From Dictyostelium discoideum (lineage: Eukaryota), in assembly GCA_000004695.1 (NCBI GenBank), contig CM000154.2, positions 1,888,001 through 1,952,000 on the forward strand: a stretch of DNA of 64,000 bases. Reading direction: 5' to 3'. The position numbers and the translations under genes were made by a program. How positions within the stretch are numbered: the stretch's first letter is position 1; each line of letters begins with the position of its first letter. The notes beneath the pieces are model-generated. The model worked only from the letters and a program-made list of their open reading frames with translations, ran no database searches and was not told the origin of the DNA. Positions 1-64,000 of this stretch are shown here, one piece after another.

Positions 1-24920: not shown

Positions 24921-26587
24921 ATGTCAGATGTAAGAGATATTTTAGTTGGAGTATCTAGTGCAGTTGGTAATAAAGTTGATAATACATCAACAGCAGTTGA
25001 ATCAATTTTAACAAATTCAAATACAACACCAAAACGACCACCTAAAGATACACCAAAGACAACAATGGAGAAATTACAACAAACTTTAAAGAATTTAGAG
25101 GGAGAAACATTAACATTTGCTCCATCGACTTTAACCAAATCAGGATTAAAAGAAAAAAGAAAAATTAAAACCAATTGGGATAGAAAAGGATTTAGAAACA
25201 ATTCAAGACCAAACAATGATGGTTTAGTATTATATCATTGGGTTAAATCTACAGCCAATGAAAAGGCAACATCAATCGATTATAAATTTTCAAAATTCAA
25301 TAAAAAAATGGAGATATTATTCTATAATGAAGAAGAGTATGATTTATATTTACGTGATGAAAAGTGGTCCAGAGAAGATACTGATCAATTATTAGAATTA
25401 TGTAAAAGATATGATACAAGATTCATTATTATAGCTGATAGATTTGGTGAAAATAATATAAATAATAATAATAACAATACATCAAAAAAAACAGTTGAAG
25501 AATTAAAAGAAAGATATTATAGAATTCAATCTAAATTAATTGAACTTCGTACAAAAGCAGAGGAAGATCCATTTCAAAATCCTTTAACAACTTATATATT
25601 CAATAAAGTTTATGAAACTGAAAGAAAAATACAAAGTGATAAACTTTTTCATCTCTCAAAAGAAGAGGTTGCAGAGGAGGAACAATTGGTTGAAAAATAT
25701 AATAGTATTGAAAATCATCTTTTAAAACATAGTAAAGAGAGTAAATCAATTTTAAAAATATCTCAAATTGCAACTTCAAATGGTCCTTTAAAACATTATT
25801 CACCAAATGATTTATTAAGAGGTAATAATCAATCTTCAAATACAATTTCATCTTCAAATAGTATAAATTCATCTTCTTCATCATCGTCATCATCATCTTT
25901 AAATAAAAAGAATAAAAGAAAACATTCAGAAATTGAAATAACAGAATCAAATAAAGATAAAATAGAATTAAATAATAATAATAATAATGATAGTAATAAT
26001 AGTAATGGTATTGGTGGTAATGAGGAGAATGCACAAATTACAATGAATTCTAGACAAGGTGCTAGAATTGAATCAACATTATTTGATCTTCATATTGGCA
26101 GACCACAAAATAATTTCTCAAAGTTATATTATAATGATTTGAAAGAGGATATTTTAATTTTATTAGATCTTCAAAAATATTTTATGGAAAAACGTTATCA
26201 TTGTGAAATTTTAAAATCACAAAAAGAACATTTAGAGAAAGAAATTGAGGCATTAACTTTAACTATACCTGCTGAAGCTTTAGCATTACATGTTGATGAA
26301 GAAAATGAAACAATTCAAAATAATACAGATTCTGAAACTAGTAGTTCTTCATCAAGTCGTCATCATCATCATTCTTCTTCATCATCATCTTCTTCAAATC
26401 GTCATAATCATCATAGTTATTCACATCATCAAACTCATAGTCATAATAATAATATTATTAATAACAATAATAATAATAATAATATTAATAATAATATTAA
26501 TAATAATAATAATAACAATAATATTAATATTAATAATATTAATAATAATACAATAACGCACCATAATTCAGATAAATCATTATCAGG

Positions 26588-26618
<31 letters not shown>

Positions 26619-28049
26619 TCATCAACAACAACAACAACAACAACAACAACACCATTTCAAATTTATAGTGGATCATTCCCAGAGAAATCAAAAGAAACAA
26701 TTACACCATCAACAGAGAAACCATCATCAAAATCACATAAGAAATCACATAGTGGTGGTGGTAGTCATTCAACAACACCAACCACACCTTCATCAAATAG
26801 TGGTGGTAGTACCACTAATAATACTACTACTATTACAAATATAACTACACCAATAATGAAATCAGTTAATATTGGACCACAATCAAATAATTCACATACA
26901 CCAAATATTATTGCATCACCAATGGGTAGTGTTGGAATTACTTCACCACCAATTGGTGGTAATAGTATTGTTGGAATTAATTCACCACAAATAATACCAA
27001 ATTTATCATCACCACCACCATCATCATCATCATCAATTACATCAGTCTCATCAACTTCACCAACCACTTTAGCTATTAATTCTGAAAAGAAACCAGAAGG
27101 TACAAGTGGAGTTGGAGCATTTGGTAATTTAGATAGTTTTATAACTCAAAGTTTAAATAACTCAATTATTCAACAAAAAGAATTGACAAAGAAATTAGCA
27201 AAAGAGAAAAGACAACAAGAGAAATTAGATAAAAAAGCAGCTGCTAATAGTAAAAAAGAAAAAAAAGAAAAAAAATCATCATCATCATCGTCATCAACAA
27301 CATCTTCAACACCTGCAACACCATCATCAACTTTATCAACTTCAACTCAATTTACTACACCACTTCCACCAACTATGAATATAAATTCACCCCCAATCAA
27401 TTCAATCACTACTGCTGTTACTATACCCACTACAAATAATACTACTACCACCACCACCACCACATTATCTTCACCCACAACAGGTACTGCTGGAACATCA
27501 CCAACAAGTAGTAGTAAAAAAGAGAAAAAACAAACACCAACAAAAGAGAAAAAAGAAAAAAAAGAAAAAAAAGAAAAAGAACCAAAAGAAAAGAAAGAAA
27601 GAAAGAAAAGAGAACCAAAAGCTTCAAAAACTACAACAACAACAACAACACCAACACCAACAGTAAATACACCTATAACAGCATCAACTTTAACACCAAA
27701 CTTATCAACACCACAACAAATTTCAATTACAACACCAATTACAGCATCACCAATGCCAACTCAAATGTTAACACAAGTACCAATGATAGCACCAATTTCA
27801 ATGTCACCAGTTATGACAAGTCCACAATTTACACCACAAATGCAACAACTTTATTTACAACAACAAGCTCAACAACAAGCTCAATTTGTTCAACAACAAC
27901 AATTTTTAATTCAACAACAACAACAACAACTTTTACAACAATCTCAACAACAAGCTCAACAACTTTTACAACAACAACAACAAGCTCAACAACAATTACA
28001 ACAACAACAACAAATTCAATCACCTCAACCTCCTCAACCACCAAATTAA
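24921..28049 (+). CDS. DMAP1/SWC4-like SANT-domain protein (component of NuA4/SWR1-type chromatin complexes), 1042 aa with long Ser/Thr/Gln-rich C-terminal extension
   Basis: LVLYHWVKSTANEKATSIDYKFSKFNKKMEILFYNEEEYDLYLRDEKWSREDTDQLLELCKRYDTRFIIIADRF...VEELKERYYRIQSKL aligns closely to the DMAP1 SANT/Myb region. Confidence 0.8.
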
Positions 28050-28079
28050 TTAAATAAAATCTTTTCTTTTTTCTCTTTT

Positions 28080-29777
28080 TTATTTATAATTTTTATAAAA
28101 AATATTTTTAAAATGATTAAAAATTAAAGTTGAATTTATATTTGATTTTAATTTTGAACAAACTAAATAACAACCAGATAATTTACGATGTAATGAATAA
28201 GTTTCTTCTGGAGGTGGTTTTAATCTATTTTTTAACATTGTTGGTATAAGTTGACTAATTCTTTTTGCAATTTGTTTTTCATTAAATGGATAAGTTTTTA
28301 AATTATTTTCTTTATAATATAATTTTGAAAAAGGTTCAGATAAAATTAAAATTGATTTAGCTTGAGCATCATTCATTTGTTTATTTTCATCACCAGTTAA
28401 ATAACCCAATTTTAAAGAGTATTCTAAAATTTGATTTATATCTCTATTAACACCACCTTCAATTGATTTTAAATAGTTGAATAAAAATTCAGATTTATAA
28501 TTTCTACATGCTCCAAAATCTAGTAAATTAATTCTCTTATTTTCAAAATCAACTACGAAATTGGTCCAATTAGGATCGACTTGCATAAAATTAAATTCAA
28601 ATAATTCTGCTAAACAAAGTGATAAAATATTTTTTGATATCCAATCACGAGTTTCTTGATTATGATTTTCTATTGTAATTTTATCAATTGAAGTACCATG
28701 TACAAATTCTGTAGTTAAAATACGTTTAGTCGTTAATTCCATGATTACATTTGGTACATATAAATCTTTTAAATATTTAAAACTACCATTGGTGCCACTA
28801 TTGATGCTACTCTCTAAAAGTGATTTAAATTTTAATTGATTTGAAGCTTCATTTAAGTAATCAGTTTCTAATAATAATTCAGATCTTGCAGATTCTAATG
28901 ATTTTTCAATGTATGCTGTTTCTGGTACAATCATTTTTAAAAGTGATGATAGATTTTTAATATCACTTGTGATTGAATCGGCTACACCTGGATATTGAAC
29001 TTTGACAGCCACTTCTTTACCATCCAATGTAATGGCTCTATGTACTTGGCCAATTGATGCTGCTGCAATTGGATCATCTTGAAAGAGTTGGAATTTACTA
29101 CGCCAATTCTCACCCAATTCATTTGACATTGTATTATATAATTGTTCTAATGGTATTGGATTTGCATTCTTTCTAACACGATCTAATATCTCTACAAATT
29201 TTGGTGGTAAAAATGATTCATCTTGTATACTTAACACTTGTCCAATCTTTAATGCTGCTCCTCTCATTCTTGAAAATGATTCTGCCATTCTTTCTGCATT
29301 TGTATCTGTAAATATTGCACTATATGATGATGATGGTGATGATGATGACGATGAAGAGTCAATTGTTCTTTTTGTTTTTTCACCTAAAAATCCAGCTCCA
29401 ACACCAACTGCTAATTTTGTAAATTCCCAAAATCTTGATGTTTGACTTGATGGAATCTTATGACCTTTTGATTTTATATAATTTAATTCTGGATTTTTAT
29501 TTTCATTTAAAAAATCTTTTTTTTCATCAAATATTAAATTATCTTCATCATCATCATCATTATCATTATTAATCTTTTTTTCATTTAAATTATCTTTTAA
29601 ATCTTTTAAATCTTTAAATTTATCTTTTAATGATATATTATTATTATTATTATTTAAACTATTTAAATTATTTATAAAAACTGATGATGTTTGTCTAGTT
29701 TTATTTTTCATCATTGATAAAATTACATTTTTACCACCATATGCAACTTGAATTAAATCATTTAATCTTCCTCCCAT
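28080..29777 (-). CDS. ABC1/ADCK atypical kinase, COQ8/ADCK3-like (ubiquinone-biosynthesis associated). Probable mitochondrial presequence
   Basis: Has the KxGQ motif ([10 protein letters not shown]) and [11 protein letters not shown]...[10 protein letters not shown], characteristic of the ABC1/COQ8 family. The ORF-track N-terminal extension (MHFLFFLFF...) is a poly-A translation artefact; the likely start is [10 protein letters not shown] at 29777. Confidence 0.85.
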
Positions 29778-30594
29778 CTTTTTATTTTTAATTTCACTTT
29801 TGAAAAAGAAAAAATAAAAAATATAAAAAAAAATAAAAAAAAATGAAAAAAACAAAAAAAACAAAAAAAATAAAAAATGCAAAACCAGATTTTTAATTTT
29901 AATTATTTATTTTAATTTTTTATTTTAATCCTATTTTGGTTTTGATTTTTTTTTTTATTAAACTCAATATTGTAAATTGGAGATAAAAATTTCTTTGATT
30001 TAAATTTTTAATCTTTTAAATAGCAGATGAAAATATATCGTAATTTAGATTCCCCAACCCCACTTTTGTTTTTGAAAATATTAATATTTTTTTTATTTTT
30101 ATTTTTATTTTTATTTTTATTTACTATTTGAATATAAATAAAATCTCTTTTTTTAATATTTATTAAACTTCAATTAGATGATGTTTTTGATTTTTTTTTT
30201 TTTTGTTCTAAAAATAATATCCAATTTCTTATTAAATTATTTATTTTTTTTTTTCTTTAATCACTATTATTATTTTCTTAAATCACTTTTTTTTATTTTT
30301 TTTATTCTATTTTCAAATAATAATAAAAAAAAAAAAAAAAAAAAAAATACTTAACTTTGGTTCTTTTGCCACTAAATTTTAAAAAAGGCCAATATACCGT
30401 TGTAATCAGGAGAGTTTTTTATTATTCATCATTATTTTATACTAGACACCCTACTCTATTGTATACTACAAAACCAATATTGAATATCATTATTGAAAAT
30501 CTGACAACGGTGAATGATCAAAAGTTTAAATTTAAAAATTGATTTTATTCTCAAAAAAAAAAAAAAAAAAAAATTTGTTGGAAATAGCAATCTA

Positions 30595-30658
<64 letters not shown>

Positions 30659-30757
30659 CAAAAAAACTCTTTTTATTTATTTTAATTTATTTTAATTTTT
30701 TTTTTTCACCCAATCTCTAATTTTACAATGTTAAATATTAAATAAATAATTAAACAA

Positions 30758-30791
<34 letters not shown>

Positions 30792-30991
30792 AAGGAAAAA
30801 TCTTTCTCATATACATTGTTAACAATAAAAAAAAAAAAAAAACAATCATTACAAACAACAAAGTTAACTATAATAATATTTTTAGGATCTGTCGTTAGGG
30901 TAAGATCAACAATATAAATATAAAAAATTAAATGTGTGGGGTAATTTGGAATACCACCCACACCTTTTCATTAAAATCAAAAAAACTCTCA

Positions 30992-31023
<32 letters not shown>

Positions 31024-31241
31024 CATATTTGCAGTCTTTTATTGAACTAATATTTCATAAAAATAAAAAACAAAAATAAAATAAAATAAAAAAATAAATA
31101 TATCTTGTTGCTAATTAAAAAAAAAAAAAATTAAAAATTAAAAATAAAAATAAATTAATATTATAAAAAAAAATAAAAATAAAAAATAATAATGATCATT
31201 AATAAATTCATTGTTTTTATTTAAAATTATTTCCATTTTTT

Positions 31242-31273
<32 letters not shown>

Positions 31274-31916
31274 TTTTTCTTTCATTTCCAAAATAAAAGG
31301 TTAGTTTCCCTCTTTTTTAATATTAAATAACTAAAAACATTTTAAAGGCTCAATAAATTTTTTTTTTTTTGATATCAAAAATTAGGTTTCATAATCAAAA
31401 ATTTTTTATTTTTATATTTATTTTTTTTAATTTTTTGAAAAAAAAAAAAAAAAAAAAATTAGAGAAAAACAGATTAGGTGTGATTCAATCTCTCTTATTT
31501 AGATTTATTTTTTTTTTTTTTTTTTTTATTTTTTATTTTTTTTTATTTTTTTTTTTTTTTGTTAGTTAATTAGCAATAATAATAATAATAACAATAATAT
31601 ATTTTTTATTTTAGTTAATTATTATTATTTTTAATTTTTTTTTTATTGTTTTTTTTTTTTTTTTTTCTTTTAATATGAAATTAAAAATAACAACAAACAC
31701 ACACACACACACAATAATTTAATTAAATTTCTAAATTAGTGTAATTTCAAATATATGTTTAAATTCTATATGCATATAATTTAATAATAAAAAAGTATTA
31801 TCGCTCATATAATCACCCCAGAAAAAAAAAGAAAAGAAAAAAAAACACAATTATTTTCATAAAAAAAATTATCAATAAATCCTATTATAGTATATTATTT
31901 GAATTCAATTTAAATT

Positions 31917-31959
<43 letters not shown>

Positions 31960-32134
31960 TAACTGTCACTGTGGGTTTTCTACACAATAATAATGTATAT
32001 TTGAATGTTTAAACATCCATAATTATCCCCCAAAAATTTTTTTTTTTTTATTTATTTTTCTTTATTAAATTTTATTTTATTTTTATTTTTTTTTTATTTT
32101 TTTTTATTTTTTTTTTTTTTTAATATATGTATCC

Positions 32135-32165
<31 letters not shown>

Positions 32166-33134
32166 GTGTTTGAATAAATAAAATATTCACACTCTCCAAC
32201 CACTCTAAACACACTCACAAACAATATATTAAACACACTCACACAACGCAAAACACAACTTCTTTGTTATATTATTATTTATATATATAATTATTACTCT
32301 CTCTTAAATATATATATATATATATAAAAATATATTTATAAAAGAAATAATTAGAACTTTAATATATATTTACTATTTTACTATTACTATTTGTGTGTTT
32401 TTTAAAACGAAATTAAAACCACAAAATTTATAAAATTACTTTTTGTGTTTTTAAGTATGTCTTTTTAAAAATAATAATAATAATAATAATAATATAAAAA
32501 TAATAAAAATAATACCCAAATTCATAGGTTAATAAATAAATTTAACCCATCAAAAAAATTATAAAAAAAAAAAAATATTATTAAAATAAAAAAATAAAGA
32601 GTTTTTATTTTTTATTTTTTTGTTTTTCATTATTATTATTTTTTTTTTTTTTTTTCATTTTTTTTTTTGTAATAATGATAATTAATTATCATTAAAAAAA
32701 TATATTCGATTATTTATATATTTTTTTATTTTTTTATTTTTTATAAAAAAAGAAATGTGGATTTTTAATGTTACAACAATTTGAAGATATAATACTACTA
32801 TCTATTATCTTTTAAAATCATTAAAAGTCAACGATGTAATTACCCCCAACTCATTGTTTAAATGTCGTTTGTTGTTTGTTTGTTAAAATTTATTTTCACT
32901 TTTGATAAACAAAATAATCAAAGGGTTTGGTGATAATAAAAAAAAAAAAAAAAAAAAAAATTAAAAAACCATTTATACACATACATATTTCATTCTCCTA
33001 AAACCACACACACAAACCCACCACACTGTCAAAGAATAAAAATATTAATTACCCACATGATAAATAAAATTAAAGCTTTTATTTCTTTTCTTTATTAAAT
33101 TTTAAAAAAAAAGTTGGTTATAAAACCACGATTG

Positions 33135-33168
<34 letters not shown>

Positions 33169-34144
33169 AGTGCCTATGTCATACTTTAATTATTTTTATA
33201 TTTTTTTTTAATTTAACCACACCACTTTATTTTTTTTTATTTTTTTTTATTTTTTTTTATTTTAAAATTAAAAATATCTAAAAGGGAATTAAGTGGTACC
33301 ACAACCACATTTTGACACCCTCTACCACTAATTTATCTTTATTAGGGTATTATGGTTCACTACACAATAGTGATAAAAAAAAAAAAAATTAAACTTATTT
33401 TATATCTGTTATGGTGTTTTCCTCCCTCTCCCCAATTATTTAATAACTGATATTATTTCCCTTTACACAAATTATTTTCCAAATTCAATGATTCAACAAG
33501 AAAAAAAAAAAAAAAAACAATAAAAAAAAAAAAAAAACATTGACTAACATCGATATTTTTAAATCTTAATTTTTTTTTTTTCTCTTACTTTTCTTTTTTT
33601 TTTTTTAAAAAATAGATCCAATATTATAATATTAATTCATTGTAAATAACACAGAAATATAAACACAATAATATTTAAATTATTTTCATTTCCAAATAAT
33701 TAAAAAATAATAAAAAAAATAAAAAAAAAACTAAAATATATCTAAAATTAACCAACCAATAATAAGTTTTCAATCAATCAAAAAAAAAAAAAAAAAAAAA
33801 AAAACCATACTCAACGTTAAAATTGTAAGAAATCTTTATTTTTATTTATAATTTTTTTTTTATTTTTTTTGAAAATAACCTCCATTTAATCATTTTTTGA
33901 TTCATCCAAAAAATCAATTTAATTTTAATTTTCATCTACTTGAAAATTAAATTTTTGGACAACTGACCAATTAAAAAAAAGCGCTTTTTTTTTTTTTTTT
34001 TTTTTCCCAAAAAACTAAAAAAATATTTTAAAAAAAATTAATTTTTTAATTTTAATTTTTTAATTTTTTTTTCCCAAAATTTTAAAATAAACCCTCCCCC
34101 TATTTTAAAATTTTTTCATTTTTAAAATTTGGGGATGGTTTTTC

Positions 34145-34196
<52 letters not shown>

Positions 34197-34405
34197 GGTT
34201 TAAATTTTTTTTTTTTTTTTTTTTTTCCCCCCCCCCCCCCCCTAAAAAAAAAACAAAAAAAAAAAAATTTTTATATAAAAAAATCTCTCAAAAAAAATTT
34301 TTTTTTTTAATCTCCTTTTAAAAAAACGGGGGGGAAAAACCCTTTTTTTTAAAAAATTTTCCAAAAAGGGGGGGATTTAATTTTTTATTTCTCCAAACCC
34401 CCAAA

Positions 34406-34505
34406 NNNNNNNNNNNNNNNNNNNNNNNNNNNNNNNNNNNNNNNNNNNNNNNNNNNNNNNNNNNNNNNNNNNNNNNNNNNNNNNNNNNNNNNNNNNNNNN
34501 NNNNN
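34406..34505. other. Assembly gap (100 N) flanked by low-quality stutter sequence (about 33960-34640)
   Basis: Run of n. Flanks contain cccccccccccccc, ggggggg and similar runs atypical for this genome. Confidence 1.
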
Positions 34506-34888
34506 AAAATTGGGGAATTAAATTTATTATTTTCAAAAATTCCCAAAATTTTTTTTTAATTTAATTTTTTTTTTAAAATTAATTTTTTTTTTAAATTTTT
34601 TTTTTTAATTTGGGTTTTAAAAAAGGGAATTTTGTTTTTTTTTTTTATTTTTGGTTTTTTTTTTTTTATTTTTGGTTTTTTTATATTAATAACAACAAAA
34701 ACTCAACTCTTTGAAATTATTGTATCATGAATATATTATTTTTAAATCATTTTGTTCTATAAAAATATTTTCAGTTGGTATTTTATTTTTAGAAATTATT
34801 TTCTTAGTTTTTTTATTTTTTTTTATTTTGTTTTTTTTAATACATCACCCCCTACCTCAAAATCTCACAATTCAATCAAAAAAAAAAA

Positions 34889-34927
<39 letters not shown>

Positions 34928-35642
34928 CACCCACATATAAATAGTGTTTATTGATCTATTTAAAGAATTTTGTAAATTTGAAAAAAAAAAAATTAAAAAA
35001 AAAAATAAAAAAATAAAAAAATTTTTTAAATTAAATTTTATTTCATCCAAATTGGAAAAAAAAAAAATTATTAACAAAAAGAAAAAAAAAAAATATTGTT
35101 AACAATAATTAAAATAATAATAATAATAAAAATAATAATTTATTTATTTATTTTTTATTTATTTAAATAAATATAAAATATTATTTGTTCGATTAATGAT
35201 AATTATTATTACTTAAATTTATAAAATATACTTATTAATATATATATATATATTAATTTTTATTTTATATTTTATTTTTTTCAAATAAAATTTTTTTATA
35301 TAAAAATAGATTTTTTTTTTTTCATAATTAGAAGATTTAAAAAAAAAAAAAAAAAAAAAAAATTTAAAAAAAAAAAAAAAAAAATTATAATAATAATAAT
35401 ATTTATATTAACATATAAATAATTAAAAATTAGTATTTAATAGGGAAGGGATATATATTATACAACTATAAATTTTTAATAATAATAAATTATAATATTT
35501 TGAAAATAAAAAAAAAAAAAAAAAAGGAGAAAAAAAAAAAAGTCAAATAAATAAATAATATTAAATAATATATAATTAAAAAAAAAAAAAAAAAAAATTT
35601 AATAATAATAATAATAATAATAAAAATTATTAAAATAAAATT

Positions 35643-37769
35643 ATGTTATCAACTCATCATCACCAAGGGAATTCAAGCTCATCTTCATCATCTTCATCCC
35701 CATCACAGACAATTGGCGGATCGGATTTATCAAATATATCAGCACTCCCATTACCATTACCATCTATATTTACAACAGCACAAAACCAAATGAATCCACC
35801 AATTTTATTCCCACCAACTTCATCGTTGTTGGGAGGTTCATCAAACACACCATCATTTTTATTACCACCATCATCTATAATGTCATCAAATGTTTTTCCA
35901 TCTCATGATGGTCAATATCCAGATATGCCAAATATGGTTGATCAATATCAAATACATCCAAATCAAAATCCTCATTATAATTATCAATATCAATTAATGT
36001 TTATGCAACAACAAGCTCAACAAAATCAACCACCACAACAAAATCAACAACAACAACATCACCAACAACAACAACAACAACCACAACACCATCAACAAAT
36101 GCAACAACAACAACATCATCAACAAATGCAACAACAACAACAACATCATCAACAAATGCAACAACAACAACATCACCAACAAATGCAACATCATCAATTA
36201 CAACAACACCAACACCAACACCAACAACAACAACAACAACAACAACACCAACAACAACATCATCAACAACAACAACAACAACAACAACAACATCACCAAC
36301 AACAACAACATCACCAACATAGTCAACCACAACAACAACATCAACACAATCAACAACAACAACATCAACATAATCAACAACAACATCAACAACAACAAAA
36401 TCAAATTCAAATGGTACCACAGCAACCACAATCATTATCAAATAGTGGAAATAATAATAATAATAATAATAATAACAACAATAGTAATAATAACAATAAT
36501 AATAATAATAATAATAATTCACATCAATTAAATAATTTAACATTATCACAAAATAATACAAGTGGTAGTAATACACCATCACCATCAACTAAAGGTAAAA
36601 GAAAACATCATGAAACATCAAATTCAGAGAAAAAAGATTCATCTGGACAAACAATTCCAAAATGTACTCGTTGTAATGAAGCAGCATCATGGAAACATGA
36701 TAAAAGACGTTGGTGGTGTAAAGAATGTAAAAAAGCCTTTACTCCAGGTATTACCAAAATGCAACAAGTACCACAACAAGCACAACTTCAACCATTACAA
36801 AATCATAATCAAATAATACCACAACTTTGGGATTCTCAACAAAATAATAGTTCTCAAAATACTCCACCAACTCAACCACAAAACAATATGAATCAAATCA
36901 ATCATCAACTTTTACAACAACAACATCAACAAGCTCAACTTCAAGCTCATTTAAATTTAACAGCATCAAATCAACAAGTACCACCACAATTACAACAACA
37001 AATCAATGGTGGTTTACCAAATAATAACAATAGTTTAATCACTCAAAATACATTGAATTCATTATCAACCTCTGTATCATGTCCACCTTGTCCATTGTGT
37101 AGAGGTATTTCATCATGGAAACATGATAAAAAGCGTTATTTCTGTAAAGAATGTAAAAAACCATTTACACCTGTTGGTGCAGGACTTTCACCATCATCAT
37201 CACCTTCTTCACCAAAAAAGAAATCAAATATTACACCAATTACAACTTCATCAACATCATCATCTTCTTCAACTCCTTCAATTATAAACAACAACAATAA
37301 CAACAACGCAAATTCTTCTAAAAATAATACACCAAAAAAACAATTATCACCACCACCATCTGTTTTACAATCACCATCTTCCTCTTCAATCTCACAATCA
37401 CCACTTCAATTAAATTATCAAACTCCAACTTACTCACCAAATCCATCACTTCCATCAATTGGTGGAAATTTAAATTCCCTTGCAAATAGTATAAAACCAG
37501 ATGGTGGTATCTTAATATCTGGTCTATCTCCTCCAAAATCTTCATCATCATTAAATAATTTAAATTCTTTCTCAAATACTGGTGCACTTTTATCAAGTAA
37601 TGGAATTAATCTAGCCAATTTAGGTAATCCACTATCTCAATTAAATAAAAAACAAAAAAAGAGATCCGATAAAGATATAAATGATGGTGGTGTTCAAGTA
37701 TTGGTTAGTTGTGTCGATACTAATGTAAATAATTGTTCTTCAATTATACCTGATGGTGATAGTTGGTAA
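35643..37769 (+). CDS. Gln/His-rich protein (708 aa) with two copies of a CX2CX14CX2C zinc-ribbon motif (FCS/MYM-like). Candidate nucleic-acid-binding regulator
   Basis: Repeats KCTRCNEAASWKHDKRRWWCKECKKAFTPG and CPLCRGISSWKHDKKRYFCKECKKPFTPVG. Long (QQQQHHQQM)n-type tracts and Ser/Pro-rich tail. Confidence 0.7.
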   Translation: MLSTHHHQGNSSSSSSSSSPSQTIGGSDLSNISALPLPLPSIFTTAQNQMNPPILFPPTSSLLGGSSNTPSFLLPPSSIMSSNVFPSHDGQYPDMPNMVDQYQIHPNQNPHYNYQYQLMFMQQQAQQNQPPQQNQQQQHHQQQQQQPQHHQQMQQQQHHQQMQQQQQHHQQMQQQQHHQQMQHHQLQQHQHQHQQQQQQQQHQQQHHQQQQQQQQQHHQQQQHHQHSQPQQQHQHNQQQQHQHNQQQHQQQQNQIQMVPQQPQSLSNSGNNNNNNNNNNNSNNNNNNNNNNNSHQLNNLTLSQNNTSGSNTPSPSTKGKRKHHETSNSEKKDSSGQTIPKCTRCNEAASWKHDKRRWWCKECKKAFTPGITKMQQVPQQAQLQPLQNHNQIIPQLWDSQQNNSSQNTPPTQPQNNMNQINHQLLQQQHQQAQLQAHLNLTASNQQVPPQLQQQINGGLPNNNNSLITQNTLNSLSTSVSCPPCPLCRGISSWKHDKKRYFCKECKKPFTPVGAGLSPSSSPSSPKKKSNITPITTSSTSSSSSTPSIINNNNNNNANSSKNNTPKKQLSPPPSVLQSPSSSSISQSPLQLNYQTPTYSPNPSLPSIGGNLNSLANSIKPDGGILISGLSPPKSSSSLNNLNSFSNTGALLSSNGINLANLGNPLSQLNKKQKKRSDKDINDGGVQVLVSCVDTNVNNCSSIIPDGDSW

Positions 37770-37892
37770 ATAAATTTTTTTTTTTTTTTTCCCAAAGAAA
37801 AAAAAAAAAAAAAAAATCAAAAATTCAATCCCCCAATTAATATAAAACATGTAAATTTTCTTTTTTTAACTAATTCTTTTTCCTAAAAATAA

Positions 37893-37925
<33 letters not shown>

Positions 37926-38069
37926 CCATTTTTTTAATTATTTTAAATAATATTTAAATAATATTTTAAATTTTAATTTTAAATAATAATACCCTTTAAT
38001 TCCCCCCTGTAAATAAAAAAACCCTAAAATGGAAAATGGAAAACCCTGGAAAAAAAAAAATTTTTTTCC

Positions 38070-38115
<46 letters not shown>

Positions 38116-38303
38116 CCTTCCAATATATCAAAAAAAAAAAAAAATTAAAATATTAAATTAACTCAAAAAAAAAAAAAAAAATTAAATAAAAAAAAAAAAA
38201 TAATAATATATATATAAATAAAATAAAAAAAAATTAAAAAAATAAATAGTTTTTTTTATAATAATAGGTTTTTTTTTATTTTTTTTTTTTTTGTTTTTAA
38301 TAT

Positions 38304-38588
38304 TTAAAGTTTATTTCTAAAATCTGGTATTTCAGTTTTATAAATATTTTTTGATTTTATATAATTTAAAGCATTATCAGGCATTAAATATTTAACAGAA
38401 AATTTATTTCTTAATTTTTCTCTAATCTTTGTTGAAGATACATCATTTGTAATATCAGCAGGTATTAAATAAATTCCATCTTTATTCTTTGTTAATATTT
38501 CATTAATTGATATAATATCATTTAAATTTGAACCAATTCTAGGAATTACTGCAATACCAAAATTATCTTTTGATGATAATAAATTCAT
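38304..38588 (-). CDS. Nicotinamide/nicotinate mononucleotide adenylyltransferase (NMNAT), exon 3 (C-terminal, contains the SSTKIR motif)
   Basis: MNLLSSKDNFGIAVIPR...ITNDVSSTKIREKL. Acceptor aaaaataaag|ATG. Confidence 0.8.
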   Translation of the reverse strand: MNLLSSKDNFGIAVIPRIGSNLNDIISINEILTKNKDGIYLIPADITNDVSSTKIREKLRNKFSVKYLMPDNALNYIKSKNIYKTEIPDFRNKL

Positions 38589-38665
38589 CTTTATTTTTAT
38601 AATTATTATTATTTTATTTTATTTTAAATTAATTTTTATTTTTATTTTTTATTTTTAATACATAC

Positions 38666-38959
38666 ATCATTATCAGACCAAAGATTTGGTATATTAAAAG
38701 AACCTAATAAATCAGAACCACAAACCAATATTACATTTACTTTGCAAATGATATTTTTATTGATGTTTAAATAATTTTCAACACTTAATTTGATATGATC
38801 TAATACTTGTCTTGTTGGTGTGAATATTGGTTTGTCAGATTCAAATCTATCCATCATTAACCAATCTGAATCTTCAATTGATAATTCAACCATTGTTGTT
38901 CTATGTGATGATTCAATTAATGTCTTTTTATCATAGCCATCACCAACTGGTGATAAATA
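38666..38959 (-). CDS. NMNAT exon 2 (5' end truncated by the assembly gap): ...YLSPVGDGYDKKTLIESSHRTTMVELSIEDSDW...ILVCGSDLLGSFNIPNLWSDND
   Basis: Matches the conserved SPVGDAYKKKGLI...HR and LLCGADLLESF...PNLW blocks of NMNAT. Donor GAT|gtatgt at 38665. Confidence 0.8.
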
Positions 38960-39059
38960 NNNNNNNNNNNNNNNNNNNNNNNNNNNNNNNNNNNNNNNNN
39001 NNNNNNNNNNNNNNNNNNNNNNNNNNNNNNNNNNNNNNNNNNNNNNNNNNNNNNNNNNN
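38960..39059. other. Assembly gap (100 N) inside the NMNAT gene
   Basis: Run of n. Confidence 1.
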
Positions 39060-39184
39060 TTTTTTTTTTTTTTTTTTTTAATATTATTTGTTTAGATTAT
39101 TAAAAAAAAAAATAAAAAAAATAATAATAGTAATAATAATAATAATAATAAAAAAAAAATAAAACAAATGAATAAATTATTTAT

Positions 39185-39290
39185 TTTATTTTATCTTATA
39201 TTATTTTATTTTATTTTATTTTATTTATAATTTTATTTTATTTTATTTTATTTTATTTTATTTTATTTTATTTTATTTTATTTACCCATC
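39185..39290. repeat. (TTTTA)n microsatellite within NMNAT intron 1
   Basis: ttttattttattttatttta tract. Confidence 0.9.
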
Positions 39291-39406
39291 ATTCTTAAAT
39301 GCATATATGTAATAGGGTTAAATGAACCAGTTCCAACTAATATTAATGGTTTTCTTGAATCATTTATATTTGGTATAGTTAATTTTGAAACTGAGAAATT
39401 ATTCAT
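39286..39406 (-). CDS. NMNAT exon 1 (MNNFSVSKLTIPNINDSRKPLILVGTGSFNPITYMHLRMMG)
   Basis: ATG at 39406. GSFNPITxxHLRM is the NMNAT nucleotide-binding (H/T)xGH-type motif region. Donor G|gtaaat. Confidence 0.75.
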
Positions 39407-40199
39407 TTTATAAAAAAAAAAAAAGATTTGACTGATGTTGTTATTTTAACTTTTCTTAAAAAAACAACTATATAAAATTAGAATTTAATTGAAAAAAAAA
39501 AAAATCAATAGTTTTTAATTTTTTTTTTTTTTATTTTTTTTATTTTTTTTTTTTTTTTCAATTAAATTCGCAGAATTTGTTATTTTTAAGAATGGAATAA
39601 AAAAAAATTAATTAAATTGTTATAAATCTTTTTTTTTGGTTAGTTAATTAAACTATTTTAAAATTATTTTTATCATTTTATTTTTTAATTTGAATTATTA
39701 TTATTATTATTATTGTTATTATTTTTTTTTTTTTTTTTTCATTTTTTTTTTTTAATATTTATTATTATTATTTATTGTTAATTGAAATATTTTTAAACAG
39801 TTCATTAAAATTAGAAATCAAATAAATAAAAAATAAAAAAAAAATAAAAAAAACAATAAAAATATATCAAAGTTAATAAAGAAAATGATATTCACTCACC
39901 GGATAAGCGTAGGATTTAAAAAAAATTATACCTTAAAAATGAATAAATAAAAGATATTAAAAAAAAAATTAAAAAAAAATATATTTATAGATATATCCAT
40001 AAATAAATTATTTATATTAAAAAAAATAAAAAAAAAATTAAAAAAAAAAAAAAAAAATTAAAAAAAAATATTAATTTCATTTTTTTCATTTTCATTTTAT
40101 CACCCTTTTTTTTTTTTTTTTTTTTTTTATCTTTCATGAATATTTGTATTCATATAAATTACATATAAATTTAAACAATAATAAAAAGAATTTAAAACA

Positions 40200-40230
<31 letters not shown>

Positions 40231-40244
40231 TTTATTTTTAAAAA

Positions 40245-41556
40245 ATGGAAGATAATAATAATAATAATAAATTTAAAAATGAGGAAGAATTAAATCCACT
40301 ATCATTTTCTAGACATAGTATTAGTGGCAGTAGTAATAATAATTTCCAAAAACATCAACAACAACAACAACCAGTAAATAAACCACAATCAATATTAAAA
40401 ACACCTACAAATAGAGATTCAGTTAAAGCTAAACCGACATCTCTTTCTTTGTCAACATCTTCAACATCTTCATCTTCATCATCTTCATCATTATCACTAT
40501 CACCTACTTCTAGTTATTCACCTTCAACAATTTCATCAAAAGTTGGCGGAACATCAAAATTATTATCAACATCTGATTTAGTTACACCAATCAAATCTAG
40601 TGCTAATAATAATATAAATTTACCAACCTTTTTAAATGAATCAACACCACTTCCAAGTCAAACACCAGGAACAAGGAATAGAGTTATGATGTCTGATATT
40701 AAACCAACTGTTCATATTTATCCCTCAACACCTATAGATAAAATTAAACAACCAACAACCATTAAACCAAAGAATACAAATGGTGGTCTATTTAATATTA
40801 ATAAATTTTTAAATCGTAGTAATCATTTAAATTTAAATGATACAACAATTATTGATCAAACTATGAATGATAAAAATTCTGATGATGATGATGATGATGA
40901 TGATAATAATAATAATAATGATAATTATACAGAGGATGAAAATAAAAATAAATCATTTTTCTCAAGCACTAGTAGTAAATTTTATAGAAATAATAATAAT
41001 ATAAATAATAATAATAATAATAATATAAATAATAATTATAATTTATCACCAACATCAGAATATTATCCATCATCATCAATATCATCATCATCATCATCAT
41101 CACTATATAAAACAACGATTGGTGGTAGTGATAAAATAATTAAAAAAAGAAAACCAATAATTAGAAAGAAATCATTAATTACAAAAATTAAAGAAACTAT
41201 AAAATATCCAATTAATAAATTAGATAAAATTCAAGAAGATATTGCTACATTTCATGATAATAAATATTATAAAACTTTAATATATTGTTTAGCATTACTA
41301 TTGAATTTAATTCTATTTAGCTATGCAATTGATTTAATTAGTGGTTTATCAATTGCTTTAGTATTATTATCAATTAGTATAATCAATTCAATATTATTTT
41401 TTAAATCATCAAAGAAATCTTATCTCTATAGATTCGAAGGTACTCAATTAGGTCCAAATATGTCAATTGAACAAATTGAATCAATAATTCCTACTAGTGG
41501 TGCTTATGGAAATGAAACAAAAGATAATGTTGTAGTTTTAAAAATTTGGAATCCAA
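40245..41556 (+). CDS. Ser-rich membrane protein, exon 1 (ends in phase 1 at donor gtttgt; otherwise the ORF terminates at 41570)
   Basis: Long ORF with poly-Ser/Asn tracts, a D8 acidic run and a hydrophobic segment IYCLALLLNLILFSYAIDLISGLSIALVLLSISIINSILFF. Confidence 0.6.
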
Positions 41557-41684
41557 GTTTGTATTTTTAAAATTAATAATTAATTAATTAATTAAATAAT
41601 AATTAATTAAATAATTAAATATTAATATCTCTTTTTTTTTTTTTTTTTTTTTTTTTCTTTTTTCTCATACAAATATTTATTTAG

Positions 41685-41809
41685 AATTTCCTTCAAAAAT
41701 TTTATTCAATTTCTTTAGTCCATTACATGTTTTAATGATGATTTTATCAAGTCCTGAATTTGAAAAATTTTTAACTTTTACAATTTTATCAATTATAATT
41801 TCATTAATG
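41685..41809 (+). CDS. Probable exon 2 of the same membrane protein (KFPSKILFNFFSPLHVLMMILSSPEFEKFLTFTILSIIISLM)
   Basis: Acceptor tatttag|AA follows a long poly-T tract. Hydrophobic TM-like coding in frame with exon 1 phase. Donor ATG|gtattt. Confidence 0.35.
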
Positions 41810-41837
41810 GTATTTATTTTTATTTTTTATATTTATA

Positions 41838-41874
<37 letters not shown>

Positions 41875-41966
41875 ATTTATATATATATAATTTAAATTAA
41901 AATAATATATATTAACCTTTGTGAAAAAAAAAAAAAAAAAAAAAAAAGTTTTATTTCTTTGGTGAG

Positions 41967-42320
<354 letters not shown>

Positions 42321-42346
42321 TAATAATAATAAAACTTGTAAATATT

Positions 42347-42377
<31 letters not shown>

Positions 42378-42721
42378 ATTTCCCATTTGTAATTGAGATT
42401 TTTTATTTTTTTTAAAAATATTATCTATATATTTTAAAATTTTTAATTTCATCAATTTCAATACCTTGTTTTCTATTTATTTCATTTTGTTCTTCTTGTA
42501 TTCTAATTTTTAAATTCTTTTTCTTTTGTTTTGGAGTATGATTGAATTCAATTACATTTGGGAAAGTGATAAAAAAGACTTTTTTTTTTTAAAAAAAATA
42601 ATTGCAAAATAAAAAATAAATTAAAAAAAAAGGTAAAGTTTAATTGTTAATAGTGATTTTCACAAATTATTTTTTTTATTATTATCATTATTTTTTTTTT
42701 TTTTAATAATAATAATTATTA

Positions 42722-42846
42722 TTATTTAAATACACATACCTTTACTAATATTATTGCACTAAAGACAGATACTAAACCAGCAGGGAAAAATTTACCAGAA
42801 TTTACAAATCTCATTCCCATTATAATTAAAAGTACCAATGATAATG
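42722..42846 (-). CDS. TMEM14-family small membrane protein, exon 2 (ALSLVLLIIMGMRFVNSGKFFPAGLVSVFSAIILVKVCVFK-stop)
   Basis: Matches the TMEM14 C-terminal helix region (…MGMRFYHSGKFMPAGL…). Acceptor aattttag|CA. Confidence 0.7.
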
Positions 42847-42974
42847 CTAAAATTTATATTAAAAATAAATAAATAAAATGAATATTTAATTTTATTAATT
42901 AATTGATTGATTTAAATAATATATATATGTGTGTGTTGTTTTAATATTTTTTTAAAAATTAAATAAATAATTAC

Positions 42975-43149
42975 CCATTGTTAATTGTGTACCATTCTTT
43001 TTATTGGTGGTAGTAAGGTTAGCACTATAACCAACTAATAAACCACTAAGTAAACCCATGATAAGAGATGGCATTGAATTTGCTTTTAAGTAACCAATCA
43101 ACCCACCAATTGCAAGTAAAATTGCATATGCATAAACTAATGTTGTCAT
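42975..43149 (-). CDS. TMEM14-family protein, exon 1 (MTTLVYAYAILLAIGGLIGYLKANSMPSLIMGLLSGLLVGYSANL...)
   Basis: Matches the TMEM14 N-terminal helices ([30 protein letters not shown]). Donor G|gtaatt. Confidence 0.7.
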
Positions 43150-43529
43150 TTTCTTTTCTTTTTTTTTTTTTAAGTATCTTTTTCAAATTATTATTTTTTT
43201 TTTTGTGATTAAAAATTTTTAATAATATAAAAAAAAACAAAAATAAAAAAAAAAAAAATTGATGATGATTTTTTTGATTTTTAATTTGTAAAAATAAAAA
43301 AAAATAAAAAAAATAAAAAAAAAAAAAAAGAACTGTTGGGAAAAGTCAAAAAAATCATATGATATTTGTCATTAATTTCAAAATAAAATAATAATTTTAA
43401 AAATAATTATATTTATGCGTTTTAGAAAATTCACAAAGGAGTTTTTTTTTTTTTTTTTTTTTTTTTAATGTAAACAAGTTTTACATTTTATTTATTTATT
43501 TAATTATTTATTTATTTTTTATATTATAA

Positions 43530-43564
<35 letters not shown>

Positions 43565-43769
43565 TCACATAACCTGTTTGAAAAATTCAACTCCTACCAT
43601 AAGAACCTTATAAAAAAAAAACTCCTTTGTGGTTACCTTACATTTAATTTTTAAAAGTTAGGGAAAAAAAAAAATAAAAAAAAAAAAAATGAAAAAAATG
43701 GTAAGAAATATGCAACTAACTCCCGATTATTATTTTTTTTTTTTTTTTTTTTTAATACTTTCAACAGGT

Positions 43770-43804
<35 letters not shown>

Positions 43805-43953
43805 AAAAATAAAAAAATTAATTAATTTATCTTTGATTAAAAAAGATGATCGGATAAAATTCAAAGCTTAAAAAAAAAAAAAACCCTCTAAAAGTAAAAG
43901 GAAATACTTCTTTTATTTTAAACTGATAAAAATCCGAAAAGGACCCGAAAGAG

Positions 43954-44007
<54 letters not shown>

Positions 44008-45040
44008 TTTTTTCCCCTTTTTTATTATAAAAGCTTGTCGCCAGAGAAAAATAAAAAAAAAAAAAATAAAAAAACCCGATAATCTCAGATCTGTTGAAAT
44101 GGTAATAAAAGGTTCATAAAAAAAAAAAAAAAAAAAATATCTAATTTACGTTGCAAATTGGGCAATTAACGACGCGTCACTTGTTTTTTTTTTTTTTTTT
44201 TTTTTTCGTGTGATTAATTAACAACATGATTAAAAAAATAAAATGAAAAAAAAAAATAAAATAAAATAAAATAAAAAAAAAAATAAAAAAAATTCTACAA
44301 CCTTGTAAATTAAAAAAAAAAAAAAGGTGGGCATAATTATCAAACTTGGTCCACTTTTCGTAAATTTTTTAAAATTTTTTAAATTTCGTACTATGCGGAA
44401 AAGTCTCTCTTGATTTTTTTTTTCTTTTTTTTTTATACAAAATTTTTTTTCATTTTTTGATAGTAAAAAGATATTTTCATCGAGGCATAATCGAAAAAGT
44501 GGATGGTAGATCCCAGTTAATCGCGATTAAGTTGATTTTTTTTTTTTTTCTTCACTTTTTTTTCACTTTTTTTTATTTTCTTTTTTTTTTTTTTTTTTTA
44601 ATTTTTATTTTATTTTATTTCACAATATTAGGTCGAGTCAACAATTAGATAAACACATTTTAGTGTATTCATAATCTTCTTTTTTTTTTTTTTTCTTTAT
44701 TTTTTAAAATCAAAAAAATCAAATAAAATAAAATTATTCATTTAAATTGCATTTAATAAAAAAAATAAAAAAAATAAAAAAATTAAAAAAAAAATAAAAT
44801 CTAAAAATAGAAAACTATAAATAAAAATTTTGACACCAAACAGAGAAAAAAATAAAAAAAAAAAAAAATAATAAAAAATTATTTTCAAACCAACTTACAA
44901 CACATTACAATTAAAAATAAATAACCTCATATAGTTTATTTAATCCTACTCTCATATTTTATTTCTACAAATTTAAAATAGTCTCAAAATCAATTTTCTA
45001 TTGGTTATTCAAATAATAAAAACAAAAAAAAAAAAAATAA

Positions 45041-45078
<38 letters not shown>

Positions 45079-45711
45079 AAAACTTTCACAAATATACAAC
45101 GAACCTACCAATTTAAGAATAAAATATCTAGCTATATAAGCGAATTATTCACTTTTTTCATATAAATCAATAATCAATAATTAAAAGAATAAAAAAAATT
45201 TAAAAATTTAAAAAATATAAAAATATAATAACAAAAAAAAAAAAAAAAAAAAAATTTAAACATAATAGTAATAAATATTGAATAGAAAAAATAAACAAAA
45301 AAAAAATAAAAATAAATAAATAAATAAATAAAATAATAAATATATAAATAAATAAATAAATAAATAAATATATAAATAAATAATAAATAAATAAATTAAA
45401 TACATTAAATAATTAATTAAATAAATAAAAATAAATAAAAATAAATTAAATAAAATAAATAAATAAATAAATAAATTAACACAAATAAATATATAACTTA
45501 AAAATTAAAAATAAAATTATTAAATAGGAAAATAACAAAAATAATAGATAAAATAAATATAATTAAACTAAAATAAAATAAATTATACCAAACAAAAACA
45601 AAATAACAAATAAAATAATAAAAAGATATTAAAATAAATTAAAAAAAAAATTAAAAAAAAAATAAAAAAAAAAAAAGATAATTTGAATCAAAAATAAATT
45701 GGTTGATTGGG

Positions 45712-45765
<54 letters not shown>

Positions 45766-45768
<3 letters not shown>

Positions 45769-46884
45769 TTAACTCAAGATGAACATAGAGAGGCATGTAG
45801 AGTTTACATGCAAAAATATAGAAGTAAACCAGAGAATAGAGAAAAGATAAGACAACAAAATGCAGAATATAGAAAAAGAAAGAAGCAAGAATCAATTAGA
45901 CAAGTTACAGAGATTGGATCATTAGAAACTACTCTCGATAGTCAAAACTCTAGAATCAGTCAATTGGAAAAACAATTGATTGAATCAAATTTTAAAGTTA
46001 ATTTATTTGAAAAAGAAAAATTAATACCAAAAAATTATTTAAATATTATCAACACTTTAAGATTACAATTAACCAATGCTCAAAATGAAATTGAAGAACA
46101 AAAGAATACAATTTCATTCAATCATCAACAACAACAATCACTTCAACATCAATTACAATCTTTACAATTACAACAACAACAACAATTGGAATTAATAAAT
46201 GCTTATAGTGGTGCCACTAATAATAATAGCAATAATAATTTAACATCACCATCTTCAACTAGTTCATTTTCATTACCACCAACTCCAACTTCTTCAAATG
46301 TTCCATTACAACCATCATTTCAAAGTTCATTCTCTGCTATGAATAGTTTAACAAATGAACAACTTCAACCACAATCACAATCACAATCACAATCACAATC
46401 ACAATCACAATCACAATCACAATCACAATCACAATCACAACAACAACAACAACAACAAAAACAATCACAAAATGTAAATAAAAAACAAAAGATAGTTGGA
46501 TTATTTAATCAAGAATCTAGTCCATCCTCGTCATCATCATCACCATCATCATTTTCAAGTCCACCATCATCTCCTTCACTTCAATATCTTCCATACTCTC
46601 CAGCTTTACCAAATTCAATGACAAATTCTCCATCACCTACTCCAAGTGTAAGCGGTGGTGGCGGTAGTAGTGCTGTATCAACTCCACAAATTTCTTCAAA
46701 TTATTCCAATACAAGTACTGGTAGTTTATCCTCTCTAGTTCCTTTTGAAGAAAATGGCTCAAATATTGTTTCATTTAAACAAACTAATCATTTCACTCTA
46801 GATCTCTTATGTGAGGTACTTCAAAGCGAAAAATCTTTACAGCATACCACCATCACCTTTCCAAGAAAAAAGAAATTTTGGTGA
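45766..46884 (+). CDS. bZIP-like transcription factor (basic region REKIRQQNAEYRKRKKQ followed by a heptad Leu repeat) with (QS)n and Ser/Pro-rich low-complexity C-terminus
   Basis: ATG at 45766 follows a 60-nt poly-A tract. The track's upstream extension is a poly-K artefact. N-x2-AE-YR-KRKK fits the bZIP basic motif, and L/L/L spaced every 7 follows. Confidence 0.45.
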
Positions 46885-47068
46885 TTTTAAAACAAGTATT
46901 GGTTTTGTTTTAAATGATATTAAATTATAAAAAAACAAACAAACCCAAACGAACTAACAAACAACAAGCAAACAAACAATATTTTTTCAATTTTATTTTT
47001 ATTTTTTTTTATATTTCTAATTAATAAAATATTATTTTATTCCATTAATTTATTATATCTTTTGTTTG

Positions 47069-47109
<41 letters not shown>

Positions 47110-48039
47110 CTAAAAATAAAGAATAAATATAAAACATAATCATTATGGTTTAAAAATAATATTTTTTTAAACTATTTTATTTTTATACATTTAATATTTT
47201 ATTTATTTTACTTTTTTTAATTTAATTTATTTTATTATATATTATTTATTTCTTCTTGGTCAGAATCTTCAGAACCTTGGCTTGAATCTTCTTGGTCAGT
47301 TTATTCTTGACCATAATTTTAAAGTTGTTGTTGGAATATTATTTAGCATTTAGTTAAAGAGATCATTAATGTTACTTGGGCCAAAAGTTTTAAAACCATC
47401 TAATAGTTTTGATATTTTTTCCTTTAACCAAACACATTTACGAATAATATTTTTATTTTGTACCCATTATATCAGATAAGCCTTTTAAAAAAATAGTCTT
47501 TCATTCTCTGTCCAGTTTGAACCCTATTTAATTATAATTTGAATAAAAGTATTAATGATGATCACCACTACTTGGTAATTTCTATCACCACTACCCCATT
47601 TTAAAAAATTAATTAAATTGTATTTGTAGAAAAAAGAAAAAATTAAAATTAAATGAAGAAAAAAAAAAAATATAATTTTGGAAAAAAAAAAAAAAATTAA
47701 TTTTGGAAAAAAAAAAAAAATTTAAAATTAATTTACAAGAATTCAACTCCATACACAATTTTATATTTTTTTTTTATTTTTTTTTTTTTATTTTTAAATT
47801 AAGCTTTATAAAATATGTTTATAGTTAAAATTTTTTTTTTTTTTTTTTTTAAATTTTTTTTTTTTTTTTTTTTTTCAAGTTTTTTTTTTTTTATTTCTAT
47901 AAAATAAAAATACAAACATATAAATTCAATTTATACAAATAAATAATAAAAGATAAAAAAAAAAAAAAAAAATGGAATTTTTGTAAGTGTAATTTAAAAA
48001 ATTATAAAAACAATATATTATGAGGAAGAATTTTTTTTT

Positions 48040-49600
48040 TTAGATAAAACAATAAACTTTGTAATGCAATAAATTTGCATCATAAAAAACTTTAATATCA
48101 TGGATTTGGTTGAGAGAATGGTAACCAATGGGAAAATTAAAGAAATATTACCAAAGTTAATATCAACAAAACAAATTCATGAAGAAAAGATTTTATTTTT
48201 AATTAATTTAATTTTAGTATTGTTGGAATCTATTAATTTCATTAAAATTGATAAATAGATAGAGAATTTTAACAATAACACCAATTAATGAAAATAGATT
48301 TAATTTATTGAATGATTATTGGCAAATGTTATTAGAAAATCATCAGTTTTTAAATAATCATTTTATTGAAACAGGAGTATATAATAATTTAATAATCAAT
48401 AAAGATACGTTTGAAAGTGAAGGCAGATTAGAACAAATTCAATTTTATACTCTAGTACATCCAATAATTTGCAAAAACTGTATCAGAAACATTAGCTCAT
48501 AATGCCAAAAATAGATTCAATGATTCAACCATAACTCCAAATCAAATTGTAGACCATACTCGTTTGCTCAATGGTACATGTGAATCTACTTTTTGAATGT
48601 TGAAAAATGGACAATGGATAGAACATGACCAGAGCTCAGTGCTTATATGAACTCATTTAGATCATTCTCTATGCAATGTGTCCAATCGACCACCACTTGG
48701 GATTCAACAACCATTAGAAGAATACCATATTATCGTGATGAACCAGAATATGATACTGAAACTAAATTGGAATTTATTAGATTATTTTTTAATAGTTTGA
48801 CAAATCAATTCTCTAAAAGAACCTTTACAAGAAATGAAAATAAGCAACCATTTGAATCCGAAATGGTAAATCAATTCAATGATAGCAAATTAAAATTAAA
48901 TTATTGTTTAAAATTAGTTAGAAACAATTTCTTGTGCGAAACTGGTAAATTTCAACTTTCAATCAAAGGTTTGTCCAAGTCCCACACCAAGAAAAAAGAG
49001 CAATTTCAGTAAATATAGCAAGAAAATGTATAGGTTATAATGAAGATTCTCGTTTAGATGCTGTAATTTTTCAAACATCTGATTTTCGCCGTAAAGTTAT
49101 ATTTAAAGAAGAAGTTGCCAACTATGAATTTACTCCAAGTTTGGTAAATGAATCAATTAAAATAAAGAATGAATGTGAAGATTTAACACTTCTCCTCAAT
49201 GAAAGAAGATTGGTTCTAAATCAAAATCCAATTTTGTTATCCCAACTAATCGATTTGGCATCAATTATTAAAAATGAAAAACACGAATATAATGCGTTCA
49301 AATAAAATTTCTAATCAACTTAGAATGCAATAATCAAAAATAAAGAATTATTCTGATTCATATTTTGAAAAGGCAAATACTTTCAAATTTAATAAATCAA
49401 TTGTTTCAGAGATTGAAGTCAAATAATTTAATTGAAAGAGAAGGTCTTCCCAATAAATTAGAAAACCTAGATATGGAAAATATTATTGGTTTATATGAAA
49501 TTGAATCTTCAAATGATAATATGGAATGAAAATCCAAATCTATAATTTATTATTGAGGCTTGAACATTATGTGAATCTAATTTTTGTTATAGTGTCATTT
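48040..49600 (+). mobile_element. Degenerate repetitive element / decayed gene, copy A: multi-frame ORF fragments (MDLVERMVTNGKIKEILPKL...; NSFRSFSMQCVQSTTTWDS...; NEDSRLDAVIFQTSDFRRKVIFKEEVANYEFTPSLVNE...; EGLPNKLENLDMENIIGLYEIESSNDNME)
   Basis: Codon-like composition but with frameshifts and stops. Homologous to segments at 51950-52100, 53740-53830 (same orientation) and 53900-54110 (inverted). Confidence 0.5.
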
Positions 49601-49775
49601 CTGGTTTCANNNNNNNNNNNNNNNNNNNNNNNNNNNNNNNNNNNNNNNNNNNNNNNNNNNNNNNNNNNNNNNNNNNNNNNNNNNNNNNNNNNNNNNNNNN
49701 NNNNNNNNNAAAATTAGATTCACATAATATAATGTTCAAGCCTCAATAATAAATAATAGATTTGGATTATTATCA
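49527..49775. repeat. Inverted repeat (about 60-bp arms) flanking the assembly gap at 49610-49709
   Basis: 49527-49590 aaaatccaaatctataatttattattgaggcttgaacattatgtgaatctaatttt is the reverse complement of 49711-49775, allowing 2-3 mismatches. Confidence 0.8.
49610..49709. other. Assembly gap (100 N)
   Basis: Run of n. Confidence 1.
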
Positions 49776-50689
49776 AAAAAAATGGCTGATATAATTAAAA
49801 ATTTATAAATAATAATAATAAATATAATAAAAAAATAAATAAATAAATAAATAAAATTTTAAATAATAAAAAAAAATTAAGAAAAAAAAGGTTAACAAAT
49901 TGAAGCCTTAATATTTATAAATAATAAAAAAAAAAAAAAAAAGTAAGAAAACATTAATTAACATCACATCAAATTTGTTTCGTCAACTTTTTAATTTAAA
50001 TTTAAATGAAGAGATAGAAAATTTAAAATCTGCATATATGCTTATATTGGGAATTAAATCTTTTTAAATGGTTTCAAGTTGGCCCGTTGTAAATGAAATA
50101 ATTGATCTTGAAATTACTGTTGATATTGTAATAGTAATTTCTGTTGTTTTTCTATTTACTGTGAGATTGGTGACATTGTTTCATTATTATTATTATTTTG
50201 TTGACCAGTTATCATTGGCCCATTATCCTCATTATTATAAACTTATTTAATAAACTAATTAAATTAAATAAATTATTACTATTATTAAAGGAAGAAGAAA
50301 ATCTTGTAAATCAAACTCTGGATTTATTTGAAAAAACGGCCCTTGATTTTTTCAAAATATTTTTTAAAAAAAAAAAAAATTAAATGTATAATTATCTAAA
50401 AACAAATTTTAATAATTTAAGATCAAGATTTTGTACCATATCTGTTCTTTTTATTTTTAGATACACTATTTAAATGTTTTAGAATATGTTGAGTTAATAA
50501 AATTACATTTTTTAAAAAAAAATATTTGAACAGATTGGGTAAAAAAAAAAAAAAGAAATTAAAATATTTTTTTAAAAAATTCAGGAATAAATTAATATTT
50601 TATTAATTAGAAATATAAAAAAAAAAAAAAAAATTTAAATGAATAAATAATCTACAAATAAAATTATTTATAATTTTGATTATTCTTTG

Positions 50690-51120
50690 CAACAATTTTT
50701 GATATTTTGAGAGAGCTTTACAGCAATTTCAATAATACTGTACAGTCCATCTTTTTTCGAAATTCTTATCAATTGTAATCATGATAGTTTGCAGTTAGAA
50801 CAATGGCAGTAACTGCTGGTGAAACATCACGAAGAAGGGTATATGCAACACGTTGAACATCAGCAACTGTGATTTCATTAATACGTGTGTATACCTCAAA
50901 TGGTGATAAACGACGACCTAAAGTTAAAATTTGACGACCAATGCCTTCGCAAACTTTACTGGTACCATCGTATTGCATTAATGTGGTAGCTAAAAGTTTT
51001 TGTTTGTTACGTTCTACCTCATTTTTATTGCAACTAGTTGCGATTCTTTGCCACTCCTTCAAACATTTCAGCAACTAAATCATCAACACGTTCTGGTTGA
51101 CAAACACCATAGTTACCAAA
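50690..51120 (-). pseudogene. Partial duplicate (last roughly 110 codons plus stop and proximal 3' flank) of the mitochondrial processing peptidase beta gene at 54800-56203
   Basis: 50769-51074 encodes MLKCLKEWQRIATSCNKNEVERNKQKLLATTLMQYDGTSKVCEGIGRQILTLGRRLSPFEVYTRINEITVADVQRVAYTLLRDVSPAVTAIVLTANYHDYN, near-identical to the C-terminus of the 54800 gene. The 3' part (50700-50830) is frameshifted. Confidence 0.8.
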
Positions 51121-51511
51121 AGAGAAAGAACAAACAAAAAAATAAACAAACAAACAAACAAACTAAACAATAAGCTTGGTTTTTTGGTTTGTTTGTTTGT
51201 TTGTTTGCTTGTTGTTTCCTAAACTTTTAATGAATTCTCTTTATATTACATGTAATCTAATTCTTTTTTGCCAGGACTCCTTCAAGAACTTAAAACTTTA
51301 AAATGCCATATTATTCGGACAAATTGGACAAAATCTTAGAAAATAGTTTTTTGGAACAAAAGAAATTGAAATACCAGTTACTCTTTTATGTATAAAGATT
51401 GGTTGATTGCTTTTGTTTTTTAAAAAAAAAAAAAAAAAAAACGCACACTTATAAAAATAGGTAATAACTATTTATTTTTATTTTTTATTCTATCCTCCCT
51501 TTTATCTTTTG

Positions 51512-51545
<34 letters not shown>

Positions 51546-51949
51546 CAATTGGATAAATAAATGAAAATAAGAAATTTAAAAAACTAAAAAAAAAAAATAA
51601 TAATAATAAAAATCCCAACTCAATTTATATTATACAAACGTATTTTTTATATTTTAAAAAAAAAATTTGAAAATTTATATATTTTAAAGGAAAAAAAATT
51701 CTTATCTAACTGTTTTTATTCTGTTCAAAATATAAAAATGTATATTACTTGTTTTGGTGATTTTTTTTTTAATATTCTATTTATTATATTCATTTTTTGG
51801 ATTTTAGTCATTTTTTGTATATTTTACATATTTTATACTATCATTTTGGGTTGAAGTGAAGTAAAATAAAATTTTGCTACCTATTATGGAAAGGGATCAT
51901 ATAGGTTTAAAAATAATGATTATTATTTGGATAATCTAAAATATAAAAT

Positions 51950-52987
51950 TAAAATAGTAATGCAACTAATTTTGCTTTTTAATAATGGATTTGGTTAAGA
52001 GAATGGTATCCAATTGAAGAATTATAGGAATGTTACCAAGTTTTTACCAACAAACATTAAAATTGATATTGAGTTTTTAACAACTACACGTGTAGTATAC
52101 TAATAAATGAAAAATTAAAATATTTCAAAAATTAAATCAATTTCTTTTTATTTTATCATTATATTATATAGTTTTGGAATAGACTATATGTTTAAATAAT
52201 AATAGTAAAAAAAAAAATAATGGTTAAAAAATATTTACATTCAAACAATTAATCCATCAAAACTCAAACATTCTTCACGACCACTGAGAAAAATTTTAAC
52301 TTAGGCACTATAAGCCCCAACAGCCCAAACTGAATTGTAAAAACCTTGTAAGGGCTGTTCTTAACCCTTATGAATGATGTATGGGCTGCTTGCAAAGTTT
52401 CAAATTTTGCACGCAGCCCGTACAGTCTTTTAAAGGGTTGTGTAAAGCCCTTACAAGGTTTTTTAGATATTTGCTAACAACAATAATACTTAAAAAAAAA
52501 AAACGGTTGCACAACCCATTCAAATTTTTAAAAAAAATTATTCAAACGAAAATTCAATATTAATAAATATATATGAAATTTCATATTTATATAAAAAAAT
52601 AATCAAAATAAATACAATAATTTATAATTTTTTTTTTTTATATAAAAAAATATAAAATCAAATAAATATAAATATATTTTTATCTATTTTAAATTTTATA
52701 TAAATTTTTTTTTTTTTTTTTTTTTTCTATTTATTTGATTTTATTTGATTTTTTTATTTTTGACCTAAAATAAATGTAAAGTTATTAGTTAAAGTTATTA
52801 GTTTTTTTATTTTTTTTTTTTATTTATTTATTTTTTTTTTTTTAGGTACTTTAATATTAAAAAAAAAACATGTTATTTTTTAAAAAAAATTTACATTTAT
52901 ATATAGGATATAAATTTTCCTATTTTATTTTATTTTATTTCCTAAATATAAATTCCTATTTTATTTTATTTTATTTATTTATTGGTT

Positions 52988-53069
<82 letters not shown>

Positions 53070-54110
53070 TAATTGACTATAGTATAATAATTTTTGAATC
53101 TATATTTAAATAAAATATAATTGAAAAATATAAAATAAAAACAATATGCAAAGTGATTTTTTATTTTAATTTTGGTAAAGAGAAAATTAAAATTAAAAAA
53201 AAGAAAAAATTAATAATAAAAAATACTACATACATTCAGGTTTTTATTTTTTTTGCAAAGTCACAAACAATATTATCGTATTTTCTTACCAAATGTTTAA
53301 ATAAATAAATTTATTAACAACGATTAAATATTGTTTATTTTTTAAATACATTTAAAAAAGAAAAAATTATAAACCTTGTTATTGCCCATTTTAAAAAAAA
53401 CCTTTGGAATCTTTGCAGTACATTTTTTTTTTTAAAAAAAAAAAATACCTTGTATTAGCCCGGTTGGGACGAATAGACCGTTCAGCCATTTAGTCCATTT
53501 TTTTTTTTTTAAAAAAAAATTTTTTAAGGACTGTCAACCGGGTTTATACAAGCCCTTATAAGAGATCATGGCTTGGTCGTGTTGTAAAATAATATATAAA
53601 CAATAAAATAAAATAAAATAAAATAGAAAAAAATATTAAAATCATTTTAAATCATATAATGTATGTGCCATATTTGATCTTTATTAAACATTATTTTTAG
53701 TTTTTCAGCTGAAGTCAAAATAAATAAGTTAATTGATAGAGAAGGTACCATGAAATTAGAGAAAATAGTTATTGAAAATATTATTAGTTTAAATGAAAAA
53801 GAATTTTCAAATGGATTTATGGAAATTTATTATTTATTAAACCTATATTGTGTCGATTTGAGTGTTTTCATCTTTTCCAAGGATGAATCAGCCAATTTCT
53901 TTATTTTAGAAGTTGCTTTCTAAGTTGACTCTGAGATTATTTCTAATCCATTATGGATTTATATATATGGTTTTTTCTCTTTTACAATATGAAATCTTCT
54001 TTCATTCATCCTTAAATTTAATAAATTCATATAACAAGCTTAGAGAAATTTCATAGTGGGCAACTTCTTCAGAAATATAACTCTACGACGAACATCTGGT
54101 GTAGGACTTT
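51950..54110. mobile_element. Copy B of the degenerate repetitive element (rearranged: head and Y-segment in plus orientation, X-segment inverted), containing a poly-T60 tract and two hairpin elements
   Basis: 51960-52080 (aatggatttggttaagagaatggta...) is homologous to 48100-48200. 53740-53830 (EGTMKLEKIVIENIISL...) is homologous to 49440-49520. 53900-54110 reverse-complemented (…RRRVIFLKKLPTMKFL…) is homologous to 49060-49160. Confidence 0.5.
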
Positions 54111-54154
54111 GGACAAACCTTCGAAAGAAATAAAATAATTATCAACACACCAAC

Positions 54155-54193
54155 ATAATAATAATATAATGATAATAATAATAATAATAATTA

Positions 54194-54283
<90 letters not shown>

Positions 54284-54298
54284 TAATAATAATAATAA
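54155..54298. repeat. (AAT)n microsatellite
   Basis: ataataataata... about 140 bp. Confidence 0.9.
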
Positions 54299-54611
54299 GA
54301 TTACTCAACTAAAACATACAAAACACAAATATTAAATAAACGTGAATAAAATAATATATATGAAAATTATAAATATAAATTGTTATTTTAGGGAAAAATA
54401 TCATAAATGCCCAACACATACCAAAACACTCAACGGATGAATATAAAAATAAAGACCAAATATCAATACGAATTAAAACGATTTTAGTATGTTTTTTTTT
54501 TCATTTTATTTTATTATTATTTTTATATATATTATTTTTTAACAGTTTTTTTTTGAGAATGTATGAGTTTAGTGTGGATTAATTGCCTGAATGTATTTAT
54601 GTATTAACCAC

Positions 54612-54614
<3 letters not shown>

Positions 54615-54701
<87 letters not shown>

Positions 54702-54708
54702 TAATATT
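54615..54708. repeat. (ATT)n microsatellite
   Basis: attattattatt... about 95 bp. Confidence 0.9.
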
Positions 54709-54799
54709 ATTAATATTATTATTTATTTTTATAAACCTATAATCTGTTCCAATACTAAATAATTTAAAGATAAAAAAAAAAAAAATTAGTAAAAATTTA

Positions 54800-56203
54800 T
54801 TAGTTAAAATTTTTGGAAAAAAATTGAGAGAGCTTCGCAGCAATTTCAATAATACTTACAGTCCAGCCTTTAACAAAATTGTAGTCAGGGTAGTTTGCAA
54901 TTGGGCCAATGGCAGTAACTGCTGGTGAAACATCACGAAGAAGGGTAGATGCAACACGTTGAACATCAGCAACTGTGATTTCATTAATACGTGTGTATAC
55001 CTCAAATGGTGATAAACGACGACCTAAAGTTAAAATTTGACGACCAATGCCTTCGCAAACTTTACTGGTACCATCGTATTGCATTAATGTGGTAGCTAAA
55101 AGTTTTTGTTTGTTACGTTCTACCTCATTTTTATTGCAACTAGTTGCGATTCTTTGCCATTCCTTCAACATTTCAGCAACTAAATCATCAACACGTTCTG
55201 GTTGACAAACACCATAGTTACCGAAAAGACCTGTATCTTGATAACAAGTGAAAAAGGTAGAATAAGATTCTGCAAGATCTTCAGTGGCAACAATTTCACC
55301 AAGGTTTGATGCAATGTTTTTACCGGCGGCAATACCACGATTCCAGTTACCAATCATAGTTTGAATTAATTCTAAAACAAAGTAATCTGGATCAGTCCAT
55401 GGAAGGGCTCTAACAGCAACGGCAAAATGAATCAATGGTTGTTCATCATCACGGACACGGAGTTCTGAACCAATAAAGTCATTGGTGATTGCGGCTCTCT
55501 TTACATCTTTAGAAACTTGTGACATCTTTACGTTTGCGAATTTCTCTTTAACTTGTTCAACGAGTTGTTCATGGTTAACTGCACCAGCAGCAGAGATAAC
55601 TAAACGATCACCAGTATAATTTTCATTGATAAATTCTTGAATTTGTTCACGAGTAATTGATTTAATATTTTCGACTGGACCTAAAATGGTTCTACCTAAT
55701 GCTGAACCTTGGAAAGCGGCGGCGTGTAATTGATCAAAGACAACTTCATCTTCTTTGGATTGAATATAATCGTTTTCACTGAGGATGGTGTCACGCTCTT
55801 GTTCAATTAATGAGGTTTCAAATTTACTATTTTGTAAGATATCAGAGAGGATATCAACGGCATTTGGTACGTTATCTTTTAAAACTTTCATGTAGTAAGC
55901 ACTGTGTTCACGACTAGTGAATGCATTTAAACTACCACCCATATTTTCAATTTCAGTTTCAATTGATTGTGGTGTTGGACGTTTGGCTGTACCTTTGAAA
56001 ATCATATGTTCTAAAAAGTGTGCTACACCATTATTCTTATCAGTTTCATAAACTGAACCACTATCAACCCAAACACCTACACTTGCAACTTCACCATATG
56101 TTTGTTCTGTTGCAACTCTAATACCATTTGATAATGTTGTAATTTTAGTTTCTGGTGAAATCTTTAAATATGATGGGTCAACTGTTTTTCTTGAAAATGA
56201 TCT
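54800..56203 (-). CDS. mppB: Mitochondrial processing peptidase beta subunit (M16 metallopeptidase; inverted-zincin HxxEH). Main exon; the initiator ATG is probably in a separate upstream micro-exon (56486-56488)
   Basis: GVAHFLEHMIFKGT (HxxEH), NAFTSREHSAYY, and MPP-beta-like N-terminal segment SYLKISPETKITTLSNGIRVATE. An in-frame TAG sits immediately upstream of the acceptor ttttag|AGA at 56204-56205, so no Met lies in this exon before the HxxEH region. ATG|gtgtag at 56488-56483 is in phase. Confidence 0.85.
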   Translation of the reverse strand, partial: RSFSRKTVDPSYLKISPETKITTLSNGIRVATEQTYGEVASVGVWVDSGSVYETDKNNGVAHFLEHMIFKGTAKRPTPQSIETEIENMGGSLNAFTSREHSAYYMKVLKDNVPNAVDILSDILQNSKFETSLIEQERDTILSENDYIQSKEDEVVFDQLHAAAFQGSALGRTILGPVENIKSITREQIQEFINENYTGDRLVISAAGAVNHEQLVEQVKEKFANVKMSQVSKDVKRAAITNDFIGSELRVRDDEQPLIHFAVAVRALPWTDPDYFVLELIQTMIGNWNRGIAAGKNIASNLGEIVATEDLAESYSTFFTCYQDTGLFGNYGVCQPERVDDLVAEMLKEWQRIATSCNKNEVERNKQKLLATTLMQYDGTSKVCEGIGRQILTLGRRLSPFEVYTRINEITVADVQRVASTLLRDVSPAVTAIGPIANYPDYNFVKGWTVSIIEIAAKLSQFFSKNFN

Positions 56204-57087
56204 CTAAAAATAATTTAAATTTTTATGTATATATATTTTTTATAATTATTTTTGTTAATCATTTGACATTTTTTTTTTTTTTTTTTTTTTTTTTATATAT
56301 TTATTTAATTAAAAATTTAATTATTTTTTTATTTAATTATTTATTTCATTTCATTTCATTCATTTTATTTATTTATTTTTTAAATATTTTTTTTTTTTTT
56401 TTGAAAGTGTGGTGAAGGTATTATAAAAAAAAAAAATTATGAGGCAAAAAAAAAAAATATATATATATATTTGTTTACACTACACCATAGTTATATAATC
56501 GATTAAAAAGAAGATTTAGATTTTTTTTCTTTTTTTATTTTTTCCTTAAAAATTATTTTTTATTTTTTTTAGTCTTTTTTTATTTGTGTGGTGGGTGAAT
56601 TAAAATAAAAAAATAAAACAATAGTTTTTTTATATTTTTAGTATAAAAACTATATTATTTCATTGAAACCTACAGAAAAGTTTTTAGTTGATTTAACAAA
56701 TAATTTGGTGATATTTGACATTCTATAGAAATTAATAATATATACTATTATGTTTATATACAACTCGAAAAATGATCAAAAATTTAAAAAATTAAAAAAA
56801 AAAATAAAAAAAAAAAAAAAAAAAAAAAACCAAAAAAAAAAAAAAATTAAAAAAATTAAAAAAAAAAAAATTTCGAAAAATGTTGAAAAAATTTTTTAAT
56901 GATACAATGAACTTCTGAATTAATATGCAAAAAAAAAAAAAAAACTAAAACACTAAAAATTAAAAATTTCATTGAAAATTTAATTAATCAAATTTAATTT
57001 AATCATTTTTTTATATTATTTATTTTTTCAATAATTAAAATGAATAATCGTTAAATTGAAAAAAAAATAAAAAACAATTTTCAAAAA

Positions 57088-57141
<54 letters not shown>

Positions 57142-57672
57142 CTTAAGTCTCAGTAACAAACTATTGAAATTTGGTCAAATACCCCAAATTAGTTTTTTTT
57201 TTTTTTTTTTTTTTATCTTTATTCAAAAAAATAAAAATATAAAAAAACAAATTCAAATTTAAATCTGATAAATTTGGGTGAAAATAAAATAATAAATATA
57301 TAAATAAATAAATAAAAAAAATAAGGTAATTAATAATTGATATCGTTTTTTTTTTTTTTTTTTTTTTTAAAAAAAATTCCCCAAAAAAAAAAAAAAAAAA
57401 AAAACCAAAAAAAATTAAAAATTAAAAAAAGGGGGTTAAAAAAAAAAAAAAAAAAAATTTTTTTTAAATGGGGGGGGGGGAAATTTTTGGGGTTTTTTTT
57501 TAAAGGGAAAATAAACAAAAATTTTTTGGGAAATTCCCAAAAATTAAGGGGAAAAAAAAAAAAAAATTTCCCAAATTTTTTTTTTTTGGGGGGAAAAAAA
57601 AAAAAAAGGAACCCCCCCCCCCTTGGAAATTTTAAAAATTACCCAAAAAGGGAAAAAAAAGGGGGGGGGGGG

Positions 57673-57724
<52 letters not shown>

Positions 57725-57872
57725 CTTTAAAAATTCATTTTTTTTTTTTTTTTTTTTTTTATTTATTATTATTTTTATTTTTTGATATTAGCCAAATCAT
57801 ATAAAATTGTTTGTATTAAATATTTTAATCAAAAACCTTTAATATTACTTTTATATAATAATAATTATAATA

Positions 57873-57923
<51 letters not shown>

Positions 57924-57925
57924 TT

Positions 57926-57958
<33 letters not shown>

Positions 57959-58095
57959 TTTTAATTAAAATATTTTGAACATATACTTATTTTTTTTTTT
58001 TAAAAAAAAAAAAAAAAATTTTTTTTTAAAATTATTTTAGATATTTTTTAATTTTATTTGTAAATAATTAATTTGTATTTTTAAAAAAAAAAAAG

Positions 58096-59490
58096 ATGTC
58101 AGAAGCAACTATTGTTGAATTATTAAAAAGATTAGATCAAGCAACTACTCGTTTAGAAGCAGTTGAAAAATCAATTGCATCAGGTGTTGCATCATCATCA
58201 TCATCATCATCACCATCAAGTGGTGCAGCTGGTCCATCATCAGCATCAGTTAAGGAATTCCAAAATTTAGTTGATCAACATATTACACCATTTGTTGCTC
58301 TTTCAAAGAAATTAGCACCAGAAGTTGGTAATCAAGTTGAACAATTAGTTAAAGCCATCGATGCTGAAAAGGCCTTAATCAACACTGCATCACAAAGTAA
58401 AAAACCATCTCAAGAAACTTTATTAGAATTAATTAAACCATTAAATAACTTTGCCGCTGAAGTTGGTAAAATTAGAGATAGCAACCGTTCCTCAAAATTC
58501 TTTAACAATCTCTCTGCTATCAGTGAATCAATTGGTTTCCTTAGTTGGGTTGTAGTTGAACCAACTCCAGGTCCACATGTTGCAGAAATGAGAGGTTCAG
58601 CTGAATTCTACACTAATCGTATCTTAAAAGAATTCAAAGGTGTTAATCAAGATCAAGTTGATTGGGTTTCAAACTATGTAAACTTCCTTAAAGATCTCGA
58701 AAAATATATTAAACAATATCATACCACCGGTTTAACTTGGAATCCAAAAGGTGGAGATGCTAAATCTGCTACACCAGCACCAGCTTCATCAGCACCAGCC
58801 GCCCCAGTTGCACCAGCTGTTTCATCCACTCCAGTTGAATCAAAGAAAGGTCCAGGTTTAGGTGCAGTTTTCGGTGAACTTAGCAAAGGTGATGGTGTTA
58901 CCAGTGGTTTAAAAAAAGTTACCAACGATATGAAATCCAAAAATTTCACCGACAAATCATCAGTTGTTAAAGCTGCTGATACTAAAGTCGCCAAAGTTGA
59001 TGCTCCATCTAGACCAGCCGTTTTTGCTCTCCAAGGTAACAAATGGTCCATTGAATATCAAGTTAACAACAAAGAAATTGTCATTGCCGAGCCAGATAGT
59101 CGTCAAACTGTTTACATTTTCCAATGTGTAAACTCTTTAGTTCAAATCAAAGGTAAAGTTAATGCAATTACTCTTGATGGTTGTAAAAAGACTTCAATCG
59201 TTTTCGAAAATGCCATTTCCTCTTGTGAAGTTGTCAATTGTAATGGTGTTGAAATCCAAGTCACTGGTCGTGTACCATCAATTGCTATCGATAAGACAAG
59301 TGGTTGTCAAATTTATCTCTCTAAAGATTCTTTAGAAACTGAAATCGTCTCTTCAAAATCATCTGAAATGAATGTTTTAATTCCAGGTGCAACTGAAAAT
59401 GATGATTTAGTTGAATTAGCTATTCCAGAACAATATAAAACTTCTGTTAAAGGTAATAAATTACATACTGAATCAACTTCACATATTTAA
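58096..59490 (+). CDS. cap: Adenylyl cyclase-associated protein (CAP/Srv2), 464 aa
   Basis: N-terminal helical domain, central Pro/Ala-rich region (PAPASSAPAAPVAPAVSSTP), and C-terminal CARP beta-helix (VFALQGNKWSIEYQVNNKEIVIAEPDSRQTVYIFQCVNSLVQIKGKVNAITLDGC...). The 464-aa length equals what I recall for Dictyostelium CAP. Confidence 0.9.
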   Translation: MSEATIVELLKRLDQATTRLEAVEKSIASGVASSSSSSSPSSGAAGPSSASVKEFQNLVDQHITPFVALSKKLAPEVGNQVEQLVKAIDAEKALINTASQSKKPSQETLLELIKPLNNFAAEVGKIRDSNRSSKFFNNLSAISESIGFLSWVVVEPTPGPHVAEMRGSAEFYTNRILKEFKGVNQDQVDWVSNYVNFLKDLEKYIKQYHTTGLTWNPKGGDAKSATPAPASSAPAAPVAPAVSSTPVESKKGPGLGAVFGELSKGDGVTSGLKKVTNDMKSKNFTDKSSVVKAADTKVAKVDAPSRPAVFALQGNKWSIEYQVNNKEIVIAEPDSRQTVYIFQCVNSLVQIKGKVNAITLDGCKKTSIVFENAISSCEVVNCNGVEIQVTGRVPSIAIDKTSGCQIYLSKDSLETEIVSSKSSEMNVLIPGATENDDLVELAIPEQYKTSVKGNKLHTESTSHI

Positions 59491-60903
59491 AAAAAAAATT
59501 TTTTAAATTTATAAATAAAAAAAAAAAAATAAAATAAAAAAATAAAAAAAAAAATTAATAAATTTATATATATATATTTATATGTATTAAAAAAAAAAAA
59601 AAAATGATAAAAAAAAAAAAAAAAAAAATAATAATGATCATTAAACTTTTAACTTAATTTTCATTTTTTTAAATATTTTTTTAATATTGAAAACCACCAT
59701 TTAAATGATTTATAAGGAGAATGGCTATCCATTTGGGTAATTTTGTTATTTTTTTTAACTCAATAGCAATTGCTCACTGCAGAAGGGTAAAGTTTCTCTA
59801 TATTGCTTCTGCTATATTGATTTAGTTGCCACAATCTTATTCTATTATTATTTTTAATAGTGCTTGTAAAAAAAAAAAAAAGAAAACAATGATCTTCATT
59901 TAATTAATAGTGAGTAGTTTGGTTGTAGAGGGAGTTAAAAGAATTATATTTTATTATATGTAATTATATTTATATTTTATTTATTTATTGAATAACTATA
60001 TTTAATTTATATATCCTTAATAATTTAATTTAGTTTAATTTAATTTTTATTTTAATTATATATTTATTTTTTTATTTAATTTTCTTTTTAACATATTTAT
60101 ATTTAGGAGATAATAAACTGAAAATAAATAAATTTTCATTTTCATTTTATACTATATAAAATGAGTTGACATAATTTACTAAAAGAGAATAATTAAAATA
60201 ATATAATAATTTTGTAAAAAATTAATTTATATTAATTATTGAAAACACTAAAAAAAGAATATATATAGAAACAAATGATTTTAAAATAAGTGAATAATAC
60301 AAAATAATTATTGTAACAAATAACTGTTGGTTTCGTTAAATAGTTGTGAAAAATTACTATCATAAAACAGTTGGTATGGATTCTTTTTTTAATACTTAAA
60401 CCATTTTCAACTCACTCTCTCATACATTGGTTCTTTTTTTATTTTCACCCTCTAAAACTGAACGATGGTAAATATCAATATATAGCATATTTCATTTGAA
60501 CACACCATTTTCCAAACTCTAAAACCAAGTTTTATATTGGTTTTCAAGGTAAATATTGAACAGAAACATAATTCCCATCATAATCAACTATATCCTCATC
60601 GATTGAATTAGAGTTGGTGAAATCAATGATTGGGTGTTGTTTAACATTTTCAAAAAAAAATCTCAAATTTTATAAAGATACTATCACTCAATTCTAAATT
60701 TGGTGTTTGATGGTTTGTGTATACTAGTACCTCTAGAAGGACTAATAGTATTTATTTATTTTAATTATATTTATTTTTTTATTTATTTTATTTTATTAAT
60801 TCTATTTTTTTAAAAATATCTTTAATTAATTTATTTAACCTTAATTCTTTAATTTTAATAAATTTAATTTTAACATTAATTTATTATTTATTTATTTTAT
60901 TTT

Positions 60904-60945
<42 letters not shown>

Positions 60946-61844
60946 TAACATATGTTTGATTGTTGAGTAATATCCTAATAAAACTGACAATAATAATAAT
61001 ATTTTATTTTACATTTTATACTATATAAAATTAGTTGAAATCATTTATATTTTTCTAATTTAATTATTTTTTAGATATAATTAAATATAATAATTATTAT
61101 AACAAACGACTAATGCTTTCATTGTACATTTGTAACTCCATCTTCTCACCCATTTCCATCAAATTCTCCCTTTTTCATAATTCTATCTAGATTAATACAT
61201 TATTTCCTGCGTAATTGATAAACCCATATTAATCTTAATATTTCCTGTAGTTTTATTTTTGATAGGTCTAAAATTTTTGTTGACATATATTTTTTTTAAA
61301 ATCAAAATGGTTATTTCCTACCACTAGTTTCAATATTTGGTTCCTCTAGAATGTCTCTGGAATTTCTTCTTCCCCATTTGAAAACTCATTTTCACTCTCA
61401 TCCATTTTTCATTAAAAAAAGTTTAATTTTTGACCTTTATTAAATGCTGTTGTTGGTTTTTTTTTTATAAAATAAAATGGAAAAATTTCATTTAAAGTGT
61501 ATTGTAACATGACCACCATGAAATTGTCATTTTTTTTTTTTTTTTATTTTTTATTTAAATTATAAACTTTTTAATAATGCTCCAAAAAAAAAAAAAAAAT
61601 TTTAAATAAAAAAATAATATCCCTAAAAAAAAAAACAACAAATGGTACATAAAAAGTAAAATAATATTTTTGGAGGCAAGATCCCCAATAAAAAGGTTGG
61701 TGAAATAATAAAAAAATAACATATTAACCGCACTCAATGTGCTTGGGAACACATTAAATTTTAATATTTATTGATTAATTTTCAATTTTTTTTTTTCATT
61801 TTTAAATATAATTTGTCATATATTACACGTTAATAAAAAAAATT

Positions 61845-61876
<32 letters not shown>

Positions 61877-62276
61877 TAAAAACAGAAAATCTTGGTAACT
61901 GAATTTTGGTAAAGGTGCTTAAAATATGGTACTTTTTAAAAAAAAAAAGATATTTTTTTTTTTTTTTTTTTAATTTAATTTCGTTTAATTTTTTTTTTTT
62001 TTTTTATTAATTTTTTTTTTTTTTTTTTCTAATTTTTTTTTTTTTTTTTTATTTAATCAAATGTAATGAAAACCACACATTCAAACACAATTAAATAATA
62101 ATCAATCTATTCAACAATATAAATTATAATAAAATTAATAATAATAATAAATAATAATAAAAAAAATAAAAAAATATAAATTATTATTTTATTTTATTTT
62201 ATTTTTTCTTTTTTTAATATTATTATTATTATTGATATAATAGTGTAATAATTAATAATTATTTATAAATTTAAAA

Positions 62277-63758
62277 ATGCAAGAATTACTTTATCAAAAT
62301 TTAAATGATAAAAATGAATTAAAAGTTGAATCACCAAATTTAAATAGTTTTAATAATAGTAATAATAATAATAATAATTATAATAATAATAATAATAAAA
62401 TTTTAAAAATTTTAAAAATAATTTATTATAAATTAAAATATTATTTTAAAAGTTTTAAAATATTTTTAAAAAATAATTTAAAATTAATTTTAAAAAGAAT
62501 TTTTGGTCAATTATGTTTTTTAGCATTAATTTTTGGAATTATTACACCAATTTCAATTTATATTTATAATAATTCACCAAGTAAATATCTTAGTAGTGAA
62601 TTATTATTTTCACCAGAGAATTCAACTTATTCACCAATTTTACAAAATATTTCAATTTATGATCAACAATATTTTCCAAATCAATGGGATGATGTAAATG
62701 TTTTATTGGATACTCATTCACATACTTATTATTCAGACGGTTCATTATCACCAGAAGAGAATATAAAATGGCATATTTTAAATGGATATAATGTTATGTT
62801 TATGACTGATCATAATCAAGTCTATGGTGGATTAGTTGGTATGAAAATTGCACAAGAGAAATATTCCGATAAAATATTAGTTATACCAGGTATTGAGTGG
62901 ACAAATTGTAGATGTCATTTAAATTTAATTGGTATAACAGAGAATGTACCTTTAATAAAGTATCCAACAGATGAAGAAATTAAAAATTTAATTGATTTAG
63001 TTCATTCAAAAGGTGGTCTAGTTATATTGAATCATTATCCATGGAGTAGTTGGTCAGGTTTAGATCAACCTTCAATTCAACAATGGTATGATTGGGGTAT
63101 TGATTTTTTGGAAGTTGCAAATCAATATACATTTGATTATCAAGGTATGATATTTTGTAAAAATCATAATCTTCGTTATGTTAGTGGTTCAGATTTTCAT
63201 TATTATCAAAGAGCATATGCTTGGACAGTTTTTAATATACCTGAATTAGGTAACACTGGTAAAATACCAACTCAAGAAATGGTAATGTCAACCCTCTTAA
63301 ATACTTCAACTAAAACTTCATTTGCTTTTGATCCAGTTGCAAGTAATACAATTATGGTTGAATTTCAATTTACAAAATTTAATCCAACTTGGATTTTCCT
63401 TTCACCTTGGATTTATTTGGGTGGTTTCTTTCATAGTTTTTTCGAATTAAAAAAAGGAATGTATAGTTTTGTTGATGGTAGTTGTACTGGTCAAACTCTA
63501 GATATTCATTCAAAAGAAATTTCTTGTTTAATTTTTTGGATTTTTTTAATTTTCTTTTTAATTCATTTTTTAAATATTTTAATTTTAATTTTAAAAAATT
63601 TTTTATTAAATTTATTTAAAAAAATTAAAAATTTTTTAAAATTAAATAATAAAATTAAAACACCAAAATTTAAAAGTAAAAATTTTAATTTAGATAATAG
63701 TGAAGAATTAGTATCAACAAATGAAATAAATAATTTTAAAATAAGTGAAGATTTTTAA
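62277..63758 (+). CDS. Membrane-anchored PHP-domain (polymerase/histidinol-phosphatase-like) metal-dependent phosphoesterase, 493 aa
   Basis: PHP motifs in order: LLDTHSHTYYSDG (motif I), MFMTDHN (II), IPGIEWT (III), VILNHYPW (IV), VSGSDFHYY (V). N-terminal TM LCFLALIFGIITPISIYIY and C-terminal hydrophobic tail CLIFWIFLIFFLIHFLNILILIL. Confidence 0.7.
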   Translation: MQELLYQNLNDKNELKVESPNLNSFNNSNNNNNNYNNNNNKILKILKIIYYKLKYYFKSFKIFLKNNLKLILKRIFGQLCFLALIFGIITPISIYIYNNSPSKYLSSELLFSPENSTYSPILQNISIYDQQYFPNQWDDVNVLLDTHSHTYYSDGSLSPEENIKWHILNGYNVMFMTDHNQVYGGLVGMKIAQEKYSDKILVIPGIEWTNCRCHLNLIGITENVPLIKYPTDEEIKNLIDLVHSKGGLVILNHYPWSSWSGLDQPSIQQWYDWGIDFLEVANQYTFDYQGMIFCKNHNLRYVSGSDFHYYQRAYAWTVFNIPELGNTGKIPTQEMVMSTLLNTSTKTSFAFDPVASNTIMVEFQFTKFNPTWIFLSPWIYLGGFFHSFFELKKGMYSFVDGSCTGQTLDIHSKEISCLIFWIFLIFFLIHFLNILILILKNFLLNLFKKIKNFLKLNNKIKTPKFKSKNFNLDNSEELVSTNEINNFKISEDF

Positions 63759-64000
63759 AAATAAATAAAAAAAAATTTTAAAAAATAAAAAATAAAAAAA
63801 AATTTTAAAAAAATATATTTATATAATTTAAAAATAATTAAATAATTTAATAAATAATTTTTTTTTATTTTTATTTTTTTTTTTTTTTTCTTTTTTTTTT
63901 TTTAATTTAAAATTGTTTTTTTTAATTTAAAATTGATCTACAAGATGGACAACATAAATCTGGATCTTGATAAATTTCTTCACCTGGGAAACAATTAAGT

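Follow-up and report, generated by a model that had tools for sequence, protein, structure and literature searches.

The zinc ribbons of the Dictyostelium discoideum G-box binding factor GBF: gene identity, family range and affinities of the fold

The gene for the G-box binding factor GBF of Dictyostelium discoideum was reportedly described, along with its two fingers, by Schnitzler, Fischer and Firtel in 1994. Isolated through its binding to the G-box, GBF activates post-aggregative as well as cell-type-specific genes in this organism (PMC6873476, PMC6598861). GbfA binds G-rich motifs and must be present for cAMP to induce cprB and prespore genes (PMC6598861), and in gbfA null mutants development stops at the mound stage, with no differentiation of prespore or prestalk cells (PMC6873476, supplementary file 5). 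The GBF response element reads (T/G)G(T/G)G(T/G)G(T/G) and occurs in pairs of closely spaced sites (PMC2257962), while gbfA is listed among the targets of GtaC (PMC4506546). The supplement of the family catalogue credits GbfA with "two putative zinc fingers", for which it cites Schnitzler et al. 1994 and Brown & Firtel 2001 (PMC6873476).

The GBF family consists of six genes and is one of four transcription-factor families that were first identified in Dictyostelia (Forbes et al. 2019, PMC6873476). In this 2019 catalogue its range covers Dictyostelia and Physarum, and the genes occur in Amoebozoa only; Fig. S9 of the same work aligns the "CxxC (RPT1) domain 1" and "domain 2" of gbfA with those of orthologues and paralogues. 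For the finger itself, no fold assignment was found in the literature, and the 2025 copy of Pfam holds no model of it.

The window analyzed here (the whole stretch of 64,000 nt) is extremely A+T-rich, with a G+C content of 13-30%, and contains poly-Gln and poly-Asn coding tracts, as dictyostelid genomes do. The ORF listed as the coding sequence in Table 1 is identified by its sequence as D. discoideum gbfA (DDB_G0288755), which encodes GBF. In the published GBF alignment (PMC6873476, Fig. S9, used as noisy machine-read text), the DDB_G0288755 row has GQTIPKCTRCNEAASWKHDKRRWWCKECKKAFTPGITKM...DSQQN, the final Asn being residue 402, and residue 402 of the ORF is that same Asn; the corresponding row for domain 2 ends in ...SPSSSPSSP at residue 524, and residue 524 of the ORF is that Pro. 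The gbfA primers published for qRT-PCR, TCAACCTCTGTATCATGTCC and ATGGTGAAAGTCCTGCACC (Yamada & Schaap 2019, Table 2, PMC6598861), match without a mismatch at 37065-37084 on the forward strand and 37176-37194 on the reverse strand; the two sites flank ribbon 2, and neither is expected by chance. Furthermore, BLASTP aligns the protein with the "G-box binding factor" of Tieghemostelium lacteum (KYQ94449.1, also recovered here as P0004) in two segments: one, with E=2e-42, spans both ribbons together with the C-terminal half, and the second, with E=3e-20, spans an N-terminal region LPLPSIF...PDMPNMVDQYQIHP. The 708-aa protein has no identical entry in the protein collection searched; consequently, the evidence for the identification consists of the alignment in PMC6873476, the primer matches and orthology rather than of an accession match. 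Nothing was found that contradicts it.

Given all of these findings, the best explanation as a whole, to which we assign a probability of about 0.93, is that the locus is gbfA and encodes a sequence-specific transcription factor whose two ribbons are its DNA-binding modules. Neither the whole protein nor either repeat has a significant match in Pfam, a search of the solved structures by sequence returned no match, and a Pfam search with the neighbouring ORFs gave no matches.

Table 1. Features of the gbfA locus, with positions in the window
Feature	Residues	Positions	Strand	Basis or remark
G-box/CAE-like element CACCCACA, directly 5' of TATAAATA; possible promoter element (tentative)		34926..34943	+	About 700 nt upstream of the gbfA ATG
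gbfA coding sequence, 708 aa plus stop, single uninterrupted ORF		35643..37769	+	ORF listing, published alignment, primers, orthology
Conserved N-terminal region, LPLPSIF...PDMPNMVDQYQIHP	37-106	35751..35960	+	48% identity with the T. lacteum GBF N-terminus
Gln/His-rich tract, 66% Q, 21% H	121-256	36003..36410	+	Computed composition
Poly-Asn tract	269-292	36447..36518	+	Sequence
Basic patch KGKRKHH	317-323	36591..36611	+	Seen directly in the sequence
Zinc ribbon 1, IPKCTRCNEAASWKHDKRRWWCKECKKAFTPG	338-369	36654..36749	+	Cys ligands 341, 344, 359, 362
Zinc ribbon 2, CPPCPLCRGISSWKHDKKRYFCKECKKPFTP	480-510	37080..37172	+	Cys ligands 483, 486, 501, 504; extra Cys 480
Conserved Ser/Pro motif SPLQLNYQTPTYSPNPSLPS	586-605	37398..37457	+	TPTYSPNPSLPS invariant relative to metagenomic orthologue P0001
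C-terminal basic patch and conserved GGVQVLV motif	669-688	37647..37706	+	Sequence comparison

The initial annotation of this DNA had pointed to a CX2CX14CX2C zinc ribbon duplicated within one ORF, and both units are indeed present: CTRCNEAASWKHDKRRWWCKEC at residues 341-362 (nt 36663-36728) and CPLCRGISSWKHDKKRYFCKEC at residues 483-504 (nt 37089-37154), the latter preceded by an additional Cys. The duplication stands, and its description holds in everything that matters: the ribbon starts lie 142 aa apart, where "about 150" had been given, and the two repeats share 18 of 28 amino acids (61 of 84 nucleotides) from the first Cys through FTP, close to the earlier "16 of 24". The two copies are not due to chance. 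A six-frame translation of the window contains the CX2CX14CX2C pattern three times, the third being a translated simple repeat, and the mean number of occurrences in 100 shuffles with the local composition preserved was 0.02. The signature of the family, (W/R)(K/R)HDK(K/R)R(W/F)(W/Y/F)CKxCKKxFTP within two CxxC-X14-CxxC repeats, is present in the gbfA protein, and its ribbons line up in every column with 28 further ribbons of the family and match the published alignments of domains 1 and 2. Both ribbons are kept in orthologues and paralogues. In the orthologues, ribbon 2 is of a distinct second-copy type, CPxCxG..(C/S/G)W(K/R)HDKKRW.C(K/R).C(K/R)(K/R)PFT(P/T). Across species the first copies are ribbons of one type and the second copies of another, which places the duplication before the divergence of the species compared.

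The surroundings of the ribbons also proved to be much as the initial annotation had described them, with a low-complexity setting rich in Gln/His, Asn and Ser/Pro and with a basic patch that precedes repeat 1 only. The equivalent position in the orthologues P0004-P0007 carries KGKRK or KRK, and the patch is a candidate nuclear localisation signal or, perhaps, a contact to the DNA backbone. In the same orthologues the Gln/His-rich tract is far shorter. The conserved N-terminal region is also visible in P0005-P0007, and at the other end of the protein a KKQKK...NGGVQVLV segment is found at the C-terminus of T. lacteum GBF as well (as read from the sequences), with a related (E/L)VQVLV in P0005 and P0006. 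Upstream of the gene, a scan for KGKGKGKG gave a match at 34928-34935 on the minus strand, which lies within the CACCCACA element; this element is tentatively put forward as a possible promoter element.

How widely the family occurs was addressed by homology searches. A word-indexed search returned a metagenomic orthologue, P0001, as its sole match; both ribbons, a segment GI(T/S)KMQQVPQQxQLQP and the motif TPTYSPNPSLPS are conserved between P0001 and gbfA. Searching with a profile of four ribbons yielded two single-ribbon exon fragments on eukaryotic contigs. An exhaustive HMMER search of 1.84 billion representative proteins with a six-ribbon profile gave 62 matches at E ≤ 1e-3, which were grouped by reading the sequences and the cluster names. 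Among them are two-ribbon GBF orthologues (P0004-P0007), so that the motif is present in orthologues, together with GBF-like paralogues with an RHDKRRWWCK core (P0012-P0014, one of them from Acytostelium), Physarum-type proteins in which the first ribbon is two residues longer (P0009, P0011, P0017), short paralogues with a single ribbon (P0025, P0029, P0041) and several metagenomic eukaryotic proteins. The same set contains a protein of Pelomyxa schiedti, KAH3744340.1, and with this member the family extends to Archamoebae. The remaining sequences do not belong to the family and comprise C2H2 fingers, ribbons like those of IS1/InsA, and acidic proteins of archaeal appearance in which 4-10 ribbons follow one another in tandem.

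In an alignment of 30 family ribbons, no variation is seen at the four Cys, His18 and Arg22, and conservation reaches at least 90% at D19, F32, T33 and P34. Spacing is less constant: the loop between the knuckles ranges from 13 to 16 residues, and the distance between ribbon starts from 47 to 142 aa. At the short end of this range lie the GBF-like paralogues of the DDB_G0278407 group (P0012, P0013, P0014), which resemble GBF in having two ribbons with the CX2CX14CX2C spacing and an RHDKRRWWCKxCxKxFTP core, but differ in that Arg replaces Trp before (K/R)HD, the flanks are unrelated, and the linker is fixed and short, with ribbon starts 47-48 aa apart. The archaeal-looking proteins (P0008, P0010, P0019, P0022, P0023, P0045) agree with GBF in the CX2CX14CX2C spacing of their ribbons, in having an aromatic residue at position 6 of the loop and in (K/R)(W/Y/F)YC ahead of knuckle 2. 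Unlike GBF, these proteins are acidic, carry their 4-10 copies in tandem and are without the HD, KK and FTP signature, and their significance against the profile is the sum of many weak repeats.

The fold of the finger was addressed by modelling. AlphaFold2 predicts ribbon 1 with a mean pLDDT of 79 when 6 sequences are used and 86 when 30 are used, and the model consists of short beta-strands only, with no helix. In this model the strand pattern is of the zinc-ribbon type, in keeping with the four-Cys zinc ribbon that the initial annotation had proposed. All of the Foldseek matches to the ribbon model are generic ribbons, such as those of eL43, Rpb9 and PhnA. A C2H2 zinc finger was considered and rejected, as there is no HxxxH after the second knuckle and no helix in the model; the C2H2 false positives in the searches arise because the (K/R)xxCKECxKxF knuckle, taken alone, resembles C2H2. 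The suggested likeness to FCS/MYM and GRF fingers also fell away. Pfam listed none of these for the protein or for either repeat at its reporting limit of E ≤ 10, at which the HMMER filters drop most matches above about 0.1, and FCS/MYM and GRF are absent from the 25 Pfam families most often matched by the 30 family ribbons. The GBF finger therefore belongs to the general zinc-ribbon class and has a sub-threshold likeness to two other ribbons, those of plant Dof and IS1595, without being a member of either.

These two likenesses lead to the question of whether the GBF ribbon belongs, as a form with a short loop, to an ancient class of ribbons that bind DNA and would include both plant Dof and the IS1/IS1595 ribbon. 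A pattern CPxC...(K/Q)(P/R)R-aromatic-x-CKxCxxx(F/W)T is common to all three. Should such a class exist, Dof-like recognition of DNA would predate the split between plants and Amoebozoa or would have come from a transposase. This is unlikely to be the case, and, given the hhalign controls described below, a deep homology with Dof and IS1595 is unlikely to be demonstrable from sequence alone.

A narrower proposal holds that the ribbons are diverged plant Dof domains and that GBF is an amoebozoan Dof-like factor whose inter-knuckle loop has become 7 residues shorter. It can point to hhalign, which pairs the 30-ribbon profile with the Dof domain of CDF1 at a probability of 87%, but the score of 27.7 is about that of a ribosomal control, eL43 (26.9), and lies below those of IS1-like ribbons (38-57); the ribbons of TFIIB, Rpb9, TFIIS, GATA and Sec23 scored 11-15. 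The nearest solved relative of the modelled GBF ribbon would be a DNA-bound Dof (PF02701; PDB 8xuf, CDF1 on DNA), with a likeness no better than that of eL43 in these controls. The second knuckle is common to both, with R-(aromatic)-(aromatic)-CKxCxxx(F/W)T in GBF and PRHFCKACQRYWT in CDF1, yet the spacing is not, since Dof has CX2CX21CX2C, with a loop of 21 residues in CDF1 as against 14 in GBF. In Pfam, weak matches to Zn_ribbon_Dof were obtained (E 0.07-0.6), but only three of the 30 family ribbons matched Dof at E ≤ 1, and the best match (13.8 bits, E=0.068) is well below the gathering score of 26.6 bits. Dof is also absent among the Foldseek matches listed. Finally, Dof proteins have one finger each and recognise AAAG, whereas the target of GBF consists of G/T-rich boxes. 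Taken together, these results make a Dof origin distinctly unlikely.

Alternatively, the ribbons could derive from, or belong to, the ribbon of IS1/IS1595-type transposases (PF12760), in which case GBF would contain a domesticated DNA-binding module of a transposase. Zn_ribbon_IS1595 is actually the most consistent affinity in Pfam, matched by 22 of the 30 family ribbons at E ≤ 1 with a best E of 3.6e-4, and gbfA ribbon 1 matches it at E=0.008-0.018. Nevertheless, ribbon 1 reaches 15.5-16.5 bits and ribbon 2 reaches 11.8 bits, where the gathering score is 25.4. The profile search did recover ribbons like those of IS1/InsA, for example CPQCNSTEVRKHGQHLGKQRWYCKSCGFAFT (P0056), and hhalign gave the IS1-like ribbons their high scores; these scores, however, are biased upward, because the controls had been picked by the same GBF profile. 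In sequence, the PF12760 ribbon resembles that of GBF along CPxC...(K/R)(H)(G/D)...(Q/K)R(Y/W)xCKxCxxxFT, but its loop is longer, by 4-5 residues in the IS1-like ribbons, and the domains joined to it, helix-turn-helix or transposase, are absent from GBF; no GBF protein was found to contain a transposase domain. Short Cys-rich ribbons also converge easily, and a transposase origin is viewed as quite improbable.

That the repeats instead bind protein or RNA, as IBR/ZBR and ribosomal ribbons do, with DNA binding located elsewhere in GBF, is very improbable: structural neighbours include the ZBR of Emi1/Emi2, the IBR of RNF216 and ribosomal eL43, and 8 of the 30 members have weak Pfam matches to IBR_1, but the ribbons are the sole strongly conserved, basic, structured modules shared by all members, even by the short paralogues P0025, P0029 and P0041, which consist of little besides, Pfam detected no other DNA-binding domain, and the protein was isolated by virtue of binding the G-box.

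The reading preferred here is that of gbfA as a transcription factor that binds DNA through its ribbons, which are the only conserved, basic and structured modules common to the whole GBF family and are very probably its DNA-binding domain. Signalling through cAMP receptors needs GBF in order to induce post-aggregative, prestalk and prespore genes, and in this model the two CX2CX14CX2C ribbons would serve as its DNA-binding modules. The surface that contacts DNA is likely to be formed by (W/R)(K/R)HDK(K/R)R(W/F)(W/Y/F), which precedes the second knuckle, and by CKxCKKxFTP at and after this knuckle. The most economical arrangement would be one in which each ribbon reads one G/T-rich half-site, a proposal to which we give about even odds. 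The linker is of low complexity, flexible and variable in length, with ribbon starts anywhere within the family range given above, and would consequently tolerate a variable spacing of half-sites. Activation or regulation may then fall to the N-terminal half, rich in Gln and His, and to the conserved motifs at the two ends of the protein.

It should be noted that gbfA was known before, as were the two zinc fingers it encodes and the family to which it belongs. The initial annotation had supposed that the SWKHDK(R/K)R..C..CKK.FTP core, which it could not place, may define a small lineage-specific family; the core does define such a family, but this had been published as the GBF family (PMC6873476), and the motif being that of a characterised zinc-finger family, the claim to novelty does not hold. 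The development of Dictyostelium has in GBF one of its central switches, but with the gene, the fingers and the family all published, their rediscovery adds nothing to the biology of GBF. What has been added is an AlphaFold2 model of the fold, its affinities in Pfam and the PDB, and a family member in Pelomyxa. The gain is modest and structural only: with the ribbon model at hand, mutagenesis of WKHDKRRWW and CKKxFTP, the conserved residues, has a concrete template.

On two contigs matched by the four-ribbon profile (L002 and L003), a single GBF-type ribbon was identified, following the pattern CPRC..AAWKHDAKGRWWCKxCxxAFTPGITC, in which the loop is longer by one residue. Both are SRA-assembly contigs of ~36-40% G+C with fragmented ORFs, and a search for a second ribbon found none on either; these ribbons are probably exons of eukaryotic GBF homologues.

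Among the proteins matched by the six-ribbon GBF profile, P0008, P0010, P0016, P0019, P0022, P0023, and P0045 are very acidic, archaeal-looking, and carry 4-10 ribbons in tandem. Their consensus, CPxC-x4-(W/Y)(I/V)xxYxR(W/Y)YCxxCxxY, has the CX2CX14CX2C spacing in common with GBF. In P0016, the tandem ribbons are fused with a Ser/Thr protein kinase domain. Pfam clearly matches Zn_ribbon_19 at 66.5 bits in P0022 and at 36.3 bits in P0019, and these matches may be aligned across neighbouring repeats; near-threshold IS1595 matches are also present in this group.

Coordinates of features in the window and on the two contigs
Feature	Location	Strand	Remark
Simple repeat	18251-18409	-	
Simple repeats	16036-16053, 31698-31713, 34227-34242, 57469-57674		
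C-rich island CATCACCCCCTACCTCA	34843-34859		5' of gbfA
C-rich island TTCACCCACA abutting TATAAATA	34926-34943		~700 nt upstream of gbfA ATG
Two adjacent ORFs	38304-38893	-	downstream of gbfA
Runs of exactly 100 N	13191-13290, 14703-14802, 34406-34505, 38960-39059, 49610-49709		
Single GBF-type ribbon	L002 1182-1346		
Single GBF-type ribbon	L003 897-1106		

The five runs of N are assembly gaps or masked stretches; the gbfA locus lies between two of these, with ~1.1 kb separating it from each. The downstream minus-strand ORFs, which contain ...ILVCGSDLLGSF... and ...DVSSTKIREKL...YLMPDNALNYI, respectively, gave no Pfam match at E<=0.01 when searched singly. By the impression their sequences give, they resemble exons of a cytidylyl/adenylyltransferase-type gene, possibly an NMN adenylyltransferase.

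The simple repeats comprise one whose translation is poly-Cys/Tyr and which yields spurious CX2C...CX2C matches, microsatellites of the (TG)n type, and long homopolymers of G or C. Because these repeats jointly inflate the count, the G-box pattern (KGKGKGKG) occurs 56 times in the window versus 4 expected.

The intergenic DNA 5' of gbfA is A+T nearly throughout, except for the two C-rich islands. Within the second, TTCACCCACA is a G-box/CAE-like octamer that reads TGTGGGTG on the minus strand, and TATAAATA adjoins it without a gap. This C-rich DNA may be a GBF autoregulatory site or core promoter.

Follow-up and report, generated by a model that had tools for sequence, protein, structure and literature searches.

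A repeat-rich block beside mppB on Dictyostelium discoideum chromosome 5 as probable debris of a local segmental duplication of an orphan gene

A repeat-rich block in the window (the whole 64-kb stretch of D. discoideum AX4 DNA analyzed) contains two diverged and partly inverted copies, A and B, of an open reading frame, here called P. The initial annotation had left open whether they represent a transposon or a lineage-specific gene family undergoing pseudogenization, which raises the question of how the block originated. The analyses described below indicate that it is likely to be what is left of a local segmental duplication that took place long ago on D. discoideum chromosome 5, and not a mobile element. 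The CAP protein encoded in the window is identical to P54654 of D. discoideum AX4. The features identified are listed in Table 1.

Table 1. Features of the block and its borders, in window coordinates
Feature	Position	Strand	Evidence and remarks
Myb relic 1	47100-47600	-	Myb repeat 2 joined by deletion to C-terminal tail; blastn, tblastn, Pfam
Copy A upstream region	47660-48056	+	blastn to sister-species Myb/P intergenic region, L001 9704-10074, 71%
Copy A of orphan gene P	48100-49529	+	Open pieces in three frames; exact Q54IH0 and Q54IG9 matches
Copy A open pieces	48100-48258, 48263-48499, 48468-48593, 48629-49009, 48949-49302, 49344-49526	+	Frame pieces
Fold-back palindrome, copy A 3' end	49531-49768		Arms ~88 nt, loop 17 nt; inverted match 49531-49584 / 49768-49710
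Myb relic 2 (part of Myb repeat 3)	50004-50080	+	Inverted relative to relic 1
Truncated mppB 3'-end copy, f	50690-51123	-	blastn 50628-51123 vs 54757-55229, 619 bits
(CAAA)n / (TTTG)n hairpin	51126-51229		Abuts truncated end of f; Rfam gave spurious hairpin-type matches only
Short element r	51294-51402	+	blastn to L002 and L007, E down to 7e-17
Copy B upstream and head	51863-52095	+	MDLVKRMVSN-stop, ATG at 51985; head match to A, three-way alignment
Inverted mppB 3'-flank copy within copy B	52139-52275		Inverted matches to mppB flank
GC-rich near-perfect hairpin	52339-52463		Self-inverted, 82% over 127 nt; in ~1.6 kb of unrelated DNA
Copy B Y segment	53722-53850	+	EGTMKLEKIVIENIISLNEKE...; 79% to 49421-49526; tblastn 53711-53824; alignment
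Copy B X segment	53856-54130	-	After Y, internal deletions; three collinear inverted matches to 48957-49388; peptide RRFVQSPTPDVRRRVIFLKKLPTMKFL
mppB (mitochondrial processing peptidase beta, M16), main exon	54800-56005	-	401-aa ORF; Pfam Peptidase_M16, M16_C

Comparison of copy A (48100-49529) with copy B (51863-54130) identified a common head, a direct segment Y and an inverted segment X, with 75-82% identity. All three had been proposed as homologous, and the head (48091-48170 versus 51978-52054, 82.5%, 76 bits), Y (49421-49526 versus 53722-53824, 79%, 91.5 bits) and X (49075-49184 versus 54102-53992, 79.5%, 93 bits) each scored above the best of 30 Markov-shuffled controls (52.7 bits), with collinear extensions of X at 48957-48989 versus 54130-54097 and 49315-49388 versus 53928-53856. 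Every peptide that had been cited was found in the sequence, and the reported stops and frameshifts were seen in both copies, with at least five frame changes or stops in copy A and a stop at codon 11 in copy B. The heads had been placed at 48100 and 51963; the homology holds, but copy B has its ATG at 51985. An 11-mer, CGGACAAATTG, which had been taken as a link to a distant part of the window, occurs at 6783 and 51316 and is a chance match, because its flanks at the two positions are unrelated.

Copy B has lost about 1.2 kb of its centre, where 1.6 kb of unrelated AT-rich DNA is now found, within which lie an inverted mppB-flank copy and a hairpin rich in GC, and its X segment is now inverted and located behind Y. 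The flank copy consists of two inverted matches, 52195-52274 versus 54638-54556 (80.7%) and 52139-52221 versus 54787-54696 (76%), and the mppB flanks of two related loci (L002 and L008) also match 52139-52275. A three-way alignment with the locus of a cryptic sister species (L001) indicated that copy B preserves ancestral bases and an upstream piece gone from A: positions 51863-51971 correspond to L001 10190-10297 (80%) and have no counterpart in A. The dN/dS ratio between A and B was about 1.6, not below 1 (p = 0.92), and therefore B is unconstrained. No gene model on copy B was found in the gene list of an independent gapless long-read assembly (L003), and no relative derived from B was found in the protein searches.

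Inverted copies of one sequence flank a run of Ns (49610-49709) at the 3' end of copy A, as might be seen if the pattern of the block were an assembly artefact. This explanation is hardly credible, because L003 independently carries the same layout of A, palindrome, f and B, matching 47964-49609 at 99.9% and 49710-64000 at 98.6%. In L003, 53 real bases replace the Ns and the palindrome is complete (1566-1757). Furthermore, a short-read contig of another strain stops exactly within the palindrome loop. The palindrome sequence is single-copy in the sister species (L001 11642-11715).

In the AX4 annotation copy A is already known as two separate uncharacterized hypothetical genes, DDB_G0288765 (Q54IH0, 84 aa) and DDB_G0288767 (Q54IG9, 202 aa), both models lying on copy A itself, while copy B falls outside the gene models found. 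A literature search with the two gene IDs returned no papers, and the structure model was uninformative (pLDDT 30). The models span 48263-48502 (P0013/P0011) and 48647-49305 (P0010, with one invented splice). Comparison with the sister species shows that DDB_G0288765 and DDB_G0288767 are pieces of one once-longer ORF, now in different frames.

A search of 5.8 billion proteins for relatives of P returned a single match (P0001), a hypothetical protein from the syntenic locus of the cryptic sister species, and an HMMER scan of 1.84 billion representatives returned only two AX4 gene models, which are pieces of A. The protein searches covered AX4 and the full sets of annotated proteins from about ten Dictyostelium genomes. 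P is missing in two D. discoideum isolates and in D. citrinum and D. dimigraforme, whose syntenic loci gave no match. All matches to P come from D. discoideum or D. cf. discoideum, as in an orphan gene, and present or former coding capacity is indicated by a dN/dS of 0.40 and by a GT..AG intron in the sister species (FIY). The positional orthologue there, ACTFIY_002005 (KAM9995830.1, 326 aa, Dictyostelium cf. discoideum), has the same Myb neighbour and is the best-preserved version of P, with about 80% nucleotide and 66-68% amino acid identity; copy A matches L001 10269-11527 at ~80% nucleotide identity. ACTFIY_002005 has stops in its head region and is without about 370 bp kept by AX4 copy A; it retains a Cys-rich segment and the intron, which is canonical and AT-rich, both gone from AX4. 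The decay of copy A comprises gained frameshifts and stops, loss of the Cys-rich segment and the intron, and gain of the 3' fold-back palindrome. In FIZ, the other damaged sister-species copy, just the 5' 40% of P is left. Some strains still have P partly open: one D. discoideum isolate has an ORF of 219 aa, and the cryptic sister species has the 326-aa model.

The dN/dS of 0.40 was obtained between copy A and the sister-species (FIY) copy (p = 4e-4, 188 codons), and therefore the ancestor was protein-coding. In a short-read contig of another strain (L011), a single additional A at 48976 restores the 219-aa ORF. Together with the dN/dS of 0.4, this reopened frame means that part of copy A may retain some function; a functional full-length protein from A or B in AX4 is not likely. 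A stronger proposal, that copy A would still function as one or two small genes (DDB_G0288765, DDB_G0288767) and only B would be a pseudogene, is consistent with this dN/dS, with the open pieces of 52, 64-84 and 121-219 aa, with the ORF unbroken in another strain, and with the genes called here by both the reference and a new annotation. We consider it unlikely. The open pieces are spread over three frames with junctions too tight for introns; the 202-, 246- and 84-aa gene models conflict and require ad hoc splices; FIY has deleted most of the N-terminal half of the 219-aa ORF; the portion that FIY and FIZ have conserved is broken in AX4; and two D. discoideum isolates are without the whole gene. 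The dN/dS signal may wholly predate inactivation.

The two copies are diverged, internally rearranged and located in a repeat-rich, AT-rich interval, hairpins and inverted duplications are found inside copy B, and the presence of P varies by lineage, all of which might be expected of decayed copies of an uncharacterized transposon or other dispersed repeat family. Nevertheless, an origin of this kind is very improbable. No transposase, reverse transcriptase or integrase was found, and Pfam scans of P0001, an A-specific 127-aa piece and a 515-aa composite identified no family at E<=1 apart from a single chance match below threshold. No further copies of P beyond A and B were found in the window and seven related loci, and no relatives outside the locus in the two protein searches. 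Searches for termini (TIR, LTR) and a target-site duplication found low-complexity inverted repeats only; instead of terminal repeats, the copies are bordered by host sequence, with the Myb/P intergenic region at the left end and the co-duplicated mppB fragment at the right. Neither of the two GC-rich islands in B is related to the other. No differing insertion sites were found in the related genomes, and P adjoins the Myb gene in AX4, FIY and FIZ. The block resembles the known Dictyostelium transposons (DIRS-1, Skipper, TRE, Tdd, DDT, thug) solely as a repeat-rich region with hairpin-forming DNA, and differs from them in showing no coding similarity, no multiple copies and no termini; thug-S, for example, is a multicopy DNA transposon giving rise to small RNAs (PMC4894637).

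The block is an ordinary pseudogene cluster, in which a duplicate of a taxonomically restricted gene is decaying, and not a transposon. The gene-family reading of the initial annotation was essentially right, except that there are just two local members, produced by a segmental duplication that included part of mppB; the finding that had been named as refuting a mobile family, two copies only and an intact single-copy parent gene elsewhere, was borne out in its first half, A and B being the only copies detectable, but no intact parent gene was found elsewhere. As in duplicated pseudogenes, stops, frameshifts and deletions are present in A and B, and the paralogy reaches the flanks, the upstream region of B corresponding to that of sister-species P and the mppB 3' end being present in both units. 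Relaxed selection is indicated by the dN/dS of 1.6 for A versus B; for copy A, with 0.40 against FIY, it may or may not apply. Unprocessed pseudogenes from segmental duplications likewise have copied flanking non-coding DNA, a truncated piece of a neighbouring gene, disabling mutations, one neutrally evolving copy, and a high-identity tract with sharp borders. Unlike typical examples, the block has no intact parent left in the genome, both A and B are damaged, and there are extra fold-back inversions.

The duplication history is indicated by mppB, the intact neighbour that forms the right border of the block (Pfam Peptidase_M16 and M16_C, E about 1e-33 to 1e-35) and has orthologues in all loci. 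A repeat far stronger than those in the initial annotation, and absent from it, is fragment f, a copy of the mppB 3' end. The two units share one order of head, Y and mppB 3' end, with offsets of 3.9 to 4.3 kb, and units A and B are ~4 kb each, both closing with the mppB 3' end, as the 430-bp fragment f in one and the real gene in the other. This indicates that a segment was duplicated long ago and that decay, fold-back inversions and gene conversion came afterwards. In the ancestral state, P (~500 codons, no recognizable domain) would have been head-to-head with a Myb-domain gene, the two lying between a Q/S-rich gene (45703-46884) and mppB. Duplication of P together with the last ~430 bp of mppB would have produced the order P(A), mppB fragment, P(B), mppB, after which A and B would have decayed, fold-back inversions would have occurred and the Myb gene would have shrunk. 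Later, the body of f would have been homogenized by gene conversion from mppB.

The gene conversion step is required by a single duplication because f is 98.5% identical to mppB (50801-51123 versus 54907-55229), while A and B are only ~75% identical (74.7%, compared with 76.0% for A versus FIY and 72.2% for B versus FIY). Alternatively, two events could account for the block without gene conversion, P alone having been duplicated long ago and the mppB 3' fragment having been inserted between the copies recently and separately; the AX4-specific bases that f has in common with AX4 mppB at this high identity are in accord with this, as is the repeated origin of mppB fragments in relatives (two in FIY, one inverted in FIZ). 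However, the left ~110 bp of f (50690-50800) is just 60-80% identical to mppB in sliding comparison and then gives way to an abrupt step, so that f looks like an older copy whose body probably acquired a conversion tract. In addition, (CAAA)n follows both the AX4 fragment and the first sister-species mppB fragment (FIY f1), which hints at a common old junction. We consider two events fairly unlikely and favour the single duplication.

The Myb gene has been reduced to two small fragments in opposite orientations. A minus-strand remnant reported at 47225-47600 is real and is a relic of the Myb-domain gene (relic 1), in which most of the 1081-aa Myb gene of the sister species is absent. In blastn, 47100-47370, 47363-47463 and 47455-47562 correspond to L001 5776-6054, 6378-6478 (89%) and 6716-6815, respectively; in tblastn, 47463-47353 is 73% identical to an L001 Myb repeat (E=2.6e-14), and Pfam Myb_DNA-binding matches L001 ORFs. 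Of another remnant, reported at 50068-50250, only the stretch that overlaps 50004-80 is identifiable, as a second, inverted Myb fragment (relic 2). Relic 2 matches L001 6250-6184, L002 4967-4901 and L007 4072-4006 in inverted orientation (E about 1e-11), with a weak tblastn match (NEEIENLKSAYM / YWELNLFKWFQV). Element r, which in two further isolates of D. discoideum is found in two to three copies where the Myb relic breaks off, matches L002 4970-5089, 5216-5297 and 5437-5504 and L007 4075-4184 and 4627-4711, and probably derives from an exon of the Myb gene. A simple tandem model does not account for the permuted positions of relic 2 (50004-80) and element r (51294-402).

Gene order around the interval is different in each of five lineages, and mppB fragments are found in differing places and orientations; at the ACTFIY_002005 locus, for example, a 7-kb block is inverted and mppB fragments number two. 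In this group of species, the interval beside mppB has repeatedly served as a rearrangement breakpoint. As in evolutionary breakpoint regions and palindrome-mediated rearrangement sites, lineage-specific changes of gene order fall exactly at this interval, and neighbour-gene fragments and short palindromes are found at the junctions, the mechanism here being deduced from end products only.

The 125-nt GC-rich hairpin within copy B is specific to the AX4 lineage and has a predicted RNA minimum free energy of -77 kcal/mol (z = -13). Rfam gave no match to it, and no sequence match was found in the literature searched, including one supplement. A miRNA locus is defined by such a stable hairpin together with mapped 21-nt reads that depend on DrnB. 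It is possible, but doubtful, that two propositions hold jointly: that P is a young gene of restricted taxonomic range, going through birth and death at a fragile breakpoint beside mppB that forms palindromes, and that the hairpin is an unannotated small-RNA precursor or MITE. Isolates in which P is deleted are still able to mate with the laboratory strain.

The repeat-rich block lies within a 7.9-kb interval bounded by a Q/S-rich gene on one side and, on the other, by mppB, which encodes the mitochondrial processing peptidase beta subunit, in a window with a G+C content of ~20%. BLASTN analysis against the window confirmed the initial annotation of two homologous copies, A and B, that share a head, a Y segment and an inverted X segment. 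These matches scored 76-93 bits, compared with a best score of ≤ 52.7 bits in 30 Markov-shuffled versions of the second half, and the peptides quoted in that annotation were all recovered by all-frame translation. The strongest repeat had been overlooked; in it, the 3' end of mppB recurs in truncated form. An 11-mer that had been taken to link two distant sites is present at both 6783 and 51316, but its flanks are unrelated and the link was not sustained. The gapless long-read assembly of a sister laboratory strain (GCA_054883475.1, AX2-type, locus L003), from a series described in PMC12745789, matched window 47964-49609 at 99.9% and 49710-64000 at 98.6%, and the layout of A and B is therefore real.

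Features of the block and its flanking genes, in window positions
Feature	Position	Strand or orientation	Remarks
Q/S-rich gene	45703-46884	plus	no Pfam domain
Copy A	48100-49529	plus	
Head	48091-48170 vs 51978-52054	direct	BLASTN vs window, 82.5%
X, collinear piece	48957-48989 vs 54130-54097	inverted	BLASTN vs window
X	49075-49184 vs 54102-53992	inverted	BLASTN vs window, 79.5%
X, collinear piece	49315-49388 vs 53928-53856	inverted	BLASTN vs window
Y	49421-49526 vs 53722-53824	direct	BLASTN vs window, 79%
Palindrome	49531-49768		arms ~88 nt, loop 17 nt (L003)
mppB 3'-end repeat	50628-51123 vs 54757-55229		619 bits
(CAAA)n/(TTTG)n hairpin	51126-51229		directly at truncated end of mppB fragment f
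Copy B	51863-54130		
mppB 3'-flank copy	52139-52275	inverted	inside the 1.6-kb non-P stretch of B
GC-rich hairpin	52339-52463	both strands folded	near-perfect, 125 nt; RNA MFE -77 kcal/mol plus (z = -13), -62.6 minus
Weaker GC-rich hairpin	53449-53553		MFE -38 kcal/mol, z about -5; ~1 kb downstream of first
mppB ORF	54800-56005	minus	M16 peptidase
CAP ORF	58096-59490		464 aa; exact match to adenylyl cyclase-associated protein, D. discoideum AX4, P54654

Both copies represent a taxonomically restricted orphan gene, here designated P. When copy A, conceptually translated into 496 aa, was searched against 5.8 billion proteins, one relative emerged: P0001, a hypothetical protein of 326 aa from 'Dictyostelium cf. 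discoideum'. With P0001 as the query, HMMER was run exhaustively over 1.84 billion cluster representatives and identified just two further proteins, DDB_G0288767 (Q54IG9, 202 aa) and DDB_G0288765 (Q54IH0, 84 aa), which are AX4 gene models both drawn on copy A. A Pfam scan of P matched no family, a literature search found no mention of either gene model, and the single-sequence AlphaFold2 model of P0001 was unusable (mean pLDDT 29.9). The ancestor of P was protein-coding, because the dN/dS ratio between copy A and the P copy at the P0001 locus (L001), computed over 188 alignable codons, was 0.40, with non-synonymous changes below the neutral expectation (p = 4e-4), and because a canonical GT..AG intron is kept in the L001 copy. 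The dN/dS ratio between A and B was ~1.6, so copy B is unconstrained.

The initial annotation had considered either a transposon or a lineage-specific gene family undergoing pseudogenisation. The transposon reading is not supported: no transposase-like domain was found by Pfam, there are two adjacent copies only (copy number being assessed through proteins), the position beside a Myb gene is syntenic in three lineages, and the ends pass into co-duplicated host DNA without terminal repeats. The 64-kb window also contains no tRNA genes, which speaks against a TRE-type target. The second reading was right in spirit, except that the family amounts to two members created by local duplication. The block consists of duplicated pseudogenes of a well-known kind at a rearrangement-prone locus, not a new type of system. 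The value of this result is modest and lies in annotation and in the illustration of orphan-gene turnover: the hypothetical-protein models DDB_G0288765 and DDB_G0288767 are pieces of one decayed gene, and beside copy A lie the second, more decayed and unannotated copy B, a pseudo-fragment of mppB and two relics of a Myb gene.

The A and B units share the order of upstream region, head, Y and mppB 3' end, with offsets of 3.9 to 4.3 kb. The simplest history would be one segmental duplication of P together with the 3' end of mppB, yielding P(A), the mppB fragment f, P(B) and mppB. The duplication is old: identities over 525 columns common to A, B and L001 were 74.7% (A-B), 76.0% (A-L001) and 72.2% (B-L001). 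Copy B is not derived from present-day copy A, since B shares with L001 ancestral bases that are altered in A, and since an upstream piece (51863-51971, corresponding to L001 10190-10297) is kept in B and gone from A.

An old duplication is in apparent conflict with the 98.5% identity, over ~320 bp, between f (50801-51123) and mppB (54907-55229), which also have AX4-specific bases in common, and a separate recent insertion of f remains a rival explanation. However, the identity shows a sharp drop, being only 60-80% over the 110 bp next to this stretch, and the (CAAA)n repeat beside f has a counterpart in the long (CAAA)n tract after an L001 mppB fragment (5111-5496), hinting at an old junction in common. 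Our reading is that the 98.5% stretch represents a gene-conversion tract, with f being an older copy that would have been overwritten later by conversion in the direction from live mppB to f. The locus would then also exemplify how gene conversion makes a dead gene fragment appear young.

Copy A is without the Cys-rich segment and the intron that are both found in L001 P, while L001 P is without ~370 bp present in copy A and has stops in its head; the parts lost from P differ lineage by lineage. The open pieces of AX4 copy A lie in three frames and leave no space for introns, and the three published gene models of this copy are mutually inconsistent. One of its frameshifts is polymorphic: the A-run at window 48976 is AA in AX4 and L003, and AAA in a contig from run SRR28564541, in which the extra A fuses two pieces into an uninterrupted 219-aa ORF.

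At the centre of the palindrome following copy A, a 100-N gap (49610-49709) corresponds to 53 bp in L003, and a short-read contig from another strain terminates precisely in the palindrome loop. The palindrome probably accounts for this never-closed gap in the reference. The sister species has the palindrome sequence only once, so the fold-back duplication is confined to the AX4/AX2 lineage.

Past its head, copy B can be followed to the position corresponding to A 48275, where it breaks off; the next 1.6 kb are unrelated to P and hold the inverted mppB 3'-flank copy and both GC-rich hairpins. After this stretch, Y follows in direct orientation and then X, which is inverted and begins at what is the X-Y junction in A. 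Such an order would result from an inverted duplication, X-Y-X', with subsequent loss of the first X. The fold-back at the Y end may predate the A/B duplication, because the B sequence immediately past Y is similar to the inverted arm of the palindrome of A.

The stronger of the two GC-rich hairpins in B, located in very AT-rich surroundings, has the same sequence in the AX2-type assembly and is missing from the other six loci. It had no Rfam family, 18 probes gave no Dictyostelium match in miRNA paper texts, one miRNA supplement gave none either, and a metagenome pattern scan for its termini gave 0 matches. A homologue search with a 60-aa ORF over the hairpin, intended as a copy-number proxy, produced no candidates and was uninformative. 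This hairpin may be either the remnant of a MITE or a precursor of small RNAs. The two GC islands of B were also considered as terminal repeats of one element and rejected, their similarity being no higher than that of shuffles.

The L001 locus and the window are syntenic, with nucleotide identities of 80-88%, but L001 is rearranged, and its P is head-to-head with a 1081-aa gene bearing three Myb-like repeats. This gene (L001 5911-9648, minus strand) contains long acidic and Asn/Thr-rich tracts. It is intact in L001 only, and relics of it are found in AX4, L002, L007 and L008. When its conserved L001 Myb ORFs were concatenated and used as a query, no homologue was returned at E ≤ 1e-5, the source protein included, and the search was uninformative. 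In AX4, window 47353-47463 encodes VQNKNIIRKCVWLKEKISKLLDGFKTFGPSNINDLFN, a match to Myb repeat 2 (73% identity) that a deletion has joined to the C-terminal tail. The coding-like remnant reported at 47225-47600 (minus strand) is thus real and is a relic of the Myb gene. A second reported remnant is overlapped by a tiny inverted Myb fragment (50004-50080) and could be identified for that fragment only. A further element (51294-51402) has matches in two other isolates, to a short repeat located where their Myb relic is broken.

Five further orthologous loci were fetched using CAP orthologues as anchors. Two 'D. discoideum' isolates (L002 and L007) have the gene order of the window and a Myb relic, with no trace of P. 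In a second 'cf. discoideum' (L008), P is reduced to its 5' 40%, after which come a duplicated Q/S-gene fragment and an inverted mppB fragment. D. citrinum (L009) and D. dimigraforme (L010) have no Myb gene or P, and in the comparison with window 38000-64000 their mppB-CAP pair has, with respect to both flanks, the opposite orientation to that in all discoideum-clade genomes. One breakpoint of this inversion is inside the interval from the Q/S-rich gene to mppB and the other is between CAP and a PHP-domain gene (window ~59.5-61.9 kb); in AX4, matches between the two breakpoint regions were of low complexity only. L001 has two extra mppB 3' fragments (5111-5496 and 20761-20934), and the 7-kb counterpart of window 39959-47088 stands there in inverted orientation on the opposite side of its Myb/P pair (L001 1-21439 compared with window 34924-55200). 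Because of these differences across loci and the two L001 mppB fragments, the interval from the Q/S-rich gene to mppB is a recurrent rearrangement site. One- or two-step inversion paths between AX4 and the L001 strain (FIY) fit neither the gene order nor the mppB-fragment orientations, and none is claimed. P is damaged or missing in all lineages sampled, and the locus is a compact example of a lineage-restricted gene that was duplicated, eroded and lost unevenly among close Dictyostelium lineages.

The long mppB ORF on the minus strand seems to run through a GTAAGT 5' splice site (window 54880-54900), and a new annotation places the mppB end 63 bp further downstream (L003 6676), an arrangement that points to a 3' intron followed by a small terminal exon. 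The homology to fragment f takes in the start of this putative intron.

What the first reader, a model, noticed from the sequence alone, without database searches (positions are those of the whole stretch)
50690..51175. Near-identical 420-bp duplicate of the MPP-beta 3' end, ending at a CAAA-repeat palindrome
50769-51074 encodes the last 101 aa of the peptidase with only 3-4 substitutions relative to 54800-55110. The identity extends about 40 bp past the stop codon into 3' flanking sequence before diverging at about 50760, which implies a DNA-level (not retro) duplication that is recent. The copy breaks off at 51118 exactly where an imperfect palindrome begins: aacaaacaaacaaacaaactaaacaataAGCTTggttttttggtttgtttgtttgtttgtttg, centred on aagctt. 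A related (CAAA)n tract (46925-46985) lies just 3' of the bZIP-like gene. The palindrome may be the recombination or element-terminus breakpoint.
Basis: seen in the sequence. Interest (0 to 1): 0.55.

Follow-up and report, generated by a model that had tools for sequence, protein, structure and literature searches.

The report
Dead mppB gene fragment at inversion breakpoint
This is a real but non-functional partial copy of the 3' end of the Dictyostelium discoideum mitochondrial processing peptidase beta gene, sitting among other rearrangement debris where a two-gene inversion joined mppB to a new neighbour; it is an ordinary kind of feature, of interest mainly as a well-resolved local rearrangement hotspot.

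Summary
The duplicate is real. Window 50,707-51,123 (minus strand) copies mppB 54,824-55,229, and a de novo long-read assembly of a sister lab strain reproduces it exactly, so it is not a mis-assembly. The window is D. discoideum AX4 (mppB identical to Q4W6B5).

- The sequence shared "past the stop" is the first 37 nt of a 105-nt terminal intron. This still shows a DNA-level copy.
- Identity is mosaic: about 99% over 317 bp, about 80% over the last 93 bp (p = 9e-9).

Context:
- The fragment lies inside a ~650-bp inverted copy of the 3' flank of the neighbouring gene G387. It is inserted at that flank's (CAAA)n microsatellite, which is folded back into the palindrome.
- A second, older mppB piece (intron end, last exon, 3' flank) lies inverted at 52,140-52,290.
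- A second strong palindrome is hidden in the N-gap at 49,610-49,709.
- The interval is the breakpoint of a CAP-mppB inversion specific to the D. discoideum complex.
- Sister strains carry different mppB fragments or none. Outgroups have neither inversion nor fragments.

Best reading: an old unprocessed pseudogene fragment made by fold-back or template-switch repair, its core recently homogenised by gene conversion. It is a new member of a known kind, of modest interest.

The parts
50707..51123 (-). frag1: unprocessed mppB pseudogene fragment. The exon-derived part is 50,744-51,123 and the first 37 nt of the terminal intron are 50,707-50,743, with GTAAGT mutated to GTACAGT.
   Evidence: Identity is 99% in the core 50,801-51,117 and about 80% in 50,708-50,800. 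There is a frameshift at 51,061 and a premature stop at 50,769.
50746..50800 (-). Scrambled patch inside frag1, about 30% diverged with a 10-bp insertion, mostly GC->AT changes.
   Evidence: No donor was found in the window or in 9 loci.
51118..51228 (.). pal2: the (CAAA)n/(TTTG)n fold-back palindrome at the 5'-truncated end of frag1. The far arm (51,176-51,228, minus strand) is a copy of the S-left microsatellite of the G387 3' flank.
50652..50706 (-). 55-bp spacer of unknown origin between frag1 and S'-right.
   Evidence: It is not the remainder of the intron (P = 0.52).
50004..50655 (-). S': an inverted duplicate of the G387 3' flank (S-right, 'a' and 'k' segments).
   Evidence: An exact 25-mer at 50,593-50,617 matches 47,010-47,034 (0 expected). 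Window 50,474-50,650 is 87.6% identical to the native flank in L004 (score 55.5 against a null of 25.5+-5.7). Window 50,004-50,080 matches L004 14,523-14,589 with conserved spacing.
46926..47370 (+). S: the native 3' flank of G387 (degenerate (CAAA)n tract 46,926-46,980, then a T-rich stretch and TATATTTCTAATTAATAAAATATTA). This is the source of S'.
   Evidence: It is conserved next to the G387 ortholog in L001, L004, L005 and L006.
45766..46884 (+). G387 (the 'bZIP-like' neighbour), whose 3' end now faces the mppB 3' end.
   Evidence: No Pfam domain was found.
52140..52290 (+). frag2: a second, older mppB relic comprising the 3' end of the intron, a degenerate terminal exon (TTTTGGAATAGACTATATG) and the 3' flank. 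It is inverted relative to both frag1 and the parent.
   Evidence: Alignment scores are 100 and 98 against the L001 parent and L003 fragA, and 67 against the AX4 parent, with a null of 28+-8 (max 50). Identity is 85-89% to other strains and 77% to the AX4 parent.
49531..49790 (.). pal1: a near-perfect palindrome whose centre is the reference N-gap (49,610-49,709). The left arm is the 3' UTR of an AX4/AX2-only gene.
   Evidence: L002 16,900-17,095, -84.5 kcal/mol, z = -23.
54737..56200 (-). Parent mppB gene: main exon ending at 54,860, intron 54,859-54,755, terminal exon 54,754-54,737. The donor segment for frag1 is 54,824-55,229.
   Evidence: It is 100% identical to D. discoideum AX4 Q4W6B5.
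53856..54102 (-). Inverted partial copies of the AX4-only gene (49,075-49,388), which are further patchwork in the same interval.

Best explanation
Frag1 is a non-functional, unprocessed (DNA-level) partial duplicate of the 3' end of mppB. It lies in a rearrangement-prone interval created when the two-gene block CAP-mppB was inverted in the ancestor of the D. discoideum complex. That inversion brought the mppB 3' end face to face with the 3' end of G387.

In this interval, breaks were repaired by copying short stretches of nearby DNA in direct and inverted orientation. The breaks plausibly occurred at the length-unstable (CAAA)n microsatellite of the G387 3' flank and at hairpin-forming sequences, and the repair was of the fold-back priming or template-switching type.

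The result in AX4/AX2 is a patchwork. It contains an inverted copy of the G387 flank, with a 5'-truncated mppB piece inserted at the microsatellite, which is itself folded back into a palindrome. It also contains a second inverted mppB piece, pieces of an AX4-only gene, and a second large palindrome.

The patchwork is old: its unconverted parts are 12-23% diverged. The 317-bp core of frag1 has since been homogenised with the functional gene 3.7 kb away by gene conversion, which makes it look recent.

Shown: the anatomy, the intron content, the mosaic identity, the inversion, the strain polymorphism and the independent assembly. Inferred: the repair mechanism, the age, and gene conversion.

The confidence of 0.6 applies to this full statement including 'old plus gene conversion'. 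The narrower claim, a dead unprocessed partial duplicate in a breakpoint hotspot, is about 0.9.
For: Real and DNA-level: the region is 100% reproduced in an independent de novo assembly, and it contains 37 nt of intron.

Disabled: it has a frameshift, a premature stop, a mutated splice donor and no ATG start.

Mosaic identity: 3 differences in 317 bp against 16 in 93 bp (Fisher p = 9e-9). The probability of a 211-bp identical run under uniformly placed differences is 1.5e-5. The copy shares AX4-specific derived bases with the parent in the core, for example 55,049 C against T in 8 of 8 other genomes.

Old context: S' is about 87% identical to S. Frag2 is 77% identical to the AX4 parent but 85-89% to other strains. 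Changes in the diverged part are mostly GC->AT.

Embedded in an inverted copy of the neighbour's flank.

Fold-back junctions recur: pal2, pal1, and a hairpin of mppB sequence at the start of L003 fragB.

Inversion: the gene order is G-CAP(-)-mppB(+)-PHP in D. purpureum, D. firmibasis, D. citrinum and D. dimigraforme, against G-mppB(-)-CAP(+)-PHP in all D. discoideum-complex genomes.

Fragment distribution: fragments occur only in the complex and vary between genomes. AX4/AX2 has 1 direct copy plus frag2, L001 has 1 inverted copy fused to (CAAA)n and a G387 3' fragment, L003 has 3 tandem-type copies, and L004/L005 have none.

Structural divergence: the AX4 interval 47,370-54,865 is essentially unalignable with L004/L005.
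Against: One AX4-specific derived base (54,891) lies inside the diverged 3' part, which fits a recent origin better.

Differences cluster near both ends of the fragment. That pattern is also what error-prone repair synthesis at a recent event would give.

The closest D. discoideum strains (L004/L005) lack any fragment, so an old origin requires loss or a long-lived structural polymorphism.

The simple staggered-break inversion model predicts the mppB relic at the other breakpoint (next to PHP) and in inverted orientation. That is not seen.

The exact order of events cannot be reconstructed, and the spacer and the scrambled patch have no identified donor.
Confidence: 0.6

Rival explanations
1. 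A recent single event in the AX4/NC4 lineage. A break in the (CAAA)n tract of a pre-existing inverted flank copy was repaired by a templated insertion copied from mppB 3.7 kb away. Error-prone synthesis or multiple template switches then scrambled the ends. No gene conversion is needed.
For: The core is 99% identical and carries AX4-specific derived bases, and even the 3' part shares one (54,891). Differences cluster within about 70 bp of the 5' junction and about 95 bp of the 3' junction. The fragment is absent from the closest wild D. discoideum strains. A T-rich microhomology (TCTTTT) sits at the 5' junction.
Against: About 16 events in 93 bp, including a 10-bp insertion, is far more than known repair-synthesis error rates, and no template for the patch was found. 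The GC->AT bias looks like long-term decay. The neighbouring pieces (S', frag2) are old. L001 has an old fragment (9-10% from all parents) with the same junction partner.
Confidence: 0.25
2. Assembly artefact: collapsed or chimeric reads of the true mppB gene placed next to a low-complexity palindrome.
For: The window is a gapped draft, and an N-gap flanked by inverted repeats lies 1 kb away.
Against: Both copies lie on one gap-free stretch. The de novo Nanopore+Illumina assembly of a sister lab strain reproduces 741 bp at 100% and closes the gap with a real palindrome. The copy has its own private mutations and its own flanks.
Confidence: 0.02
3. Terminus or cargo of a mobile element (MITE, Helitron or Pack-type gene-fragment capture), with the (CAAA)n palindrome as the element end.
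For: It is a gene fragment next to a palindrome. GC-richer hairpin-forming islands lie nearby (52,339-52,463).
Against: Both flanks of the fragment are copies of the neighbouring gene's own 3' flank. There is no TSD. There are no additional copies of the palindrome, the hairpin or the flanks in 64 kb plus ten 22-kb loci. No transposase-like ORF is present.
Confidence: 0.03
4. A functional regulatory fragment. Read-through transcription from the AX4-only gene on the plus strand would be antisense to frag1 and hence to mppB, giving dsRNA or siRNA that tunes mppB.
For: The orientation allows it. The gene at 48,647-49,529(+) points at frag1 (minus sense), and the 211-bp perfect identity would suffice for RNAi.
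Against: There is no expression evidence. The fragment is absent from other D. discoideum strains and from outgroups, so it is dispensable. A very strong palindrome lies between the gene and frag1. Both core substitutions relative to the parent frame are non-conservative or frame-breaking, so there is no sign of constraint.
Confidence: 0.05

Closest known systems
Unprocessed (duplicated) pseudogene fragments kept similar to their parent by gene conversion, e.g. CYP21A1P/CYP21A2 or the GBA pseudogene (own knowledge)
   Same: It is a DNA-level copy with intron sequence, truncated and disabled, lying a few kb from the parent in direct orientation. It has long tracts of near-identity next to diverged tracts.
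   Different: It is only about 415 bp with no promoter or 5' exons. It is embedded in an inverted copy of another gene's flank. Conversion is inferred from the mosaic pattern rather than observed.
Duplications at inversion breakpoints (staggered-break model; Ranz et al. 2007, Drosophila; Anopheles 2Rj, PMC1952172 listed)
   Same: A lineage-specific inversion has duplicated pieces of the genes that border the breakpoint, some of them in inverted orientation.
   Different: The relics lie at only one breakpoint, and frag1 has the wrong position and orientation for the simple model. Strains that share the inversion differ in their relics, so later events are needed.
Fold-back / microhomology-mediated template-switching rearrangements (FoSTeS/MMBIR; palindromic duplication from hairpin-capped breaks; own knowledge)
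   Same: It is a patchwork of short segments copied from within a few kb, in both orientations. The junctions are palindromic, a microsatellite lies at the junction, and mutations cluster near the junctions.
   Different: The mechanism is inferred from the end product only. Microhomology is T-rich and therefore weakly informative in a 20% GC genome.
Unalignable, fragment-rich 'hypermutable hotspot' at the Dictyostelium tgrBC locus (Holland et al. 2025, PMC12745789)
   Same: It occurs in the same organisms. The region is unalignable between close strains and contains duplicates and partial fragments of neighbouring genes, with local inversions and duplications and no TE enrichment.
   Different: It is a different chromosome and scale (about 8 kb against 34-138 kb). 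It involves housekeeping genes rather than a polymorphic recognition family, and there is no evidence of diversifying selection.

Membership tests
Processed pseudogene / retrocopy | Lacks the parent's introns | tested here: not met
   The copy contains the first 37 nt of the terminal intron directly after the exon.
Processed pseudogene / retrocopy | 3' poly(A) tract and target-site duplications | tested here: not met
   The copy ends inside the intron. It lacks the terminal exon and the 3' UTR, and no TSD is present.
Unprocessed (duplicated) pseudogene fragment | Genomic-DNA copy that includes non-coding parental sequence | tested here: met
   The exon-intron junction is retained, and the copy is on the same chromosome 3.7 kb from the parent.
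Unprocessed (duplicated) pseudogene fragment | Disabling lesions or truncation | tested here: met
   It is 5'-truncated at residue ~340 of 469. It has a +1 frameshift at 51,061, a premature TGA at 50,769, and its splice donor GTAAGT is mutated to GTACAGT.
Unprocessed (duplicated) pseudogene fragment | Not required: absent in close relatives | tested here: met
   No fragment occurs within 10 kb of mppB in two wild D. discoideum genomes or in five outgroup genomes.
Gene conversion between paralogous sequences | Significantly non-uniform distribution of differences, with a long identical tract beside diverged tracts | tested here: met
   Fisher p = 9e-9. The 211-bp identical run has P = 1.5e-5.
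Gene conversion between paralogous sequences | Phylogenetic incongruence: the converted tract groups with the parent, the unconverted tract with older lineages | tested here: inconclusive
   The core shares AX4-specific bases (55,049, 55,141). The 3' part keeps 1-2 ancestral bases (54,905, 54,900) but also shares one AX4-specific base (54,891).
Inversion-breakpoint duplication (staggered breaks) | A derived inversion whose breakpoint coincides with the duplicates | tested here: met
   [CAP-mppB] is inverted only in the D. discoideum complex, polarised with D. purpureum. The fragments lie between mppB and its new neighbour G387.
Inversion-breakpoint duplication (staggered breaks) | Inverted duplicates of breakpoint sequence at opposite ends of the inverted segment | tested here: not met
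   There is no mppB or S copy at the CAP-PHP junction. Frag1 is direct and on the same side as the parent.
Transposable element / captured gene fragment | Terminal inverted repeats or TSDs flanking the unit, and multiple copies | tested here: not met
   The palindrome is a single fold-back at one end. The flanks are copies of the G387 flank. No further copies occur in the window or in ten loci. A whole-genome copy number could not be tested.
Known RNA gene (Rfam) | Score at or above the family gathering threshold | tested here: not met
   Only sub-threshold hits were found on the palindromes in 46,900-54,900. No tRNAs were found.

The most novel reading that the evidence does not exclude
The (CAAA)n microsatellite in the 3' flank of G387 may be a recurrent fragile site. 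Since the CAP-mppB inversion placed it opposite mppB, it would have independently captured 5'-truncated mppB 3' pieces by fold-back template switching in separate lineages. These are AX4/AX2 (direct, with palindrome) and the cryptic species represented by L001 (inverted, fused to a G387 3' fragment). A separate tandem-duplication series exists in L003. That would make this a small, housekeeping-gene counterpart of the tgrBC 'hypermutable hotspot'. It may also feed the presence/absence polymorphism of the mppB terminal intron through conversion between the gene and its relics.
Probability: 0.25. Interest if true: 0.5.

Novelty: new member of a known kind. Interest (0 to 1): 0.3.

Why it matters
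It matters modestly, for four reasons.

1. It shows that a 'recent-looking' duplicate in the D. discoideum reference is probably an old relic refreshed by gene conversion. That is a caution for dating duplicates by identity.

2. It pinpoints at base-pair level a lineage-specific micro-inversion breakpoint. The same few kb have been rebuilt differently in each strain of the D. discoideum complex, with fold-back palindromes and an unstable microsatellite at the junctions. This is useful material for studying break repair in an extremely AT-rich genome, and a small parallel to the tgrBC hotspot.

3. The fragment shares 211 bp of perfect identity with an essential gene. It is therefore a potential donor of a frameshift by conversion and a mapping or knock-out design hazard.

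4. It explains why the reference has an assembly gap at 49,610-49,709: a near-perfect palindrome lies there.

Tried and rejected
- Lenient blastn of the region against the window was swamped by AT-rich low-complexity hits. I replaced it with exact k-mer matches and empirical null distributions.
- My first seed-chaining script was too strict and used a range that excluded the parent, so it was uninformative.
- The sequence beyond the palindrome (51,229+) is not a degenerate reverse-complemented G387 coding end like the one in L001 (score 9.5 against a null of 16.5).
- The 55-bp spacer 50,652-50,706 is not the remainder of the intron (P = 0.52).
- A search for a donor of the scrambled patch 50,752-50,790 in the window and 9 loci found none.
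- Rfam, the tRNA scan and Pfam on G387, the AX4-only ORF and the fragment ORF all gave nothing useful. One Pfam call failed on wrong coordinates.
- The GC-richer islands of the interval were tested for repetition as a TE signature. They are single-copy apart from internal hairpins.
- A literature search for an annotated mppB pseudogene or a described inversion at this locus found nothing specific.
- A genome-wide search for other (CAAA)n-palindrome-terminated fragments was not possible, because no eukaryotic DNA collection is searchable with these tools.

Full report
**Identity of the window.** GC content is 20.6%, and five 100-N gaps mark a scaffolded draft. The peptidase gene on the minus strand encodes a protein 100% identical to D. 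discoideum AX4 MppB (Q4W6B5 / XP_001134518). The window is therefore D. discoideum AX4-type chromosomal DNA.

**Checking the observation.**
- Window 50,707-51,123 aligns with 54,824-55,229 on the same strand. Identity is 96.3% overall, with exact runs of 56, 211 and 41 bp.
- The palindrome is real. Its arms are 51,118-51,170 and 51,176-51,228, centred on AAGCTT at 51,172. As single-stranded DNA it folds at -25.8 kcal/mol, z = -4.5.
- The (CAAA)4 16-mer occurs nowhere else in 64 kb, with 7 overlapping hits on the two arms against 0.08 expected.
- The tract at 46,926-46,980 is a degenerate C/A-rich repeat. It shares an exact 21-mer with the minus-strand arm of the palindrome.
- The 101-aa ORF corresponds to residues 362-458 of 469. 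It has five substitutions, and a +1 frameshift at 51,061 kills the parental frame upstream.

**Correction of the gene model.** On the minus strand the real gene reads ...GGC TGG ACT|gtaagt...atttag|TAT TGG AAC AGA TTA TAG. This gives a 105-nt intron (54,859-54,755) and an 18-nt terminal exon encoding YWNRL*, which matches the database protein. The mechanical ORF stop at 54,800 lies inside this intron. This still proves a DNA-level copy rather than a retrocopy.

**Not a mis-assembly.**
- Both copies lie on one gap-free stretch.
- A 741-bp segment spanning the fragment and palindrome is 100% identical in GCA_054883475.1 (L002 15,370-16,110). That assembly belongs to a set made de novo from Nanopore plus Illumina reads (Holland et al. 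2025, PMC12745789).
- The same assembly closes the window's gap at 49,610-49,709. The gap hides the centre of a near-perfect palindrome with ~88-bp stems (-84.5 kcal/mol, z = -23).

**Mosaic divergence.** The differences are far from uniform.
- The core 50,801-51,117 has two substitutions and one 1-bp insertion in 317 bp.
- The 3' part 50,708-50,800 has about 13 substitutions and three indels in 93 bp. Fisher's test gives p = 9e-9.
- A 211-bp identical run has P = 1.5e-5 if 19 events are placed uniformly.
- I polarised sites with eight other genomes. In the core the copy shares AX4-specific derived bases with its parent (55,049 C against T in 8 of 8 others, and 55,141).
- Most differences are private to the copy and GC->AT. 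In the 3' part the copy keeps one or two ancestral bases, but it also shares one AX4-specific base at 54,891.

**What the fragment is embedded in.**
- The 3' flank of the upstream gene G387 (45,766-46,884, the 'bZIP-like' gene) consists of the C/A-rich tract (S-left) followed by a T-rich stretch containing TATATTTCTAATTAATAAAATATTA (S-right).
- That 25-mer recurs exactly once more, on the minus strand at 50,593-50,617, just beyond the 3' end of the fragment (0 expected).
- Window 50,474-50,650 aligns to the native flank of the G387 ortholog in L004 at 87.6% (score 55.5 against a null of 25.5 +/- 5.7, max 42.5).
- Window 50,004-50,080 matches a further piece of that flank with conserved spacing, 394 against 369 bp.
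- On the other side of the fragment, the far arm of the palindrome is S-left.

The mppB piece therefore sits inside a ~650-bp inverted duplicate of the neighbour's 3' flank. It is inserted at the end of that flank's microsatellite, and the microsatellite is folded back to form the palindrome. A 55-bp spacer (50,652-50,706) is of unknown origin and is not the intron remainder (P = 0.52).

**More debris in the same interval.**
- Window 52,140-52,290 on the plus strand is a second mppB relic. It comprises the intron 3' end, a degenerate terminal exon (TTTTGGAATAGACTATATG) and the 3' flank, inverted relative to both frag1 and the parent.
- Its alignment scores are 100 and 98 against other strains' mppB 3' ends and 67 against AX4's own, with a null of 28 +/- 8 (max 50). 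Identity is 85-89% against 77%.
- Inverted and direct pieces of an AX4/AX2-only gene (48,647-49,529) lie at 53,856-54,102 and 51,978-52,054.
- No gene is called in the ~5 kb between mppB and that gene in the annotated assembly.

**Comparative context.** I fetched the mppB locus from ten genomes.
- In D. purpureum, D. firmibasis, D. citrinum (two strains) and D. dimigraforme the order is G(+) CAP(-) mppB(+). G orthology was confirmed by tblastn.
- In all five D. discoideum-complex genomes and in the window the order is G(+) mppB(-) CAP(+) PHP(+), so the CAP-mppB block is inverted.
- With D. purpureum as outgroup, the D. discoideum state is derived. One breakpoint lies between the 3' ends of G387 and mppB, exactly the interval that holds the fragments.

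Extra mppB 3' fragments exist only in the complex, and they differ between genomes:
- AX4/AX2: frag1 (direct) plus frag2.
- L001: one inverted fragment, tail-to-tail with the gene. Its 5'-truncated end is fused to a ~110-bp (TTTG)n tract and then to a second partial copy of the G387 3' end. This is the same junction partner and the same relative orientation as in AX4. This fragment is 9-10% diverged from every parent, so it is old.
- L003: a tandem duplication of a ~630-bp unit, with the dimer copied again 3 kb away. No (CAAA)n is involved, and there is a fold-back of mppB sequence at one junction.
- L004, L005 and all outgroups: none.

The AX4 interval 47,370-54,865 is essentially unalignable with the 2-2.9-kb interval of L004 and L005. 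The microsatellite is very length-variable, with 156 bp of pure repeat in L005.

**Interpretation.** The fragment is a dead, unprocessed partial duplicate in a rearrangement hotspot at an inversion breakpoint. Three features point to repair or replication by fold-back priming and template switching between sequences a few kb apart:
- palindromic junctions recur (pal1, pal2 and the L003 hairpin);
- the copied pieces are short and come from immediately neighbouring DNA in both orientations;
- an unstable microsatellite is involved.

This mechanism is inferred from the products. For the age I favour an old patchwork, at about 0.6. The unconverted pieces are all similarly diverged: S' at ~12%, the frag1 3' part at ~17% and frag2 at ~15-23%. 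On this reading the frag1 core was recently homogenised by gene conversion with the parent 3.7 kb away. The alternative is a recent templated insertion with error-prone ends, at about 0.25. It is favoured by the shared base at 54,891 and by the absence of the fragment from the closest wild strains. It is disfavoured because ~16 events in 93 bp with no identifiable template is far beyond repair error rates.

A simple staggered-break inversion model does not fit the position or orientation of frag1. L001's arrangement (G 3' end, then (CAAA)n, then the mppB 3' fragment in sense, tail-to-tail with mppB) would fit an inversion that arose by inverted duplication followed by deletion. That remains speculative.

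**Rejected or unsupported readings.**
- Mis-assembly is excluded (see above).
- Retrocopy is excluded, because intron sequence is present.
- A mobile-element terminus is unsupported. The flanks are neighbour-gene DNA, there is no TSD, and there are no other copies in the data held.
- No known RNA gene was found.
- A regulatory antisense role is not excluded, because a plus-strand gene points at the minus-sense fragment. There is no evidence for it, and the fragment is dispensable in relatives.

**Comparison with what is known.** This is a new example of well-known kinds: an unprocessed pseudogene fragment, breakpoint-associated duplication, and gene conversion. Its closest analogue in the same organisms is the fragment-rich, unalignable tgrBC hotspot described by Holland et al.. 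Nothing specific to this locus was found in the literature.

**Verdict.** Novelty is 'new member of a known kind', and interest is about 0.3.

Noticed in passing
window 54,755-54,859 (mppB terminal intron); L003 11,880-12,070; L004 ~11,840-11,880; L005; L009; L010 12,358-12,448: The terminal mppB intron is presence/absence polymorphic among very close genomes. It is present in AX4/AX2, L001 and the citrinum/dimigraforme genomes, and absent (contiguous ...YWNRL*) in L003, L004, L005 and D. firmibasis. D. purpureum has an intron about 9 codons upstream. The L003 parent and its fragments carry the YWNRL* 18-mer directly on the exon, followed by the intron-like sequence and a second degenerate copy of the 18-mer. 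This looks like an intermediate of intron gain by tandem duplication, or of imprecise loss.
   Followed up: partly
window 49,531-49,790 (N-gap 49,610-49,709); L002 16,900-17,095: The reference assembly gap hides the centre of a near-perfect palindrome with ~88-bp stems (-84.5 kcal/mol, z = -23). Its left arm is the 3' UTR of an AX4/AX2-only gene.
   Followed up: yes
window 52,339-52,463: A 125-nt GC-rich, near-perfect hairpin lies immediately after frag2. It is single-copy in all the data held and has no Rfam family, only sub-threshold miRNA-like hits.
   Followed up: partly
window 48,100-49,529 (+); L002 17,094-18,523: One or two genes between G387 and the fragment have no protein-level counterpart in any other locus fetched, only short DNA matches in L001, and no Pfam domain. 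Pieces of them are scattered, direct and inverted, at 51,978-52,054 and 53,856-54,102.
   Followed up: partly
L005 14,254-14,409; L004 15,142-15,165; L001 12,607-12,720; window 46,926-46,980: The (CAAA)n/(TTTG)n microsatellite in the G387 3' flank varies greatly in length and purity between strains, from 24 bp to 156 bp of pure repeat.
   Followed up: partly
L003 12,000-21,900: This cryptic-species genome lacks the G387 ortholog within 10 kb of mppB. Its Tmemb_14/600-aa gene pair is inverted relative to the other D. discoideum-complex genomes, so a further rearrangement has used the same breakpoint region.
   Followed up: partly
L010 (D. purpureum) vs L009 (D. firmibasis): The whole G-CAP-mppB block is inverted relative to Tmemb_14 between D. 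purpureum and D. firmibasis. This suggests that breakpoints around this three-gene block have been reused over deeper time.
   Followed up: no
window 54,620-54,700 and 54,150-54,300: There are long (ATT)n/(AAT)n expansions in and beyond the mppB 3' UTR of AX4 that are absent from the orthologous 3' flanks of other strains.
   Followed up: no
window 9,553-10,047 vs 11,258-11,790; 18,130-20,580; 42,090-42,330: The self-BLAST showed other repeats: an ~80% direct repeat pair of ~500 bp, and extensive tandem or dispersed repeats around 18-20.6 kb with a related copy at 42.1 kb.
   Followed up: no

Follow-up and report, generated by a model that had tools for sequence, protein, structure and literature searches.

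Excerpts of the published accounts (PMC6616362, PMC5636811) describe a site of nine residues holding a trinuclear metal centre as the hallmark of active PHP domains. The structures closest to the protein considered here, DDB_G0288779 of Dictyostelium discoideum, are TM0559 of Thermotoga maritima (PDB 2anu) and BVU_3505 of Bacteroides vulgatus (PDB 3e38). Both are compact bacterial 'predicted metal-dependent phosphoesterases' with 18-23% identity to our protein, available as structural-genomics entries without an assigned function, and both lack its two transmembrane (TM) helices, juxtamembrane helix and Cys hairpin. The closest functionally characterised structures are RNase AM (YciV/TrpH; PDB 7ug9 and 9etk) and the 3',5'-nucleotide bisphosphate phosphatase Cv1693 (PDB 2yb1). 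These enzymes are cytosolic and soluble, and carry between the sixth and seventh ligands an insertion domain that is missing in DDB_G0288779. In TrpH-type proteins this domain binds the 5'-phosphate of the nucleotide.

The best curated sequence model for DDB_G0288779 is that of the carbaryl hydrolases CehA and McbA (NF038032), which are much larger bacterial proteins with a synthetic carbamate as substrate. McbA is periplasmic, has an N-terminal TM region and requires the histidines of its PHP domain, and as such is a precedent for an extracytoplasmic PHP hydrolase (PMC8292978). A second precedent is Sb-PDE of Sphingobium sp. TCM1, which has been characterised experimentally as a Sec-secreted phosphodiesterase with a PHP domain, active outside the cytoplasm. 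It is thiol-sensitive, being inhibited by reducing agents, and its authors suggest a possible essential disulfide (PMC5460133). The likeness to our protein, drawn from the published description, lies in the same logic of an outward-facing domain with a conserved Cys pair as proposed here; Sb-PDE is bacterial and leaves the cell via a cleavable signal peptide, whereas DDB_G0288779 is anchored by two TM helices. Heimdallarchaeial proteins (e.g. MCE7748230.1) have the same order of N-terminal TM helix, PHP domain, juxtamembrane helix and C-terminal TM helix, all nine ligands and the same predicted orientation, at 30-41% identity over most of the protein. They differ in having neither Cys211 nor the hairpin that carries Cys403, lack the long tails of low complexity, and measure about 350 aa against 493 aa.

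The gene lies in a window of 64,000 nucleotides of D. discoideum (contig CM000154.2, positions 1,888,001 to 1,952,000 of the forward strand), which is the whole stretch of DNA that was analysed. Its open reading frame runs from an ATG to a TAA stop, is preceded by an in-frame stop 18 nt 5' of the start codon, and has a translation that matches the deposited protein DDB_G0288779 without a difference. Since databases already label the protein 'PHP domain-containing', the domain itself is no new finding. The literature search returned nothing on DDB_G0288779 or DDB_G0293864, nothing combining PHP, Dictyostelium and transmembrane, and nothing linking the PHP family to Asgard; the Heimdallarchaeum genome paper makes no mention of the PHP family. 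In the literature searched, a family of PHP hydrolases with a membrane helix at each end and a predicted non-cytosolic catalytic domain, ranging from amoebae to early fungi and with Asgard counterparts, is seemingly undescribed. On balance, we regard DDB_G0288779 as probably an ancient, vertically inherited hydrolase with a trinuclear metal site, facing outward, doubly anchored, most likely acting on phosphoesters and having an affinity to Asgard proteins.

Features of DDB_G0288779, with positions counted from the first letter of the window
Feature	Residues	Position	Strand	Basis and remarks
Complete single-exon CDS	493 aa plus TAA stop	62277..63758	+	ORF listing
Low-complexity poly-Asn tract	20-40	62334..62396	+	Sequence; pLDDT <50; predicted disordered
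Basic Lys-rich helical segment before TM1	41-74	62397..62498	+	Predicted cytosolic
TM helix 1, signal-anchor	~75-97	62499..62567	+	Hydropathy
Linker from TM1 to PHP barrel	98-140	62568..62696	+	Sequence, model; sequons N98, N115, N124
PHP catalytic barrel	141-320	62697..63236	+	Nine metal ligands plus Cys211
C-terminal subdomain past last metal motif	321-369	63237..63383	+	Sequence, model; N342 sequon
Conserved aromatic juxtamembrane helix FLSPWIYLGGFFHSFFE	370-386	63384..63434	+	Alignment, model
Eukaryote-specific beta-hairpin insert, GMYSFVDGSC with Cys403	387-411	63435..63509	+	Family comparison
TM helix 2	~412-438	63510..63590	+	Hydropathy peak 2.81; within modelled helix 412-459
Basic low-complexity C-terminal tail	439-493	63591..63755	+	Sequence; predicted cytosolic

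The protein has the distorted (beta/alpha)7-barrel fold of the PHP superfamily, and the core of its AlphaFold2 model mostly exceeds a pLDDT of 90 (values fall below 50 from residue 461 onward). The PHP motifs listed in the initial annotation are all there in the correct order: HSHTYYSDG (H147, H149, D154), TDHN (H179), GIEWT (E207), NHYP (H253) and GSDFH (D306, H308). A ninth ligand, H214 in NCRCHL, had been overlooked. Their significance is upheld by a narrow pass against the Pfam PHP profile (PF02811; E 2.7e-6, 28.2 bits versus a gathering score of 26.4, residues 145-249 only), and paralogue P0003 (Dictyostelium has only two paralogues in this family) and the Heimdall sequence P0015 likewise clear the gathering score. 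The hydrophobic segment proposed on each side of the metallohydrolase is also confirmed, with Kyte-Doolittle peaks of 2.22 for TM1 (19-residue window) and 2.81 for TM2. What had been called a C-terminal hydrophobic 'tail' is indeed hydrophobic, but its continuation by 55 mostly basic residues marks it as a true TM helix and not a tail; these Lys-rich residues also rule out reading the segment as a GPI-anchor signal. The poly-Asn stretch near the N-terminus, at residues 24-40, is present as noted before. It is lineage-specific, being missing from non-Dictyostelium homologues in the alignment. The 'domestication' read into it does not hold, since the two-anchor architecture is, judged across the family, ancestral and not a Dictyostelium addition.

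An N-terminal TM helix is found in most full-length members. In our protein the Lys-rich segment before it falls within a modelled helix (residues 38-98), and residues 60-79 have a net charge of +5. At 321-325 the family as a whole has a sequon hot-spot, which lines up with the subdomain past the last metal motif, although DDB_G0288779 itself has no sequon at that spot. The juxtamembrane helix is modelled as such by AlphaFold2 and is kept in eukaryote-type and Heimdall-type sequences alike.

The nearest homologues are eukaryotic, with members in every genus of Dictyostelia and in Mastigamoeba, Thecamonas and Chromosphaera. Fungal homologues span the range between chytrids and early-branching ascomycetes (Chytridio-, Blastocladio-, Zoopago-, Mucoro-, Mortierello- and Glomeromycota, plus Saitoella and Tortispora), and the TM-PHP-TM layout is common to the eukaryotic homologues. 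Eukaryote-type clusters make up about 80 of the best 150 in an exhaustive HMM search. The named members, in a database in which about one quarter of proteins is named, belong to Amorphea only (Amoebozoa, Apusomonadida, Ichthyosporea and Fungi); none was seen among the named sequences from animals, plants, SAR or excavates. Several eukaryote-type clades carry no taxon name. A marker consisting of Cys211 and a hairpin insert with Cys403 is common to dictyostelid, fungal, apusomonad and ichthyosporean sequences. Its two parts are together present in 92 sequences and together absent in 88, occurring in all named eukaryotes and in no named prokaryote. The eukaryotic members cohere as one group because they have this pair and insert in common, and comparison with the prokaryotic sequences shows the insert as the derived state. 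Overall, the homology searches delineate an uncharacterised PHP family across amoebae, fungi and relatives, and not a recent bacterial import.

Among prokaryotes, a scan with one peptide pattern taken from the family (which may bias the outcome) yielded 38 loci, of which 27 are named Asgard, 19 of these Heimdall, and three are bacterial. Two closed Heimdallarchaeum genomes (CP084166, CP084167) are among the Asgard carriers. A pattern-free HMM search puts approximately 30 of 54 prokaryote-type clusters nearest to Asgard sequences, and with an HMM built from eukaryotes only the Heimdall versions rank top. Judged by these searches, the closest prokaryotic relatives are in Asgard archaea, chiefly Heimdallarchaeia, and not in bacteria. 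Asgard forms are diverse, including soluble, two-anchor and multi-TM proteins from Heimdall, Loki, Thor, Hel and Sigyn.

Phylogenetic analysis was restricted to distance methods, for which long-branch attraction is possible. A neighbour-joining tree of 186 sequences (100 bootstraps) has a backbone support below 30%, at which midpoint rooting is meaningless. With the marker columns excluded, the best tree split holds 81 of 81 eukaryote-type sequences on one side, against at least 57 misplaced sequences with random labellings. Quartet tests place the groups in the order (multi-TM/Bathy-like)-Eukarya-Heimdall-(Loki/Thor, bacteria), in which eukaryotes stand between two archaeal groups and are not nested in Heimdall; the Asgard label of the multi-TM group stems from one named sequence, and the genomic context of its members P0168 and P0227 gave no added taxonomic certainty.

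Such a distribution would date the family back at least to the ancestor shared by Amoebozoa, apusomonads, Holozoa and Fungi, with vertical inheritance since. It might further be argued, as a tentative reading that we hold to be plausible rather than probable, that the family was inherited from an Asgard-archaeal ancestor, in which case a doubly anchored PHP phosphoesterase, at work already on the outside of the archaeal membrane, was kept on the topologically equivalent luminal or extracellular face in early eukaryotes, gained its disulfide-stapled hairpin, and disappeared afterwards from animals, plants and most Dikarya. A later horizontal transfer, either from Asgard to an early amorphean or from a eukaryote to Asgard, is a doubtful but serious competitor. 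It would account for the purely amorphean range of the named members and for eukaryotes not being nested in Heimdallarchaeia, and the family is evidently transferable given that it entered bacteria at least two times. However, the breadth and architectural diversity in Asgard and the derived eukaryotic insert argue against a eukaryotic origin, most database proteins are unnamed such that the Amorphea-only range may be apparent, and vertical descent plus losses yields the same pattern.

With respect to the reaction, the nine ligands (H147, H149, D154, H179, E207, H214, H253, D306 and H308) do not vary across an alignment of 13 sequences that took in dictyostelids, a yeast and Heimdall-type sequences. 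The set HHDHEHHDH is whole in 158 of the 191 family sequences, the exceptions being mostly fragments. A pseudoenzyme reading was ruled out by the invariance of all nine ligands. They would build the trinuclear metal centre of an active PHP enzyme, and the site points to hydrolysis that depends on metal, with a phosphomonoester or phosphodiester as the probable target. The relationship to the CehA/McbA model appears real (NF038032; E 9.8e-22, residues 145-310), although 77.8 bits, a near miss of the cutoff of 80, do not confer membership. Matches to histidinol-phosphate phosphatase (NF004981; 26.3 versus 117) and to the PolX PHP domain (NF006375; 23.3 versus 426) remain far below the cutoffs and cover the first two motifs only.

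The CehA/McbA match raises the option of a hydrolase for carbon esters or carbamates, or even of an enzyme that uses the PHP scaffold for a reaction other than hydrolysis. We consider this improbable: the score stays under the cutoff, carbaryl is a synthetic pesticide and hence an unlikely ancestral substrate for a family of archaea and eukaryotes, and the full nine-ligand trinuclear site is, according to excerpts of PMC6616362 and PMC5460133, the signature of phosphoester hydrolysis.

The orientation in the membrane was called with the positive-inside rule plus indirect indicators. The mean number of K+R, in eukaryote-type (55) as well as prokaryote-type (41) sequences, falls from approximately 3 ahead of TM1 to 1.3 behind it, and rises from 1.1 ahead of TM2 to 3.4-3.9 behind it. 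Such a distribution predicts, in eukaryotic and archaeal members, that both tails are cytosolic and that the PHP domain is turned towards the lumen or the exterior. TM1 and TM2 would thus leave the two short basic tails in the cytosol and the segment of about 310 residues between them, comprising the compact PHP barrel and the conserved juxtamembrane helix, on the non-cytosolic side, i.e. in the secretory or endosomal lumen or at the cell surface. There the enzyme would hydrolyse a substrate outside the cytosol and near the membrane, probably a phosphomono- or phosphodiester. In eukaryotic members Cys211 and Cys403 probably form a disulfide, which would staple the added hairpin to the barrel. 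The overall density of N-glycosylation sequons in the PHP domain does not separate the two types (0.91 eukaryote-type versus 1.08 prokaryote-type per 100 aa). Sequon hot-spots at fixed positions, which like the conserved Cys pair speak for this topology, are occupied in 48-67% of the sequences, where the background is about 1%, but are ambiguous on orientation, as the sequon at 321-325 is kept also in TM-less Loki and Thor versions.

A membrane-tethered PHP domain on the cytosolic side, with nucleotides or RNA as substrates as for RNase AM and Cv1693, is distinctly improbable. These two enzymes may be the closest functionally characterised structures, and the NCBIfam models of nucleoside bisphosphate phosphatase and RNase RNM are weakly matched. 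The scores, however, are far under the equivalog cutoffs (45.8 bits versus 375 for RNase AM/RNase RNM, NF047791; 31 versus 400 for 3',5'-nucleoside bisphosphate phosphatase, NF041577, where the match again covers the first two motifs only). Also, the stretch between H214 and H253 is only 38 residues long, which leaves no space for the insertion domain; in the phmmer alignment to 7ug9 the matching second stretch lies approximately 90 residues further along the chain. Eukaryotic and prokaryotic members alike have a positive-inside distribution that predicts the reverse orientation, and a conserved Cys pair is unusual in a cytosolic domain.

That a bacterial PHP gene moved horizontally into the Dictyostelium lineage and was then 'domesticated' with TM helices and poly-Asn is scarcely credible, for although PHP domains are mostly bacterial by number (18,654 profile matches at E<=1e-3, mostly outside the present subfamily), the three best-matching solved structures come from bacteria and close copies are present on a few bacterial MAG contigs (L018, L024, L028), the closest homologues are eukaryotic and found across Amorphea, the TM-PHP-TM layout is common to archaeal relatives and thus not added in Dictyostelium, the bacterial copies score below the Heimdall copies with the eukaryote-only HMM, the composition and context of the gene are native, and the Cys/hairpin marker unites the dictyostelid sequences with those of fungi, apusomonads and ichthyosporeans. 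The initial annotation had regarded the domain as mostly bacterial and possibly acquired by horizontal transfer, a suggestion to be given up if the nearest neighbours were widely distributed eukaryotic proteins. This is largely what the searches returned, with Asgard sequences as the closest prokaryotes. A look at foreign-gene features likewise gave native Dictyostelium base composition (with a GC of 0.07 in the N-terminal tail) and ordinary nuclear genes in the flanks. A 'bacterial-looking' domain in a protist is not evidence for horizontal transfer, tempting though this mistaken reading is.

The inventory of Asgard-derived eukaryotic genes consists mostly of cytoskeletal, trafficking and information-processing proteins. 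On confirmation of vertical descent, this inventory would gain a membrane-surface enzyme. Should the inheritance from an Asgard ancestor hold true, it would mark a continuity of archaeal cell-surface biochemistry with the eukaryotic secretory or endosomal lumen, and the substrate could be sought among extracellular organophosphates (phosphate scavenging) or membrane-proximal phospho-lipids or phospho-glycans. With only two paralogues, Dictyostelium offers a tractable test of the fate of an archaeal surface enzyme in the endomembrane system.

Finally, gene context was considered for 23 Heimdall-type loci, in which no neighbour gene is conserved across lineages. As a basis for function it was therefore rejected, and it is kept as a weak hint of phosphate scavenging. 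An M28 peptidase lies downstream in seven of the 23 loci, and the DUF1295 and CarS-like neighbours first seen in L001 and L002 recur in only three. PiT (PHO4) together with PhoU_div is found upstream only in L010, L011 and L030, which constitute one sublineage with 100% support.

Both ends of the reading frame proposed in the initial annotation are exact, and its translation is identical at every residue to the deposited protein DDB_G0288779, for which the databases give only the annotation 'hypothetical protein / Polymerase/histidinol phosphatase N-terminal domain-containing protein'. The gene consists of a single exon and has an in-frame stop 18 nt upstream of the ATG. The ORF has a GC content of 0.21, rising to 0.285 in the PHP core, and its flanks have 0.10-0.155, in a window of 13-30% GC. 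The neighbours are ordinary nuclear genes (CAP and an M16 peptidase). Base composition and gene context give no sign of a recent arrival.

Positions of the genes and loci discussed (L, nucleotide locus or contig carrying a family member; P, family protein sequence)
Sequence	Position	Strand	Feature	Details
Window	62277-63758	+	DDB_G0288779	ATG to TAA, 493 aa
Window	58096-59490	+	CAP gene (adenylyl-cyclase-associated protein)	464-aa ORF; CAP_N-CM, CAP_N, CAP_C, E 1e-60 to 1e-64
Window	54800-56005	-	M16 peptidase ORF	401 aa; Peptidase_M16 and M16_C domains
Window	10001-18000, 30001-36000, 38001-46000		Low-GC stretches	GC 0.13-0.16
L004	973-2698		P0017	Short metagenomic contig
L005	61-1786		P0017	Short metagenomic contig
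L010	32-1129		PHP locus	PiT/PhoU_div-adjacent
L011	2725-4432		PHP locus	PiT/PhoU_div-adjacent
L030	4001-5098		PHP locus	PiT/PhoU_div-adjacent
L018	5899-6912		Full-length two-anchor copy	Bacterial MAG contig
L024	5827-6885		Full-length two-anchor copy	Bacterial MAG contig
L028	3097-4143		Full-length two-anchor copy	Bacterial MAG contig
L048	364-1950		P0227	Multi-TM group

About 2.8 kb separate the CAP gene from the PHP gene downstream of it. In the M16 ORF the Peptidase_M16 match begins at profile position 40 of 149, so an upstream exon is probably missing (owing to an intron or a different start). The low-GC stretches show a persistently negative GC skew; they are extreme even for Dictyostelium and probably represent intergenic or repeat-rich DNA.

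DDB_G0288779 carries a PHP domain, and all five motifs named in the initial annotation are found in it. The proposed Pfam search gives a narrow pass for PF02811 (28.2 bits, E 2.7e-6; gathering score 26.4), with the match confined to the N-terminal half. Residues 145-310 are matched by the NCBIfam CehA_McbA_metalo domain model (E 9.8e-22; 77.8 bits, just below its cutoff of 80). An AlphaFold2 model built from a 13-sequence alignment has a mean pLDDT of 79.7, with the barrel mostly above 90. A sixth position absent from the initial list, H214 in NCRCHL, completes a set of nine ligands (H147, H149, D154, H179, E207, H214, H253, D306 and H308). These are invariant in alignments reaching from Dictyostelium to Heimdallarchaeia, and 158 of the 191 family sequences keep the ligand string HHDHEHHDH whole, the exceptions being mostly truncated contigs. 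Passages in three publications present a trinuclear centre built by nine His/Asp/Glu ligands as the hallmark of catalytically active PHP domains (PMC6616362, PMC5636811, PMC5460133); a pseudoenzyme is therefore unlikely. In P0009 (DICPUDRAFT_74921), one of the three D. purpureum paralogues, the second metal-binding His is replaced by Gln (HQDHEHHDH) and no TM helices are detected; this copy may be degenerating or non-catalytic, or its gene model may be wrong.

Two strong TM segments are seen by hydropathy, at residues 79-97 (peak 2.22) and 421-439 (peak 2.81), and the AlphaFold2 model draws both as long helices. The N-terminal TM helix of the initial annotation is thereby upheld, but its C-terminal hydrophobic tail is a membrane-spanning helix, because 55 Lys-rich residues come after it; these also rule out a GPI signal. 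The stretch from the barrel to TM2 contains a conserved aromatic helix (FLSPWIYLGGFFHSFFE, residues 370-386) and a beta-hairpin with GMYSFVDGSC. Basic residues are concentrated upstream of TM1 and downstream of TM2. Counts of K+R in 15-residue flanks show this pattern across the family members that have a single TM on either side: eukaryote-type sequences (those with Cys211, Cys403 and the hairpin insert, n=55) average 3.1 before and 1.35 after TM1, and 1.2 before and 3.4 after TM2, against 2.8, 1.3, 1.1 and 3.9 for prokaryote-type sequences (n=41). By the positive-inside rule both tails are predicted to be cytosolic and the PHP domain to lie on the opposite side of the membrane. In eukaryotes it would thus face the lumen or be exposed at the cell surface, and in archaea it would be exposed to the outside. 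Experimental precedents for extracytoplasmic PHP hydrolases are Sb-PDE, a PHP phosphodiesterase that is secreted by the Sec route and that reducing agents inhibit (PMC5460133), and McbA, a periplasmic enzyme that depends on its PHP histidines and has a TM region at its N terminus (PMC8292978).

Cys211 and Cys403 are both present in 92 sequences, both absent in 88 and mixed in 11 (mostly fragments), a co-occurrence that, indirectly, fits the disulfide to be expected in an oxidising compartment. An exception is P0142 of Mastigamoeba balamuthi, which keeps Cys403 and the hairpin and has Gly at 211. Sequons (N-x-S/T) are enriched over a background of about 0-1% at reference residues 321-325 (51-57% of eukaryote-type and 65-67% of prokaryote-type sequences) and 219-223 (48% of eukaryote-type sequences). 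For an outward orientation these hot-spots are suggestive only, because the 321-325 motif is retained in TM-less Loki/Thor versions and missing from DDB_G0288779, which has its sequons at N98, N115, N124 and N342.

In a first homology search the hits were DDB_G0293864, a D. discoideum paralogue with 69% identity, and proteins of D. citrinum, D. dimigraforme, D. purpureum (3 copies), Polysphondylium and Acytostelium, followed by the yeast Tortispora and metagenomic proteins. An exhaustive search of 1.84 billion representatives with a family HMM yielded 238 clusters at E<=1e-30, rising to 3096 at E<=1e-10; many matches spanned almost the whole profile including the TM regions. Named members comprise further Amoebozoa (Cavenderia, Tieghemostelium, a second Acytostelium lineage and the archamoeba Mastigamoeba balamuthi), the apusomonad Thecamonas trahens, the ichthyosporean Chromosphaera perkinsii and numerous Fungi: Dinochytrium (Chytridiomycota), Catenaria (Blastocladiomycota), Coemansia, Kickxella, Linderina, Martensiomyces and Mycoemilia (Zoopagomycota), Chlamydoabsidia (Mucoromycota), Gamsiella (Mortierellomycota), Gigaspora (Glomeromycota), Saitoella (Taphrinomycotina) and Tortispora (Saccharomycotina). 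Judged from these sequences the family spans Amorphea; animals, plants, SAR and excavates were not seen among the named members, names being carried by only about a quarter of database proteins. The closest homologues are thus broadly distributed eukaryotic proteins, which together with the native composition and context corrects the earlier reading of a bacterial fold possibly acquired by horizontal transfer. On L004 and L005 the eukaryote-type P0017 is followed after 10 bp by a gene resembling Rpc25 of RNA polymerase III, implying a eukaryotic source with a very compact genome; the P0017/P0044 clade is taken as eukaryotic because of this adjoining gene and a EukProt member (P0216, 54-63% identity).

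A scan of 185,579 prokaryotic species (one genome each) confirmed 38 loci: 19 in Heimdallarchaeota, including the closed genomes of Ca. Heimdallarchaeum aukensis and Ca. H. endolithica, seven in Promethearchaeota/-ati (Loki), seven in 'uncultured archaeon', one each in Thorarchaeota and Bathyarchaeota, and three on bacterial MAG contigs (Halioglobus and two Christensenellales). These counts are biased by the use of a single peptide pattern from an alignment already holding Heimdall-type sequences. Two checks are free of this bias. Among 54 prokaryote-type clusters from the pattern-free HMM search, about 30 are nearest to Asgard and about 9 to bacterial sequences, with Heimdall, Sigynarchaeota and Helarchaeota among the names recovered. 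With an HMM of eukaryote-type sequences only, Heimdall-labelled proteins rank top (about 260-285 bits), above bacterial, Loki, Thor and Sigyn versions (about 239-247 bits). Heimdall proteins also share with DDB_G0288779 the order of N-terminal TM, PHP domain, juxtamembrane helix and C-terminal TM, whereas Loki/Thor versions are short and lack TM helices. A further group of about 500-580 aa (P0020, P0155, P0161-P0179 and P0227) has 4-7 N-terminal TM helices ahead of the PHP domain; its Asgard label comes from one named sequence, a Helarchaeota MAG protein with 40% identity over about 530 residues, and the gene context of P0168 and P0227 made this placement no firmer. The copies on bacterial contigs (GC 0.64 for Halioglobus, 0.40 for Christensenellales; relatives at 49-56% identity) suggest sporadic transfer into bacteria or mis-binned contigs. 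In four Heimdall MAG loci (L013, L014, L019 and L030) the tblastn match of about 260-370 aa crosses reading frames and the starting-frame ORF is only 18-257 aa, which points to assembly-error frameshifts or pseudogenes.

Every named eukaryote has Cys211, Cys403 and the hairpin insert and every named prokaryote lacks them, an indel-type character that would unite the eukaryotic sequences independently of any tree. In a neighbour-joining tree of the PHP core with these columns removed, one split holds 81 of 81 eukaryote-type sequences on the same side, together with 23 prokaryote-type sequences, mostly of the multi-TM group; at least 57 sequences are misplaced under random labellings. Since backbone bootstraps were poor (<30%), quartets were used; as in the tree, these are distance methods in which long-branch attraction between divergent groups is possible. 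With eukaryote, Heimdall, Loki/Thor and multi-TM sequences, the split joining Heimdall to Loki/Thor and eukaryotes to multi-TM takes 72%; with a bacterium as the fourth member, eukaryote plus Heimdall takes 53% (plurality in 91 of 100 column bootstraps). This suggests an unrooted chain of (multi-TM and Bathy-like), eukaryotes, Heimdall and (Loki/Thor, bacteria), in which the eukaryotic versions would not be nested within the Heimdall versions. With archaeal groups on both sides, any root outside eukaryotes implies an archaeal source. By similarity and distribution the Asgard affinity of the family is well supported, and either vertical descent or early transfer may lie behind it.

DDB_G0288779 and its PHP label are already in databases. 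We found no paper on it, its paralogue or the family, and none tying PHP-family phosphoesterases to Asgard archaea; the family-level picture (double anchor, predicted outward orientation, Amorphea spread, eukaryote-specific Cys hairpin and Asgard affinity) appears undescribed. Many Asgard-related eukaryotic families are known already; this one, its function being predicted and its deep phylogeny tentative, is a tractable candidate for an enzyme of Asgard origin at the surface or in the lumen.

With regard to function, DDB_G0288779 is best read as a trinuclear-metal hydrolase whose most probable activity is that of a phosphomono- or phosphodiesterase. It would act on the non-cytosolic face and close to the membrane, because it is tethered at both ends and has the aromatic juxtamembrane helix. 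As the most economical guess at its role, it would scavenge phosphate from organophosphates outside the cell or in the lumen; a membrane-proximal phospho-lipid or phospho-glycan may be the substrate instead. A basic residue conserved at position 212, between E207 and H214, may contact phosphate; it is Arg in the eukaryote-dominated alignment and either Lys or Arg in the Heimdall-type sequences examined. Hydrolysis of a carbon ester, as by CehA/McbA, is a live rival to the phosphoesterase reading. The nearest structures, TM0559 and BVU_3505, are both without known function; among characterised enzymes, RNase AM and the pAp phosphatase Cv1693 come closest. The latter two are cytosolic and have an extra domain inserted between ligands six and seven, where H214 and H253 of DDB_G0288779 are only 38 residues apart. 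Membership of either group is rejected on this spacing and on equivalog scores far below cutoff (45.8 against 375 for RNase RNM, 31 against 400 for nucleoside bisphosphate phosphatase), and their substrate specificity is therefore not transferable.

No conserved operon was found around the PHP gene in 23 Heimdall-type loci. In one Heimdallarchaeial sublineage only, a PHO4/PiT phosphate transporter (230 bits) and PhoU_div/DUF47 (63 bits) lie beside it, possibly forming a phosphate-scavenging module of that clade. An M28 peptidase is found downstream of the PHP gene in 7 of the 23 loci, and DUF1295 and CarS-like neighbours recur in three.
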